This document shows, one piece after another, positions 1-64,000 of a stretch of DNA of 64,000 nt. Every line of letters begins with the position of its first letter. Positions within the stretch are counted from its first letter, which is position 1. The position numbers were made by a program, and so were the translations under genes. The notes beneath the pieces are model-generated. The model was given only the letters and a program-made list of their open reading frames with translations, ran no database searches and was not told where the DNA came from. The DNA comes from Takakia lepidozioides (taxonomy: Eukaryota > Plantae > Bryophyta): positions 28,768,001-28,832,000 of the forward strand of contig CM060731.1 in the NCBI GenBank assembly GCA_030704615.1. Direction: 5' to 3'.

Positions 1-345
1 AATATATGGATGATTCTCCTGCATGTAAGCCCTGAATTCTTCAGACCGATGGACGCTCCAACAATCAATTAACCAAATCATTTTCTGGGGACCGTCCTCT
101 CAGACTGTAAATAAGGTAGTATAATATTCTCCACAAATTGTTGGCAAGTGCGCAGGTTGGACCAATGGTTATGGGAGATAGTCAAATAAAAACCATGTTC
201 TGCAATACGACATGTCTCTAGACTCTTGGGTAATGATATCTTTGTCTTTATACCCTTGAAAACAATATGAAGAGCCAACATCCCACCATTTGCACAAAAA
301 GAAACTCAAGCAGTTATAGCTCTCTTGTCCTCAACTCCAGTTTTT
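1..345 (-). mobile_element. Degenerate pogo/Tigger-like (DDE_1) transposase fragment, runs off the window start
   Basis: Minus-strand translation across frameshifts: TGVEDKRAITA..., NHWSNLRTCQQFVENIILPY, WLIDCWSVHRSEEFRAYMQENHPYI; these resemble DDE_1 motifs (DKR.IT, NHWS, LxDxxSxH). Confidence 0.65.
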
Positions 346-494
346 GAGGGAGGTCAATATCTATTTTCAAAACCATTATGTTTTTTTTGAAAGAAAATTA
401 TCTCAACAATAGGGTCGACTGTAATACATGCCTAATGTTTGGAAATTACCTAGGTGAGGTGCCTAAATAATAAAAACGAATCTGCCTAATAATA

Positions 495-1092
495 ACCTTC
501 TTCTTCGACCTATTTCAGCCTGTTTTGCACTCTCATCAGATTCAGCCCTGAGATGCATATTGAATTTTGTAAGTTAGCTCGTTGGGTGGGTCTGTGGTGG
601 TTTGGAGTGACTTTAGTTACTGCCGATGTGGCAGCATGAAAGTATCCAAAAATAGATAACACTAGAGATGAGGAGAAGCTTTGGAGTGAACACTTTTCCA
701 GCCCAAGTCAATGGTGGGACAATGGAGACAAAAAGGTGAATGTTTGGACTACAGAAAGAAGCAGATGCAATTCAGAATTGGAACTACTGTAATGAGTAGG
801 GTTGGGGTGTTTGCTGGAAGAACTTGACGCCGTCCGTGTCAGCTGCTAGCAGCAAGGCTGAGGATGTATTCATGATTTGTACACTGGTAGGGATAGCTGA
901 AGGACCAGGGATAGAGGTCCAGATTCATCCAAGAGGGCCAGATTTCAAACACAAGATTACTTCTGATTCCCTGTGGATCAATAGCTACAAGAAATCTGTG
1001 TGGGTAGATGGTCAATTGGAAACAGCAACTTTGTAGCAGCACAATTGATAGAACAAGGCACTGCTAATGAATGCACCTTTTTCAACACATTT
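495..1092 (+). pseudogene. Orphan gene fragment encoding an OSB-type PDF motif split by a GT-AG intron (736-922); paralogue of the 5' part of the PPR locus at 53.9-54.5 kb
   Basis: Spliced: DEEKLWSEHFSSPSQWWDNGDKK|IHPRGPDFKHKITSDSLWINSYKKSVWVDGQL. Nucleotides 495-560, 890-1020 and 1058-1092 align by eye with 53955-54015, 54305-54420 and 54449-54483. Confidence 0.7.
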
Positions 1093-1168
1093 ATTAATTA
1101 TTAGGCGCGGCCTAATAAGCTAGGTAAGTACGATACTTGGCAATAAAGTGAGATACATATCTAACACA

Positions 1169-1500
1169 TCCAACAGTCAATAGCTCAGTTGGATAGTGCA
1201 CTCAGCGCCATCCAGATGAATTTGGGGTCAAATCGTGCTACCTGGACGGGTGTTGTATGTTCTTCTCCCCCTTCCCTTGGGCACTGTCCAATGTGAAAGC
1301 CATCATGGAAGCCATCATGGCGAGGTTACTGTGAAAGAGGTTATTTTCTCCTCTCACTAGAATTGTGTATCATGGGGTACCATGAACCCGTTATCTTCAT
1401 GAGTTCATGTGATCGTTCTTGTTTATCAGTGAACTTGGGGCCTGATTTGTGAGCTGTCGCTCCCAGGTGTTTCCCTTTATAAAATTATATATATATATGC
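1169..1500 (+). mobile_element. tRNA-derived SINE
   Basis: A-box TAGCTCAGTTGG and degenerate B-box GGGTCAAATCG at the 5' end, A/TA-rich tail; both ends recur in an internally deleted copy at 62817-62935. Confidence 0.6.
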
Positions 1501-2449
1501 AACTTGTGATTAAATTGAACAGAAAAGTCTCATATGTCACACTTCAGTATTCCAAAACCTCGCCAGAAGCTCTTGCGCAATGTTTTGCTGGATCAAGATG
1601 AGAGAGAGGAAGACTCCTGCCAGACTAGGCGTAACTGATGGGGTCACTGCAGCCCCAAGGCAGTACGTTTTGAAGGTTGACACGTGACACCTTAGCCAGG
1701 TTCCCCAAAGCACTCAAAAGTCTCAGGTACCCACACATTAGGTACCCTTTTGACTCAACTACCCCCCATTTTGTAGCTGGGTTGGCATGAGTGATGATGT
1801 CCAACATACACCTATGTGGCATTGGACCCAGGACCACTTGTAAGGCGACCTTGTGCCCTAGCCACTAGGCCATATAGCAGATGATCCGCATAATGAATTA
1901 ATTTATTTCGTTCTTCTTAATTGGTTCCTTTCGAGGATTGCATTTGAGTAGCAACTAAACGCTTCAGGGGCAAAGCCAGTGTGCAATACCTCCCCATGCC
2001 TCCCTTAGGAGGGGTTGACTCCTTCACTCCATGTTCAGACATATAGAGACAGTTGCCACCTACCCATCCATCCAGGCATTTGATGGTTGGCCAGGGCATC
2101 ATGACCTTGAAGCCTGAAGTCATCTTCTTGTTCTTGTTGAATCGTCAATATTGTTGTTCAATCTTGTTTGGCACAAAACTTCGCAACCTTGCTAACTTCA
2201 GGAGTCTCTTCAGGCCTACTGCTCCTTGCAAATTGGCAAGAAGAATTCTCCAGCAAAAAGTTTCACATGGCTTCACAGATGCTGTTTCATAATCATAGTT
2301 GGACTGTCATACATCACAATGGGCAGCTCTATGTGAGTGCAGTCCTGACTGTTGCCTGCAATAACACAAACTGGTTCTCTCAAGAGTGACGATTTCGACT
2401 TTCGAGCCTCACTTTTTAGAGTGATGCACTTTCTGCTCACCCAACAATG

Positions 2450-2661
2450 GATTTGGTGACACTGTCAGTCACCACACACATGAAGATGCTTGATCCCACA
2501 GATCCGATGAGCCCAAAATGAATGGCCAACTTCTCGCTGTGGTGGCAAAGAGATTGCTCTTCCTCCACACCATGTAATACAAAGCACGTGTAGGGACACA
2601 TCCAGTCTTTCTCATTTTCTCAGACATGGTCTTGCATCTCAGCACAGATCTCCTCAATTTG
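2450..2661 (-). pseudogene. Decayed DYW-domain remnant downstream of the PPR stop codon
   Basis: After the stop: [52 protein letters not shown], broken by frameshifts. Confidence 0.75.
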
Positions 2662-4851
2662 TTAATACAATTTTTCCTCCAGAAGGAATGGATGCACTTG
2701 GTTTTCAACCTTAATGCAGCTGTGCCCTGGTTCCTTTCCAACACCTCTGCCATCCATCATTTTTCTCACTTGTGCTTTGTCATTCCACCTGCCTGCTGCA
2801 GCATAGACGTTTGATAGAAGAACATATGCTGCAGGATGCTGTGGATCCAACTCAAGAATGCACTTTGCGGCCCATTCTGCTAGCTTCACATCACCATGAA
2901 TTCTGCAGGCACCAAGCAAGGCTCCCCACACCGACGCATCTGGCTCTATTGGCATTTTATTAATCAAGACCTCTGCTTCATCCAATCGTCCTGCACGGCC
3001 AAGAAGGTCCACCATGCAGCCAAAATGCTCTTTTGAAGGTGTGAGGCAATGATCTCGACACATGGTAGCAAAATAGTGACAGCCTTCATCAACTAGGCCC
3101 ACATGGCTGCATGCAGAGAAAAGAGATATAAAGGTGATACTATCCGGCTTCAAGCCTTCCTGTAGCATTTCTTCAAATAGTTGCAGTGCCTCCCTACCGT
3201 ATCCATGCTGGGCACATCCTGCAATCATGGTGTTCCATGAGACTAAATCTCGTTCAGCCATATTTGTAAACACTTGGAGCGCATTCTTCATGTTCCCACA
3301 TTTGGCATACATGCCAACAAGAGCAGTCTCCAAGATAGTCTCTGATGCAATTACAGCTTTGATGATGTCAGCATGGACCTCCTTGCCCTTTTCCAGGGCT
3401 CCTAGAGTGGCACATGCATTTAGAACACAAGTGAACGTGACCCTGTCGGGAATAACCCCTTCCTGTTGCATTTGCTCATAAATACTCAAAGCCTCCCAAC
3501 CACACCCATGCTGAGCATATCCTATGATCATGGCATTCCATGAGACTACATCTCGTTTAGCCAAATTGTCAAACACCTGACGTGCATCTTTCACACTCCC
3601 ACATTTGACATACATGTCAACAAGGCTGTTATCCAATGTAACATATGATGCAACTCCAGTTTTGACAATGTCTGCATGAACATCTTTTCCCTTTTCCAGG
3701 GCTCCTAGGCTGGCACATGCATTGAGTACAGAAATGAATGTTACCTTATTGGGCATCACCCCTTCCAGTTGCATTTTCTCATAGATCTTTAAAGCCTTCC
3801 TACCATCCCCATGCTGAGCATAACCCGCTATCAACGCACTCCATGAGACTACATCTTGTTCAGTCATATTGTCAAACACTTGATGCGCATCTTTCATGCT
3901 CCCACATTTGGCATACATGTCAACAAGGGCAGTCTCCAAATTAATATATGGCACAATTTCAGCTTTGATAATAGCAGCATGGACCTGTTTGCCCCTTTCC
4001 AGGGCTCCTAGGCTTGCACACATATTGAGAACACAGATGAATGTGACCCTATCAGGCGTAACCCCATGCCTTTGCATTTGGTCATAGATCTTGAAAGCTT
4101 CCTCAATAGGCCCATGCTTGGCATATCCTGCCATCATTATAGTCCACGTAAATAAATCTCGTTCAGACATTTTGTCAAACACTTGGTGTGCATCCACCAT
4201 GCTCCCGCACCTGGCATACATGTTGACCAGGGTTGGCTCCATAATACCCTGTGATCCGATTCCAGCTTTGATGATTTCAGCATGGACCTCTTTTCCCTTT
4301 TCCAAAACTCCTAGGCTGGCACACACATTCAGAACACAAACGAATGTGATCCTGTCAGGTGTCACCCTCTCAAGCCGCATTTGCTCAAACATCTTGAGTG
4401 TCTCCTCATAATGTCCATGTCTGGCATATCCTGCCATCATTATAGTCCACGTAAACAAATCCCGTTCAGGCATTTTGTCAAACACTTTGCGTGCGTCCAC
4501 AATACTCCCGCATTTTGCATACATGTTGACGACTGTGCTCAGTAGCATGATGTTTGACTTGCAACCACTTTGGAGAATGTGGGCATGTACTTTTTTACCC
4601 CGTGCTAGGTCTTTCATCTTGATGCACTCCTTCAAGAGAGAGAGATAAGTATTGGAGTCTGCCCAAAGGCCTCCTTGGTTCAAAATGTGCACGGCCTCTT
4701 TCACTCGTCCTGCCTTACATAAAGTCCTCATATCTCCACAAATGGCCCCAGAGTTATTGTTGACTCTCTCTTGGTCCACTTTCACAAGAAGTGGTGAGGG
4801 TGGTACTACCCTTCCCCCAGTCTGATGTCTTAACCTGAATGACGACAAATT
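2662..4851 (-). CDS. PLS-class pentatricopeptide repeat protein with E1/E2/E+ extension (organellar RNA-editing-factor type)
   Basis: Uninterrupted 728-codon frame with about five P-L-S triplets (MYAKCG..ARxVFDxM..RDxxxW..MIxGYAxHG), then CMVDLLGRAG, VWGALLGACRIHG, YVLLSNVYAAAGRW, KEPG box. The listed start is TTG; splice acceptor at 4852-4853; first in-frame ATG at 4731. Confidence 0.9.
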   Translation of the reverse strand, partial: NLSSFRLRHQTGGRVVPPSPLLVKVDQERVNNNSGAICGDMRTLCKAGRVKEAVHILNQGGLWADSNTYLSLLKECIKMKDLARGKKVHAHILQSGCKSNIMLLSTVVNMYAKCGSIVDARKVFDKMPERDLFTWTIMMAGYARHGHYEETLKMFEQMRLERVTPDRITFVCVLNVCASLGVLEKGKEVHAEIIKAGIGSQGIMEPTLVNMYARCGSMVDAHQVFDKMSERDLFTWTIMMAGYAKHGPIEEAFKIYDQMQRHGVTPDRVTFICVLNMCASLGALERGKQVHAAIIKAEIVPYINLETALVDMYAKCGSMKDAHQVFDNMTEQDVVSWSALIAGYAQHGDGRKALKIYEKMQLEGVMPNKVTFISVLNACASLGALEKGKDVHADIVKTGVASYVTLDNSLVDMYVKCGSVKDARQVFDNLAKRDVVSWNAMIIGYAQHGCGWEALSIYEQMQQEGVIPDRVTFTCVLNACATLGALEKGKEVHADIIKAVIASETILETALVGMYAKCGNMKNALQVFTNMAERDLVSWNTMIAGCAQHGYGREALQLFEEMLQEGLKPDSITFISLFSACSHVGLVDEGCHYFATMCRDHCLTPSKEHFGCMVDLLGRAGRLDEAEVLINKMPIEPDASVWGALLGACRIHGDVKLAEWAAKCILELDPQHPAAYVLLSNVYAAAGRWNDKAQVRKMMDGRGVGKEPGHSCIKVENQVHPFLLEEKLY

Positions 4852-4952
4852 CTAGTTACAAACCTTTATACTCAGACATAATACAACTCGAAGCTCCTAC
4901 ATACTTCAAAAGAGATGTCGTCATGCGGACAGGCTCCTACCTACATACTCAC

Positions 4953-5400
4953 AGAATTACACAACCATGGCAGTCATCTGTGAATAATTTTTGCCAATTC
5001 TATCTATCCAGTTGAAATCCTTGAATCATCATCAAAACAATACCCGTCGTATTCTCTGCCTGCAGCTCCTTGTTGCACACCAACATTCGAAACAGATTGT
5101 GCTTGACCTGCTTGTATCATGGCAACTAGCCCTGTTTTCACCCACGGAAGATTTGACCAATTCTCAACTTCTTTGTGCGCTCATGTCTGAAATCTAGTGA
5201 TCTTGGACTTTTCTGTGAAAGCACAGATAGTCAGTTGAAAATCAACCACAACCTCGCAGATAATGGGCTACAACCACCCAAGAATCTTTGGAGTGACAGC
5301 AAACAACCTCGAACAACCTACATTACACCCGGCCTGGAAGAAATACCTCACCTTCTCAAACCTAGCGTTCCAAACCAATTCATTGACGTTGCTCCACAGC
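4953..5400 (-). pseudogene. Degenerate upstream exons of the PPR gene with PDF-like motifs
   Basis: LWSNVNELVWNARFEK|GT(5351)..AG(5213)|KSPRSLDFRHERTK..NWSNLPWVKTGL..NWQKLFTD|GT(4952)..AG|NLSSFRLRHQTGG; same mid-motif phase-0 intron position as at 736/54625; frameshifts and stops present. Confidence 0.5.
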
Positions 5401-6033
5401 CCATGCTTGACCAGACTCTGTGTACCATAATCTGCTCTCTCATCAATCTCGGCTCCCGTCTCAAAAATTGAATGGAACTCCAACTCTCAGAGAAAATTAT
5501 CCATAATCTGATACCATCCGTATCACTGTGCTCTTTTGGAAATTTCCGTGGGCCATGTGCGAGCCTTGTCATAACTGTCCACACCCTCACAGGAATCCTG
5601 GTTTACTTGCCAAGGTCTTCGATCCTCTAGCGCCGCACTGATCCTGCATATGAAGACGACGACGAGAAAAACCACAAGACTCATCCATCCATTCTATATC
5701 GTTTCACGTCTTTCGTTCATTCGTCATTCACACGACGACGAGAATATTTGCTGGGCTTATCCATCCATCCTAAATTCTCCGTCTTCCGTAGTTCATGTGC
5801 AATACTGCGAAGTCTTTACCTGAAATGAAGCACGAAAATTTCTCTTGGGAATCGTGGCCCAGATTTGCAGTATGGAATCTACACATCTACTGACAGATGC
5901 CGAGTGAGGATCAGATTTTTGCTGGTCTATTCTTGCTACTGAAATATACCGCCTCTGACTCAACAGGTGAGAGACAATACTGAAATGGTTTTAAGAGAGA
6001 GAGTGAGATTGTACTCATAAGACGTTGTTTGCC

Positions 6034-6198
6034 ATAGCCTTGTGGCCATTGACCCCGCGCCCAGTTTGAGCGGGAACAAAAGGGACAGAACCTACCTCTG
6101 TCAGGGGCTGACGTTGGTAGTAAGACTTACCTCCATATAAAGAATTAATCCGGGTTTTCCAGATATCCTCTAGAAATCCCTTCACACAAGCATCAATC
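6034..6198 (+). repeat. Dispersed repeat, probable LTR remnant; inverted homologue at 53097-53260
   Basis: TAGCCTTGTGG..GACCCCGCGCCCA..GGAACAAAAGGG..CACACAAGCATCAATC matches the reverse complement of 53097-53260. Confidence 0.55.
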
Positions 6199-6655
6199 AG
6201 AGAGAGAGTGAGAGAGAGAAAGAGGGAGAAGACTCCGGCCTAGAGAGTAATTTAGGTAGAGTTGCAGACCAAGACATCTGCTTGAGTTAAACAACCCTGT
6301 CACACATCCAGTGTCCTGGTAACCTCTTGCCCAGAATCATACTCAATTGTTCGCCCTTGTAAAGGATTGAATGAAACGAGTTGCTTTGAAGATTCAAAAC
6401 TAAAAGCAAAAGCTTTGCATTAGGGTATAATCTAGGTGCGTATGAAAGGGACTAGCCAAATATTCTCTTCATACCGCATAAACGTACCAGACCAAAATCT
6501 GTGCCTATAGTGTAACTGCACAATCATCTCCAAAATGCAGTAGTCTAAGGGCATATGAACCAGGTATCTCAGTTCCTCTTGAGGCGGAACAGAAAACGAA
6601 CCCCACACAGAACATTCTCTACAGGAGTTCAGAAAATTGGGGCAATTTTGCTTAT

Positions 6656-9039
6656 TTAGGCGGCCGCTTCCTGGGGTTCCCGAAGTTGCAGGTCAAAGTG
6701 ATAGACACCTGTCAACCCCATCACCATGCCAAGTCGTCAACAAATGTGAGAGCAAGGGTGCATACAAGACAGATAGCAACATGATGGGGTTCAGACATAA
6801 CTTTCTGGCTGGAGTTTCAACATGAGGAATGCTAAGTGCGCTTCCGCATATTTTGAAGAAGAGAACTAAATATCATCTTACCGTGGCCTTTTCCAACTCG
6901 CCGCAACTGGGACACATACTCCGACATTTTCTTTATTGCTTCCACCTGAACAACGAACCCAGTAGGGCGTTCATTGTCAGTCCAACCATTTTCAAAACCT
7001 AAGAGTTGTAATGAAGCATCCATGAGGTGCGCATGAGCTTATCTCACACTAAACACTGCCTCGATTACAATTTGCTGGGAACTGAAAGAGATTAAGTTGC
7101 ACAAACATCAAAATCTGTAAATCTGATATAGATCGCCACGTCCAATCCAGACAAATCACACATACTTGCACATGTTTTGATGAACAAATAGAGTTAATCA
7201 TGGGCTAAACCAAACAAATTTATACTGGACTACCAAGTCACCCACGATAATTGAATGGCATCTTCCAGTTGTATTTCCCATCAAATTTCACTATTAACAA
7301 TGGATAATTCACTGGTTCTGAGCACAGGCAATCGTACCTGCTCAGTAAGGAATTCACCCTCTATGAAATCACACATCTGGGGATCATTGTTATCTACAGC
7401 AACCTGCACACAGACACATCCATTCATTAGTTAAGCCCTGGCCCTAGTTTACTGTGTAATTGAGCAGCTAATAGCAATCCCAACCTAGCTCAAACTGGAG
7501 CCTGAGCTGTGCACACTGCTAATGTAAATGTGTTTGTTCATAGTCACAAAAACTCCATTCGTCCACATGTCATGTCGATGCCTTTGTTTTCCTCAAGAGG
7601 TACAACAAGGATAACACTTGCCACCAGGTTCAAATGCCACTGTGAGATCACCTGATGCAATGACAAAAGCTTCTCATTAGTTAGCTTCTCCAGCGCTAGA
7701 GCCAGCTCCATAGCTGAAAACAGACAAAGGATAGAGTAGTCAGTGACATCAACCACAGCACAGCATAACGAGAGCAGAACTCAAACATCGATATTCCAAT
7801 TTCTATTAGGTGGTGCTTAGTTGACAACAGAATCCATTTTTTAACGTTATCTGTCAAAGAGCTTAAGAGTAACACTGAGTGGAACTGACCATAAAGAGCA
7901 TCTCCCTTCTCAGCATGATCAAACTCCATGACAGGCATCACAATGGATTGCAATTTCACTTTGCCACCACGTTTGTTCTGCTTGTAACAGGAAAATAAAA
8001 ATAATACCGAGTGTTAGCAACAAGGGCAGGATCAAGGTTGAACGCCAAAGAAGAAAAAAGCAGAAGCAGCATATAGAACCTCGCACATTGAAGTTAAGTA
8101 ACCCAGACTCCATAGCAGTGGGAACTACATGAGGTGAACACGTTGCAAAGATCCTCCACCTGCCACACTTACACACTTTGCTCCATCATGCTTGTCTATA
8201 CAATGATTTCATCCAGAAAATTTCAGCAGAAAAAATGCATCCAGCACCTGGTATTTCATGAGTTTTTCAGCATGGTCCCGCTCCTCATCACTAGAATCCT
8301 TGAAAAACCTGCAAAATTTATTCAGAGTCTCCATTTTAGTCTTGCCTAAGAAAGGCGAAACAAAATAGAGTGAAAAACAATGAAATGAGAGGATATGGCC
8401 CCTGAGTGCAACATTTATCGACTTACTTGGCAAAGCCTGGAAGAGCCACATTGTCGCGGTCAAAGTAGGAGAAAAGTGCGTGGTACACATACGAGACATT
8501 GTACTCCACACTGCAAAAAAGCATTCCGGGTTAGTATTCTCATTCATCATGCCGTCAAGCTGGCCGCCTCACTTACTCCCACATCTCTTAATAACAACGT
8601 CCAACTTTATCATTAAACAGAAGAGTCCAGCGATTTAAATGGAAAAACCAACAGAACGATCCGGATAGAGACGACCAGCCAGCATATGAAAAAGAAAGAG
8701 GCAGTACTTAATCTGCTCATTGATAGCCGCTTCGGAGGAGCTTGCGAAACGTTGGCGGGCCAGCGATTCCGCATACGAAGAAGGGACTTGTACTAATTGA
8801 CTTTGCACTTCTGCAAAGGGCTCAAACACAACACCCGTGAGAGCTTTGGAATCCGTCGCTTCCTCCGCTTGCGCCGCCCTCACACCAAAGTGACGGGCTC
8901 CCACGCCTGACTTGCTCGAAGGTGAACCCCATGCGCTCAAACTCACCGCGCCTCCTCTAGTACTGCTCCTGCTGCTGATAGCACTGGACAAGGAAGCCAG
9001 CGACCCCGATGCCGGGACTGAGGCTACGTGCAGCATCAT
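6656..9039 (-). CDS. FER: Plant ferritin, 269 aa with transit peptide; 8 exons: 9039-8708, 8510-8427, 8308-8248, 7977-7890, 7713-7652, 7403-7338, 6945-6882, 6708-6656
   Basis: All introns GT-AG; exon sizes 332/84/61/88/62/66/64/53 total 810 nt in one open frame; motifs [69 protein letters not shown]. Confidence 0.97.
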
Positions 9040-10108
9040 CTTCAATGCGTCGAAACAGACTTGTTATCTACGCAGAAATGAATGTGTCCCAACTAATGAA
9101 TGTGTCCCAACTGCAAGCTGAATCCTTGAAACAAACCTCTCTCTCTCTCTCTTCCTCTCAACTGCAAGCTGAATCCTCAAAAACAAGCCTCTCTTTCTCC
9201 AAAGCCAAACCCCTGCGCTGTCAGCAAGGCAGCAACAGATGGAAAGTCACACGTGCCATCCCCACCTCTTGCTTTAGGTCACGGCAGCACACGCCCTGCT
9301 CACATTTCCACGCTCGTCTCGCCACCTCCCTCCAGCTACCACGCCTAGAATTACCTATAGGTAGGTATTACATATACAGGTTTTAGGTACTATACTATAC
9401 TACGATAGGTACATGATTGTTAGGTATGCCTATGGAAGGTTCTGGAATAGACGGAGAAAAGGTACGTGACAGCCACTTATTTGAGTGGCCCCACAGGGGC
9501 TACGTGGCGGTGATGGAGGTGGGGCGTGTGGTCCAGAGCCCAGCACACGCGCCGACAACGAATTGGAGGCGAGCAGGGCGGCACAAAGCGGTCTGGGGCG
9601 TGTGCCCGCCCCACGCCCCTTATCTACAATTCCGCTTTCGCGGCGTGTGCCTCGCACGCGCCGCACTTGATTTTAGTACCTAGTGCTTTCTTCTCGCTAT
9701 AAGTTACTGGCAGTTGTTCTCGCTTTCTTCGTTCTTGCCTTGCCTATGCATAACCGACGTCCCGGGTTCAAACTTGGAGTCCAGTGTCATGTCACTCCGT
9801 TAAGGCAGGGCCAATTGGAATCCTTAAATCATTGGTTGAAGAAGGGAACATTGCTATTATTATTGAGAACTAGAGTATGAGGATGGATGAATGGTCAAAC
9901 AAATTTTAACTCTAATTCTAACTTTACACTCGACAGTAAACTTTACTGTCGAATTAAATCGAGTTTAAATGAATTTTAAATGAGTATTTGAATTTAAAAT
10001 AGCTAGGATTGCGGATTTGAGGGGCGTACTGATTTTATTTTTTTTCTCTATTTTGTTCTGTGAATTCAACTCTTACACCACTACATCCTGAAAAAAACTT
10101 GGACCAAA

Positions 10109-10145
10109 AAAAAATAAAATAAAATAAAATAAAATAAAATAAAAT
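10109..10145. repeat. (AAAAT)n microsatellite
   Basis: Direct reading. Confidence 0.9.
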
Positions 10146-10219
10146 CTTTGCTCACTTTTGCAGAACTTCATGTAAAGAGTGCATGAACTTGAAAAGAACT
10201 CAACTTTGGAGTGCAAATG

Positions 10220-10387
10220 AGAGATAAAGATAAGATAAAGTTTCTTTAACGTCCAGTGAATTTACAAAGCCTATTGCTCAGCACACACAGGCCATCGAGG
10301 GCCCAAGTCTGAAGGTAGATGTTGAAGAATTGAACCCATGATCACCTAGGTTATGCACAGGCAAGGCACAAACATCCAACCACTGGA
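10220..10387 (-). mobile_element. Probable second tRNA-derived SINE
   Basis: Minus strand: CCAGTGGTTGG (A-box-like), GGGTTCAATTC (B-box), ends GGACGTTAAAGAAAC followed by (TTATCT)n. Confidence 0.4.
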
Positions 10388-10412
10388 AAAAAAATATGGT
10401 TTTGGGTCCAAA

Positions 10413-11267
10413 TGTCGCGGCCCTTTGCCTTCAGGGCAGGGGTAGGGACACAAGAGGGGCTGCCCTGTGGTGGGGGCAGTAGCAACAATAGATACGGGGG
10501 CTGAAGCACCATTGGGCACTCAAGGAGGCGGAGACGCTCACTAGGTGGAGCACCGCACACCGGGTTGCGGTGGGGGTGGGTCCACGAGGAGTGGTGGTAG
10601 CTTAGTGGGGGTGGCATAGGACTTACCATGGGGCGGAGACCTTGTGGTGGGAGTCATGGGGAGTCTTGGGACTCATTACAATCCAATGGGGCCGTGGTGG
10701 GTGGGCCAAGACTCACCGCGACTCATCACCGGGAATGGAGGGTTTTCGTGGTGGTTCGCCATAAAATGATGGTGTTATTTGTGAAACCCCCACGGACACT
10801 CACAGAAGTATATATAGGGAGTAGTAACCCCGAGAACGGTGCAAGCCCGTTGGTGACCAAAAACTAGTGAGTAAGCGTACGAGCCAGAAAGCGACCAAGG
10901 TGTGGGGAGCTGTTCCGGACTACCAACAACCAAAGGAAATTTCCACTAGGCCCAAATTGAGAGAGGGTCTCGGGAGGAGCAAAGGGGGACCGTTATGTCC
11001 CGGTGAGCAGCCGAAGCTCCGAGTTGGCCCGGCGGCCAGTTTGGGCGTTAGGCGCTCGCGTCATTCCAGTGATGAACGTAGTTACGTGTCGTAGAGACGG
11101 AAAACTGCGTTGCGCATGCACATGATTTTTTTTTTATTCCATTCTCAAGCCATATGCTTAATGACATCATATACAATGTGCGTGCAAAATTTGGGAGTGA
11201 ACAAAAGTCATTTGGTGTCGCGCACCTCACTTCGGTAACCCCCCCCTCAAGTCATAGTTACTCGCAA
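10413..11267 (+). mobile_element. Solo LTR of the gypsy family at 48-52.6 kb, with its last ~50 bp and right flank inverted
   Basis: 10413-11063 matches the reverse complement of LTR 51896-52588; the missing end lies inverted at 11216-11265; 5-bp TSD CCAAA at 10408-10412 and as TTTGG at 11211-11215. Confidence 0.9.
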
Positions 11268-11718
11268 CCCGTTGAATGAACTTGGTTCAAGCTCATCTTT
11301 GGTCCACATGTGCTTACGTGCTTAGGTACTGAACTGTCCTCAGTAACATAGTCTTATGCCCTTCATGTCGAATAATAGGATCCTTAGGCCGCACAAGCTG
11401 AAGGAGAGGATCCCTAGGGCGAAGCGCACGGAGTGGCATGGCGTCGCACAAGCCGAAGGAGAGGATCCCTAGGGCGAAGCGTGGCGTGGCATCGCTATCT
11501 CCAACCCCTCTGCGACGCCCGGGTAAAATGAAAATCGAGGCCCCGTCGGCTCCCTTCGCAAATTGGGGCTGCTAAACCGTCCCAAAAGGGGGCGTTGGCG
11601 ACGCCGCAACGTCCTAGCGGTATCGCTAACCCCCCAAAACCCAAAACCTGTAGTGATACCTATCGCTAAGTTGTGACCAAGTATGGGCTGGAGCAAAAAT
11701 CCGGAGAATGAAAATGCA

Positions 11719-12561
11719 GTTATATGGAAGTATTTGTAAAAGAAACAATTGTTTGGCAAATCGTTCAGTATTCGTATGATTTTACTTGGATCCGAAACTT
11801 TGTACGGGCGATTATTATACATGCACATACGTTCACAAATAGTATGTCATCGAACGAAAATCATCCAGACATGGAACGATCCGTTGAGTACCTATATGAG
11901 TTTTTTTGGATGCGAAACTTTGCCGGGCATACAATTCCTACATACGTACATTCACACACAAAATAACAACCAACGAAATTCATTCAAGTGTGGTTGCTTA
12001 GTTATATGTAAGTCTTTTGCAAAAGAAACAATTGTTTGGCAAATTGTTTGGTATTCGTATGATTTTACTTGGATCCACAACTTGGTACGGACGATTATCA
12101 TACATGGATATACGTTCACAAAAAGTATGCCATCGAATGAAAATCATCCAGGCATGGAACGATCCGTTGAGTACCTATATGAGTTTTGTTGGATGCGAAA
12201 CTTTGTCGGGGCATACAGTCCCTATATACGTACATTCACACAAAAAAAGACAACCAATGAAATTCATTCAAGTGTGGTTTCTTAGTTATATGTAAGCCTT
12301 TTGCAAAAGAAACAATTGTTTGGCAAATTGTTTGGTATTCGTATGATTTTACTTGAATCCACAACTTTGTACGGGCAATTATCATACATGGATATACGTT
12401 CACAAAAAGTATGTCATCGAATGAAAATCATCCAGGCATGGAACGATCCATTGAGTACCTATATGAGTTTTGTCGGATGCGAAACTTTGTCAGAGTAAAC
12501 AGTCCTTATATACGTACATTCACACAAAAAAAGACAACCAACGAAATTCATTCAAGTGTGG
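11719..12561. repeat. Tandem repeat, 3 copies of ~283 bp
   Basis: Unit start AGTTATATG..AAAAGAAACAATTGTTTGGCAAAT at ~11719, ~12000, ~12284. Confidence 0.9.
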
Positions 12562-12599
12562 TAATCTCTAGAGTACTGTCCACAAACCAAAAGCTGAGT

Positions 12600-13667
12600 T
12601 CATGTAACTGCCAACTCTTTGTCAAAAACTTCAAAGGTATAATCCACAGGGCAGGCTGGCAGACAACGCCAACGCGTACTAACGGAATCAAACGCCCACC
12701 ACTTCCGTGCACTTATGAGAGGCTGTACATTGTGTGCAAGACCAGCCAACATGTAAACCCATTCCTCCTTGATCCCTACCCGCTTGCGAGTCTCAAAGAT
12801 GTTGTTGCAGCCTTCATCATCAACCCCCGCTAGCGCATTCTGCCATTTCTTACAACACCGCACTTTAAGAATGGCCAATGTCAGGCCCACTGCCTTGCAA
12901 ACTAATGTTTTTTAATTTAAAAATTGATATGATCATTACAACAATCATATTCAACTCATGGGATACCGTTATGCTTCCCTAGGATGTAGGTGGGAGAGCT
13001 CGGGGTGTAGGTGGCGAAGCTCAGGGTATAACCGGGGGAACCCGGGACGTAGTTAGGGAAGCCCACGGTATAACCGGGGGAGCCTGGGACATAGTTGGGG
13101 GAAGCTGGGGTATAACTAGGGGAATTCAAAGTATCACATCCATCCAAAGCAACATCCTCGGATTCTGAGGTGTACTCGACGTAATCATCCACCTAAGTTC
13201 ATGCCCAATAACAAATAACTAAGTGAGAATATTACTTAGATTAAAACCGTGTAACTAATAGTAATTCAACTTAATAATTAAATACGCACCTAAACTTTAA
13301 TTACAAGAAAATGAACAGACTACTTTTAAAATGAGAAAAGACTTAGTGAGTAATAAATTACCTGCTGATGTGGGGAAAGAGGAGGGGGCGACTCTACGTC
13401 ACCTTCTTCGACATAATCATCCACCTGAGTTCAAATACAATAATAAATAACTAAATTAGAATATTACTTAGATTAAAATCGTATAACTAATACTAATTCA
13501 TACTTAATAAATAAATACGCACCTAAACTTTAACTATAAAAAATGAATATGCTACTTTCAAAATGAAAAAAGACTTAATGAAATAATAAATTACCTACCG
13601 ATGTGGGGAAAGAGGAGGGGCCCGGGGATGACCCGACGCCATCTTCTTTGTTTTCTCTCATTCTCCT
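12600..13667 (-). pseudogene. Spliced gene relic of unknown function with a 232-bp exon-intron tandem duplication and Pol II CTD-like heptads
   Basis: GT-AG exons 13424-13362, 13192-12967 and 12889-12600 join in frame; the upstream duplicate exon ends in CAG>TAG. Confidence 0.5.
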
Positions 13668-14565
13668 ACAGTGAATGAGAGAGAAACATTAAAAATATTT
13701 TTATTTTATATTTTTATTTTAAAAGATAAATGGACAAGATAAAAAAAATAAAGAAAAAAAATCTAATTCGACAATAACTGGTGGTTTTATACTTGAATCC
13801 AGCAGCACATAAGTACATCTAGCATGAAGCAAGAAGTGAACTTGGTTTAAGAATCTGGACTTGAGCAACTTGTAGTCGTACACTCTTGTGCGAGCTACAT
13901 AGGATAGGGATTTTTCAAACGAATTAGCAAATAAACTACACAAGTATCACTAAGCAATAGTTTATTGATACTCACTGTTGCAATTGGTGCGCCAAGTCAA
14001 GATTGAATATTCTGTCCTGCTCACCCCACACTAGAAGGCTTCCGAATCCTGCAAATGCCAAATCGTCATGCAGTTAGAAAAACCCAAAAAAAAACAAAAA
14101 AAAAACTTCGTTGTTGCAAGCTATAGCCTCGCCGAGCAGCAGGGCCGAAAGAGATACGGAGAGAAAATGTGGAGAGAGGGAAGATAAAATGTCTTGTCGA
14201 GACATGGACAAGACCAAACAAGGTCTTTGTCAATTTGTATGACAAATCAGCCTCATAACGAGGCACTATCAATCACTCTTCATTCATAAACCAGTCTGAT
14301 GACATATAACAGATCTCACAGTTCATGAAATCTCTGGGAGGGGGGGTGGGATCATATAATTACCACCCATGTTCCCATTAATAAACTGGAGAAGAAGTTC
14401 CAGTTTTCATATAGCCATAATGGTCAGATTATAGCAGTAAACAGCTTCTAAACTATTTACACATGAAGGGAAAGTCCACACATCTTGTTTTTTGTCCCAA
14501 GACCTAGTTTCAATCTGGGGCCAGTGTATAAATGGATTCAAAAGGTTTTGAGCAGTAAGTGATTA

Positions 14566-14820
14566 CTGTCACGACGTGACACAGCCTATCACAGCCAATC
14601 AAGGCAAAGCACAGCCTATCACAGCCCATCACGACGTGACACAGCCTATCACAGCCCAGCACGGCGCGACACGGCCTATCACAACCTACCACAGCGTGTC
14701 ACAGCCTATCACAGCTTACCACAACATATCACAGCCTATCACAGCTTACCACAGTGCATCACAGCCTATCACAGTGTACCCCAGTATGACACAGCCTGTC
14801 ACAGCTCAACACAGCCTACT
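14566..14820. repeat. ~30-bp tandem repeats built on TCACAGCCTATCACAG
   Basis: Direct reading; inverted counterpart at 26330-26700. Confidence 0.9.
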
Positions 14821-15504
14821 AGGGTTACACGATCCATAGAATCAGTGACAGGTGGACGCATAATAACTTCAGGAAAATGGCTGACGGAAGAAAAAACGGA
14901 AACTAGTTTAAAAATAGACACGTGGAGGTCAGGGCGCGACACACAGCTGAGAAGGAAGTGCAAGACCAGGTGTCATAAAGAAAGAGGACAAGAACGGCCG
15001 TCAAAAGGGATGAAAGGCGGGCCCATTAATGAATACGGAAAAAGGGAAACGGAACGAACGGCAAATACAGAAAAGCGAAATTCTTGTCACATGTGTGATC
15101 CTAGTGGACTATCCAGCAGGGAAAATCCACTAAAGAAAATAAAATCTAAAATCCATTCACAGCGGAGACAGCCAATAGAAAACCAGAGAAAGGATCAAGA
15201 AAATGGAGGGAAATTGAGCGCAAGAGGCGGCGTCGTTCTGAGTAACGGGCGTCTCGACGGGACAGACCATCAATGCTATAGCTTGGAAGCTATGGAGGAA
15301 CTAACAAATTATACGCTCGCAATATTACTTACGCAGCATAGACACGAAAGAACAGAGCGGAGCTTTTCTCTTGAGCGATGCTTGCAAGCCCCGCAAGCTT
15401 ACAAGAAATTACCCATAGCCTTCTGTGGCAACCATACGTTTATGCTTTGTGCACTACAGGCATTTCTGCAGTTGTTACAGCCAAAATAGTTCTGTGAGTC
15501 TAAA

Positions 15505-18500
15505 ATGAAGAGAGTGAGAGGAATGGAGGAAATCAGGGTGAAGAGCACCACAATTCTGCAGAAACAAACGATTGCTACCCCACAGGCGATACAAATACTG
15601 GAGGAGCTGAGATTGCAAGGATTGCAAAGCCTAGATTGGACATTACACCATAGACAGTACATGTTACAATTTTTGCAGAACTTTGAACCAAGGACAGGAA
15701 CGACAACGGTGAAGGGAGTTGAATTAATGATTACTCCCCTATACCTCCAGCAATTGTTTCGATTGCCAGCAGGTCAGGTGCATGTGGAGGAACACAGGGC
15801 AAGACTGCAAATAGGGGACTTATTCCAAGAAGGGAGTTTCTTTAAAACTCAGGGTTATGCTTGTACCAAGGCTGTGTACCCAGGGCTAAAAGAGGTAGGC
15901 CAGGTATTGAACGTTCTGATTGCCATGAAACAGAACCAACAGTATTTGAGCAGATCCTTCACGGAGGAAATACTCAAAGGCCTGAAGGGACAAGAGGTAC
16001 AATGGGCAGACATAATGTACAACGCACTGGTGGAGGAGATGAAAAGATTACAAGGTACTACCGCAAAGTCTCATATCATAGTGTCTGGCCCAATCATTGC
16101 TCAAATAATTCTTGATTCTGGCATACTTGATGCGCAAGAAAGAAAGGAGATGGGAGTGTTTGAGCCATAAACCACTGCAATGGAAGAGCAAGGCTCTTCA
16201 CACAGTGAGGGTGGACTAGCAGGGCAACCCAAGACTAAGAGGCAGAGACGGGGAAAGACTGTAGTGGCGGATCCACTGGCTTCACGGATTCCGCATGATA
16301 ATGTTTCCCAAGCTCATGTGCAGGAAGGGCCACAGCAGCACAGAGAAATGCTATTACTGGAAGCAGGACCTTCAGAGAGGGAGGAGGAAGTTACTTCAGC
16401 ATCACAACCATCACAGCCAGCTGATCGACTTGTCACAAGGTCACAAGTTGTCCATGCAGCTCAACCAGAAATAATTGATTTGGAAAGAGAAGGGTTAGAT
16501 ATTCCAACTACAGAATAGATAGTGGCAGAAATGGAGAAGGGGGACCTTCTCTATGAATATTCTGGTCTGGTCAAGGAGACAGAGATTCCAGAGGTGCAAC
16601 AGTTGCCCAAAGGAAATCCTGAGGTGCATATAATATACACACCTGTGTCGGAGGTACCATAGGCGGAAGGTCATGACACTGTAGCACCGGTGATAGATGA
16701 AGTGGTTCAGGAAGAAAATCCGGTGGGACAATGGCCTGAGTGGTTCGTGAGACATCACACTGTTGAGGATCAGGAGGAATAGCAGCAACCTCACCATGAT
16801 GACCCTCAACAGGCAATGCTGATGAGTTCCATAGGCAGGACACTTAATTTGTTGGGGACTTATGTCAAATCCCATGTTCCAACTACCCAATTGACAGCCT
16901 TGAGAGAGGAACTCAGGAAGGAATTTGAGGCTCGACTAGCCACTGAGTGTGCAAACAAGGTCGATGAAGAGGTCACTCTCAAGATGCAGCAGGACTTGGA
17001 AAATACAGAAGCGGCTTTGCAATTGGCCAAGGAACAATTGATTGAGGCAGGCCTCGCGCAAGATCAGTTGCACGAAGCACATAAGCAACAACTATACCAA
17101 ATGCAGGTGCAACATGAAAGCAAGTTGCAAGAAGTGAATGCACTACATACGGAGTTGCAGACAGTGCATGACAGGATGGCGATACAATGTGCTACATTCA
17201 CAACTATGCTTGACCAATCTACAAAAGAAATAAACAATCAAGCGGAAAAATGTACGAAGGCAGAAGAAGAGAATGTTGAGCAAATGAAACTCATTGTCGA
17301 TATGAAGAATACAATCTGTCGCAATGAGGATGCTTTCAAGCAATACAGGCAGGTTGAAGCTGATCAAGAGAAGCACATCGTGGAGTTGCACCAAACGATC
17401 ATGGCCAATAGAAATGAAATCGCGGTCAATAACAAGGCTTGGAGGGAAGCTAATAATCTGGCTGCTGCTTATGCAAATTTGGTTGAACCTCAGGCGAAGC
17501 GCATGGAGGCTTTACAACAGCAGTTAGAAGTGTACAAGCTAAGAGATGAGCAAACTCTCAGGGGAACCACAAGCAACTTGGTGGATAACAGCCTTATGCA
17601 GGTCTGGTTAGCACAAGGGCCAGTAGAGGGCAAAGCACCACGAAAACTCACCCAAAGCGAGATGAATGAGCTCAGACTACAAGTGCAGAACATTGCCACA
17701 ATTACTATAGACAATGTCTATAGTAGAATAGCAGAGTTACAGGAGGATGTAGACGGACTGCAGACTCAAGTGGAGGACCTCACTTCAAACATCGACAAAA
17801 GAGTCTATATCGCTCAGGAATAGCTAATGGCTTCTTATTTACAAGCCAGAACTTTGGCTTTTCAGTCTTCACAGGAGGTGCAGGAGATGCCAATGATACA
17901 AGAGCCAGTACCACCAACACCACAACAAGTCACTGTACCAGTAGCTGAACCTGTTGTTACTACAACCACACCACAGCCACCACAGCCTGAGGTATGGGGC
18001 AATGCTGCTTTTAACCCACCTAAAACTCCAGCTGCAAGGGAGTACAGTAGGGCTATGATTATGCCATTCAACCAAATTCCCATCATGTTGGATTTGGCTT
18101 GGAAAGAATTTAGTCCTCCGCAGTCATTCGCACATTACTACCAAATCATGCGCATCTGGCTGCCAGTGGCAACTAGGACTAAAGTTCTTCCGAACAATCG
18201 ATCAATTGAGGATCATCACTTTGCACAGTACTGGCACGAGGCAGGTACCATGTTGAGGGAATTAATTGCTTTCCAGGTTGTACATGGACTCATTTATACC
18301 AAGACTAAGGAGGTAGCAAGTATTGTCATGGGATGCGGGTTATACTACGCTGCTTGTTTTCTGGTACGTTATCACATTGAGCAACAAAAGATGCAAACAC
18401 GTTTTCTGAGTTATTCCAGTGGAGATCATTGGGTATTACCTTCGGTGCCACCTCATATGTACCTATATGACCCAAAAGTTATGATGCAAAAGGATTCTCA

Positions 18501-19056
18501 AATTCGTTCATGGTTTCAAGCGGCCTGGAACAATTTGTCAACACAGAAATTCGGCATTGATGATATTTTCTATAAGGGACATGTGGCATGGAAATACTTG
18601 CACGCTGCACCAGTAATTGGTACCCCACTCACCTGGACAGACAAAGAGCTCAGTGTCTACACCAATTTTGCTGTTCAACGGTTACACCAAGTTGTAAAAT
18701 ATAAACTTCCAGACATGGTAGGACAACATTGTATGCCCCAAAGGATTCCACAAAAAGTTCGAAAATTAAAACACCTGAGAGGCAATGAGGATTCTGATAC
18801 AACTGCTTCTTCACCGAATTCTTTTGACATGGGAGAAGACTATGCAGTTCAGATGGCAGAGAAGAAGCGACGGGGGTCTCCTATGCCGGAAAGGTTACCT
18901 CGATATCAACCTCCAGAGGGCCTCACTTATCCAGGTAGTGATCAACCATCTCCGTCAAACAGAGACAGACCTTGGGCTCGTACACACAGTCCGCCACGAA
19001 ACTCTCAACGTCAAAAAGATGCTCACTCACAAAGGTTTGCTAATCGAAATCAGTAA
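15505..19056 (+). pseudogene. Retrotransposon extra ORF (~1,180 codons), interrupted only by in-frame stops
   Basis: ORFs 15505, 16180, 16816, 17827 (and 14845) share one frame; stops are sense codons in the second copy; N-terminal QFLQNF..VKGVELMITP..LFRLP resembles Athila/plant-transposon accessory domains; long coiled coil follows. Confidence 0.85.
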
Positions 19057-19094
19057 ACCGTGAGGACACGGCTTTTTGAGGGGGGAAGGGGTAA

Positions 19095-20024
19095 TGTTAG
19101 AGGACTATCGGGGACTTAGACACTTATACGGGATCTGTAGGGTACCCTTAATTTTTTGCACAGACTGAGACCAACAGGAGCCTTAGGGGTGACAGCAGCG
19201 CACTGTAGAGGGGGATTACACAGCCCGTCACAATCGTCACAGCCGACACAGCCAACATAGCGTCACAGTCGTCACAGCAGACACAGCCGACACAGCCAAC
19301 ACAGCCATCACAGCCGACACAGCCAAACACAGTCGCACAGCCAGTCACATCCCGTCACAGTTTCACACAGCCAGTCACAGCTTGACACAGCTGTCACGAT
19401 CATAGGGAACGGAGAGCAGGACAGGGAACGACTGTGGGAAACAACACCTGCGAAGGGAACATGTTAGTTCACAGACGACGGTTAGTGAGGGAAACAGTTA
19501 GAACCACGGGTAGGAAGATAAAGGGAGAAGCAGGGAATTTGAGAGATATCATTGGGAGGAGGACTTCTTGATCATGGGGAGGAGAGGGGATCGGGCAGAG
19601 ATGAAGAACGGAAGCGAAGATAGAGAGATGATGAGTAGATGCTTGATATATGCAAGGCTGTAATGATATTGTAGAGCAGATTAGAGACACAATGGCTTCG
19701 GCCTGATACCTGATAAATCATAATCGGATACTTTTACGATACAATCACACTGTGTAGAGAGATCTGAGTGAAGCTGTGGAATGAATGGATGAGTTGATGG
19801 AATCCAATAGATTGATAAAGCAAACTGATACTTAATTATCAATGGTAAGATAGCTAACATGAATGCCAAAAGGGAAACAAATAGGAAACACCCTCATGAT
19901 ACACTAGCTGTAGGTCATGACTGATTGTTCTGCGCGGGCTGAGTACTTAGAGATTTCCAACTCTTCTATCTTGGAGTTTCCGCCTCGAATAGCGAAGGGA
20001 TGGGTGAGTAAAAGCCGTGCGACA
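19095..20024 (+). repeat. 3' LTR of copy B1 (930 bp, TGTT..GACA)
   Basis: TG..CA ends; homologous to LTRs 21101-22092 and 47091-48093 but clearly more diverged. Confidence 0.92.
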
Positions 20025-20708
20025 ACCACCATGAAGTAAATAAAGTTTTGGAGGAAGTTCATAAAGGAGTGGCTGGAGGACATTTTGGAGAAGAGACTAC
20101 TAGTAGGAAGATACTACTTGCAAGTTACTGGTGGCCTACTTTGTTCAAGGATGTACACAAGTATTGTCAGAGTTGTGATGAATGTCAGAGGCTAGGACCT
20201 TTGCAGAGATCTGGGAAGATGGCTTTGCATCCTACGATGCCTACTGAATCATTCCAGAAATGGGGACTAGACTTTGTTGGACCAATTAACCCACCGGCCA
20301 AGAATACTCAGAACAAGTATATAATTACAGCCACTGATTATACTACGAAGTGGGTGGAAGCTAAAGCTCTGAGGGACAACACAGCCAAGTCCACAGCAAG
20401 GTTCCTGTATGAGAACATACTTACACGATTTGGCTGTCCATTAGAATTTATCAGTGACCAGGGAAGTCACTTCATTAATGAGACCATTGAACTATTGACT
20501 AAAGAGTTCATGATTGTGCATAGGAAGAGTACAACGTATTACCCACAGGGTAATGGGCAGGCAGAGGCTACCAACAAAATACTATGTACTATCTTGGCTA
20601 AGATAGTCAATGCAACAGAACGGATTGGGATACAAAGCTGCTGACAGCTTTGTGGTCATACATGACTTCATATAAAGTCACCACTAAGTATACACCATTC
20701 CAATTAGT
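20025..20708 (+). mobile_element. Integrase fragment of a further copy (B0) of the same family, into which B1 inserted
   Basis: HKGVAGGHFG..CDECQR (HHCC), WGLDFVGP, ISDQGSHF, PQGNGQAE; near-identical to 27225-27900 (-). Confidence 0.92.
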
Positions 20709-21100
20709 ACAAGCTCTTCATGCATATGAGTATAAACATTCACCTTTCTTTCCTCCCAGCCTTCAAACTCTACTCGCTTAATGGATAGCAATGCTATCAC
20801 ATAAACCAGTGTTGGTAACCAACGTGCTCTTCCTCTACAGGCCACCTGATAAATCTTTATCACTCCTTTCTCCAGACCCCATTCAGGGTCAGCATCATGC
20901 ACTCTCTTAAGAATGTTTTCTTTACAACCGTCTGGCAATTCCAAGAACCTCTGAAAGAATCGTTTGGATAATCTTTCCTTCTCAGTTTCACAAGGAATTT
21001 GATTTACATCAAATTCTTTAATTCTCCAACCACCATGATCCCACCAGATGTCTGTCACATCTGGTTGTTCATGACCCAGTTCCCCAGTATGGTCGCCAAA
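20706..21100 (-). mobile_element. PBS and leader of a tandem copy sharing LTR 21101-22092, truncated
   Basis: Near-identical to 46696-47090, including PBS TGGCGACCATACTGGGGA. Confidence 0.9.
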
Positions 21101-22092
21101 TGTCACGCGGCTTTTACTCACCCATCCCTTCGCTATCCGAGGTGGAAACTCCAAGATAGAAGAGTTGGAAATCTCTAAGCACTCAGCCCACTCAGAACAA
21201 TCAGTCATGACCTACAGCTAGTGTATCATGGGGTTGTTTCCTATTTTTTTTCCTTTCCGCATTCATGTTAGCTGGTTACCTTACTGTTGGTAATTAAGTA
21301 TCAGTTTGCTTCAGCAATCTATCGGATTCCATCATCTCATCCATTCATTCCACAGCTTCACTCAGATCTTTCTACACAGTGTGAGTATGAAGTATGTATC
21401 AGATTAATATCTATCAAGTATCAGGCTGAAGCCATGGAGTCTCTAATCTGCTCTACATTACAACCCTACTGCTTGCATTCATTAAGCATCAACAGATCGT
21501 CCTCCTCCTATTTTGTGCTCTCTCTCTCCTTCCGCTCAGAGATGCGGTCTCTCCCCTTTTCTCCCGCGATGTCCGAACTTCCCCCCCCCCAGCAGCGATT
21601 CCCCCAAGAAGTGATCTTTTTCCCGTCCTCGCTCCTCGCTTTATCTTCCTACCCGTTGTTCTAACCGTTTCCCTCACTAACCGTCATCCGTGTACTAACA
21701 TGTTCCATTCGTAGATGTTGCTCCCCCCAGTCGTTCCCTGTCCTGCTATCCGTTCCCTATGGTCGTGACAGCTGTGTCAAGCTGTGACTGGCTGTGCGAC
21801 TGTGTCGAGTTGTGACTGACTGTAAAGGCTGTGTCTGGCTGTGACTGGCTGTGACGGGCTGTGTCGGCTGTGACGAGTTGTGTTGGCTGTGTCGGACTGT
21901 GTCGGGCTGTGTTGGCTGTGTCGGACTGTGACGAGCTGTGTTGGCTGTGTCGGACTGTGACGGGCTGTGTAACCCCCTTCTAAAGTGCGCTGCTGTCACC
22001 CCTAAGGCTCTTGTTGGTCTCAGTCTATGCAAAAATTAAGGGTACCCCACAGATCCCATATAAGTGTCTAAGTCCCAGACAGTCCTCTAACA
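21101..22092 (-). repeat. 3' LTR of copy C (992 bp)
   Basis: TG..CA; roughly 97-98% identical by eye to 47091-48093. Confidence 0.95.
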
Positions 22093-22130
22093 TTACCCCT
22101 TCCCCTCTCAAAAAGCCGTGTCCTCATGGT

Positions 22131-25100
22131 TTACTGATTGGGATTAGCAAACCTTTGTGAGCGAGTACCTTTCTGACGTTGAGAGTCTCGTGAAGGACTT
22201 TGTGTATGAGCCCGAGGTCTGTCACTGGTTGACGGAGATGATTGAACACTACCTGGATATGTGAGGCCCTCTGGAGGCTGATATCGAGGTAACCTTTCAG
22301 GCATAGGAGACCCCCGTCGCTTCTTCTCTGCCATCTGAATTGCATAGTCTTCTCCCATATCAAAAGAGTCCGCTGAAGAAACAGTTGTATCAGAATCCTC
22401 ATCGCCTCTCAGGTGTTTTAATTGTCGAACTTTTTGTGGAATCCTCTAGGGCATACAATGTTGTCCTACCATGTCTGGAAGTTTAAACTTTAAAACTTGT
22501 TGTAAACGCTGAATGGCAAAATTGGTGAAGACGCTGAGTTTCTTGTTTGTCCAGGTGAGTGGGGTACCAATGACTTGTGAATTGTGCAAGTATTTCCATG
22601 CCTCATGTCCCTTAAAGAAAATATCATCAGGGCCGAATTTTTGTGTTGACAAATTGTTCCAGGCCGCATGAAACCATGAACAAATTTGAGAATCATTTTG
22701 CATCATAACTTTTGCCTCATATAGGTACATATGAGGTGGCACTGAAGGTAAGACCCAATGATCCCCACTGGAATAACTCAGAAAGCGCGATTGCATCTTG
22801 TGCTGCTCAATGTGGTAACGTACCAGAAAACAAGCAGCGTAGTATACCCCACAGCCCATGACAATACTTGTTACCTCCTTGGTCTTGGTATAAATGAATC
22901 CATGTACAACTTGGAAGGCAATTAATTCCTTCAACATGGTACCTGCCTCATGCCAGTACTGCGCAAAGTGATGATCCTCAATGGGTCGATTGTTTGTAAG
23001 TACCTTAGTTCTAGTTGCCACTGGCAGCCATATGCACATGATTTGATAGTAATGTGCCAATGACTGCGGAGGACTAAATTCTTTCCAAGCCAAATCCAAC
23101 ACAATGGGAATTTGGTTGAAGGGCATAATCATAGCCCTACTGTACTCCCTTGCAACTGGAGTTTTAGGTGGGTTAAAAGCAGCATTCCCCCATACCTCAG
23201 GCTGTGGTGGCTGTGGTATGGCTGTAGTAACAACAGGGTCAGCTACTGCACAGTGACTTGTTGTGGTGTTGGTGGCACTGGCTCTTGTACCATTGGCATC
23301 TCCTGTACCTCCTGTGAAGAAGACTGAAAAGCCAAAGTTCTCGCTTTTAAATAAGAAGCCATTAGCTACTTCTCAGGTACACAGACTCTGTTGTTGATAT
23401 TTGAAGTGAGGTCCTCCACTTGAGTCTGCAGGCCGTCTACATCCTCCTGTAACTCCGTTCTGCACTTGCAGTCTGAGCTCATTCATCTCGCTTTGGGTGA
23501 GCTTTCGTGGTGTTTTGCCCTCCACTGGCCCTTGTGCTAACCAGACCTGCATAAGGTGGTTATCCACTAAGTTGCTTGTGGTACCTCTGAGAGTCTGCTC
23601 CCCTCTGAGTTTGTACATATCTAACTGCTGTTGTAAAGCCTCCATGCGTTCGCATGAGGTTCAACCAAATTCGCATAGGCAGCAAGCAGATTATTGGCTT
23701 CCTTCCAAGCCTTGTTAGTGATAGAGATTTCATTTCTATTGGCCATGACCGTTTGTTGCAACTCCAGTATGTGTCTCTCTTGGTCAGCTTCAACCTGTCT
23801 GTATTGCTTGAAAGTATCCTCATTGCGACAGATTGTATTCTTCATATCGACAATGAGTTTCACTTGCTCAACATTTTCTGCCTCTGCCTTCGTACATCTT
23901 TCCGCTTGACTGTTTATTTCTGTTGTACATTGGTCAAGCATAGTTGTGAGTGTAGCACATTGGATGGCCATCCTGTCATGCACTGTCTGCAACTCCGTAT
24001 GTAGTGCATTCACTTGTTGCAACTTGCTTTCATGCTTCACTTGCATTTGGTATAGCTGTTGCTTATGTGCTTCGTGCAACTGGTCTTGCGCGAGGCTTGC
24101 CTCAATCAATTGTTCCTTGGCCAATTGCAAAGCCGCTTCTGTACTCTCCAAGTCTTGCTGCATCTTGAGAGTGACCTCTTCATCGACCTTATTTGCACAC
24201 TCTGTGGCAAGTCGAGCTTGAAACTCCTTCCTGAGTTCCTCCCTCAAAGGTGCCAATTGAGTAGTGGGAACATGGGATTTGACATAAGTACCCAACAAAT
24301 TAAGTGTCCTGCTTATGGAACTCATAAGCATAGCCTGTTGAGGGTCATCTTGGTGAGCTTGATGCTGTTCTCCCTGATCCTCAACAGTGTGATGCCTTAC
24401 GAACCACTCAGGCCATTGCCCCACCAGATTTTCTACCTGAACCACTCCATCCGTCACTGGTGCTGCAGTGTCTTGGCATTCTACCTGTGGTACCTCCGTC
24501 ACAGGTGTGTGTATTCTACGCGCCGCAGGGTTTTCCCTGGACAACCGTTGCACCTCCGGAATCACTGTGTCCTTGGCCATACCATAATATTCATAGAGAA
24601 GGTCCCCCTTCTCAATTTCTGCCACCACCTGTTCTGTAGTGGGAATATCTAACCCTTCTTTTTCTAAATCAATTATTTCTGGTTGAACTGCATGGACAAC
24701 TTGTGGTAACTTTGTGACAAGCCGATCATCTGGCTGTGATGGCTGTGATACTGAAGTAACTTCCTCTTCCCTCTCTGAAGGTCCTGCTTCCAGTAATAGC
24801 AGTTCTCTGTGCTGCTGTGCCCCTTCCTGCACAAGAGCTTGGGAAACATTATCATGCGGATTCCGTGAAGCCAGTGGATCCGCCACTACAGTCTTTCCCC
24901 GCCTCTATCTCTTAGTCTCGGGTTGCCCTGCCAGTCCACCCTCACTGTGTGAAGAGCCTTGCTCTTCCATTGCAGTGGTTTCTGGCTCAAACACTCCCAT
25001 CTCCTTTCTTTCTCGCGCATCAAGTATGCCAGAATCAAGAATTATTTGAGCAATGATTGGGCCAGACACTATGATAGGAGACTTTGCGGCAGTACCTGTA

Positions 25101-25632
25101 ATCTTTCATCTCCTCTACCAGTGCGTTGTACATTATGTCCGCCCATTCTACCTCTTCTCCTCTCAGGGCTTTGAGTATTTCTTCTGTGAAGGATCTGCTC
25201 AAATACTGTTGTTTATAAACAGAACGTTCAATACCTGGCCTACCTCCCTTAGCCCTGGGTACACGGCCTTGGTACAAGCATAACCCTGAGTTTTAAAGAA
25301 ACTCCCTTCTTGGAATAAGTCCCCTATTTGCAGTCTTGCCCTGTGCTCCTCCACATGCACCTGACCTGCTGGCAATCGAAACAATTGCTGTAGATATAGG
25401 GGAGTAATTACTAATTCAACTCCCTTCACCGTTGTTGCTCCTGTCCTTGGCTCAAAGTTCTGCAAGAATTGTAACATGTACTGTCTATGGTGCAATGTCC
25501 AATCTTTGCTTTGCAATCCTTCCAATCGCAGCTCCTTCAGTAACTTCACCGCCTGTGGAGTAGCAATCGTTTGTTTCTGCAGGATTGTGGTGCTCTTCAC
25601 CCTGATTTCTTCCATTCCTCTCACTCTCTTCA
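22131..25632 (-). pseudogene. Extra ORF of copy C, frameshifted
   Basis: Collinear with 15505-19056 (MKRVRGMEEI..RFANPNQ). Confidence 0.88.
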
Positions 25633-26329
25633 TTCTAGACCCACAGAAATATTTTGGCTGTAACAATTGAAGAAATGCCTGTAGTGCACAAAAATAAACG
25701 TATGGTTGCCACAAAAAGCTATGGGTAATTTCTTGTAAGCCTGCGGGGCTTGCAAGCATCGATCAAGAGAAAAGATCCGTTCTGTTCTTTCGTCCCTATG
25801 CCACTGCGTAAGTAATATTGCGAGCGTATAGTCTGTTAGTTCCTCCATAGCTTCAAAGCTATCGCATTGATGGTTTGTCCCGTCGAGACGCCCGTTACTT
25901 AGAACGACGCCGACTCTTGCGCTTAATTTCCCTCCAATTTCTTGATCCCTTCTCTGGCTTTCGATTGGCTGTAACCGCTGTGACTGGATTTTAGATTTAA
26001 TTTTCTTTAGTGGACTTTCCCTGCTGGACTGTCCACTAGGATAACACATGTGACAAGAATTTCGCTTTTCTGTACTTGCCGTTTGTTCTGTTGCCCCTTT
26101 TCTGTATTCATTAATGGGCCCGCCATTCATCCAATTGACGCGCTGATTAGGTATTTTGACGGCCATTCTTGTCCTCTTTCTTGTGAGACATCTGTTCTTG
26201 CACTTCCTTCTCAGCTGTGTGTTGCGCCCTGACTTCCACGTGTCCCTTTCTAAACTGGACTTCCGTCCTTTCTTCCGCCGGCCATTTCCCTGAAGTTATC
26301 ATGCGTCCACCTGTCACTGATTCTATGGA

Positions 26330-26730
26330 TTGTGTAACCCTAGTAGGCTGTGTTAGCTGTGACAGGCTGTGTCATACTGTGGTATGCCGTGATAGGCTGT
26401 GATACACTGTGGTAAGCTGTGATAGGCTGTGACACGCTGTGTGTAGTCTTGTGATATGCTGGTGTCGCGCCTTGAATGGGCTGTGATAGGCCTATGTCGC
26501 GCTTTGATGGGCTGTGATAGGCTGTGTCGTGCGCTTTGATGGGCTGTGATAGGCTGTGTACGTGCCTTGATGGGCTGTGATAGTCTGTAGCGCTCCTTGA
26601 TGGACTGTGATAGGCTGTGTCGCGCTTGTTCTGCCCGCCCCGGTCAATATGTGTGATAGTCTGTAGCGCTCCTTGATGGACTGTGATAGGCTGTGTCCGC
26701 GCTTGTTCTGCCCGCCCCGGTCAATATGCT
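26330..26730. repeat. GGCTGTGATAGGCTGTG tandem repeats plus a ~78-bp duplication
   Basis: Direct reading. Confidence 0.85.
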
Positions 26731-26839
26731 CGGCCTAGCGACAAGTGACTCCATATTCCGTTGGTAAACTGGCGCAGCCCGTGACGGCTTTTGCTTTCAA
26801 CATGCAATCATGCTGTATAATGGTTTGTCATGGATACCA

Positions 26840-29800
26840 CTATACCCTTCAACTTATTGGCATGACTCTTCCCAGTATTTCTTTTGTAATGGTTTGTAAC
26901 ATGGCGGTGTTGTTATCATACATCTTTGTATGAATAGGTCCTTTCCATGGTGATTAAGCTTAGAAGCTTTATCTTTCCCTTCTTCTGCAACCATAGAACC
27001 AAATTTCCCGTCTTAAAAGTCTTTAACTTGCCTTCATTAACTGTTCCTTCCTCTTCATCGGAATTCTCGTCATATTATCAGCTGCATCAGCAGTACTTCT
27101 TCCACATGGTATAATTCATGTTTCCTGACCTTAATGGAATCTTGCAATTCCATCTCTTTCCCATTCCGTTCTCATGGTAGGTAACAGGAATTCCACTGGT
27201 GGAAGTAAAACTTCCATACCATAAACTAATTGGAATGGTGTATACTAGTGGTGACTTTATATGAAGTCTTGTATGACCACAAAGCTGTCAGCAGCTTTGT
27301 ATCCCAATCCGTTCTGTTTGCATTGACTATCTTAGTCAAGATAGTACATAGTATTTTGTTGGTAGCCTCTGCCTGCCCATTACCTGTGGGTAATATGTTG
27401 TACTCTTCCTATGCACAATTAGGAACTCTTTAGTCAATAATTCATGGTCTCATTAATGAAGTGACTTCCCTGATCCCTGATAAATTCCAAGGGACAGCCA
27501 AATCGTGTAAGTATGTTCTCATACAGAAACCTTGCTGTGGACTTGGCTGTGTTGTCCCTCAAAGCTTTAGCTTCCACCCACTTCGTAGTATAATCAGTGG
27601 TTGTAATTATGTACCTGTTCTGTGTATTCTGGCTGGTGGGTTAATTGGTCCAACAAAGTCTAGTCCCCATTTCTGAAATGGTTCCGTAGGCATTGTAGGA
27701 TGCAAAGCCATTTCCCAGATCTTTGCAAGGTCCTAGCCTCTGACATTCATCACAACTCTGACAATATTTGTGTACATCTTTGAACAAAGTAGGCCACCAG
27801 TAACCTGCATGTAGTATTTTCCTGCTGGTAGTCTCTTCTCCAAAATGACCTCCTGCCACTCGTTTATGAACTTCCTCCAAAACTTATTACCTTCATGGTG
27901 GTATAAGCATCGCTTCAGCACTCCATCTCGTCCTAGCTCATACATTCTGCTCCCTACCATAGTATAAGGTAGAGCCTTGATAGCAATTCTCTTTCTCTGC
28001 TCCTTTCCATAACTTGGTGGGCACTGACCTTGAGCAAGGTAGTATCTGATTGGCCACTGCCAATCTAACCAGTCATCTGCACTTCCCTGCACCTCCACTG
28101 CAAATAGACTCGCATCTGGTAATTGATCATCTACTCCTGTGGTGGTTCTCCTGTTGATAACCGTGACAAGTGATCCGCCACAAGATGCAGTCTCCCAGGC
28201 TTGTAAACAACCTCGAACCTCAAACTCGTGCAAGATTATCAACCATCTTGCTATTCTTCCGCTTATCAGAGGTTTGTTTACCAGGTATATCAGAGCCTGG
28301 TGATCCACATAGAACATAAACTTCTTGCCCAACAAGTAATGCCTGAATTTCTTCACTGCATAGATCATTGCCAATGCTTCTCTTTCCGTGTGCTATAATT
28401 CTTTCGGCATTGTTCATCAATCGGCTAGCATAGTACACAGGTGAATCTATCATTCCTGTTACATTTTGGGATAACACTGCTCCTAGTGCTTCTCCAGAAT
28501 CATCACAGTGAACATGAAATATTTCCTGCCAGTGAGGACTAATCAGCACAGGTGTAGTTGTTACTGACAATGTAAGTTCCTCAAAAGCCTGTTGACATTC
28601 AGCTGTCCATGCAAACACTGCATCTTTCTTCAGAAGCTTGCTCAATGGTGCTGCTATCTGTGCATACCTTTTGACAAATCTTCTGTAATAACTGGTTTGT
28701 CCAAGGAATCTCCTTAGACTCTTAACATTTACTGGTGGTGGAGAGGCTTTAATGGCCTCTGTCTTGTTTGGGGATCCACAAGAAGTCCCCTCTTACACAC
28801 AATGTGTCCCAAAAAGCACCCTGAGTTCACACAGAAAGTACACTTCTCTGGATTCAGGCCCAGACCTCTCATCCTGCATCTGGCCAAACATAACTCCAAT
28901 TTATGCAAGTGCTCATTCTTAGAGCTGTACACACTGAAATCATCCAAGAACACCTGCATGAATCATCCAGATATCATGAAAAGATTCACTTATCACTCTC
29001 TGAAAGGTTGCTAGTGCATTACAAAGTCCAAAGGGCATGAATTTGTATGCATAAGCACCCCAGTCTGTGATGAAAGTTGTCTTTCCTTGGTCTTCTTCTG
29101 CCACTTGCACTTGATTATAACACTTGAAGCCATCCATGAATGACTACATCTCATGGCCTGCCACAGTGTCCAACACCGCTTCTGTGAATGGCAAAGGAAA
29201 AGGATCTTTCTTCGTGCAAGCATTCAACTTCTTATAGTTCACACAAACTCTCAGTTTACCATTCTTCTTGGGAACTATCACAATGGGTGACAACCAAGTT
29301 GTATACTCTATTGGGTATATAAACTTAGCCTCAGCCAACTTCTTGATCTCTTCTCCAACCTTCTGTGCGTAGTTGGGATTCATTCTGTACCTTGCTTGCT
29401 TGATTGGTACTGACCCCGGTTCCAGTTCAATCTTATGATGACAGATTTCAAGTGGTATCCCTTTTAAATCCTCATAGCTCCAAGCAAATACATCTGTATT
29501 TGATGAACAAACTCTTAGCTTCTTCAAAGAATTCTGGCTCCAATCAGCTCCTACCTTTCACCATCCTCGGTTCCTCTTGAGTTCCCACATTCACTCCCTC
29601 ACTTGCTCATCAGCTGTGATTGTCCAACCAGTCACCACTTCATCCTGTAAACTCACAGTGGCTGGTTCCTCTAGGATTTCCATTTCTCCTTCTTTTTCTT
29701 CATAGAAATGTGATGGGTAACTGCTGGTTTCCTCTTCAATCGGTGTTGTTGACACTACACCACAGCAGATACCCCTTAAACAACTTAGGCTTCCAGCCGC

Positions 29801-30832
29801 ATCTCTGCAACCTGCTCCCACTCGGGTGTGCAGCAAATAGGGTAGCTTCCTGCTCCTCATCCAGTCCTTCTCTCCAGTCATACTCTCTGACCCCTCGAGG
29901 TCTTCTCGTAGCAGGTAATCTACTAGATTTTTTGTGGTAATTTGTATCTCATGCATCCCATTATGCACGGTTAGTAACTGAGAATTCCAGCCATGGAATA
30001 CCCTGGCCTGTTTCAGCCACGGACGTCCCAATAATAAGGAGTAAGCCTCCATGACTTCATCCATTTTCAACACAGTTACTGTGATCATAAAGATCATCTT
30101 TTGAATCTGTATCTTAACTCCTCTTATCAATCCCAATGGTTGTACACTTCTTTGATCTGCCATTGTTACTGTAAATGGGGCTGGTTTCATGTTACTTAGG
30201 CCAAGCTTCTTTCGTAATTGGTCTGTCATGATGTTCACTCCAGAGCCTCCATCTATCAATACATCAGTTAGTTCTGTGCTTCCAATTTTCAATTGGATTA
30301 CTGGCATAGAATCATCAAAGTCCATGACTGTTTCTCGCCCTTCCGGCTTCACATTATAACTGGTCACCTTGCTGTTTAGGTCTGTGTTTCCTGTCACATG
30401 GGCAATTCGATTGATTGCTTGATACAGCCTGTGTCTACAATAAGGTGCCACAGCCAATAGCTATCCAATGGTAATCTCCGCTTTGGTCTGGCATATTACT
30501 TCAGCCAAAGTCCCTTCATTACTTTGCATGTCTGCACTTCTTTCTTCCTTTCATCCTCACTCACTCTTCTTCTCCATCAGAATCAGAGGAATCTGCCACA
30601 GGAATATCAGTGCTCTTCTGCATTTCCCTTATGGTATCTGCCACTTTCTTGTGCAGTTCCTTCTCATCTCTCCAAGCCTCATCATCTTCAGGCATATCAC
30701 TGCCACCTTCATTATCATCCTCTTCCTCTACTACTATAGGTATTAGTTTGGCTTTACTTCTTGTTACTATCATTGTACTTACTTTTGGTACAACACATGG
30801 CCTAACCATGTGAGCTGCCACCACTGTGCCCT
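26840..30832 (-). pseudogene. pol of copy C: protease, RT, RNase H, integrase (frameshifted)
   Basis: LIDGGSGVNI; VVPKKNGKLRVC-like, MPFGLCNA, VFLDDFSV; VYYASR, KKFRHYLLG, VDHQAL; GHFG..CDECQR; WKGP. Confidence 0.93.
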
Positions 30833-31618
30833 GGGGGGTGCTATTCCGTGAGCCTGGAGGCGTGAGCCTGTGAGCCCAGGAAAGCGTGAGCCCAGCACAG
30901 GCTCACGCCACGTCAGCATGCAAACAGTGCCTATTTCCGCGGATGTCACCTATTTCCGAGTGGTGTCACCTATTTCCGCGGGTTGATGTGGGGAGAATTG
31001 AGAATTGAGAACAAAGTGTTTGTTTGTTTTTGCAATGTACTCAAGTCTGTGAGGTCCACAAAACAACAAATATATTGAAGGAACAATCCGGGCAGTCCAT
31101 GCAACCCCCATCTCCAACAATAGTTTGGAACCATGAATGTGAATTCCATGCACACATTGCAAAGAGGACAATAAGGACACACAACCATCCCATTTCAAAT
31201 TTGTCCCAGAATTAAACCAAAAGAATACTTCATATCAAGTGTCGCAGTCATCACAATCAATGTCCACCTCCTGTGCTATGTCATCTACAAAGATTCTGGC
31301 CCCAACACCACGTGTTCTACGAAGGCCATCGCAAGGTGGACTCTGAGTGCCATGAACGGACATGCTTGCTGCGAGTGCCTCCGCATAGACAGGTAGCACA
31401 CAAGACCGAGGAGGACTGAAAACAAGTCCAAATAGGTGTGATAGCCCAGGAGGGCAAGTGGAAGCACGCGGACTCCTACACATGTCCACAAAATCCCATT
31501 TTTAACACAATGATGCAATGCACAAGTCCAACGAAGAGGATGTCTCCCATGTGCACTTTGCCTCAAGAACAGCGATTCTCGATATTGAAACAACAATGCA
31601 AGCATGCACAGGTTCAAC

Positions 31619-34600
31619 TTACTCACAGGCAAAGTCGGAGTCCAGCTCCTTGTCAGAAGTCTCCTCTGTACCAGTATCAGCGGGACGGGGCTTCGGAAGG
31701 ACCTGAGAAGTGTGTCCACCCAAACCCATCAGGAGGTTCTTGTAAATCTCAGCATCCCCTTCAATCCCAAAGACATGTCGCGCACTGGCCTTGCAAGCGT
31801 GGTACGAAGCACCTGCAGTGGAATAGAATGAAGTAAGCAGACATTGAAGACACATTCGGAACGGTGGAAAGTGCTGAAAGTGCAAGCTCAATCAAACCTC
31901 ATGAAATGTGAATGTTGAAGAGACGAACCTGTGCCCATCGACAAATCCAGAACTCTGGCGTCTGTGTAGGTGCAGCACTCCACAATCGTTTGAATGAAAG
32001 CCGGGCTCCTCTCCCTCGCCCCTCTCCAAGGAACCCCATTCCCCCTTCGCAAGCACACGTTGCTGTCGACGTAGTTGTGATGCATGTCATCCGTGGGAGG
32101 ATCTGTCCTGTCATCTATGAACTTGCCCCCGTGAGTGATGGCAAACTCCGTAATGCCGGCCGGAGTCGTTGGTGGATGCACCCGGACGAGACAAACAGCT
32201 TCAAACAGACGAGTCTGCGAACATGACATCCACAAGGAACTAAGAACCAAAATAAAATCGGGCCCCTACATATGAGTTGGAGCGACCTATACAACACAAT
32301 CCCAGAACAAAAAAGAAGAGGAAGAAGAAGGGAAACTCACCATCTCTCCCGGACGATCCCCCTTCGTAAGGTACATGCTGTTCACACAATTCCATGTCTT
32401 CACGACTCTCATGCCCGAGGCTTTCAAATAGCTGGCAAGGGCACGGCGACACCGAACATCGATGGACTGGATGAGAACCAAAACACCTGCATCGGAAAGG
32501 AAGAAGTTGCAAAAGGAAAAAACCCACCGCCAGTAGCGCTCATCAAAGTCCAAGATGATGAGTCCGCTTGCCTATGGCTTCTCTCCCGTTCACCCACGAT
32601 TTGGTCATTTTAGCCTGCAAACAAAAATACAAGGAATTTGACAAGTTTATAAACGATCCATGTCCAAGATGATGAGTCCGCTTGCCTATGGCTTCTCTCC
32701 CGTTCACCCACGATTTGGTCATTTTAGCCTGCAACAAAAATACAAGGAATTTCTGACAAGTTTATAAACGATCCATGCCCACAGCAGACAAAGAGAGCAG
32801 AAACCACAGAACCCAAGAGAACACGCACCGTGCTGAGGAACTCGACAATCCTCTCCCACACTGGTGATGGCTCGCCCTTGTAATCAGATTTCTTCGACTC
32901 CATCATTGCAAGGAACCCGACGTTGGCAATCTCCACCTGGTTGACGAATGACCCTCGTGGGATGTTCCACTGCATGGTACGGGTCCTTGGGATCAACCAC
33001 CCCTTGTTTTTTCTCCCGGATCCCCTACCATCAGTGGAGTCTGCTGGACATGCTCCACAGGGCCAATAGCTGCAACACTTCCCTGCCCTTGTGCCACCTT
33101 CCCTCTACCCCTTCCCTCTCTGAAGGAGGGCAATCAAATACCAAACCACAAGAAGAAAAGAAGAAAGATGGTCGACCCAGTCATTCTCTGAAGGAGGGCA
33201 ATCAAATACCAAACCACAAGAAGAAAAGAAGAAAGATGGTCGACCCAGTCATGCAAGAACCAGCAGGAACATGGTCTGGTTGCCAGCAGGGACAAGCCAA
33301 AGGTCCACGAAATCTGGTGTTTGCCAAGCAATCTCTTCCAAGAGAACAACTTAATGTACCGCAGGAACAGACAAGCCTCATTTTCCAATGACTATTTGGG
33401 TCCCAGCTTTTTCAACACACCAGGAAGACCCCCTTAAACAGTATGCCACACAACACATTGGCAACCACAACACAAGCAAAGAGTGCAAGGGTGTGCACCT
33501 GTAAAGGCATCGTTTCCAGGGCTTCCTCTCCTTTTTCCTGCTGGTCAAGCTCATTTGTTCGACTGATGCACCCCCTCCTTTGCTTGAACTCTCTAAAGAA
33601 ACCAGAGTGCCACACTGTGGCTCTCCATTTCCCTCATGTATGCTTCGAAGGAGACCTTCGGAGCTGTCATAGTGATGCCATAGTCAGCCAGCTGAGTATG
33701 CAGAACCGATCGGGCCCTTTCTTCCAACTGCAAACAATTGAAATGGAAGAATGAACCCGAAAACAGTCACAGCGAATGTAAGAGGCAATGGGAAGAGAAG
33801 GACAGAAAAGAGAAAAGAAAGTGAGTACGACTGAGGACATCACACCTGGCTCCAGTAAGTGGCCTTGTGAAGCCAGGTTGTCCAGCACATTGTCACTGAC
33901 AGGAACGACACGATGGGTCTTCTTCTCCTTCTCTGGCCTTGGAACAATGTGGGTATCCCTAACTGTGGGATCGGAGTTCCATATCTGTAGCCACTTTCAC
34001 CTTCTGTTCAGAAGACACACGGCGGGGGTAGACAACCTGTGAAAAATTCTCCTGGGCATCTCCGGCTTGCCTGGCTTGTTATAATGGTTTTTTATCTCCA
34101 GGAGAAATGCGGCCCGAATGATGGGTCGGCCATTCTCAACTGCTTCACAAAAGCACTCCTTATGTCCTTCTTTGTAGGTTCATCTCCTTCTGGATGTGAC
34201 TTTCAACCCCCTTTGCTGTCCTTCTCTCCTCAGGGGTAGGGTAGAGCTGTATGTAGTATTCAGTTTGCCACGCTCCCTGCATCTGCAATGTCTTCCTGCA
34301 AAGGAATGCAAGAGAGTTTGCATCAATCCAAGGTCAAGGGAGACAGACAGAAACAAACATGTGGAAGCAGGAAAGGAATATGGAAAGGCCAGATGAAGAA
34401 GATGTATCTCACCGTGTACATGTACTCAATGAAAGCCTCACGGGTCAACGAAGTACCATGTTTCCGAAGTCTTGGAGCTTCGCATTTCTTATACATCTCT
34501 GCCGAAAGGTGGTCTTGAAGTTGGTCAAGGCATCTGCCCGATCCTTTGTATCCTATACAGTGTGTGAACCAGACTCGTTTTGACATGCGATGTCTCCGTC

Positions 34601-37600
34601 CTCTGCAGAATGATATCTGAATTTCAGAATGTAATTCAAGGACTTGAATCAAGGAAGAACGGAACAGAGAAGTGAAACATGTACACTGAGAAACCAACCT
34701 GTTCAATCATTTCATTGCCGTCAGAAGACCCATCATGTTGTCGTCACAATCAAGCACCATCGATCGAACAGAGTAATAGCCACTCTTCCTCATGTTGTGA
34801 GTGCAGCCTCCAATGACAGCCATCCATGCAAGCAACGGGTGGTTGCCATCCAAAACGTGAAAACATCTTCCCGAGATACTTGGGTGGAAGGTTTCCTGGA
34901 GAGAAGAAGTCGAAGGATTCGTTCCCTGTCTCCAAAAGGGGTCCCAGGAGTCGACGATTGACTCATCCAAAAGGAGCTGTTACTCTAGAATCCCTAGTAG
35001 AAACGTAAAAGACTGCGGATCCATCCAAATACCATGAACAAACTCGGCCTCCAGCTTGAGAATGTCTGTGACAAGGGTGGACGAACGACGGGCATGGAAA
35101 CAACCTACACAGGGAATCTTCAACCTCCCACAGGAGCAAGCATACTTTGAACCACAAGCGAGTTTTTCACCTTTGACCCCCCCAGCATCTCAGGCGGCTT
35201 GCTTTCATAAAACTCATCGTCAACATCACTATGGTCTCCTTCCCCTGACCCTGAAGGGACCTCATCCGCCACCACTTTGCATTTTCTCCTGCAAGGTTTG
35301 TTCACTCAATTCTTATAAGAGAGGAATGAAACGTCGCACCGATGCATGGAAAAAGTGGGATATAAAAGGTAAGTGTTCTTTGAGCTGCCAGGTAAGTGTT
35401 CATTGTCCTCACGGACCTGCACTATGTTTCCCGATTTTCACAGGGAAAGAACATTGAAAAGTTCTGCTCAAATATCTGCCCATGAGGGCCGAAAGTTGCG
35501 CCCCTTCAATATTGCATATGTTCTGCCTAAACAGTGTGCGGTTCCGCGACGTTTGAGCTGAAGTTGAAGGGTTCATTTTATACTCAGAAATGTGCCCCTG
35601 AAGTCCAAATTTTGCCACCCAGAAAATTGAAATGCTCAGCTCAAACACTGTACGTTTGCTGCACGCACACTTGTTTGGGCTGACAGTGAAGGATTCATAT
35701 CATCCCAGAGGGGTGCCCTGAAGTTCCAAATTTTTGCAGCCTGCTGAAACATTGAAGTTTTCCCTCAAACAGAGTGCGTTGCACCCGACACTGTCCGAGC
35801 TGGCATGAAGGGTTCATTTCACCTAACATAACAGACATCAAGACCAAATTTTGAACCCTAAAACATTGAAAAGGTCTGCTCAAACAGTGTGCGTTGTTGC
35901 CGCACACTGTTTGAGCTGGTTTTGAAGGTTTCATTTCAATCCTCAGATAACAGGACAGCAAAGACCAAATTTTGCACCCCTCTAACATTGAAATGTTCAG
36001 CTCAAACAGTTGTGCGTTGCCGACACACTGTCTGAGCTGGCGTGAGGGTTCATTTCACCCTCACATAACAGACATCAAGACCAAATTTTGCACCCTAAAA
36101 CAGGGAAATGTTCAGCTCAAACAGTGTGGTTGCCGCACACTGTTTGAGCTGGCAGCCACAGTGTTCATTTCATCCTGAGATAGGTGCCCCTGAAGTAAAA
36201 TTTTGCCCCAGAAGAGAAACATTGAAAATGCTCAGCTCAAACCGTGTGCGTTGCCGCACACTGTCTGAGGCTGGCAGTGAAGGGTTCATTTCACCCTCAC
36301 ACAGGTGCCCCTGAATGAAGTCCAAAATTTTGCACCCAAAGAAACATTGAAATGCTCAGTCAAACAGTGTGCGTTGTTGCCGCACACTGTCTGACTGGCA
36401 GTGAAGGGTTCATTTCACCCTCACACAGGTGCCCCTGAAGTCCCAAATTTTGCACCCAGAAACATTGAAAATGCTCAGCTCAAACAGTGTGCGTTGCCGC
36501 ACACTGTCTGAGCTGTGGCAGTGAAGGGTTCATTTCACCCTCACATAACAGAACATCAACAAGACCAAATTTTGCACCCTAAAACATTGAAATGCTCAGC
36601 TCAACAGGTGTGCGTTGCCGCACACTGTCTGAGCTGCAGTGAAGGGTTCATTTCACCCTCACCTAACAGACTCAAGACCAAATTTTGCACCTAAAACATT
36701 GAAATGCTCAGCTCAAACAGTGTGCGTTGCCGCACACTGTTTGAGCTGGCAGAACAGTGTCATTTCATCCTGAGATAGGTGCCCTGAAGTCCAAATTTTG
36801 CACCAAGAAACATTGAAGTTGCTTTGCTCAAACAGTGTGCGTTGCCGCACACTGTTTGGGCTGACAGTGAAGGGTCATTTCATCCTCAAACAGGTGCCCC
36901 TGAAGACCAAATTTTGCACCTATAACATTGAAATGTTCAGCTCAAAAAGTGTGCGTTGCCCGCAACCGTTTGGGCTGACAGTGAAGGGTTTCATTTCACC
37001 TTCAAACAGGTGCCCCCTGAAGACCAAATTTTGCACCCAGAAACATTGAAATGTTCAGCTCGAAACAGTGTGCGTGCCGCACACTGTTTGGGCTGACAGT
37101 GAAGGGTTCATTCATCCTCAGAGAGGGCCTCTGAAGAGTCCAAATTTTGCACCCTGATGAACATGAAGTTGTTCAGCTCAAACAGTGTGCGTTGCCGCAC
37201 ACTGTTTGGGGGCTGACTGGTGAAGGGTTCATTTCATCCCCAACAGGTGCCCCTGAAGTCCAAATTTTGCACCCTGAAAACATTGAAGTGTCAGCTCAAA
37301 CAGTATGCGTTGCCGCACAATTGTTCGCTGACAGTGTGGGGGTTTCATTTCATCCTCAGAAGGCTGCCCCTGGAGTTCAAATTTTCCACCCAGAAACATT
37401 AAATGCTCAGCTCAAACAGTGGGCGTTGCCGCACACTGTTAGCTGGCAGTGAAGGTTCATTTCACACTCACATAACAGACATCAAGACCAAATTTGACCC
37501 TAAAACATTGAAATGTCAGCTCAAACAGTGTGCGTTGCCGCACACTGTTGAGCTGAAGAACAGTGTTCATTTCATCCTGAGAAGGTGCCCCTGAAGTCCA

Positions 37601-39445
37601 AATTTTGCACCAAGAAACATGAAGTGCTCAGCTCAAACAGTGTGCGTTGCCGCACACTGTGTGGGCTGACAGTGAAGGGTTCATTTCATCCTCAAACAGG
37701 TGCCCTGAAGACAAATTTTGCACCCTATAACATTGAAATGTTCAGCTCAAACAGTGTGCGTTGCCGCACACTGTTTGGGCTGACAGTGAAGGGTTCATTT
37801 CATCCTCCAAACAGGTGCCCGTGAAGACCAATTTGCACCCAGAAAAACATGAAATGTTCAGCTCAAACAGTGTGCGTTGCCGCACACTGTTTGAGCTGCA
37901 GCACTGTTCATTTCATCCTGAGATAGGTGCCCCTGAAGTCAAAATTTTGCACCAAGAAACATTGAAGTGCTCAGCTCAAACAGTGTGTGCGTTGCCGCAC
38001 CCTGTTTGGGCTGCAGTGAAGGGTTCATTTCATCCTCAAACAGGTGCCCCTGAAGACCCAAATTTTTGCACCCAGAACATTGAAATGTTCAGCTCGAACA
38101 GTGTGCGTTGCCGCACACTGTTTGGGCTGACAGTGAAGGGTTCATCTCATCCTCAGAGAGGTGCCTCTGAAGTCCAAATTTTGCACCCTGAAACATTGAA
38201 GTATTCACTCAAACAGTGTGCGTTGCCGCACACTGTTTGGGCTGACATTGAAAGGGTTCATTTCATCCTCAAATGGTGCCCCTGAAGTCCAAATTTTGCA
38301 CCCTGAAACATTGAAGTGTTCAGCTCAAACAGTATGCGTTGCCGCACACTGTTTAAGCTGACAGTGTGTAGGGTTCATTTCATCCTCAGATAGGTGCCCC
38401 TGGAGTTCAAATTTTCCACCCTGAAACATTGAAATGTTCAGCTCAAACAGTGTGCGTTGCCGCACACTGTTTGAGCTGGTAGGCAGGGTTGGGTTCATTC
38501 CATCCTCAGAAAGGTACCCATGAAGTCCAAATTTTGCACCCTTAAACATTGAAATGTTCAGCTCAAACAGTGTGCGTTGCCGCACACTGTTTGAGCTGGC
38601 ATTGCAGGTTCACTCCATCCTCAGGAAAGGTACCCATGAAGTCCAAATTTTGCACCCTTAAACATTGAAATGTTCAGCTCAAACAGTGTGCGTTGCCGCA
38701 CACTGTTTGAGCTGCGCAGTGCAGGGTTCATTCCATCCTCAGAAAGGTGCCCCTGAAGTCCAAATTTTGCACCCAGAAACATTGAAATGTTCAGCTCAAA
38801 CAGTGTGCGGCGCCGCACACTGTTTGGGCTGGCGGGAAGGGTTCATTTCACCTGCAGAAACTGACTGCAAGGCCAATTGCACCCTACAACATTGAAAAGA
38901 TCTGCTCAAACAGTGTGCGTTGCCGCACACTGTTTGAGCTGGCAGTGCGGGGTCATTTCATCCTCAGAAAGGTGTGTTGAAAAGGAAGAATTTTGCACCC
39001 TAAACAGTGACATGTGACAGCTAAAAAGGGTGCGGCAACGCACACTGTTTGAGCTGCGTGAATGGTTCTTTCTTTCACAAAATACCTGCCATTGAAAGCC
39101 GATTCTTCACAAATATGGGTCCTGTAGATTTTACCTTTTTCCAGCTACTCGAGAAGACTCCCAGTTGCCGGGGACCCTTTCCGCTTCGGGCTGCTCTCTT
39201 CGCCGACTATGTAGGGTGAGCCTCTCCCCCTTCCTCTTTCCCGTGGTCAGATCGTTCGTGAGGCCAGTGTCAACATCTTCCTCCATGTCGTCTGTCTCTC
39301 CCTCAGACGCAGTGTCCTCCTCGCTTGTTCCTGGAACTATGGTGGGTTGTTTGTTCTTCTCCAGATTCCTGCTCCTCCATCGCCACACTTTCCTGTATTC
39401 CTCTTCTTCCTCCTTTTCCTCTTCCTCCACTCTTTCCATCCTCAT
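31619..39445 (-). CDS. MULE accessory gene (multi-exon, frameshifted as assembled): acidic N-terminus, ParB/Srx-like segment, beta-class N4C/N6A DNA methyltransferase-like C-terminus
   Basis: In-frame GT-AG joins 39135>35288, 32341>32214, 31929>31812. ParB-like: VRP..DILKLEAEFVHG..FYVS..FHVLDGNHPLLAW. MTase-like: (A)DLIILD..FFLSDAGVLVLI..PWRGARERSPAFIQTIVECCTYTDARVLDLSMGT|GASYHACKASARHVFGIEGDAEIY. Start codon and middle exons uncertain. Confidence 0.72.
32549..32780. repeat. ~113-bp tandem duplication spanning an acceptor and exon start
   Basis: GTCCAAGATGATGAGTCCGC..AAACGATCCATG occurs twice. Confidence 0.85.
33117..33252. repeat. ~68-bp tandem duplication
   Basis: CTCTGAAGGAGGGCAATC..GACCCAGTCAT occurs twice. 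Confidence 0.85.
35430..39060. repeat. Tandem array of about 30 x ~119-bp units, each with an 18-bp-stem palindrome
   Basis: Core CAGCTCAAACAGTGTGCG-TTGC-CGCACACTGTTTGAGCTG flanked by AAATTTTGCACCC..AAACATTGAAATG and GGGTTCATTTCATCCTCA..GGTGCCCCTGAAGTCC. Confidence 0.95.
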
Positions 39446-40576
39446 TCTATATCTAGTTCTATTCCTGTTTCTAGAACTCGTGAAGTATAATGACTTCCTT
39501 CTCTTCTCCTCCGCTGGAAACAAGGGCTCCCCACGATGCCCCTGGAGCTCTCCAGTTTGACGTTTGCAACAAGTGCTGTATCGCATGTAACAAAAATAAA
39601 AATGGATGTTGTCAACCGTATATTTTTGGGGGTTGAGGTGTGATATTGTGTGCGAACGGAATTCATCCATTTTGTCGTCTTTGTATTACCCAGCTAATAA
39701 AGCGCCGAAGAAAAAGAACATCCGTTGCATGCATTTGCGATATATGTCAGATGTTACTTCGCCGCATGCCAATACATGGCGCCTCCTTGCCTTCTTTCAA
39801 ATTCGAATGCGCCGTAGTAGAAATGTAGTGCTTTTTTCAATTCCGAGCAGTTCTTCCAGATTCGCAATAATTGTTATGCTTCACATATGCCTCCACGTGT
39901 GTTGTACTGCATGCCCTGTGGTTTTTTTTATGCCGTGACCGTCCCCATGGGGTCATTCGGTATAAAGGATTGTGTCGGATATGACCATGTGTTGCACACA
40001 TTCGTGCGAGGTATCTCTTGGAGTGTCGGTGTTTGTTCTGTGCTATTCTGGCGCAACACAATCTCATTACAATCGGATCTTCCTGTTTACTGCTCTCCAG
40101 GGTTGTTGCCGTCATTTCATAATGGATGGTTTCATGTCATTTTCAGGGTTTGTTTTCCATCCAAAAACAGTACGGCTTCTTGTGGCTCTGGTCTTTCAAA
40201 ACGGTTTTTCTGTTTGGTGGGAGGTGAAGGTGCACGTCATCCCTACATCCTTGGCATGCATCGCCGGCAGCCTTTGGTTTGGTGCTACCCTTGTTGACCT
40301 CAGTTTGCTTGGTGGTGGTATTTCCACTTTCGATAATTACGGGCTCTCAGTTCGGGGATTCCGTTCTGAATCGGCAGTTTCGTTCAGTGCTGGAAAACAT
40401 GTCGAGGGAGCGAGAGAGATGCACTCGCTCGATTCATTCCAATGCAGGTACTCTCCACTGACTGCCACTGCAGACGACGATGGGTATGCAGTTGTTCATG
40501 AGGATGAGCTGGTTACAGTGTTCCCGCGTTCTCTGCTTTCGAGTTGGGGGTTCTCTGCTTGTTCAGAAAGAGGTGT

Positions 40577-43500
40577 ATGACGAGGATGGGAATTTGGATT
40601 CTGGGCACTTGGAGAAACCCTTGGTTGGCGAGTGTGGAAGGAAAGTGGAGAGTCCTTCCAGGAACATACCGTGTCCTTGGAAAAGAGAGAGAAGACAACA
40701 GCAGGATCAGTCGTTACCCCTGGCACTGCAGCATCGGTCGTGCAACAGAAGGGCACAGTTCCTGTGAAACAAGAGGTGAGCACATCCACTACCTTCGTTA
40801 CTCTTTCGGACTCGTCCTCGGAGGATGATGTTTCTGAGATTCCTCCGCCAGTGCAAACTCCCTTATTGGATGATGACGAATTGCAAGAGATAACAAGTGT
40901 CATTCCAAAATGAAATGAAAGCCCTCGCAGGTGTGCCTGGGTGCAAGAGCGAGCTACGTTTTGTTGATTGGGAGTCCCTTCCAGTGCAACAGGTTCAATA
41001 CGTGCCAGCTCAGTTTGATGGGGACATCTTGTTTGAGCTCAACCCTCCCACGTCTTCCAGTGGACTAGCTTTGCTTCTGCAGGGCATGGACAAGAAACAT
41101 GACGGACATCCTTGGTGCAGGACAAAAACTTCGAACATCCATAACGACATTGGCTTGAAATTTCGGAGGTCGGTTTTGCGTTGGGCATTGCAAGTGCCTG
41201 AATATTTCTTGCCCTCCTCGGCTGAGAAACAGCGCTCAGCCAAACGAAAGTGAGTGGGAAGGTGTGCCCCTGAATCCTTTCACCCCAGGGCTTGCACCTC
41301 CCAAGACCAATACTTTTGTGTGCAGGTTCTGCAAACTTTCCCCGTCCTGTGTTTCTGTTTGCCACGCTCGTATGTATCAGGTGGCACATCGATGCAAGAC
41401 AATGACTCGTGCCTGCATTCATATGGGTGCACACGAGCATCCTGTGTCCAAAGGGAGTTGCAGGGATAGCGTGGACATCGCTAGAAATCTACTGAAGCAA
41501 GAGTTCCATAATGCCCCTTCTGCAACACCTTCTGCTATAGCGCTTGCAGCTAGCAAGGCATTCCTGGAAAAAACATACTGGGTGAAGGGATGCGACACAG
41601 CCAATGCTGGATGGATGCAGATTCCCTTGAGGCAGTCAGTCATGGACCATTTCTCCGTGTTGAGCTCTCCCAATATTCGAAACCAGTGTGAATGCACTCA
41701 GAATGGGGCACAGGCACTGCTGGTTGGATTCATGGACAACATTATGGACCTCAAACGGAGGAGTCGCTATGAATTCATTCAAAACAGTATCTCCCTGGCC
41801 AGGGCTCGTCCAAAGTGTATTTGTTCAAGATGTCCGCTGTGTGGGCCAAGGCAGTGTGGTGTGAGCATTGTCCGCCGAATGCAACCTGGAGGAGATTTGG
41901 CTAAATGTTGGTTAATGTTTGATCACTGCAACGGAACGGGTGAAGGGTTGGACAACATGGCGTGCCATGTGTTATGATCCAGCGTACCAGCGTGTGCTCT
42001 CCATAGCAATTTGTGATATGCAGTCGGAGGACACTGAATCCCAGATGCTCATGTGGAATTCCCTCCTGACCGTCATGCAGCGCAATGGAAACAGAACACA
42101 AATTTTGCGGGCTTCATGGCTGATAGTGCACAGGCAAATTTCAATGCAGTGCGGCGCGTGTGTTTGGTTCTGGGGATCCTAAGGTCCCCATGGAAAATAG
42201 GGAGAGCGCACATGCCTCTTCCATTGGAGTCAATCTCTGGCACGTCATACAAAGCGCTGCATTCGCCCTGACCTTCAGTTGGAGCATAGAAGGCTCTGTC
42301 TGAAGTACAAGAATGCCACCTCAATGGGAGAAGCTGAGAGCACTTACCAGGCAATCCGGGATTGGTGGTTCTCCGCTGGTGCTGCTACAGGTATCCACCT
42401 GAAGGAGTTGGAGGACTGGTTGGTGTTTCTGGCACTTCAGGTACAGACAGTGGGGGGAGCTTTCATGACGACGGTAAGCCTCACAAGTTTTCCTTAAACA
42501 CAAATTGCACTTTGCATCGTGCCTGTTCATTTGGGGTTGTTCGATTGTCACTTGAAAACCTCTACCATTTCTTTTCCTTCCTCACATTTCCATGCAATGC
42601 CTCCTGCAGGACATGTCCTTGGAGGACTTGGCCGACATGCCATCGTGTAATTTGGCAGAGACTGTTCACAACGCCTGGATGCAACAGTCTACCAAAGCAG
42701 GTCGTGACTTGTATGTGGCCACTGCTGATGACATGGTGCGGGCACTTAACCAAACCAGGTACCGCAAGTTTTAACTGGGAACGTCGTTCTGTGGACGGGT
42801 GGAGGGAAGGGCCCCGATTCAATTTTCTGATGGGACGGGGTGGAGGGAAGGGCCCGATGACTTTGTGATGTAAGGGCGCGAGTAGGTCGGAGACCGTCAA
42901 AGATGGCCAGAGCTCTAAACAGGTGCACTGAAGGCTCCCCTCTGCAATCCAGGCTCCCCCATTGGAAGGCGAGGAAAGATTTGGATCATGCAAAAGGAAA
43001 TTAAACACTCTTCCAGGTCAGATGGAGATTCCATAGGCCAGACAGGGTCAATTTCTCTGTGCCAAAGGTGTCTCCAGTGCAGACTAAGTCCTGTGCCGGC
43101 CCCTTCCCAGGTGGGTCCTCCTCCTGTGGAGCAGGTGCAGACATGCAAGCATAGCAGCGGAAATCCCATTGGAGGAGGTGGTGGCCATGGTGCAGGAATC
43201 TGATTGCATTGATAGTGACTGGCATATAGAACGCACCCCACCAGGATCTAGAGTGGCTTGCATGGCAATCGGACCCCCTCTTTCAAGAAATGCAAATCAA
43301 AAATATGCAAAGGCTCCAGGGGGACTCCAGCTCCAACATTCACAGGGTGTTCCGACCTTACCATAGTGGGGAGTCAAAAGAACACAAGTTTTGGTTCTGC
43401 CCAGACGATATGGCACGATGCGTGAAGGGAACAGTTCGTCCTTCCGTGATAATGAAGCCCCCTCCCCCGCAATTTGGCCTGTGAAAATTGGGACATCGCT

Positions 43501-44058
43501 GTCCTCAACCGAGATAAGCATGCTGGAGGAGGGAGGGTTTTGTCTTGCACGGTCCCGGGTGGTGCCCTTATGCACTGTCGGCACAGATGTGCCACATGCT
43601 CCGACAATGCCTCCACCCTGGTGCCGACTCCCACCCAACAAAAAGAGATGGAAAAAACAGTGCGCCGTGTTGCTTCGGGTGCAGATCACGAATGCAAGAT
43701 GGAATCGGCTAGAATTTTGCAGGCTACGGTGACTCGTAGCACCGAAGTCCCTTCCCCGAGGTATGGACGGATTTACACAGTGCTCAATTGGCTCAGTTCT
43801 TCATGCCAAAGAATATCAAGTTACCATTGGGAATTTCCCATCGTGCACTTGTCCGGATTTGTAACGATGCGTGAGGGCGCTCTCGGCATGAGAGGGAAGT
43901 GGGTCCCCTGCAAGCATCAATATTACATATACCTTGTAATTATGTGTTGCGACGGTAAGAGAGACCAATTCATTCACCAAGCCACACTAGGCTACGGAGA
44001 AGTCATCACCCTTCTGCAGCGGGACACCTCGCGTAGAGCTCCGCCAACTTCTCTTTGA
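40577..44058 (+). CDS. MULE-type DDE transposase with N-terminal GCM/WRKY-like Zn finger and C-terminal SWIM finger (frameshifted as assembled; intron ~42474-42610)
   Basis: DGHPW..C..C..CHARMY..IHMGAHEHP; MFDH (D), GFMADSAQAN (D), CLFHW (CxxH), CNLAETVHNAW (E); PSCTCPD..VPCKH (SWIM). Confidence 0.8.
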
Positions 44059-44474
44059 ACACATACGAGCCATGCCCGCTTCCCATGCTGGTTTCCAGTT
44101 GCCGTGTGAAGACTTTTCATTTATGACAAACATATACATTTCGTTCACTTGTGAGGGCAAATGCACTTGCGATTCATTGTAAGCGTCTCTCTGTGAATTG
44201 AAATAAACTGTGTCAATCATTCTGAGCTCAAATCTGCCATGTTTACATATTCCTCTTTTTTGGCACGCATTGCAGACATGGTGCATGGTGGCCTCCTTTG
44301 TTTTGTCCACGGTAATAGGCCCTCTTCCTGCAATCCTCGCCTATAGACCTGCTTCTCCAGCAGATTCATGCCGCTCACGCTTCCCTGAAGCGTGAGCTCA
44401 GCTCACGCTTCAAAGCTTGAACGTGAGCTCAGCTCCCAGGCTCACGGGGCTGGGCTCACGCCGTAGCTACGCTG

Positions 44475-46481
44475 CTGGGCCCTCATTCACAGGAGCTCTC
44501 ATCTCATTCTGGTGTCTAATCCAGAATGAACAGGCTGCCTTGCGATGTCCTGCTTGATTACAATAGTAACATAGTTCTTCACCATTGGGTCCTCGCCCTT
44601 GGTCTGCTCTTGGATTATTTCTGTAATCCTGATTCCCGGGCTGGTAATTCCCCCTTGGATTACCCTGATAGTTGCCTCTGGAATTTCCTTGGTAATTCCC
44701 TCTTGAATTACCTCTCCCTTCCATGCCATTGTTATAACCACCAGACCTACCATAGTGGTCCTGATCATTGTTTCTTCTTGGCTGGGGCTGCACCTGATGC
44801 ACCCTTACTTGCCTAGGTTCTCTTGAAGCTGTCCTTCTGTTGTAGTAACAATTCTCAGTAGAATGGTTATCCATTTTATAGATAGTACAGTGTTTCTCCT
44901 TCATGTGGCATTCTGTGGTGGTATGGCCTTCATTCTGGCACTTTGCACACCATACACCCTTCCTCCAATGTGTTGCAGCCTCTGTGGCATACTTCTTCAA
45001 GATTTCTTCCAATCTTTTCTCATAGTTATCCCTCTTCAACTTCTCCTTTCTCTTACTCTTCCTTTTTAGTTCTTGCTCTTCTTCTTCATCTGACTCATCC
45101 TCAGAGTCTTCATCATCCCTTTTCTCTATCCTGAGCATCCCAATTGCTCAATTCTGTTTGCAGTTTCAAATGCCTCCTCCACTGTATTATGGGGTAACAA
45201 ATCCACTTTCTTTTGCAACTCTGGTCTTAGTCCACTCACAAACCAAGTCTTCTGTAAACCTGGTGCTGGTACTGCAGCCAGCTTTCTTATCATCAATTCC
45301 ATTTTTTCCATATACTCCTCAACAGTTTCATGCTTCTTTTGCTTTAACTGTTGTAAACTTCCATACACTTCATCCTCGGTTTTACTTGTCCTGAACCTAT
45401 TTCGGAATGCTGTATTCAAGCCATTCCAGGTTAGGAAATGATTATCAGGGAATCTTGCATACCATTCACTTGCTTTCTTGATAAGTGAACAAGGAAACAA
45501 TCTCATCTTGGCATCATCGCCATTCTCATTGTTCACTATACACATGTGCTCAAATTGGCTAATGTGTACATCGGGATCCCCTTTTCCTGAATATATTGGA
45601 AAAGGTGGTTTTGCCCGTGTTGGTTGTAACGCCATCTGTGGCCCTACCTTTTGCCCACTGACAGGTGCTGGCACCCTTGCTGGTGCTGGTCCTTCTGGAC
45701 CTGGTCCTTCTGGACCTGTTGTTGTTGTGGTGGATCTTCCACCAAGTGGTGGCCCTTGAGCACTCCCTGCTTCTGGCCCCACGATATTCACAGTATTCCC
45801 AGCTTCAGTTGCACTACTTCCCACACTCCCTGTCCCCCCAGAGCCAGATCCAGGCAGCCCGCCTGATCCCCCTGAGCCGACACCTTCGTTGGCCTGTGAT
45901 CCAAGTGCTCCACTTGATCCAGGTCCAACGGGTTGGGATGTCCTGGTTGTAGTCTCAACCTCAGCTGTTGGGTCTACTTCTTCATACTCTTCCTCTTCCA
46001 ATTTCTTCTATCTGTTTTCATCCTCCAAGTTCTGCCCTTGGGTTTCTTCTTCACTCATGTAACTCAACTGCAATGGTGTTGGAGAGTCTGAACTCTCCGT
46101 TGGCTCTGCCACATCCTCTCCTCCTTCTTCACCTTCCGCTTCAGAAACTGGAGTTCCTGCTTTTGGTGTTCCATGCCAACTCTTATCAAAGATTTCTGTC
46201 AAATCTTTTATCCAGGGATGTACCTCAGATCTCTCACCTCGTGATTGCTCTTCTTCCCGTACCAATTCCCTTAATCTTTCTTGCAAAGAAAAAGAAGGAG
46301 TGGCATCCAACTCTAGTTCTTCCGGTATGGGTGATGTACTCTCTGATCTTAATGGTGTGAGAGGTCCAGATGATTCCCCTATGTCTATTCCTCTCTCCCA
46401 AAGATATGGATAATTAGCTTTCAGATAGCTTTCTCTTTTTGCTGAATATCTCTGACGTCTAGCTTCTCTTTCATCACTCAT
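44475..46481 (-). pseudogene. gag of copy C
   Basis: FPIYSGKGDPDVHI..FPCSLIKKASEWY..LKQKKHETVEEY; zinc knuckles CAKCQNEGHTTTEC and CYYCNQAGHRKAAC. Confidence 0.92.
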
Positions 46482-47070
46482 GTCCTATGTCTTTCATTTC
46501 TTTTAATGTGGCAATAACCAAAACTCTCTTCAGTAATATCTCTCGTATATGCCTGGGTTTCTTTCTAGCTTCAATGCACCCTTGGCTATACTAGAAGTCT
46601 CCGTTACCATATAACCATATGGCAAACAAGTCTGGAAAGTTGTTCTTGGTGTGAGTTTGATCCACAAAATATCCTTTGGAATCCAATTCTTTACCAGTAC
46701 AAGCTCTTCATGCATATGAGTATAAACATTCACCTTTCTTTCCTCCCAGCCTTCAGACTCTACTCGCTTAATGGATAGCAATGCTATCACATAAACCAGT
46801 GTTGGTAACCAACGTGCTCTTCCTCTACAGGCCACCTGATAAATCTTTATCACTCCTTTCTCCAGACCCCATTCAGGGTCAGCATCATGCACTCTCTTAA
46901 GAATGTTTTCTTTACAACCGTCTGGCAATTCCAAGAACCTCTGAAAGAATCGTTTGGATAATCTTTCCTTCTCAGTTTCACAAGGAATTTGATTTACATC
47001 AAATTCTTTAATTCTCCAACCACCATGATCCCACCAGATGTCTGTCACATCTGGTTGTTCATGACCCAGT

Positions 47071-47088
47071 TCCCCAGTATGGTCGCCA
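47071..47088 (-). promoter_or_regulatory. Primer-binding site, probably tRNA-Arg
   Basis: TGGCGACCATACTGGGGA 2 nt after the LTR; complementary to a tRNA ending GGTCGCCA. Confidence 0.7.
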
Positions 47089-47090
47089 AA

Positions 47091-48093
47091 TGTCACGCGG
47101 CTTTTACTCACCCATCCCTTCGCTATCCGAGGTGGAAACTCCAAGATAGAAGAGTTGGAAATCTCTAAGCACTCAGCCCGCTCAGAACAATCAGTCATGA
47201 CCTACAGCTAGTGTATCATGGGGTTGTTTCCTATTTGTTTTCCTTTCCGCATTCATATTAGCTGGTTACCTTACTGTTGGTAATTAAGTATCAGTTTGCT
47301 TCAGCAATCTATCGGATTCCATCATCTCATCCATTCATTCCACAGCTTCACTCAGATCTCTCTACACAGTGTGAATATGAAGTATGTATCAGATTAATAT
47401 CTATCAAGTATCAGGCTGAAGCCATGGAGTCTCTAATCTGCTCTACATTACAACCCTACTGCTTGCATTCATTAAGCATCAACAGATCGTCCTCCTCCTA
47501 TTATGTGCTCTCTCTCTCTCCTTCCGCTCAGAGATGCGGTCTCTCCCCTTTCCTCCCGTGATGTCCGAACTTCCCCCCCCCCCAGCAGCGATTCCCCCAA
47601 GAAGTGATCTTTTTCCCGTCCTCGCTCCTCGCTTTATCTTCCTACCCGTTGTTCTAACCGTTTCCCTCACTAACCGTCATCCATGTACTAACATGTTCCA
47701 TTCGTAGATGTTGTTCCCCCCAGTCGTTCCCTGTCCTGCTATCCGTTCCCTATGGTCGTGACAGCTGTGTCAAGCTGTGACTGGCTGTGCGACTGTGTCG
47801 AGCTGTGACTGACTGTGACGGCTGTGTCTGGCTGTGACTGGCTGTGACGGGCTGTGTCGGCTGTGACGAGCTGTGTTGGCTGTGACGGGCTGTGTTGGCT
47901 GTGTCGGACTGTGTCGGCTGTGTTGGCTGTGACGGGCTGTGTTGGCTGTGTCGGACTGTGACGGGCTGTGTAACCCCCTTCTAAAGTGCGCTGCTGTCAC
48001 CCCTAAGGCTCCTGTTGGTCTCAGTCTGTGCTAAAACTAAGGGTACCCCACAGATCCCGTATAAGTGTTTAAGTCCCAGACAGTCCTCTAACA
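47091..48093 (-). repeat. 5' LTR of copy C (1,003 bp)
   Basis: TG..CA, followed by PBS; outer flank AGGCG lies in the integrase of element A. Confidence 0.95.
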
Positions 48094-51000
48094 AGGCGGT
48101 GCTCATCTTGAGCCCCCCATTTTCTTCCAAAGTGCCCTCCAAAATTTACTTGTAAACTTTGGATCGCGGTCCGAGACAATATCCTTCGGAAGTCTATGAT
48201 GCTTGAAGACGTGGGCGAAGTAAAGTCGCTTCGTCTCCTGCGCCGTTGCCGTCTCTTTGGTGGGAATGAAATGGCCCATTTTACTGAACCTATCCACCAT
48301 CACCATGATTGCATCGAATCCTTTTGACAACGACATAGCAGTCATGAAATCCATCGAGACACTTTCCCAAGACCCCTCTGGAATCGGAAAGGGTTGTAAC
48401 AGCCCCGTTTGCTTTTTGTACTCACTCCGGTTTTGTTGGCATGTGGTGCATGTCTTGACATACTCCTCGGCCTCTTCCCTCAGTTTGGGCCAGAAATACT
48501 CTTTTTTCAAGAGTGCCGCAGTGCGCTTGGCTTCGCCGTGGCCCGCAAGTAGGTCATCGTGGCATTCTCTTAGGAGACTATCTCTGATCCCTCTCTTCGG
48601 CACGTAGAGGCGCTTTTGCTTGTACCGGAGCAGTCCATTATGCAAGTGGAACTGCGATTTCACCCCCATCCTCAAGTCCCGCATCACGGACTTCGCCATC
48701 TCATCATTCCGATAAGCCTTCCGGATCTTCCTTTGGAGCGTCGTCTCGCCCCTGTACACCAACATGAGCTGCTGCTTTCTACTTAAAGCATCGGCCACCA
48801 CATTGTCCCGTCCCGGTTTGTACTGGATATCCATGTCAAACACCGCCAAAATGTCTTGCCACCTAAGTTGTTTTGGGGACAACTTAGGCTGCGTGGCAAA
48901 ATACTTCACCGTGACATTGTCCGGGAACACCTTCACCGGGTTGGAACCAACATAGTGGCGCCAAAGCTCAAAGCAATGCACCACCGCCTTCATTTCTTTC
49001 TCGTGCATATGCCACTGTCGCTCCACTTCATTCAGTTTCTTACTTTCGTAAGCCACTGGACGTCCATCCTGCATGAGCACACCCCAATTGCGAAGTCCGA
49101 CGCATCTGTATGAATCTCAAATGGATGGTCGAACTCAGGGATTTTCAAGACTGGAGCTTCCGCCATCCGCTACTTTAACTCGGCAAAAGCTTGGCCACAA
49201 AAGGTGTTCCATACCCATACCTTGGACTTACACAGAAGGTCCGACAGCAGCCCCGCGATCTTGGCAAAATTTCTCACATACTTTCGGTAATAGGAGGCGA
49301 GTTCTAGGAATGATCGCACTCCCGGGACCGAAGTTGGAGGCTCCCAGTCCAAGATCGCTCTCACCTTTCTGTCATCCATTTTGATCCCATCATGTGTAAT
49401 CACATGCCCTAGGAATTCCATTTTTGTGACCCTGAATTCGCACCTGGAAGCTTTGGCGTACAGCTTCTCTTCCCGCAATTTTCGGAACACCCTTTTGAGG
49501 TGCTCCGGGTGCTCTTCCTTTGTTTTTGAGTACATCAAGATGTCGTCGATGTACACGATCACAAAGTCATCCAGCCACTCCTGGAAAAGGCTATTCATTA
49601 GCGTGCTAAAGGTTGCGGGTGCGTTGGTGAGCCCAAAAGGCATCACCAAGATCTCATATGAGCCATATCTTGTCATGCACGCGGTCTTCTCCTCATCTCC
49701 TTCTTCCACTCAGATTTGATGATAGCCGCAGCGCAAATCGATCCGGCTGAAATATTTCGCTCCTTCCAATTGATCGAAGAGGTCGTCGATCATTGGCAAA
49801 GGGTACCGATTTTTTATAGTCACCTTATTCAGAGCCCTGTAATCAACACACATCCGCAACGTCCCATCCTTCTTGTCTGCGAATAGCACCGGGGCTCTGT
49901 AAGGTGACTTGCTCGGCCGGATGTACCCCTTTGACATTAGATCTTTGAGCTGAGCCTTCAGCTCGACCAACTCTCTGTGGCTCAACCGGTAGGGCGCCTT
50001 AGCAGGCGGCTCCGATCCCGGTCATCCTCAATCTTGTGGTCAACTCCTCGCGGTGGCAAGCCGCTTGGTAAATCCTCCGGCATCACATCCTGGTATTTCT
50101 CCAAGATCCCCTTGATCCAGTCTAGGCTCGGCTCCCTATCGTCTTCTCCTTCTATTTGTCTTACGTAAAGCAAAAATTGGGGCTCGTGTGGCTCCTTCAC
50201 GGCCCACTCCTTTGCTGACAGTAGGTTTATTTTCCCTCCTACTCGGTTGGGCATTTCCGAAACCCGTAAAACTTCGCCACCATTCCCACATGGTAGCGTG
50301 ACTATTCTCTTGCGGCCATCTATGACCGCTCCGGATTTGCTCAGAAAGGTCATCCCCAAAATGAGATCCACTCCATCGATCTCGCAAATGGTGAATATCT
50401 CACGTCCCTCCCAACTCCCGAGTTGAAGAGGAACATCGAATACCAACCGCGTCGCCAATTGTGGTTCTCCTTTGGCAGAACGCACTTCAATGGAGGCCCC
50501 CACATCACTTGTCGGGAGCCCCAGCTTCCGGGCCGTTGCCGGTGTCATGAAGGAGTGTGATGCTCATGTGTCCACCAACAACGACACGTTAGTTCCGGAA
50601 ATTATCCCACTCACGAACATTAACTGATTCCCTTTACGCAAGGGGCCAGTCTCCTGATACAACTCACAAGAGTAGTTGCCTACTTTGCAAATCTTGGCAA
50701 CCACCGCTTCCACCAAGCGGCTAATGAAATCTTCGGACAGCTCCGTGGTCGCCCGAGTCATGTTCAATTGACGGGGCTTCGCGCACTTCTTAGCCATGTG
50801 CCCGGGCTCCCCGCAATTAAAGCACACTCAATCGAAGGTTGTCTTCTGTCCGCCATAAGCTGTCGCACCTGATTTTCTTTTCGGAGCACCAAGTGCCGCC
50901 GTGACGTGTGAAGGACCTCCCTTCAATTTCCATGTGCCATTGTCGCCGCGTGGCTTATCCCACTTCTTTTCTGGTCGGAAGGAGTCACCCTCCCGCCGAG

Positions 51001-52588
51001 TCTTCTTGTGGTTCAGCTCCGTACGGCCTTGTCTTTCGTCCCTAGGAACATCCGAGAAACATTCAGCCCTTTCAATTGCCTCGTTCAAAGTCTTAGGTGG
51101 CTTCTCCTCCAACTTCCGCCTGGCCCATCGGGCCAGTCCCGCCACAAAGTTGAAGACCATTTCTGGTTCTGCCATATCTGCGATTTTGAGCAACAGCACA
51201 TTGAAAGCCTGAACATATCCCCGGATGTCATCCGTTTGCTTCAAATTCCTCATCTTGTCCCGAGCGAGCCAGGACGCATTGAGGGGCACAAACTGTCTTT
51301 TCATAAGTTCCTTGAACCCACTCCAGCTCAAGGTTTCTGGATTTGGACCTTGGTCATGAAGGCGTTTCTGCCAGCATTGTTGAGCATAACCCCTCAAATA
51401 GGTGGGAGCCACTTCCACCCGATCCTCGTCATTCAACTTGGCCGCCCGGAAGTACTGCTCCAGCTCCAAGAGCCAGGTGTTGAGTGCCTTCCGATTTCGG
51501 ACGCCCTCGAAGGTGCCGGGTTCCTTAGGCGTCACCTTAAACTTTGTCTTCGTGGAAGTGGCATTAGCCGCCCTCAACACGTCTTTCAACGTCCCGCCAA
51601 ACTGCGCTAACAACCCTTCCCAAAAGGCTGCCGGCATGGGAGACATCTGTTGGTCTGCCGGAGCCTCCGGGAAGTCCTCCGGCTCCGACTCCCTAGATTC
51701 CTCCCGTTCTTGAGCGGCCTCGCTTTCAAAAGCATGAATCGCCTCCTCAAATTGCCGCTTCGGTGACACGTCGCCTCCACCGAGCTCACCAGGATCATCA
51801 TCTTTTAGACCGTTCCACTTTCGCTTTGGCTTGCCCGAATGATGAGGCCGATCTCAAGGACGATCGCGTATTGAACTCTAAGCTCTGATACCAAGTGTCG
51901 CGCACCTCACTTCGGTAAGCTCCCCTTCAAGTCATAGTTACTCGCTTTGATGCGCGCGCCTAACTCCCAAACTGGCTGCCGGGCCAACTCGGAGCTTTGG
52001 CTGCTCACCGGGACATAACGGTCCCCCTTTGCTCCTCCACAAGACCCTCTCTCAATTTGGGCCTAGTGGAAATTCCCTTTGGTTGTTGGCAGTCCGGAAC
52101 AGCTCCCCACACCTACTCACTAGTTTTTGGTCACCAACGGGCTTGCACCGTTCTCGGGGTTACTACTCCCTATATATACTTCTGTGACTGTCCGCGGGGG
52201 TTTCACAAACAATACCGTCCCTTTATGGCGAACCACCACGAAGACCCTCCATTCCCGGTGGTGAGTCGTGGGGAGTCTTGGGACTCATCACGGTCCCATT
52301 GGACCGTGATGAGTCCCAAGACTCCCCACGACTCCCACCACAAAGGTCTCCGCCCCATGGTGAGTCCTATGCCACCCCCACTAAGTCCTACTAAGCTACC
52401 ACCACCCCTCGTGGAACCACCCCCACCGCAACCCGGTGTGCGGGGCTCCACCTAGTGAGCGCCTCCGCCTCCTTGAGTGCCTTGGGCACTCAAGGGTGCT
52501 TCAGCCCCCGTACCTATTGTGCCCCCACCACAGGGGCAGCCCCTCTTGTGTCCCGACCCCCCTGCCCTCAAGGCAAAGGGCCGCGACA
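48094..52588 (-). mobile_element. 5' part of a Met-primed Ty3/gypsy element A (chromovirus-like, possibly Galadriel): LTR, PBS, gag, PR, RT, RH, partial INT
   Basis: LTR 51896-52588; PBS TGGTATCAGAGC 51882-51893; gag 50828-51769, CFNCGEPGHMAKKC, LVDT, YIDDIL, RPVAYESKKL, VSMDF, IVSDRDPKFTS; cut by C at 48093; its 3' part is not in the window. Confidence 0.93.
51896..52588 (-). repeat. 5' LTR of element A (693 bp)
   Basis: TGTCGCG..CGCGACA termini; homologue at 10413. Confidence 0.93.
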
Positions 52589-53260
52589 AAAGTAGTTAGT
52601 CATCAATGAAAGAGACAACTGGGTAGATAGAAATTAAGCCGATAGAGTTATTAGCACACGACATGCTGTAAATATAGGTAGGTGAGGTAACCGATATAAG
52701 ACCTGTAAGTTTGTGTCTCGGATCACCGTTCTTGAGGAGATCTATTATAGTAAAGCTTGAGTTTTATGTTGGTGAGTTTTCAACACTGACATGGATAAGG
52801 AGCTTAAGGATGACCTGAAGCCGGGCCTACTAGACTGAAATTTAAACTGAGGGTGGGAAGTCTACCTTTGAACAATAAACAGATGCAGAGAGATTGTCAA
52901 TGCCCAATGTGTGGGCGGCCTGAAGACAATATCCATTGTCTGATATAATTTCCGGGGTATTCTTATAACAGAGCGACCCTCTTCAGGAACATCAAAAGCA
53001 TAGTCCATGCACCTTTGTGCACTCAAGATCACACTTTAGGCTGAGCCTAAAGCCCTGCTCTGTTGGAGTCTAAATGTTGGGCTGATCACACACAACAGAT
53101 TGATGCTTGTGTGAGGGGCTTCCTAGAGGAAATCTGGAAAGCCCGGACCAGTTTTTATATCACAGTAATTCCCACCAGTGCAGTGATCCCCTCTCAAAGT
53201 TAAGTGTTTGTTCCCTTTTGTTCCGCCACATTGGGCGCGGGGTCCATGACCACAAGGCTA
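52589..53260 (-). repeat. Probable older LTR remnant
   Basis: Begins TGTAGCCTTGTGG on the minus strand; 53097-53260 is homologous to 6034-6198. Confidence 0.45.
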
Positions 53261-53606
53261 CAACAAACATGAGTACTTGACATAAATTAAGGCTGAGTGA
53301 ACCTTTGGTTGGAAGAAGTGGCAACTGTGACAATTGAATGTGATGGATGATTGCACCTGCAGATTACGACAAGGACAAAGCTTGTGTTCTACAATGCCAA
53401 GGTGGCCTGGCGTTTGAAAACTGTCTTTGTTGAGGGCCACCAGTCTTGCACAAACTCATGATCCACCATGTAGGATCGCCCTATGAGATCGCTATGTGAA
53501 ACGCCTCCGCCTGACATCTATACGAAGACATCTATCAGTGAGGTCCACGAATACATATGATATCCTGCAATTGCCGCAGGGTCCACGCTCCCAGCTTCTC
53601 CTACGG

Positions 53607-53862
53607 ATGCATGCCTCAGAATTTTGTGTGGCCTCGTCGTAATGAGGCCGCAGGGTGCAGAGGGGATAGGGACCTGACAATGGGCCCCGCTACATTAAAA
53701 CGATCCCTATTCCCCGTTTCTCTTATTCTAGCGACAACCGATGGTCGAAAGCTAGTTAGCGTAGAGCAGGAATAGGGTGCCATAGTGCCACATCATCGTC
53801 GCCACGTTTCATCGCCATGTCATCGTAGCCAGGTCATCGTAGACACGTCATTGTCGTCGTCA
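53607..53862. repeat. Dispersed repeat shared with 63.4-64.0 kb
   Basis: 53616-53725 matches 63785-63895 directly; 53752-53860 matches the reverse complement of 63540-63640. Confidence 0.8.
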
Positions 53863-53884
53863 ATTTCTTTGGAACCTGCCCAAA

Positions 53885-56800
53885 ATGCCCGAAAAGCAGC
53901 ACGGGGAAGGGCGTGCTCGAGCGCGGAGGGGTTTCACGCAATGTGGTGAGGGCACCTTCTTCTTCGACCTGTTTCAGCCTGTTTTATCTCTCATGAGACT
54001 CGGCCCTGAGATCCTGTTATCAGAGTCGTCCCTAAATTCTGATGTTGAACTCTGCAAGGTAGCTTGTTGGTGGATCTATGGTGGTTTTGGAGTGATTTTA
54101 ACATGTTACTGCCAATGTGGCAACTGGAAAGAATCAAAAAACAGATAACAGAGACGAGGAGAAGCTCTGGAATGCTTACCTCAACGATGACGGCAACTTC
54201 TGAAAGAGGATCAAGAGAGGGAGTCTACAATGCCTCTTCTGGCACTTCTGCGCATGTGAAGATGCTTTGTGAGGCATGCAGACTGAAAGAGGCTCTCTGC
54301 ATAGATAGCTGAAGGAGCAGGGATAGAGGGTGGGTCCAGATTCATCTAAGAGGGCCGGATTTCAAGCTCCAGATCACCTATGATTCCCTGTGGAAGGACA
54401 GGTACAAGAAACAGATGGTCAACTGCAACCCACAGCAGCAGCGGTCAGACACTGCTAATGAAGGCACCTTCTTCAACACATTTCACCCTGTTTTTCCCTC
54501 TTATCAGAATCGGCCCTAAATTTCCGTGTTAAGTATCCAGAAAAAGGTAATAGAGCTGAGGAGAAGCTGTGGAATGAATACTTTTCCTGACCCCAGTTAA
54601 TGGTGGGACAACCGAGGCAAAAAGGTGAATGCATGTTGGATTACAGAGAGTAGCAGATGCAATAGAGCATACAAACTAGTGTGATAAGTTGAGTTGGGTG
54701 TTTCCTAGAACTTCAAGCTCCAAATTACCTATGATTCCCTGTGGATCAATACCTACAAAAAACCAGCATCGGTAGATGGTCACCTAAAGGCAGCAGCTGC
54801 AGCGGCACCTTTGCTAAAATCAGGCACCTCAACCATGACCACAACTTCTGCAAGGGGATCAAGAGAGGGAGTCCACAATGCCTCTTCTGGCACTTCTGGG
54901 CATGTGAAGATGCTTTGTGCAGTAGGCAGTCTGACAGAGGCTCTATAGACTTTAAACAAAAGAGGCATTTCAGCAGATTCAGATACGTATGCCTGTCTCT
55001 TGCTTAAGTGCATCAAGATGGAAGGTCTGGAAGCTGGAAAGCAGATGCACACTCACATTATCCAAAGTGTATTCCCGCCAAGTGTTCTTCTACTCAACAC
55101 CCTTGTCTACATGTATGTTAAGTGCAGGAGCATCATGGATGCTCACCAAGTGTTCAACAGAATGTCTCAACCATCTTACGCGATGCTTGCAGGGTATGCA
55201 CAGCAGGGGCGTGGTATGGAGGCCTTGGAGACCTATGATCAAATGATGGGGGAAGGGGTGAAGCCCGACCACATCACGTTTCTGTGCATTTGCAATGCGA
55301 GTGCAAGCCTGGCAGCTCTGGAAAAGGGTGAAGAGGTGCATGGCGACATTGTCAGAGCTGCAATTGTATCAAATGTCATTCTGAACAATACCCTCATGGA
55401 CATGTATGAAGGGAGTGTTTGACAGTATGGCTAAACAAGATGTGGTGTCAGTGCGATGATTGCAGGATATGCACAACAACGGCGCGGGATGGAGGCTCTC
55501 GAACACGATGCTTGCAGGGTATGCACAACAGGGGCGCGGTATGGAGGCTTTGGAGACCTATGAGCAAAAGATGTGCGAAGGGGTGAAGCCTAACCACATT
55601 ACATTTGTTTGTGGTTGCAATGCGTGTGCAAGCCTAGGAGCTCTGGAAAATGGGAAAGAGGTCCATGGTGACATCGTCAAAGCTGGAATTGCACCAGATT
55701 CATCATGAACACTGCCCTGGTGGACATATGCCAAATGTGGGTGGATCGAGGATGCGAAGGGAGTTTTCAACACTGTGGCTGAACGAGATGTGGTGTCGTG
55801 GAACGCGATGCTTGCAGGGTATGCATAGCAGGGGCACGGGATGGAGGCTTTGGAGACCTATGAACAAATGATGGGGGAAGTGGTGAAGCCCAACCACATC
55901 ACGTTTGTGTGCGTTTGCAGTGCGTATGCAAGCCTGGCAGCCCTGGAAAAGGGCATGGTTGCATCGCCAAAGCTGGAATTGTACCAGATGTGGTTCTGAA
56001 CAATACCCTCGTGGACATGTATGCTAGATGTGGAATGCGATGATCGCAGGATATGCCCAACATGTTGTCATAGGGAGGTCCTGCAACTATTTGAAGGAAT
56101 GCAAAAGAACGGCTTGAAGCTGGACAACCTTTATATGTGTTCTCTCTGGATGCAACCACACTGGCCTACTGAATGAAGGAAGACACTACTTCGATTCCCT
56201 GAGTCAAGATCATGGTATCACTCCGACAGTAAAGCACTTTGGCTGCATGGTGGACCTTCTTGGACGTGCGGGACAACTGGATGAGGCAGTGGACCTGATT
56301 AATAAAATGCCAATCAATCCAGATGTTGTGGTGTGGAAGGCCTTGCTTGGTGCCTGCAGAATCCATGGCAATGTGGAGATGGCTAAACGTGTGGCAACAT
56401 CTATCCTCAAGTAGGATGAACATGATGCCGCGACTTATGCGTTGCTATCAAACATCTATGCTGCAGCTGGCAGGTGGGATGATACTGCACAAGTGAGAAG
56501 ACTGATGAAGGTGAGAGGGGTTAAAAAAGAGCCAGGTCGCTGCTGCATTGAGGTTGGCAACAGGGTGCACACCTTCGTTGTAGATGACAAGTTGCATCCC
56601 AGAATTAAGGAAATCCATGCTGAGCTGAGAAGATTGTTTGGGCAGATGAAGGAGGTGGGGTATGTGCCTAACACGCGCTTTGTATTGCATGATGTGGGGA
56701 GAAGGAAAAGGAATTTTCTCTTTGCCACCACAGTGAGAAGCTGGCCATTGGTTTTGGGCTGATCAGACGACCCCTAGGACGCCTCTCCGTCTCATCAAGA

Positions 56801-56937
56801 ATCTTCGAGTGTGTGGTGACTGCCACACCTCCACCAAATTCATCTCAAAGATTGTTGGCCGAGCAATTGTTTTACGGGACGCTAACCGCTTTCACCACTT
56901 TGAAGATGGGATTTGTTCTTGTGGTGATTACTGGTGA
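53885..56937 (+). pseudogene. PDF-PDF-PLS-E-E+-DYW PPR pseudogene
   Basis: PDF exons at 54155, 54339-54420, 54558-54624 and from 54712; PLS repeats; [49 protein letters not shown]; many stops, frameshifts and deletions. Confidence 0.9.
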
Positions 56938-59447
56938 AAGGATGTTTTCCTGGAAAGATGTGAGTGTCTTGCTTCATTCATTGATCTGTGTAGCTACACA
57001 GACCATCCACCATTTCTTGGGAGTATTGACCATCATGGGGTCTACCCGGCATAGGTGGGAAGTCAGCCCATGCACTTGACTGAAAGGGTGTTTTTTGACT
57101 GATTCTGGTGACAGTGGATGGAACTCAGAGTGTTGTCCTAATTCTGGGTTTGGGTGGTGGAGCTTCTCCAAGGCTTGAAGATGGAAGTGAATACAAATTT
57201 TAATGAGCTTGATGAGAGGGGCAGCCCTGTGCACAAGTTTGTTCAACATCTTAAATTTGGACATGTTTGTTTGTTTCTCGTGATGTGGCTTTGGATGGAG
57301 CCCTCGACAAACTTGCATGAATATTGTCACAAGCTAGCCTTAACCCACCAAGATCCAATCCCATGGTGGCTGCTTGAAAGTTCATATAGTGATTGTAAGC
57401 GTATTTGGGTATGTTGTTATTGATTGATGCAGCTTGACTGCCTCACACTATAACATCGGTTTGTGCATGTTGGAGTTCAAGGTTGGGGGTAACTACTTGA
57501 GCTGCCAATCTCAAACAAGCCGAAAAACTGCTCCTCCTTGTGGATCTACAAGTTTTTCTCTTTCTTTCTTTCTTTCTCTCTCTCTCTCTCTGGTCCAGCT
57601 TGTAATTTTAGTTTTTGTTCCTGCAGGTTCTGAAGCATTTGTTGATGCATAGTCCTCCAGAACAAGCTCTGATCCTGTTGCCTCGCTGCTGCCAAGTATG
57701 AATGGATTTGAGGTGTCTCATCACGTGTGGAAGTGTCTGCATATTGGGCAGAAAAGGGGGTTCAACTCCCCCTCACTTCTTGGCAGGATTTACCAAGCAT
57801 GGGTGTGGTAGGAATACCTTGGAGACCTATGAGCAAATGCTGCGCGAAGGGGTGAAGCCCAACCACATCACATTTGTTTGTGTTTGCAATGCGTGTGCAA
57901 GCCTGGGAGCTCTGGAAAAGGGGAAAGAGGTCCCTGCTGACATCGTCAATCTGGAATTGTACCAGATGTCATTCTGAACACTGCCCTGGTGGAAATGTAT
58001 ATCAAATGTGCGTGCATCGAGGATCCCAAGGGAGTGCTTGAAAGTATGGCTGAACGAGATGTGGTGTCGTGGAGTGCGATGATTGCAGGCTATACACAAC
58101 AATGATGCGGGATGGAGGCTTTGTAGACCTATGAGCAAGTGATGTGCGAAGGGGTGAAGCCCAACCACATAACGTTTGTTTTTGTTTGCAATGCGTGTGC
58201 AAGCCTTGGAGCTCTGGAAAAAGGGAAAGAGGTCCATGGTGACATCATCAAAGCTGGATTGTACCAGATGTCATCCTGAACACTGCCTTGGTCGACATGT
58301 ATGCACGGGATGGAGGCTTTGGAGACCTATGAGCAAGTGATGTGTGAAGGGGAAAGGGGATTCCACGCTTGGATTGCCCTTGCATTCAGATGCTGCCCTC
58401 CACAAGCCTGGCACCCTGGAAAAGGGCAAGAGGTGCACGGTTGCATCACCAAATCTGCGAAGGGAGGGTTCGACACTGGATATGGTGTGGTGTCGTGGAA
58501 CATGATCCTTGCAGGGTATGCACAGCAGGGGCCCGGGAGGAGGCTTTGGATACCTATGAGCAAATGATGGGGGAAGAGGTGAAGCCCGACCACATCAGGT
58601 TTGTGCATTTGTAATGTGTGTGCAAGCCTGGCAGCCCTGGAAAAGGGCAGAGGGTTTATGGTTGCATCGCCAAAGCTGGAATTCTACCAGATGTGGTTTT
58701 GAACAATACCTTCGTGGACATGTATGCCAAATGTGGGTGCATCGAGGATGTGGAGGGAGTGTTCGACCATATGGCCAAACGAGTGTGGTAGGCTTGGAGT
58801 CCCATGATCGCAGGATATGCACAGCAGGGGCACGGGATGGAGGCTATGGAGACCTACAAGCAAATGATGTGGGAAGGGGTGAAGCCGGACCACATCACGT
58901 GTGTTGGTGTTTGCAACGTGTGTGCAAGCCTCGTAGCCCTGGAGAAGGGCAGAGAGGTTCATAGTGACATTGTCAAAGCTGGAATTGTACCACATGTCAT
59001 TCCGAACAGTGCCCTGATGGATATGTATGCCAAATGTGGGTGCATTAAAGACGCGAAGGGAGTGTTCGACAATATGGCTAAACGAAATGTGGTGTCTTTG
59101 GAGTGCCATGACAGCAGCATGGGTGTGGGATGGAGGTTATGGAGACCTATGAGCAAATGATGCGGGAAAGGGGTGAAGCCAAATCACATCATGTTCTTGT
59201 GCATTTGCAATGTGTGTGCGAGCCTGGCAGCCTCGGGAAAGGGCAAAGAGTCCATGATGGTAACATCATCAAAGTTGGTGTTGTACCAAATGTCATTCTA
59301 AACACAACCCTGGTGGACATGTATGCAAAATGTGGTACATCGAGATGCGAAGGGAGCGGTCGACAATATGACTGAATGAGATGTGGTGTGACCTGGAACG
59401 TGATGATTGCTGGATATGCCCAGCATGGTTGTCATATGGAGGCCCTG

Positions 59448-62096
59448 GAGGGCAGCAAAGCCGTGAGCAGAACCCGTGAGCAGATTCCTGGATGCGTGAG
59501 CAGATTCAAAGCGTGAGCAGATTTCTGATGCGGACCCCAAAACCGTGGGAACAAGTGGGCCTATTGCCGTGGACGCCAACTTCACTACAACGACGCAATC
59601 TCCGCTCCATTGGACCGAAGACAGACAGATTCCACGACGACAAAGTGGCACGAATGCACGATGAAACATTCACGGATGAATGGATTTGGGATGGACGTAA
59701 AAGTGAGATGGATGAACGTTGGATGAAGCACGGATGAAAAGTTGTCCAGATGAGAGACTATGGACGACTGTATGAGCATGTCTCGTGAGGGATCAACAAG
59801 CGCAGGGACCAGGCATTAAGGTGTCGTCAACGACATCTTAAATCGCATGCTCAACATGAGAAATGATCCCATGAAAATCGTTGCAAGAAAAAAAATCTTG
59901 CCTGGAAAAAACCATAGGGGGGAGTTGTAATCCTGCTCAGGGAAGCACGTATTAAGATGTCGTCAACGACATCTTAATCCCCTGCCCTGTTTGGACATGG
60001 GAATTTTACCAAACAGGATAAAACACTATATATATATATATATATACCCCAAAATGGAGAAAGGTTTGGGTTTACTAGAACAAAGTGGATCCATGAAGAG
60101 TGACTGGAAAAAAAAACCGTTTTTATCCCCCCCCCCCCCAACCAATGTGCCAGATTAAGGTGTCGTCAACGCCATCTTAATTCCCAGCAAGTTTCCAAAA
60201 ATAAAAATAAAAATCTATTTTATTTTATTTTCCCCCTGAATGTGCCAGATTAAGGTGTTGTCAACGACATCTTAACTCTCAGTACGAGTTGGCACATGAC
60301 AATTCATGGAAAAACAAAAAAAAAACCCAAAAAAAATCACACAAAAAATTTCAACCCAAAAAAATCTAATGGCGAACAGCCTTGGCGGTAAGGCGGTGTG
60401 TGTGCAGGTGCTAGAGATTAAGGTGTTGTCAACGACATCTTAATTCCCAGTACGAGTTGGCACATGACAATTCATGGAAAAACCAAAAACCCCAAAAAAT
60501 TTCACCCAAAAAATTTCAACCCACAAAAATTTGATGGCGAACAAGCCTTGGCGGTAAGGCGGTGTGTGTGCAGGTGCTGGGGATTAAGGTGTCGTCAACG
60601 ACATCTTAATTCCCAGTACAAGTTGGCATATGACAATTCATGGAAAAATCAAAAACCCCAAAAAAATTCACCCGAAAAAATCTGATGGCGAACAAGCCTT
60701 GGCAGTAAGGCAATGTGTGTGCAGGTGCTGGGGATGAAGGTGTCGTCAACGACATCTTAATTCCCAGTACGTGTTTTGAAATGTTTATTTATAAAGCACG
60801 AGTTCACCTCTCTGCCTTCTTTAGATTTGGGTGTGAGCATTTCTCTCAACCTTGGAGACTGTTTGATTCAAGGTGGCCTCAACTCTGCACCTCTGCTTTC
60901 AATTTCAATGTAGTCTTGTGTTGTTCTGTGTTGTGCCATTATTTTGTTTGATTGCTATTTGAGAGATGGAATTAAGATGTCGTTGACGATACCGTAAATC
61001 CATGCCCTCTTGGGATGAGTTTGCCATGAATGAGGATCTTACATGGTCAGATTTTTTTGAAAGTTGCTAACAACAGTTATGGAGTCCTGCCTCTTAGTGC
61101 CTGGATTAAGATGTCGTTGACGACACCTTAATCCTGAGAGTGAATTGCAGCCATTTTGGGATCTTTTGGGATGGAGTGGGACGAGCAGCTCTACTCTCAA
61201 GTCATCGCATCGCACCTCTGTCTGGGGGACTGAGAACATTGTTATGGAGCAGGATCTGCAAAAGCCCAATGCTCTGGATGTTGATTCCGATTTCTCATGT
61301 GAGTAAGTGCTAGTTCAGTTCTGGCACTTCACTGACACGACGGCACATCCTTCTATTTCCATCTTTCTTGCACAAGTTGGGCCAGCAGAATGTATGTGGA
61401 CTTACATTGTTTGTGTGTGTGTACAGGAGCCCAAGGTCGCCACGATTCCTCCCTTTCTTTGCAAACCCGCAATTTTTCCCAAGTCCGAAAGCAGATTTTA
61501 AATTGCCATATTATGCGGAGGCTGCAGCTTCGGAATTTAGTCTCCTCTCTTCTCCCCCTGTTGTGCTTTTAAACAGAGAGGGTTTTGTGCAAAGCAGGGC
61601 TAGTGTCTTCATAGACAGTTCTGCCTTCATTTTGGACGCCGACTCCGGTAGCATAGAATATTCTTCGTCGGAATGAATCTGCAGTTTTTAAACTATTTAG
61701 TTTGAAGCACCAAATGGCCTCTCCACCTTCTTTGCAATTGTGTGTCAGCAACTATGTCGACTTCTGATACCTAGTGAAAGGACAATCACAACCCTCACCA
61801 GTGGGTAGAGGTTCACTCTAGAGCTAGGTGGATTTAACAACCACTACTCAAAAGTTTTGCATTCATCCACAAACTACATTCATCCATGTGCCATTCGTCG
61901 AACATACTCCCTCATTCATCCATCGTTCATCCATCATTCATCCATAACGATGAATGAAGTATGCATGATATACTATACAACCCGCAGTAATAGGTCTTCT
62001 AGGCCGAATAGGTGTCCGCGGTTATAGGTGAGCACATGCAGAAGCGTGAGCAGAATTCTGCTCACGGAATTTTCTGCTCACGGTTTAGCAATCCCC
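59448..62096. mobile_element. Non-autonomous Mutator-like element (2,649 bp)
   Basis: Perfect 9-bp TSD GAGGCCCTG (59439-59447; 62097-62105); imperfect 25-bp TIR ending CCGTGAGCAGAA; subterminal CGTGAGCAG repeats; no transposase seen. Confidence 0.9.
59815..61135. repeat. About 9 copies of palindrome ATTAAGATGTCGT-CA-ACGACATCTTAAT, including ~166-bp tandem units at 60245-60770
   Basis: Copies near 59815, 59951, 60154, 60249, 60417, 60583, 60734 and inverted at 60971, 61105. Confidence 0.88.
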
Positions 62097-62816
62097 GAGG
62101 CCCTGCAACTATTTGGCTATTTGGAATAATGCAAAGGGAAGGCTTCAAGTTGGACAGTATCACCTTTATATGTGTTCTCTCTGCATGCAGCCACACTGGC
62201 CTACTGGATGAAGAAAGACGCTACTGGGATTCCCTGAGTCAAGATCATGGTGTCACTCTGACAGTAAGTGCACTTTGGCTGCATGGTGGACCTTCTTGGA
62301 CGTGCGGGACAACTGGATGAGCAGTGGACCTGATTAATAAAATGCCATCAATCCAGATGCTGTGGTGTGGAAGGCCTTGCTTGGTGCCTGCAGAATCCAT
62401 GGCAATGTGGAGATGGCTGAACGTGTGGCAACATCTAGCCTCACGTCGGATGAACAGGATCCGCGACTTATGTGTTGCTATCAAATATCTATGCTGCAGC
62501 TGCTAGGTGGGATCCATCTGAGTAGCAGAATGTTCTCCCTGCATTTTCCCAGCGCCTAACAACAAGCTGTATGCCCCATCACATTTCACATGAGCTTGTT
62601 CTTCCTTGTACGACAATTTGACACTTAGAATAGTTTATATAGCTACCGGGACATTAAATTAAGAATCCAAACTATTTGAAATCTACACCAATTGCCCATA
62701 AACAAATGGTCGAAGGGGTTAGAAAGGAGCCAGGTCGCTGCTGTATTGAGGTATTTTATCAAGACAATCATTTTTTATCAAGATAATAAAGCTAAATGTT
62801 GAGAAACTAAAGGATG

Positions 62817-62935
62817 GCCAACAGTCAACACTTAAGTTGGTTAGTAAACTGAGTGCCACCCAGATGATATCAAGGGGCCTGATTTGTGAGCTGTCGCTCA
62901 CAGGTGTTTCCCTTTAAAAAAAATAAAAATAAAAA
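62817..62935 (+). mobile_element. Internally deleted copy of the SINE at 1169
   Basis: CCAACAGTCAA..CCAGATGA joined to GGGGCCTGATTTGTGAGCTGTCGCTC..GTGTTTCCCTTTA and an A-rich tail. Confidence 0.65.
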
Positions 62936-63439
62936 ATGATGAGCAACGAATAAACAACCGGATTTCGGTGCTGCTGAAACAAATGCTTAACGAAGGGGAA
63001 AGTACGGGTTCACCTCTACCTCACTTCTAGGGCATAGATAGAGGTAGCTACATACATCAAACAATGAAATTTGGAAACCCACCTTATTTTGTGAAAATTG
63101 AACGTAGTTCTCAGAATTCGTCGCTAGTAGTGTGGAGCAACGTGAAGCCCTAATATATAAAAAAAACTACAGTTTGTTGGCAGGGTGGAGGTTGTGGTCT
63201 GGTGGTAGGTCAATGGCGATGCAACGATGCAAGTCTGTGGTTCTATTCCCTAAACGTGGTTCACGTGCTAGGTGCTGGCTACAACTACCTCCATGGAGGT
63301 AGTATGTAGCTACTCTCATGCAGGTAGTTTCAGCTTGGTTTTGCATGGAGGTAGTTGTAAATTTCATATGCCAAAAAAATTATAAGTCCTGGACGCATGA
63401 AGGTAGTTTGCTCCTAGACGAGGGGCCCCATCGTCTGAC

Positions 63440-64000
63440 CAGCCTCATTAGGACGAGGCCACACTAACTTCTGAGCATGGATGCATTGTCCCGACAAACC
63501 AACAAGAGATGAAAGATCGCTGCCGACTCTGCGACCACTATGTGGCGTGATGATGATGACGTGGCTACTATGACATGTCTACGATGACGTGTTTTATGAT
63601 GATGTGGCACTATGGCACCCTATTCCTGCTCTACGCTAAACTAGTCGCTGACGACTATGTGGCGTGATGACGATGATGTGGCCACGATGACATGGCTACT
63701 ATGACATATCTATGATGACGTGGCAACAATGACGTGGCACCATGGCACCCTAGTCCTGCTTTAGGCTAAACTAGTCTCCAACGCCTCAGAATTTTGTGTG
63801 GCCTCGTCCTAATGAGTCCGCAGGGTGCAGAGGGGACAGCGACCTGACAGCGGCCCGCTACATTAAAAGGATCACTATTCCCTTGTTTCTCTTTATATAT
63901 CGAAAAAATGTCGAGTTGTTGGCTAAACTAGTCGCTGACGACTATGTGGCGTGATGACGATGATGTGGCCACGATGACATGGCTATTATGACATATCTAT
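63440..64000. repeat. Composite repeat with inverted and tandem modules (GATGTGGC-rich), runs off the window end
   Basis: 63443-63485 is the inverse of 63785-63815; GCTAAACTAGTCGCTGACGACTATGTGG module at 63635 and 63922. Confidence 0.75.

Follow-up and report, generated by a model that had tools for sequence, protein, structure and literature searches.

The window, that is, the whole stretch of DNA that was analysed, is 64,000 nt of Takakia lepidozioides assembly GCA_030704615.1 (contig CM060731.1, positions 28,768,001-28,832,000), and all coordinates given here are window coordinates. Its minus strand carries an intron-containing gene whose features are collected in Table 1. At the 3′ end, removal of two GT-AG introns links three exons (32341-32571, 31929-32214 and 31622-31812) in one frame, and in the window copy the frame stays open through them for about 235 codons. 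An earlier note on this DNA had predicted introns at 31813-31928 and 32215-32340; both are exact, as read from their GT-AG sites.

Table 1. Features of the gene and its surroundings in the window (a slash marks a splice junction)
Feature	Coordinates	Strand	Description
Last exon	31619-31812	-	Second half of motif I and motif II (G-ASYHACKASARHVFGIEGDAEIY), then acidic tail
Phase-1 GT-AG intron	31813-31928	-	Donor G/GTTCGT, acceptor ctgcag/; splits Gly codon of motif I (GTG)
Exon	31929-32214	-	Variable (target-recognition-like) region, motif X (PWRGARERSPAFIQTIVE), first half of motif I (VLDLSMGT)
Phase-0 GT-AG intron	32215-32340	-	Donor GTGAGT, acceptor cgcag
Motif IV-VIII exon remnant	32341-32571	-	ASGLIILD, then FDERYWRWVFSFCNFFLSDAGVLVLIQ...PGEM
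Intron preceding motif IV exon	32572-32828	-	Donor ACG/GTGCGT, acceptor ccatag/; lengthened by tandem duplication
Candidate upstream exon, start not fixed	32829-32990	-	Open frame; ends ...PSPVWERIVEFLST
Tandem duplication	32548-32776		Units 32548-32661 and 32662-32776 (114 and 115 nt)
Exon after ParB-like core	34453-34605	-	..SHVKTSLVHTLYRIQRIGQM..; window copy has in-frame stops and shifts of frame
ParB/Srx-like exon, same gene	34698-35138	-	In-frame stop 34980-34982; box DGNHPLLAW
Palindrome array	35518-39072		About 30 units of 116 nt (Tandem Repeats Finder and inverted-repeat list)

The last exon ends in the stop codon 31619-31621, and its coding part begins after ctgcag/, completing the split Gly codon. 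Homologous last exons occur in 9 related loci (E 1e-14 to 3e-19), with the acceptor position conserved. The intron before it has identical position and phase in L001, L004, L006, L007, L009, L010 and L012. The middle exon reads TRLFEAV...VLDLSMGT plus G, flanked by the acceptor cgcag/ and the donor G/GTTCGT; the acceptor of the intron upstream of it (cag/AC., preceding T-x-x-F) is kept in 11 loci. The motif IV exon reads ASGLIILDFDERYWRWVFSFCNFFLSDAGVLVLIQ...PGEM up to the boundary GAGATG/GTGAGT, and the acceptor in front of it is homologous to that of the motif IV exon in L005 (cag/GCATAC). The earlier note had let its reading depend on conserved splice joins, and positions and phases are conserved in 9-11 related loci with contigs reaching each junction, the exceptions being a mutated donor in L002 and L003 and one junction that is 1 base out in L006.

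The candidate exon at 32829-32990 has no significant match to the family profile; its end may correspond to the ..ERKVYF.G.. stretch that precedes VDLVIAD in the family. An alternative exon start, ttgcag/GCTAAAATG (frame AKMTKSW...), was rejected: it runs into a stop, and the homologous acceptor of L005 lies directly before A-Y-A-T-D-L.

Further upstream, the conserved (D)G.HR..A box of ParB/Srx proteins is present in the relatives, as DGNHR(R/L)QAW at at least 90%; the window copy has Pro for Arg. Pfam PF02195 gave no match. The ParB-like domain was modelled from the relative P0177 (pLDDT 74.6, core 80-93). In the Foldseek list for this model, chains of ParB, Noc, sulfiredoxin, PadC or serine-kinase/SbnI type fill about 26 of the first 30 rows, and KorB follows at rank 41; the lowest E is 0.18, and none is at E ≤0.001. 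In tblastn with L001 and L006 peptides, 34453-34605 has stops within the aligned block and continues in another frame. Relatives have uninterrupted ORFs across the blocks that contain the stop 34980-34982 and, in 34453-34540, the stops and frame changes.

The palindrome array sits within the gene's long intron, and each of its 116-nt units has a 40-nt near-palindrome (CAGCTCAAACAGTGTGCG..CGCACACTGTTTGAGCTG). Repeats of the CGTGAGCC type are found at both element ends. ORFs in 40632-42868 match no Pfam family, so that a Mutator-like transposase there is without Pfam confirmation; clusters of FLYWCH, FAR1 and MULE appear among their language-model neighbours at 0.82-0.89, as a lead only. In the relative L014, upstream genes carry DUF4218 and DUF4216.

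A phmmer search with exon 31930-32214 against 1.8 billion proteins returned relatives at E down to 9e-13. Full-length annotated homologues were absent, the representative search giving exon-sized fragments and one spurious Styela repeat protein. With hhalign, the spliced family profile aligns with Escherichia coli YhdJ over 202-210 collinear columns at a probability of 93-95% (E 2e-8 to 3e-7); the controls gave 0.1% (reversed), at most 4.4% (five column shuffles) and 4.8% (PrmA). The motif order is the permuted one, with IV-VIII first and then X, I and II, collinear with YhdJ 33-264. Single exons also align to YhdJ in the expected order, 31929-32214 corresponding to YhdJ 141-228. The resemblance that the earlier note had seen in a C-terminal peptide is thus upheld by profile alignment, the quoted peptide covering two of the three exons. 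The PF01555 comparison that it proposed gave a divided answer: ORFs of the four window exons have no Pfam match, whereas L006 matches PF01555 at E 1.3e-4 and 6 of 17 family members match it at E ≤1, below the gathering threshold, the best relative exon reaching 22.4 bits against 26.7 with exons scanned separately.

PF01555 clusters make up 60 of the 100 language-model neighbours listed for the motif IV exon. When PDB sequences were searched with profiles built from single exons, nothing was significant; for the motif X/I exon, 5hfj, a beta-class adenine methyltransferase, ranked first (E 0.86). A half-domain model (motif IV exon only, 121 aa) has pLDDT 81.6. M.BceJIV, CcrM and MboIIA recur in its Foldseek list, with E ≥0.4 and none at E ≤0.001, values that are insignificant because only half a domain was folded. 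In VIA-align, class I methyltransferases occupy nearly all of the top rows (Z 4-6.3, best overall 6.3); beta-class enzymes align by their N-terminal halves (Z 4.1-4.8). The YhdJ profile alignment, the sub-threshold PF01555 matches, the language-model neighbours and the half-domain structural matches support the reading of the domain as a true but distant homologue of beta-class (PF01555-type) methyltransferases, and with it the earlier note's view of a spliced enzyme-like region of this class.

The catalytic tetrapeptide of that class is replaced throughout the family. DPPY or SPPY occurs in 0 of 30 relatives, which have in common the loop D-[IYFM]-P-[ED]-G-L-P-V-P-G (D, P and GLPVPG each at at least 90%), and the base-stacking aromatic position of motif IV is Asp or Glu in all 30. 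On the SAM side, motif X is kept as REK.P.FMQ.LIE, motif I as V.D.T..TG[AS][ST], with an invariant Asp followed by [GAS]TG[AS][ST], and motif II as a conserved ..[LI]E.D. Motifs I and II align with VLDPFxGS..T and GIE of YhdJ, the Pro and Phe of DPF being lost. Between two diverged copies, L006 and L007, dN/dS is 0.12 at a dS of 0.20, and by this measure the domain is under purifying selection in the relatives. Because it is shared by 30 relatives and dN/dS is this low, the variant motif is taken to be selected rather than decayed.

When 185,579 prokaryotic species genomes and IMG/VR were scanned for the patterns GLPVPG and LHDDG, there were pattern matches but no relative. A literature search found no description of the family and, in the papers searched, no enzyme with a D-x-P-[ED] loop. 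Replacing the Ser and Tyr of SPPY abolishes the activity of N4CMT (PMC8885841), a result that supports the view that the Tyr-to-acid change would end canonical catalysis. Judged by its motifs, the family would bind SAM without canonical base-amino methylation. It may act as a reader module or pseudo-methyltransferase; alternatively, it may be an enzyme whose substrate has changed.

The window copy has in addition lost this loop. The earlier note placed motif IV at a string (A)DLIILD; the string is in fact GLIILD. Alignment at this position, which the note had proposed, finds the full loop in the relatives (L005 reads ..DLVVLDIPDGLPVPDVLPSNATPTCNKSDSRYWQW..) and 21 codons missing from the window copy (63 nt; IPDGLPVP...), the gap beginning at the duplication junction. 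In BLASTP, window residues 10-76 correspond to L005 33-99 at 60% identity (E 6e-32). The family profile of the motif IV exon matches the window from position 55 only (55-122, E 3e-14), and none of the six frames of 31000-36000 contains its positions 1-54; the missing loop was not recovered there either. Only the first Asp of the catalytic tetrapeptide is kept, and DPPY or SPPY, which the earlier note did not see after this string, is found in no frame of the window copy. An upstream open frame with WNIPRG...VEIANVGF was considered as a displaced motif IV and rejected, since the family profile search of 31000-36000 finds nothing there.

The breakpoint of a duplication was correctly located at motif IV by the earlier note, although the units are 114 and 115 nt long and not 113. 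A repeat search (3 families) gives 95-100% identity at spacings of 113-115. Each unit consists of the intron 3′ end, the acceptor and the first 8 codons (ASGLIILD), and stops at the GAC codon of ..ILD, the expected start of the missing loop. The upstream duplicated acceptor, if used, yields ASGLIILDMDRL-stop. A 63-nt deletion has taken the entire variant loop, starting at the residue after the first Asp, and the abutting 114-bp duplication adds a decoy acceptor leading to a stop. The note had offered a lost catalytic loop and a SAM-binding pseudo-enzyme family as alternatives; each is partly right, because the family has D-x-P-[ED]-GLPVPG in place of DPPY and this copy has also deleted that loop at the breakpoint.

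Use of the splice joins has support at one junction: putative RNA contigs (runs X2 and X3) join 31812 to 31929, and their source is a paralogue about 84% identical. The paralogue contigs carry 311 nt between 32216 and 34529. For the window copy itself, no contig at least 95% identical was found in the putative RNA runs, and no matching record is registered as RNA, the approximately 84% identical paralogue contigs being all that align.

We consider it likely that 31619-32571 is the 3′ half of a decayed transposon-borne gene, beta-class-like, with a variant loop that is family-wide and deleted here. In intact relatives the encoded protein would begin with a ParB/Srx-like domain and have at its C-terminus a circularly permuted SAM-methyltransferase-like domain, in which the conserved loop replaces (D/N/S)PP(Y/F/W) and the SAM-side motifs are kept. 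The upstream exons of the window copy carry the nonsense codon, the frame breaks and the Arg-to-Pro change in the ParB box, and in this reading the copy as a whole is a pseudogene. It retains the invariant residues in motifs X, I and II; with the open 3′ exons, this indicates that the decay is recent or that the 3′ part may still be constrained.

One could instead take the short form as a working subfamily variant, with the acceptor at 32571 and a GLIILD-FDERYW protein that binds SAM without the loop, the upstream lesions being unrecognised introns or assembly errors. The frame is indeed open across all three 3′ exons, the invariant family residues N47, G65, R67, E68 and D90 are kept, and LSD[AS]G in place of LHDDG is common to the window copy and L005, which makes it a subfamily trait and not decay. 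L005, however, is the closest relative and carries the full DIPDGLPVP loop, while the duplicated acceptor leads to a premature stop, the stops and frame changes of the upstream exons interrupt continuous ORFs of the relatives, and the putative RNA runs lack a contig at least 95% identical on this copy; we regard a working short form as improbable. That short motifs in non-coding transposon DNA resemble a methyltransferase by chance is scarcely credible. The missing Pfam matches of the window exons and the insignificant single-exon searches of PDB sequences would fit it, but it is ruled out by the phmmer relatives, the 210-column hhalign alignment with its clean controls, the conserved splice sites and the purifying selection in relatives.

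For the family, as distinct from the window copy, an active nucleic-acid or protein methyltransferase is conceivable though rather unlikely, the D-x-P-[ED] loop then being a catalytic variant for another acceptor atom or substrate. Such an activity would suit the strong conservation of loop and domain (the dN/dS given above), the fact that the tetrapeptide still has its first Asp and one of its Pro residues, and the retained SAM-side acidic residues. Against it stand the acidic residue at the base-stacking position in every member, the loss of N4CMT activity on mutation of the SPPY Ser and Tyr (PMC8885841), and the lack of any described enzyme with such a loop in the papers searched. Returning to the reading as a decayed copy of a transposon gene with a family-wide variant loop, the ParB-like domain of intact members may recruit a reader module or pseudo-methyltransferase to palindrome arrays of the same element. 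We tentatively suggest a self-recognition system in which the ParB/Srx-like domain loads on the arrays and the methyltransferase-like domain marks them, or senses or blocks host methylation there, so as to protect the element from silencing or to organise transposition. Such a system might descend from prokaryotic ParB-methylase fusions, having gained introns in eukaryotes and a new use for its active site.

Eukaryotes very rarely have permuted amino-methyltransferases of the bacterial type, and this family is abundant and transposon-borne. N4CMT was described as an enzyme without eukaryotic homologue (PMC8885841), and few N6A-methyltransferases have been reported in land plants (PMC8885841, PMC4738411). 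The family is old enough for fixed intron positions, is under purifying selection and has exchanged DPPY for another conserved loop. It offers a test case for re-purposing of the methyltransferase fold; lying next to its own palindrome arrays, it is also a candidate for a chromatin- or DNA-recognition factor encoded by a transposon. The window locus is mainly a control, showing a dead copy in which the missing motif is a local deletion on top of a family-wide substitution.

The bacterial and phage beta-class N6A/N4C methyltransferases (YhdJ, CcrM, M.BceJIV, M.MboIIA and M1.HpyAVI) have the same permuted order and motif X, I and II signatures that resemble those of the family, and the N-terminal halves of MboIIA, HpyAVI, CcrM and BceJIV align with the half-domain model of the family. 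Unlike them, the family has the variant loop, scores below the Pfam gathering threshold, contains conserved spliceosomal introns and resides in a multi-copy plant transposon. Fusions of a ParB N-terminal domain to PF01555 enzymes are common on phages and plasmids. A functional analogy, and no more than that, is given by VANC of the Arabidopsis VANDAL (Mutator-like) elements, accessory anti-silencing DNA-binding proteins that recognise short motifs arrayed in the element's own non-coding DNA; to our knowledge VANC has no ParB or methyltransferase domain.

In eukaryotes, bdelloid N4CMT (PMC8885841) and Marchantia DN4MT1a/b (10.1101/2021.02.12.428880) likewise combine a permuted bacterial-type domain with eukaryotic introns and a link to transposon biology. 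These are host genes that keep (T)SPPY and are shown or argued to write 4mC (PMC8885841; 10.1101/2021.02.12.428880), N4CMT being fused to a chromodomain (PMC8885841). By these descriptions the family differs in having no SPPY or DPPY, in its ParB-like fusion and in being carried by a transposon. METTL14 and the methyltransferase domain of the DIRS1 retrotransposon (PMC4738411) keep the fold with disrupted active-site motifs, and binding rather than catalysis has been proposed for them. They belong to other clades (MT-A70 and PCIF1-like), the DIRS1 domain also being transposon-encoded (PMC4738411). In the family described here the variant loop is itself highly conserved, unlike what simple degeneration would give. 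In the red-algal Plavaka elements, which are DNA transposons, the accessory gene PAG2 encodes an N6-adenine methylase with SET and PAG3 a ParB protein with a 2OG oxygenase, adjoining inverted-repeat arrays (10.1101/2025.02.11.637652). Plavaka belongs to another superfamily and host, its ParB is fused to the oxygenase, and its methylase is without a reported variant catalytic motif; like the family described here, it brings together a ParB protein, a DNA-modification-type domain and inverted-repeat arrays, and the idea of self-binding has been proposed there (10.1101/2025.02.11.637652).

We read the minus-strand 3′ half of the gene from the sequence as three open segments joined by canonical introns; the predicted introns, 31813-31928 and 32215-32340, lie exactly where an earlier note on this DNA had placed them. 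We conclude that the encoded domain is a distant homologue of the beta-class amino-methyltransferases, as that note had proposed.

Features of the ParB/methyltransferase-like gene in the window (slash, splice boundary)
Feature	Position	Strand	Details
Motif IV exon	32341-32571	-	ASGLIILDFDERYWRWVFSFCNFFLSDAGVLVLIQSIDVRCRRALASYLKASGMRVVKTWNCVNSMYLTKGDRPGEM; 3′ end GAGATG/GTGAGT
Middle exon	31929-32214	-	After cgcag/; TRLFEAV...PWRGARERSPAFIQTIVECCTYTDARVLDLSMGT; phase-1 donor G/GTTCGT
Last exon	From 31812; stop 31619-31621	-	After ctgcag/; finishes split Gly codon, then ASYHACKASARHVFGIEGDAEIY...
Tandem duplication units	32548-32661 and 32662-32776		Limits placed by us
In-frame stop	34980-34982		Relatives have an uninterrupted ORF across this block
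Stops and frame changes	34453-34540		Upstream part of the same gene
Palindrome array	35518-39072		~30 tandem units of 116 nt, inside a long intron of the gene

Comparison with Pfam family PF01555 (N6_N4_Mtase) gave a divided result: six of 17 family members touch it, the best, an exon on contig L006, at E 1.3e-4 and 22.4 bits (below the cut-off of 26.7), while the window exons have no Pfam match, single exons being too short for Pfam. Further comparisons used the beta-class enzyme YhdJ of E. coli and an alignment of its close relatives. In profile-profile alignment the motif IV exon falls on YhdJ 33-93 (P 0.005), with VDLVIADiPEG on VDLIFADPPYN and LHDDGA on LK..GT, and the middle exon on YhdJ 141-228 (P 2.8e-4), with EKsP.FmQ.lIe..VlD on QKPeaLLeRII..VLD. 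When the three exon segments were joined for six loci and aligned, hhalign matched this spliced profile to the YhdJ family at 93.3% (E 2.8e-7, 210 columns) and to YhdJ alone at 95.3% (E 2.1e-8), against 0.1% for the reversed alignment, at most 4.4% for five column shuffles and 4.8% (52 columns) for the unpermuted methyltransferase PrmA. PF01555 clusters supply 60 of the 100 language-model neighbours of the motif IV exon alone. The AlphaFold model of that exon (pLDDT 81.6) is a strand-helix-strand-helix half-domain; its Foldseek E-values were not significant, with M.BceJIV, CcrM and M.MboIIA recurrent. The best VIA-align rows were nearly all class I methyltransferases (Z 4-6.3), the match covering the N-terminal half of the beta-class enzymes and the C-terminal half of the unpermuted ones, the pattern expected of a permuted domain.

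Seeing no DPPY or SPPY in this copy, the earlier note had supposed either that the catalytic loop was lost here or that the whole family is a pseudo-enzyme. Neither motif, nor NPPY, occurs in 30 relatives of the motif IV exon, where this site is D-[IYFM]-P-[ED], then G-L-P-V-P-G, then ..P...IP.WN, and later LHDDGA. The D, the P and GLPVPG are at least 90% conserved despite overall identity of just 20-45%, and dN/dS between the loci on contigs L006 and L007 is 0.12 (249 domain codons, dS 0.20), from which we conclude that selection maintains the variant loop. The SAM-side residues aligned with YhdJ VLD and GIE are also conserved. No relative with the variant loop was found in 185,579 prokaryotic species (one genome each) or in IMG/VR. 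The activity of N4CMT is lost when the Ser and Tyr of its SPPY are mutated (PMC8885841); by analogy we infer that the Tyr-to-Asp/Glu replacement would end canonical base-amino methylation. The family thus has a conserved loop in place of DPPY, with canonical activity probably lost, and deletion of the loop applies to the window copy.

That deletion was located with a family profile from which the window sequence was left out; it matches the window at profile positions 55-122 only (E 3e-14), and no frame of 31000-36000 contains positions 1-54. The closest relative, on contig L005 (BLASTP, 60% identity over 67 residues, E 6e-32), has AYATDLVVLD-IPDGLPVPDVLPSNATPTCNK-SDSRYWQWAFSF, against ASGLIILD-FDERYWRWVFSF in the window; the string previously given as DLIILD is in fact GLIILD. 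Since BLASTP pairs D-E-R-Y-W of the window with D-S-R-Y-W of L005, the gap of 21 residues opens immediately behind ..LD, where the duplicated unit ends. A repeat search recovered the tandem duplication described before: each unit takes in the last part of the intron before the motif IV exon, its acceptor ccatag/ and exon codons one to eight (ASGLIILD), and therefore ends at the GAC codon. Deletion and duplication have a common breakpoint, at the very site the earlier note had indicated, which suggests that one complex repair event may have produced both. The upstream copy of the duplicated acceptor, if used, would give ASGLIILDMDRL-stop. LSD[AS]G for LHDDG is common to the window copy and L005, and so is a subfamily trait. 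The ParB-like box reads DGNHP in the window copy versus DGNHR in relatives. With its stops and frame changes the window locus appears to be a pseudogene copy; its 3′ exons are still open, so its decay would not be old. The observation in the earlier note is confirmed and its interpretation supported. Separately, 33117-33252 is an exact 68-bp tandem duplication (2.0 copies, 100% matches); relative to the direction of the gene it sits ~300 bp upstream of a candidate exon ending ..EFLST.

Among 1.84 billion representative proteins the 95-residue exon 31930-32214 has 16 true relatives (E down to 9e-13), all exon-sized ORFs on unannotated ENA, JGI, Logan and NCBI contigs; its sole long match, a Styela repeat protein, was spurious. 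The contigs compared, L001-L007 and L009-L018, come from other genomes, richer in AT, and carry the same gene, in the order N-terminal DGNHR(R/L)QAW block, long variable middle, same three 3′ exons. Intron positions and phases are kept wherever a contig covers them: acceptor cag/AC. before T-x-x-F at 11 loci, the donor splitting the motif I Gly codon at eight (window counted), and ag/ before G[AS][ST] at all 10 loci whose contig extends to the last exon. Exceptions are L002/L003, with the motif I donor mutated from GGT to TGT (L002 about 1767), and L006, where an extra G (about 10370) shifts the exon IV donor by one base. The L001 motif IV exon has a 1-nt deletion (about 3310). Several relatives are damaged themselves, and decaying copies make up much of the family.

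Putative-RNA contigs from X2 and X3, two sequencing runs of the organism that the window comes from, match only 31927-32216 of the 3′ exons (~84% identity) and continue into 31781-31810, at the beginning of the last exon (26 of 30 letters identical), so that junction 31812/31929, removing intron 31813-31928, is used in a putatively transcribed paralogue. No X2 or X3 contig is at least 95% identical to the window copy. These contigs (2253 nt in X2, 2005 nt in X3) join window 31927-32216, 34529-34601 and 34813-34862, with just 311 and 113 unaligned letters between the three blocks; the paralogue transcript may lack the gene's long middle region.

The ParB-like block of a relative (P0177) was modelled with core pLDDT 80-93, and its Foldseek list is almost wholly ParB, Noc, sulfiredoxin, PadC and KorB (E at least 0.18). 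The block is extremely multi-copy, with 333 clusters in metagenome and Logan contigs. Each 116-nt unit of the window array carries a 40-nt near-perfect palindrome, CAGCTCAAACAGTGTGCG..CGCACACTGTTTGAGCTG. The distant relative L014 has two arrays of ~9-10 units of 192 nt (11580-13379 and 14960-18714), inside or adjoining the gene at places equivalent to the window array. Such arrays may be a family trait.

The ORF string 40632-42868 (+) has no Pfam family; FLYWCH, GCM, FAR1 and MULE clusters are among the language-model neighbours of 41264-41977, with scores of only 0.82-0.89, and the string may be a decayed Mutator-type transposase. The proposed element ends, 30833-30960 and 44400-44480, each hold several copies of CGTGAGCC(C/T)(A/G)G in inverted orientation, an arrangement more like subterminal binding-site repeats than one long terminal repeat. 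The element is flanked by retroelement fragments at 29591-30457 (-) and 44467-45138 (-), one with a gag-type aspartyl protease (E 2e-4) and the other with a CCHC zinc-knuckle gag (E 8e-4). In L014, ORFs with Pfam DUF4218 and DUF4216 (6146-8079) stand directly upstream of the gene on the same strand. Both domains are associated with CACTA/En-Spm transposases. If that holds here, more than one transposon superfamily may carry the cargo gene, or the arrangement may be a nested insertion.

No description of the family was found in the literature searched. The nearest ideas concern the Plavaka elements of red algae, in which inverted-repeat arrays adjoin an accessory gene with a ParB domain (10.1101/2025.02.11.637652), the inactive methyltransferase domain of DIRS1 (PMC4738411), phage ParB-linked methylases (PMC4738411), and N4CMT and DN4MT1, the canonical eukaryotic PF01555 enzymes (PMC8885841; 10.1101/2021.02.12.428880).
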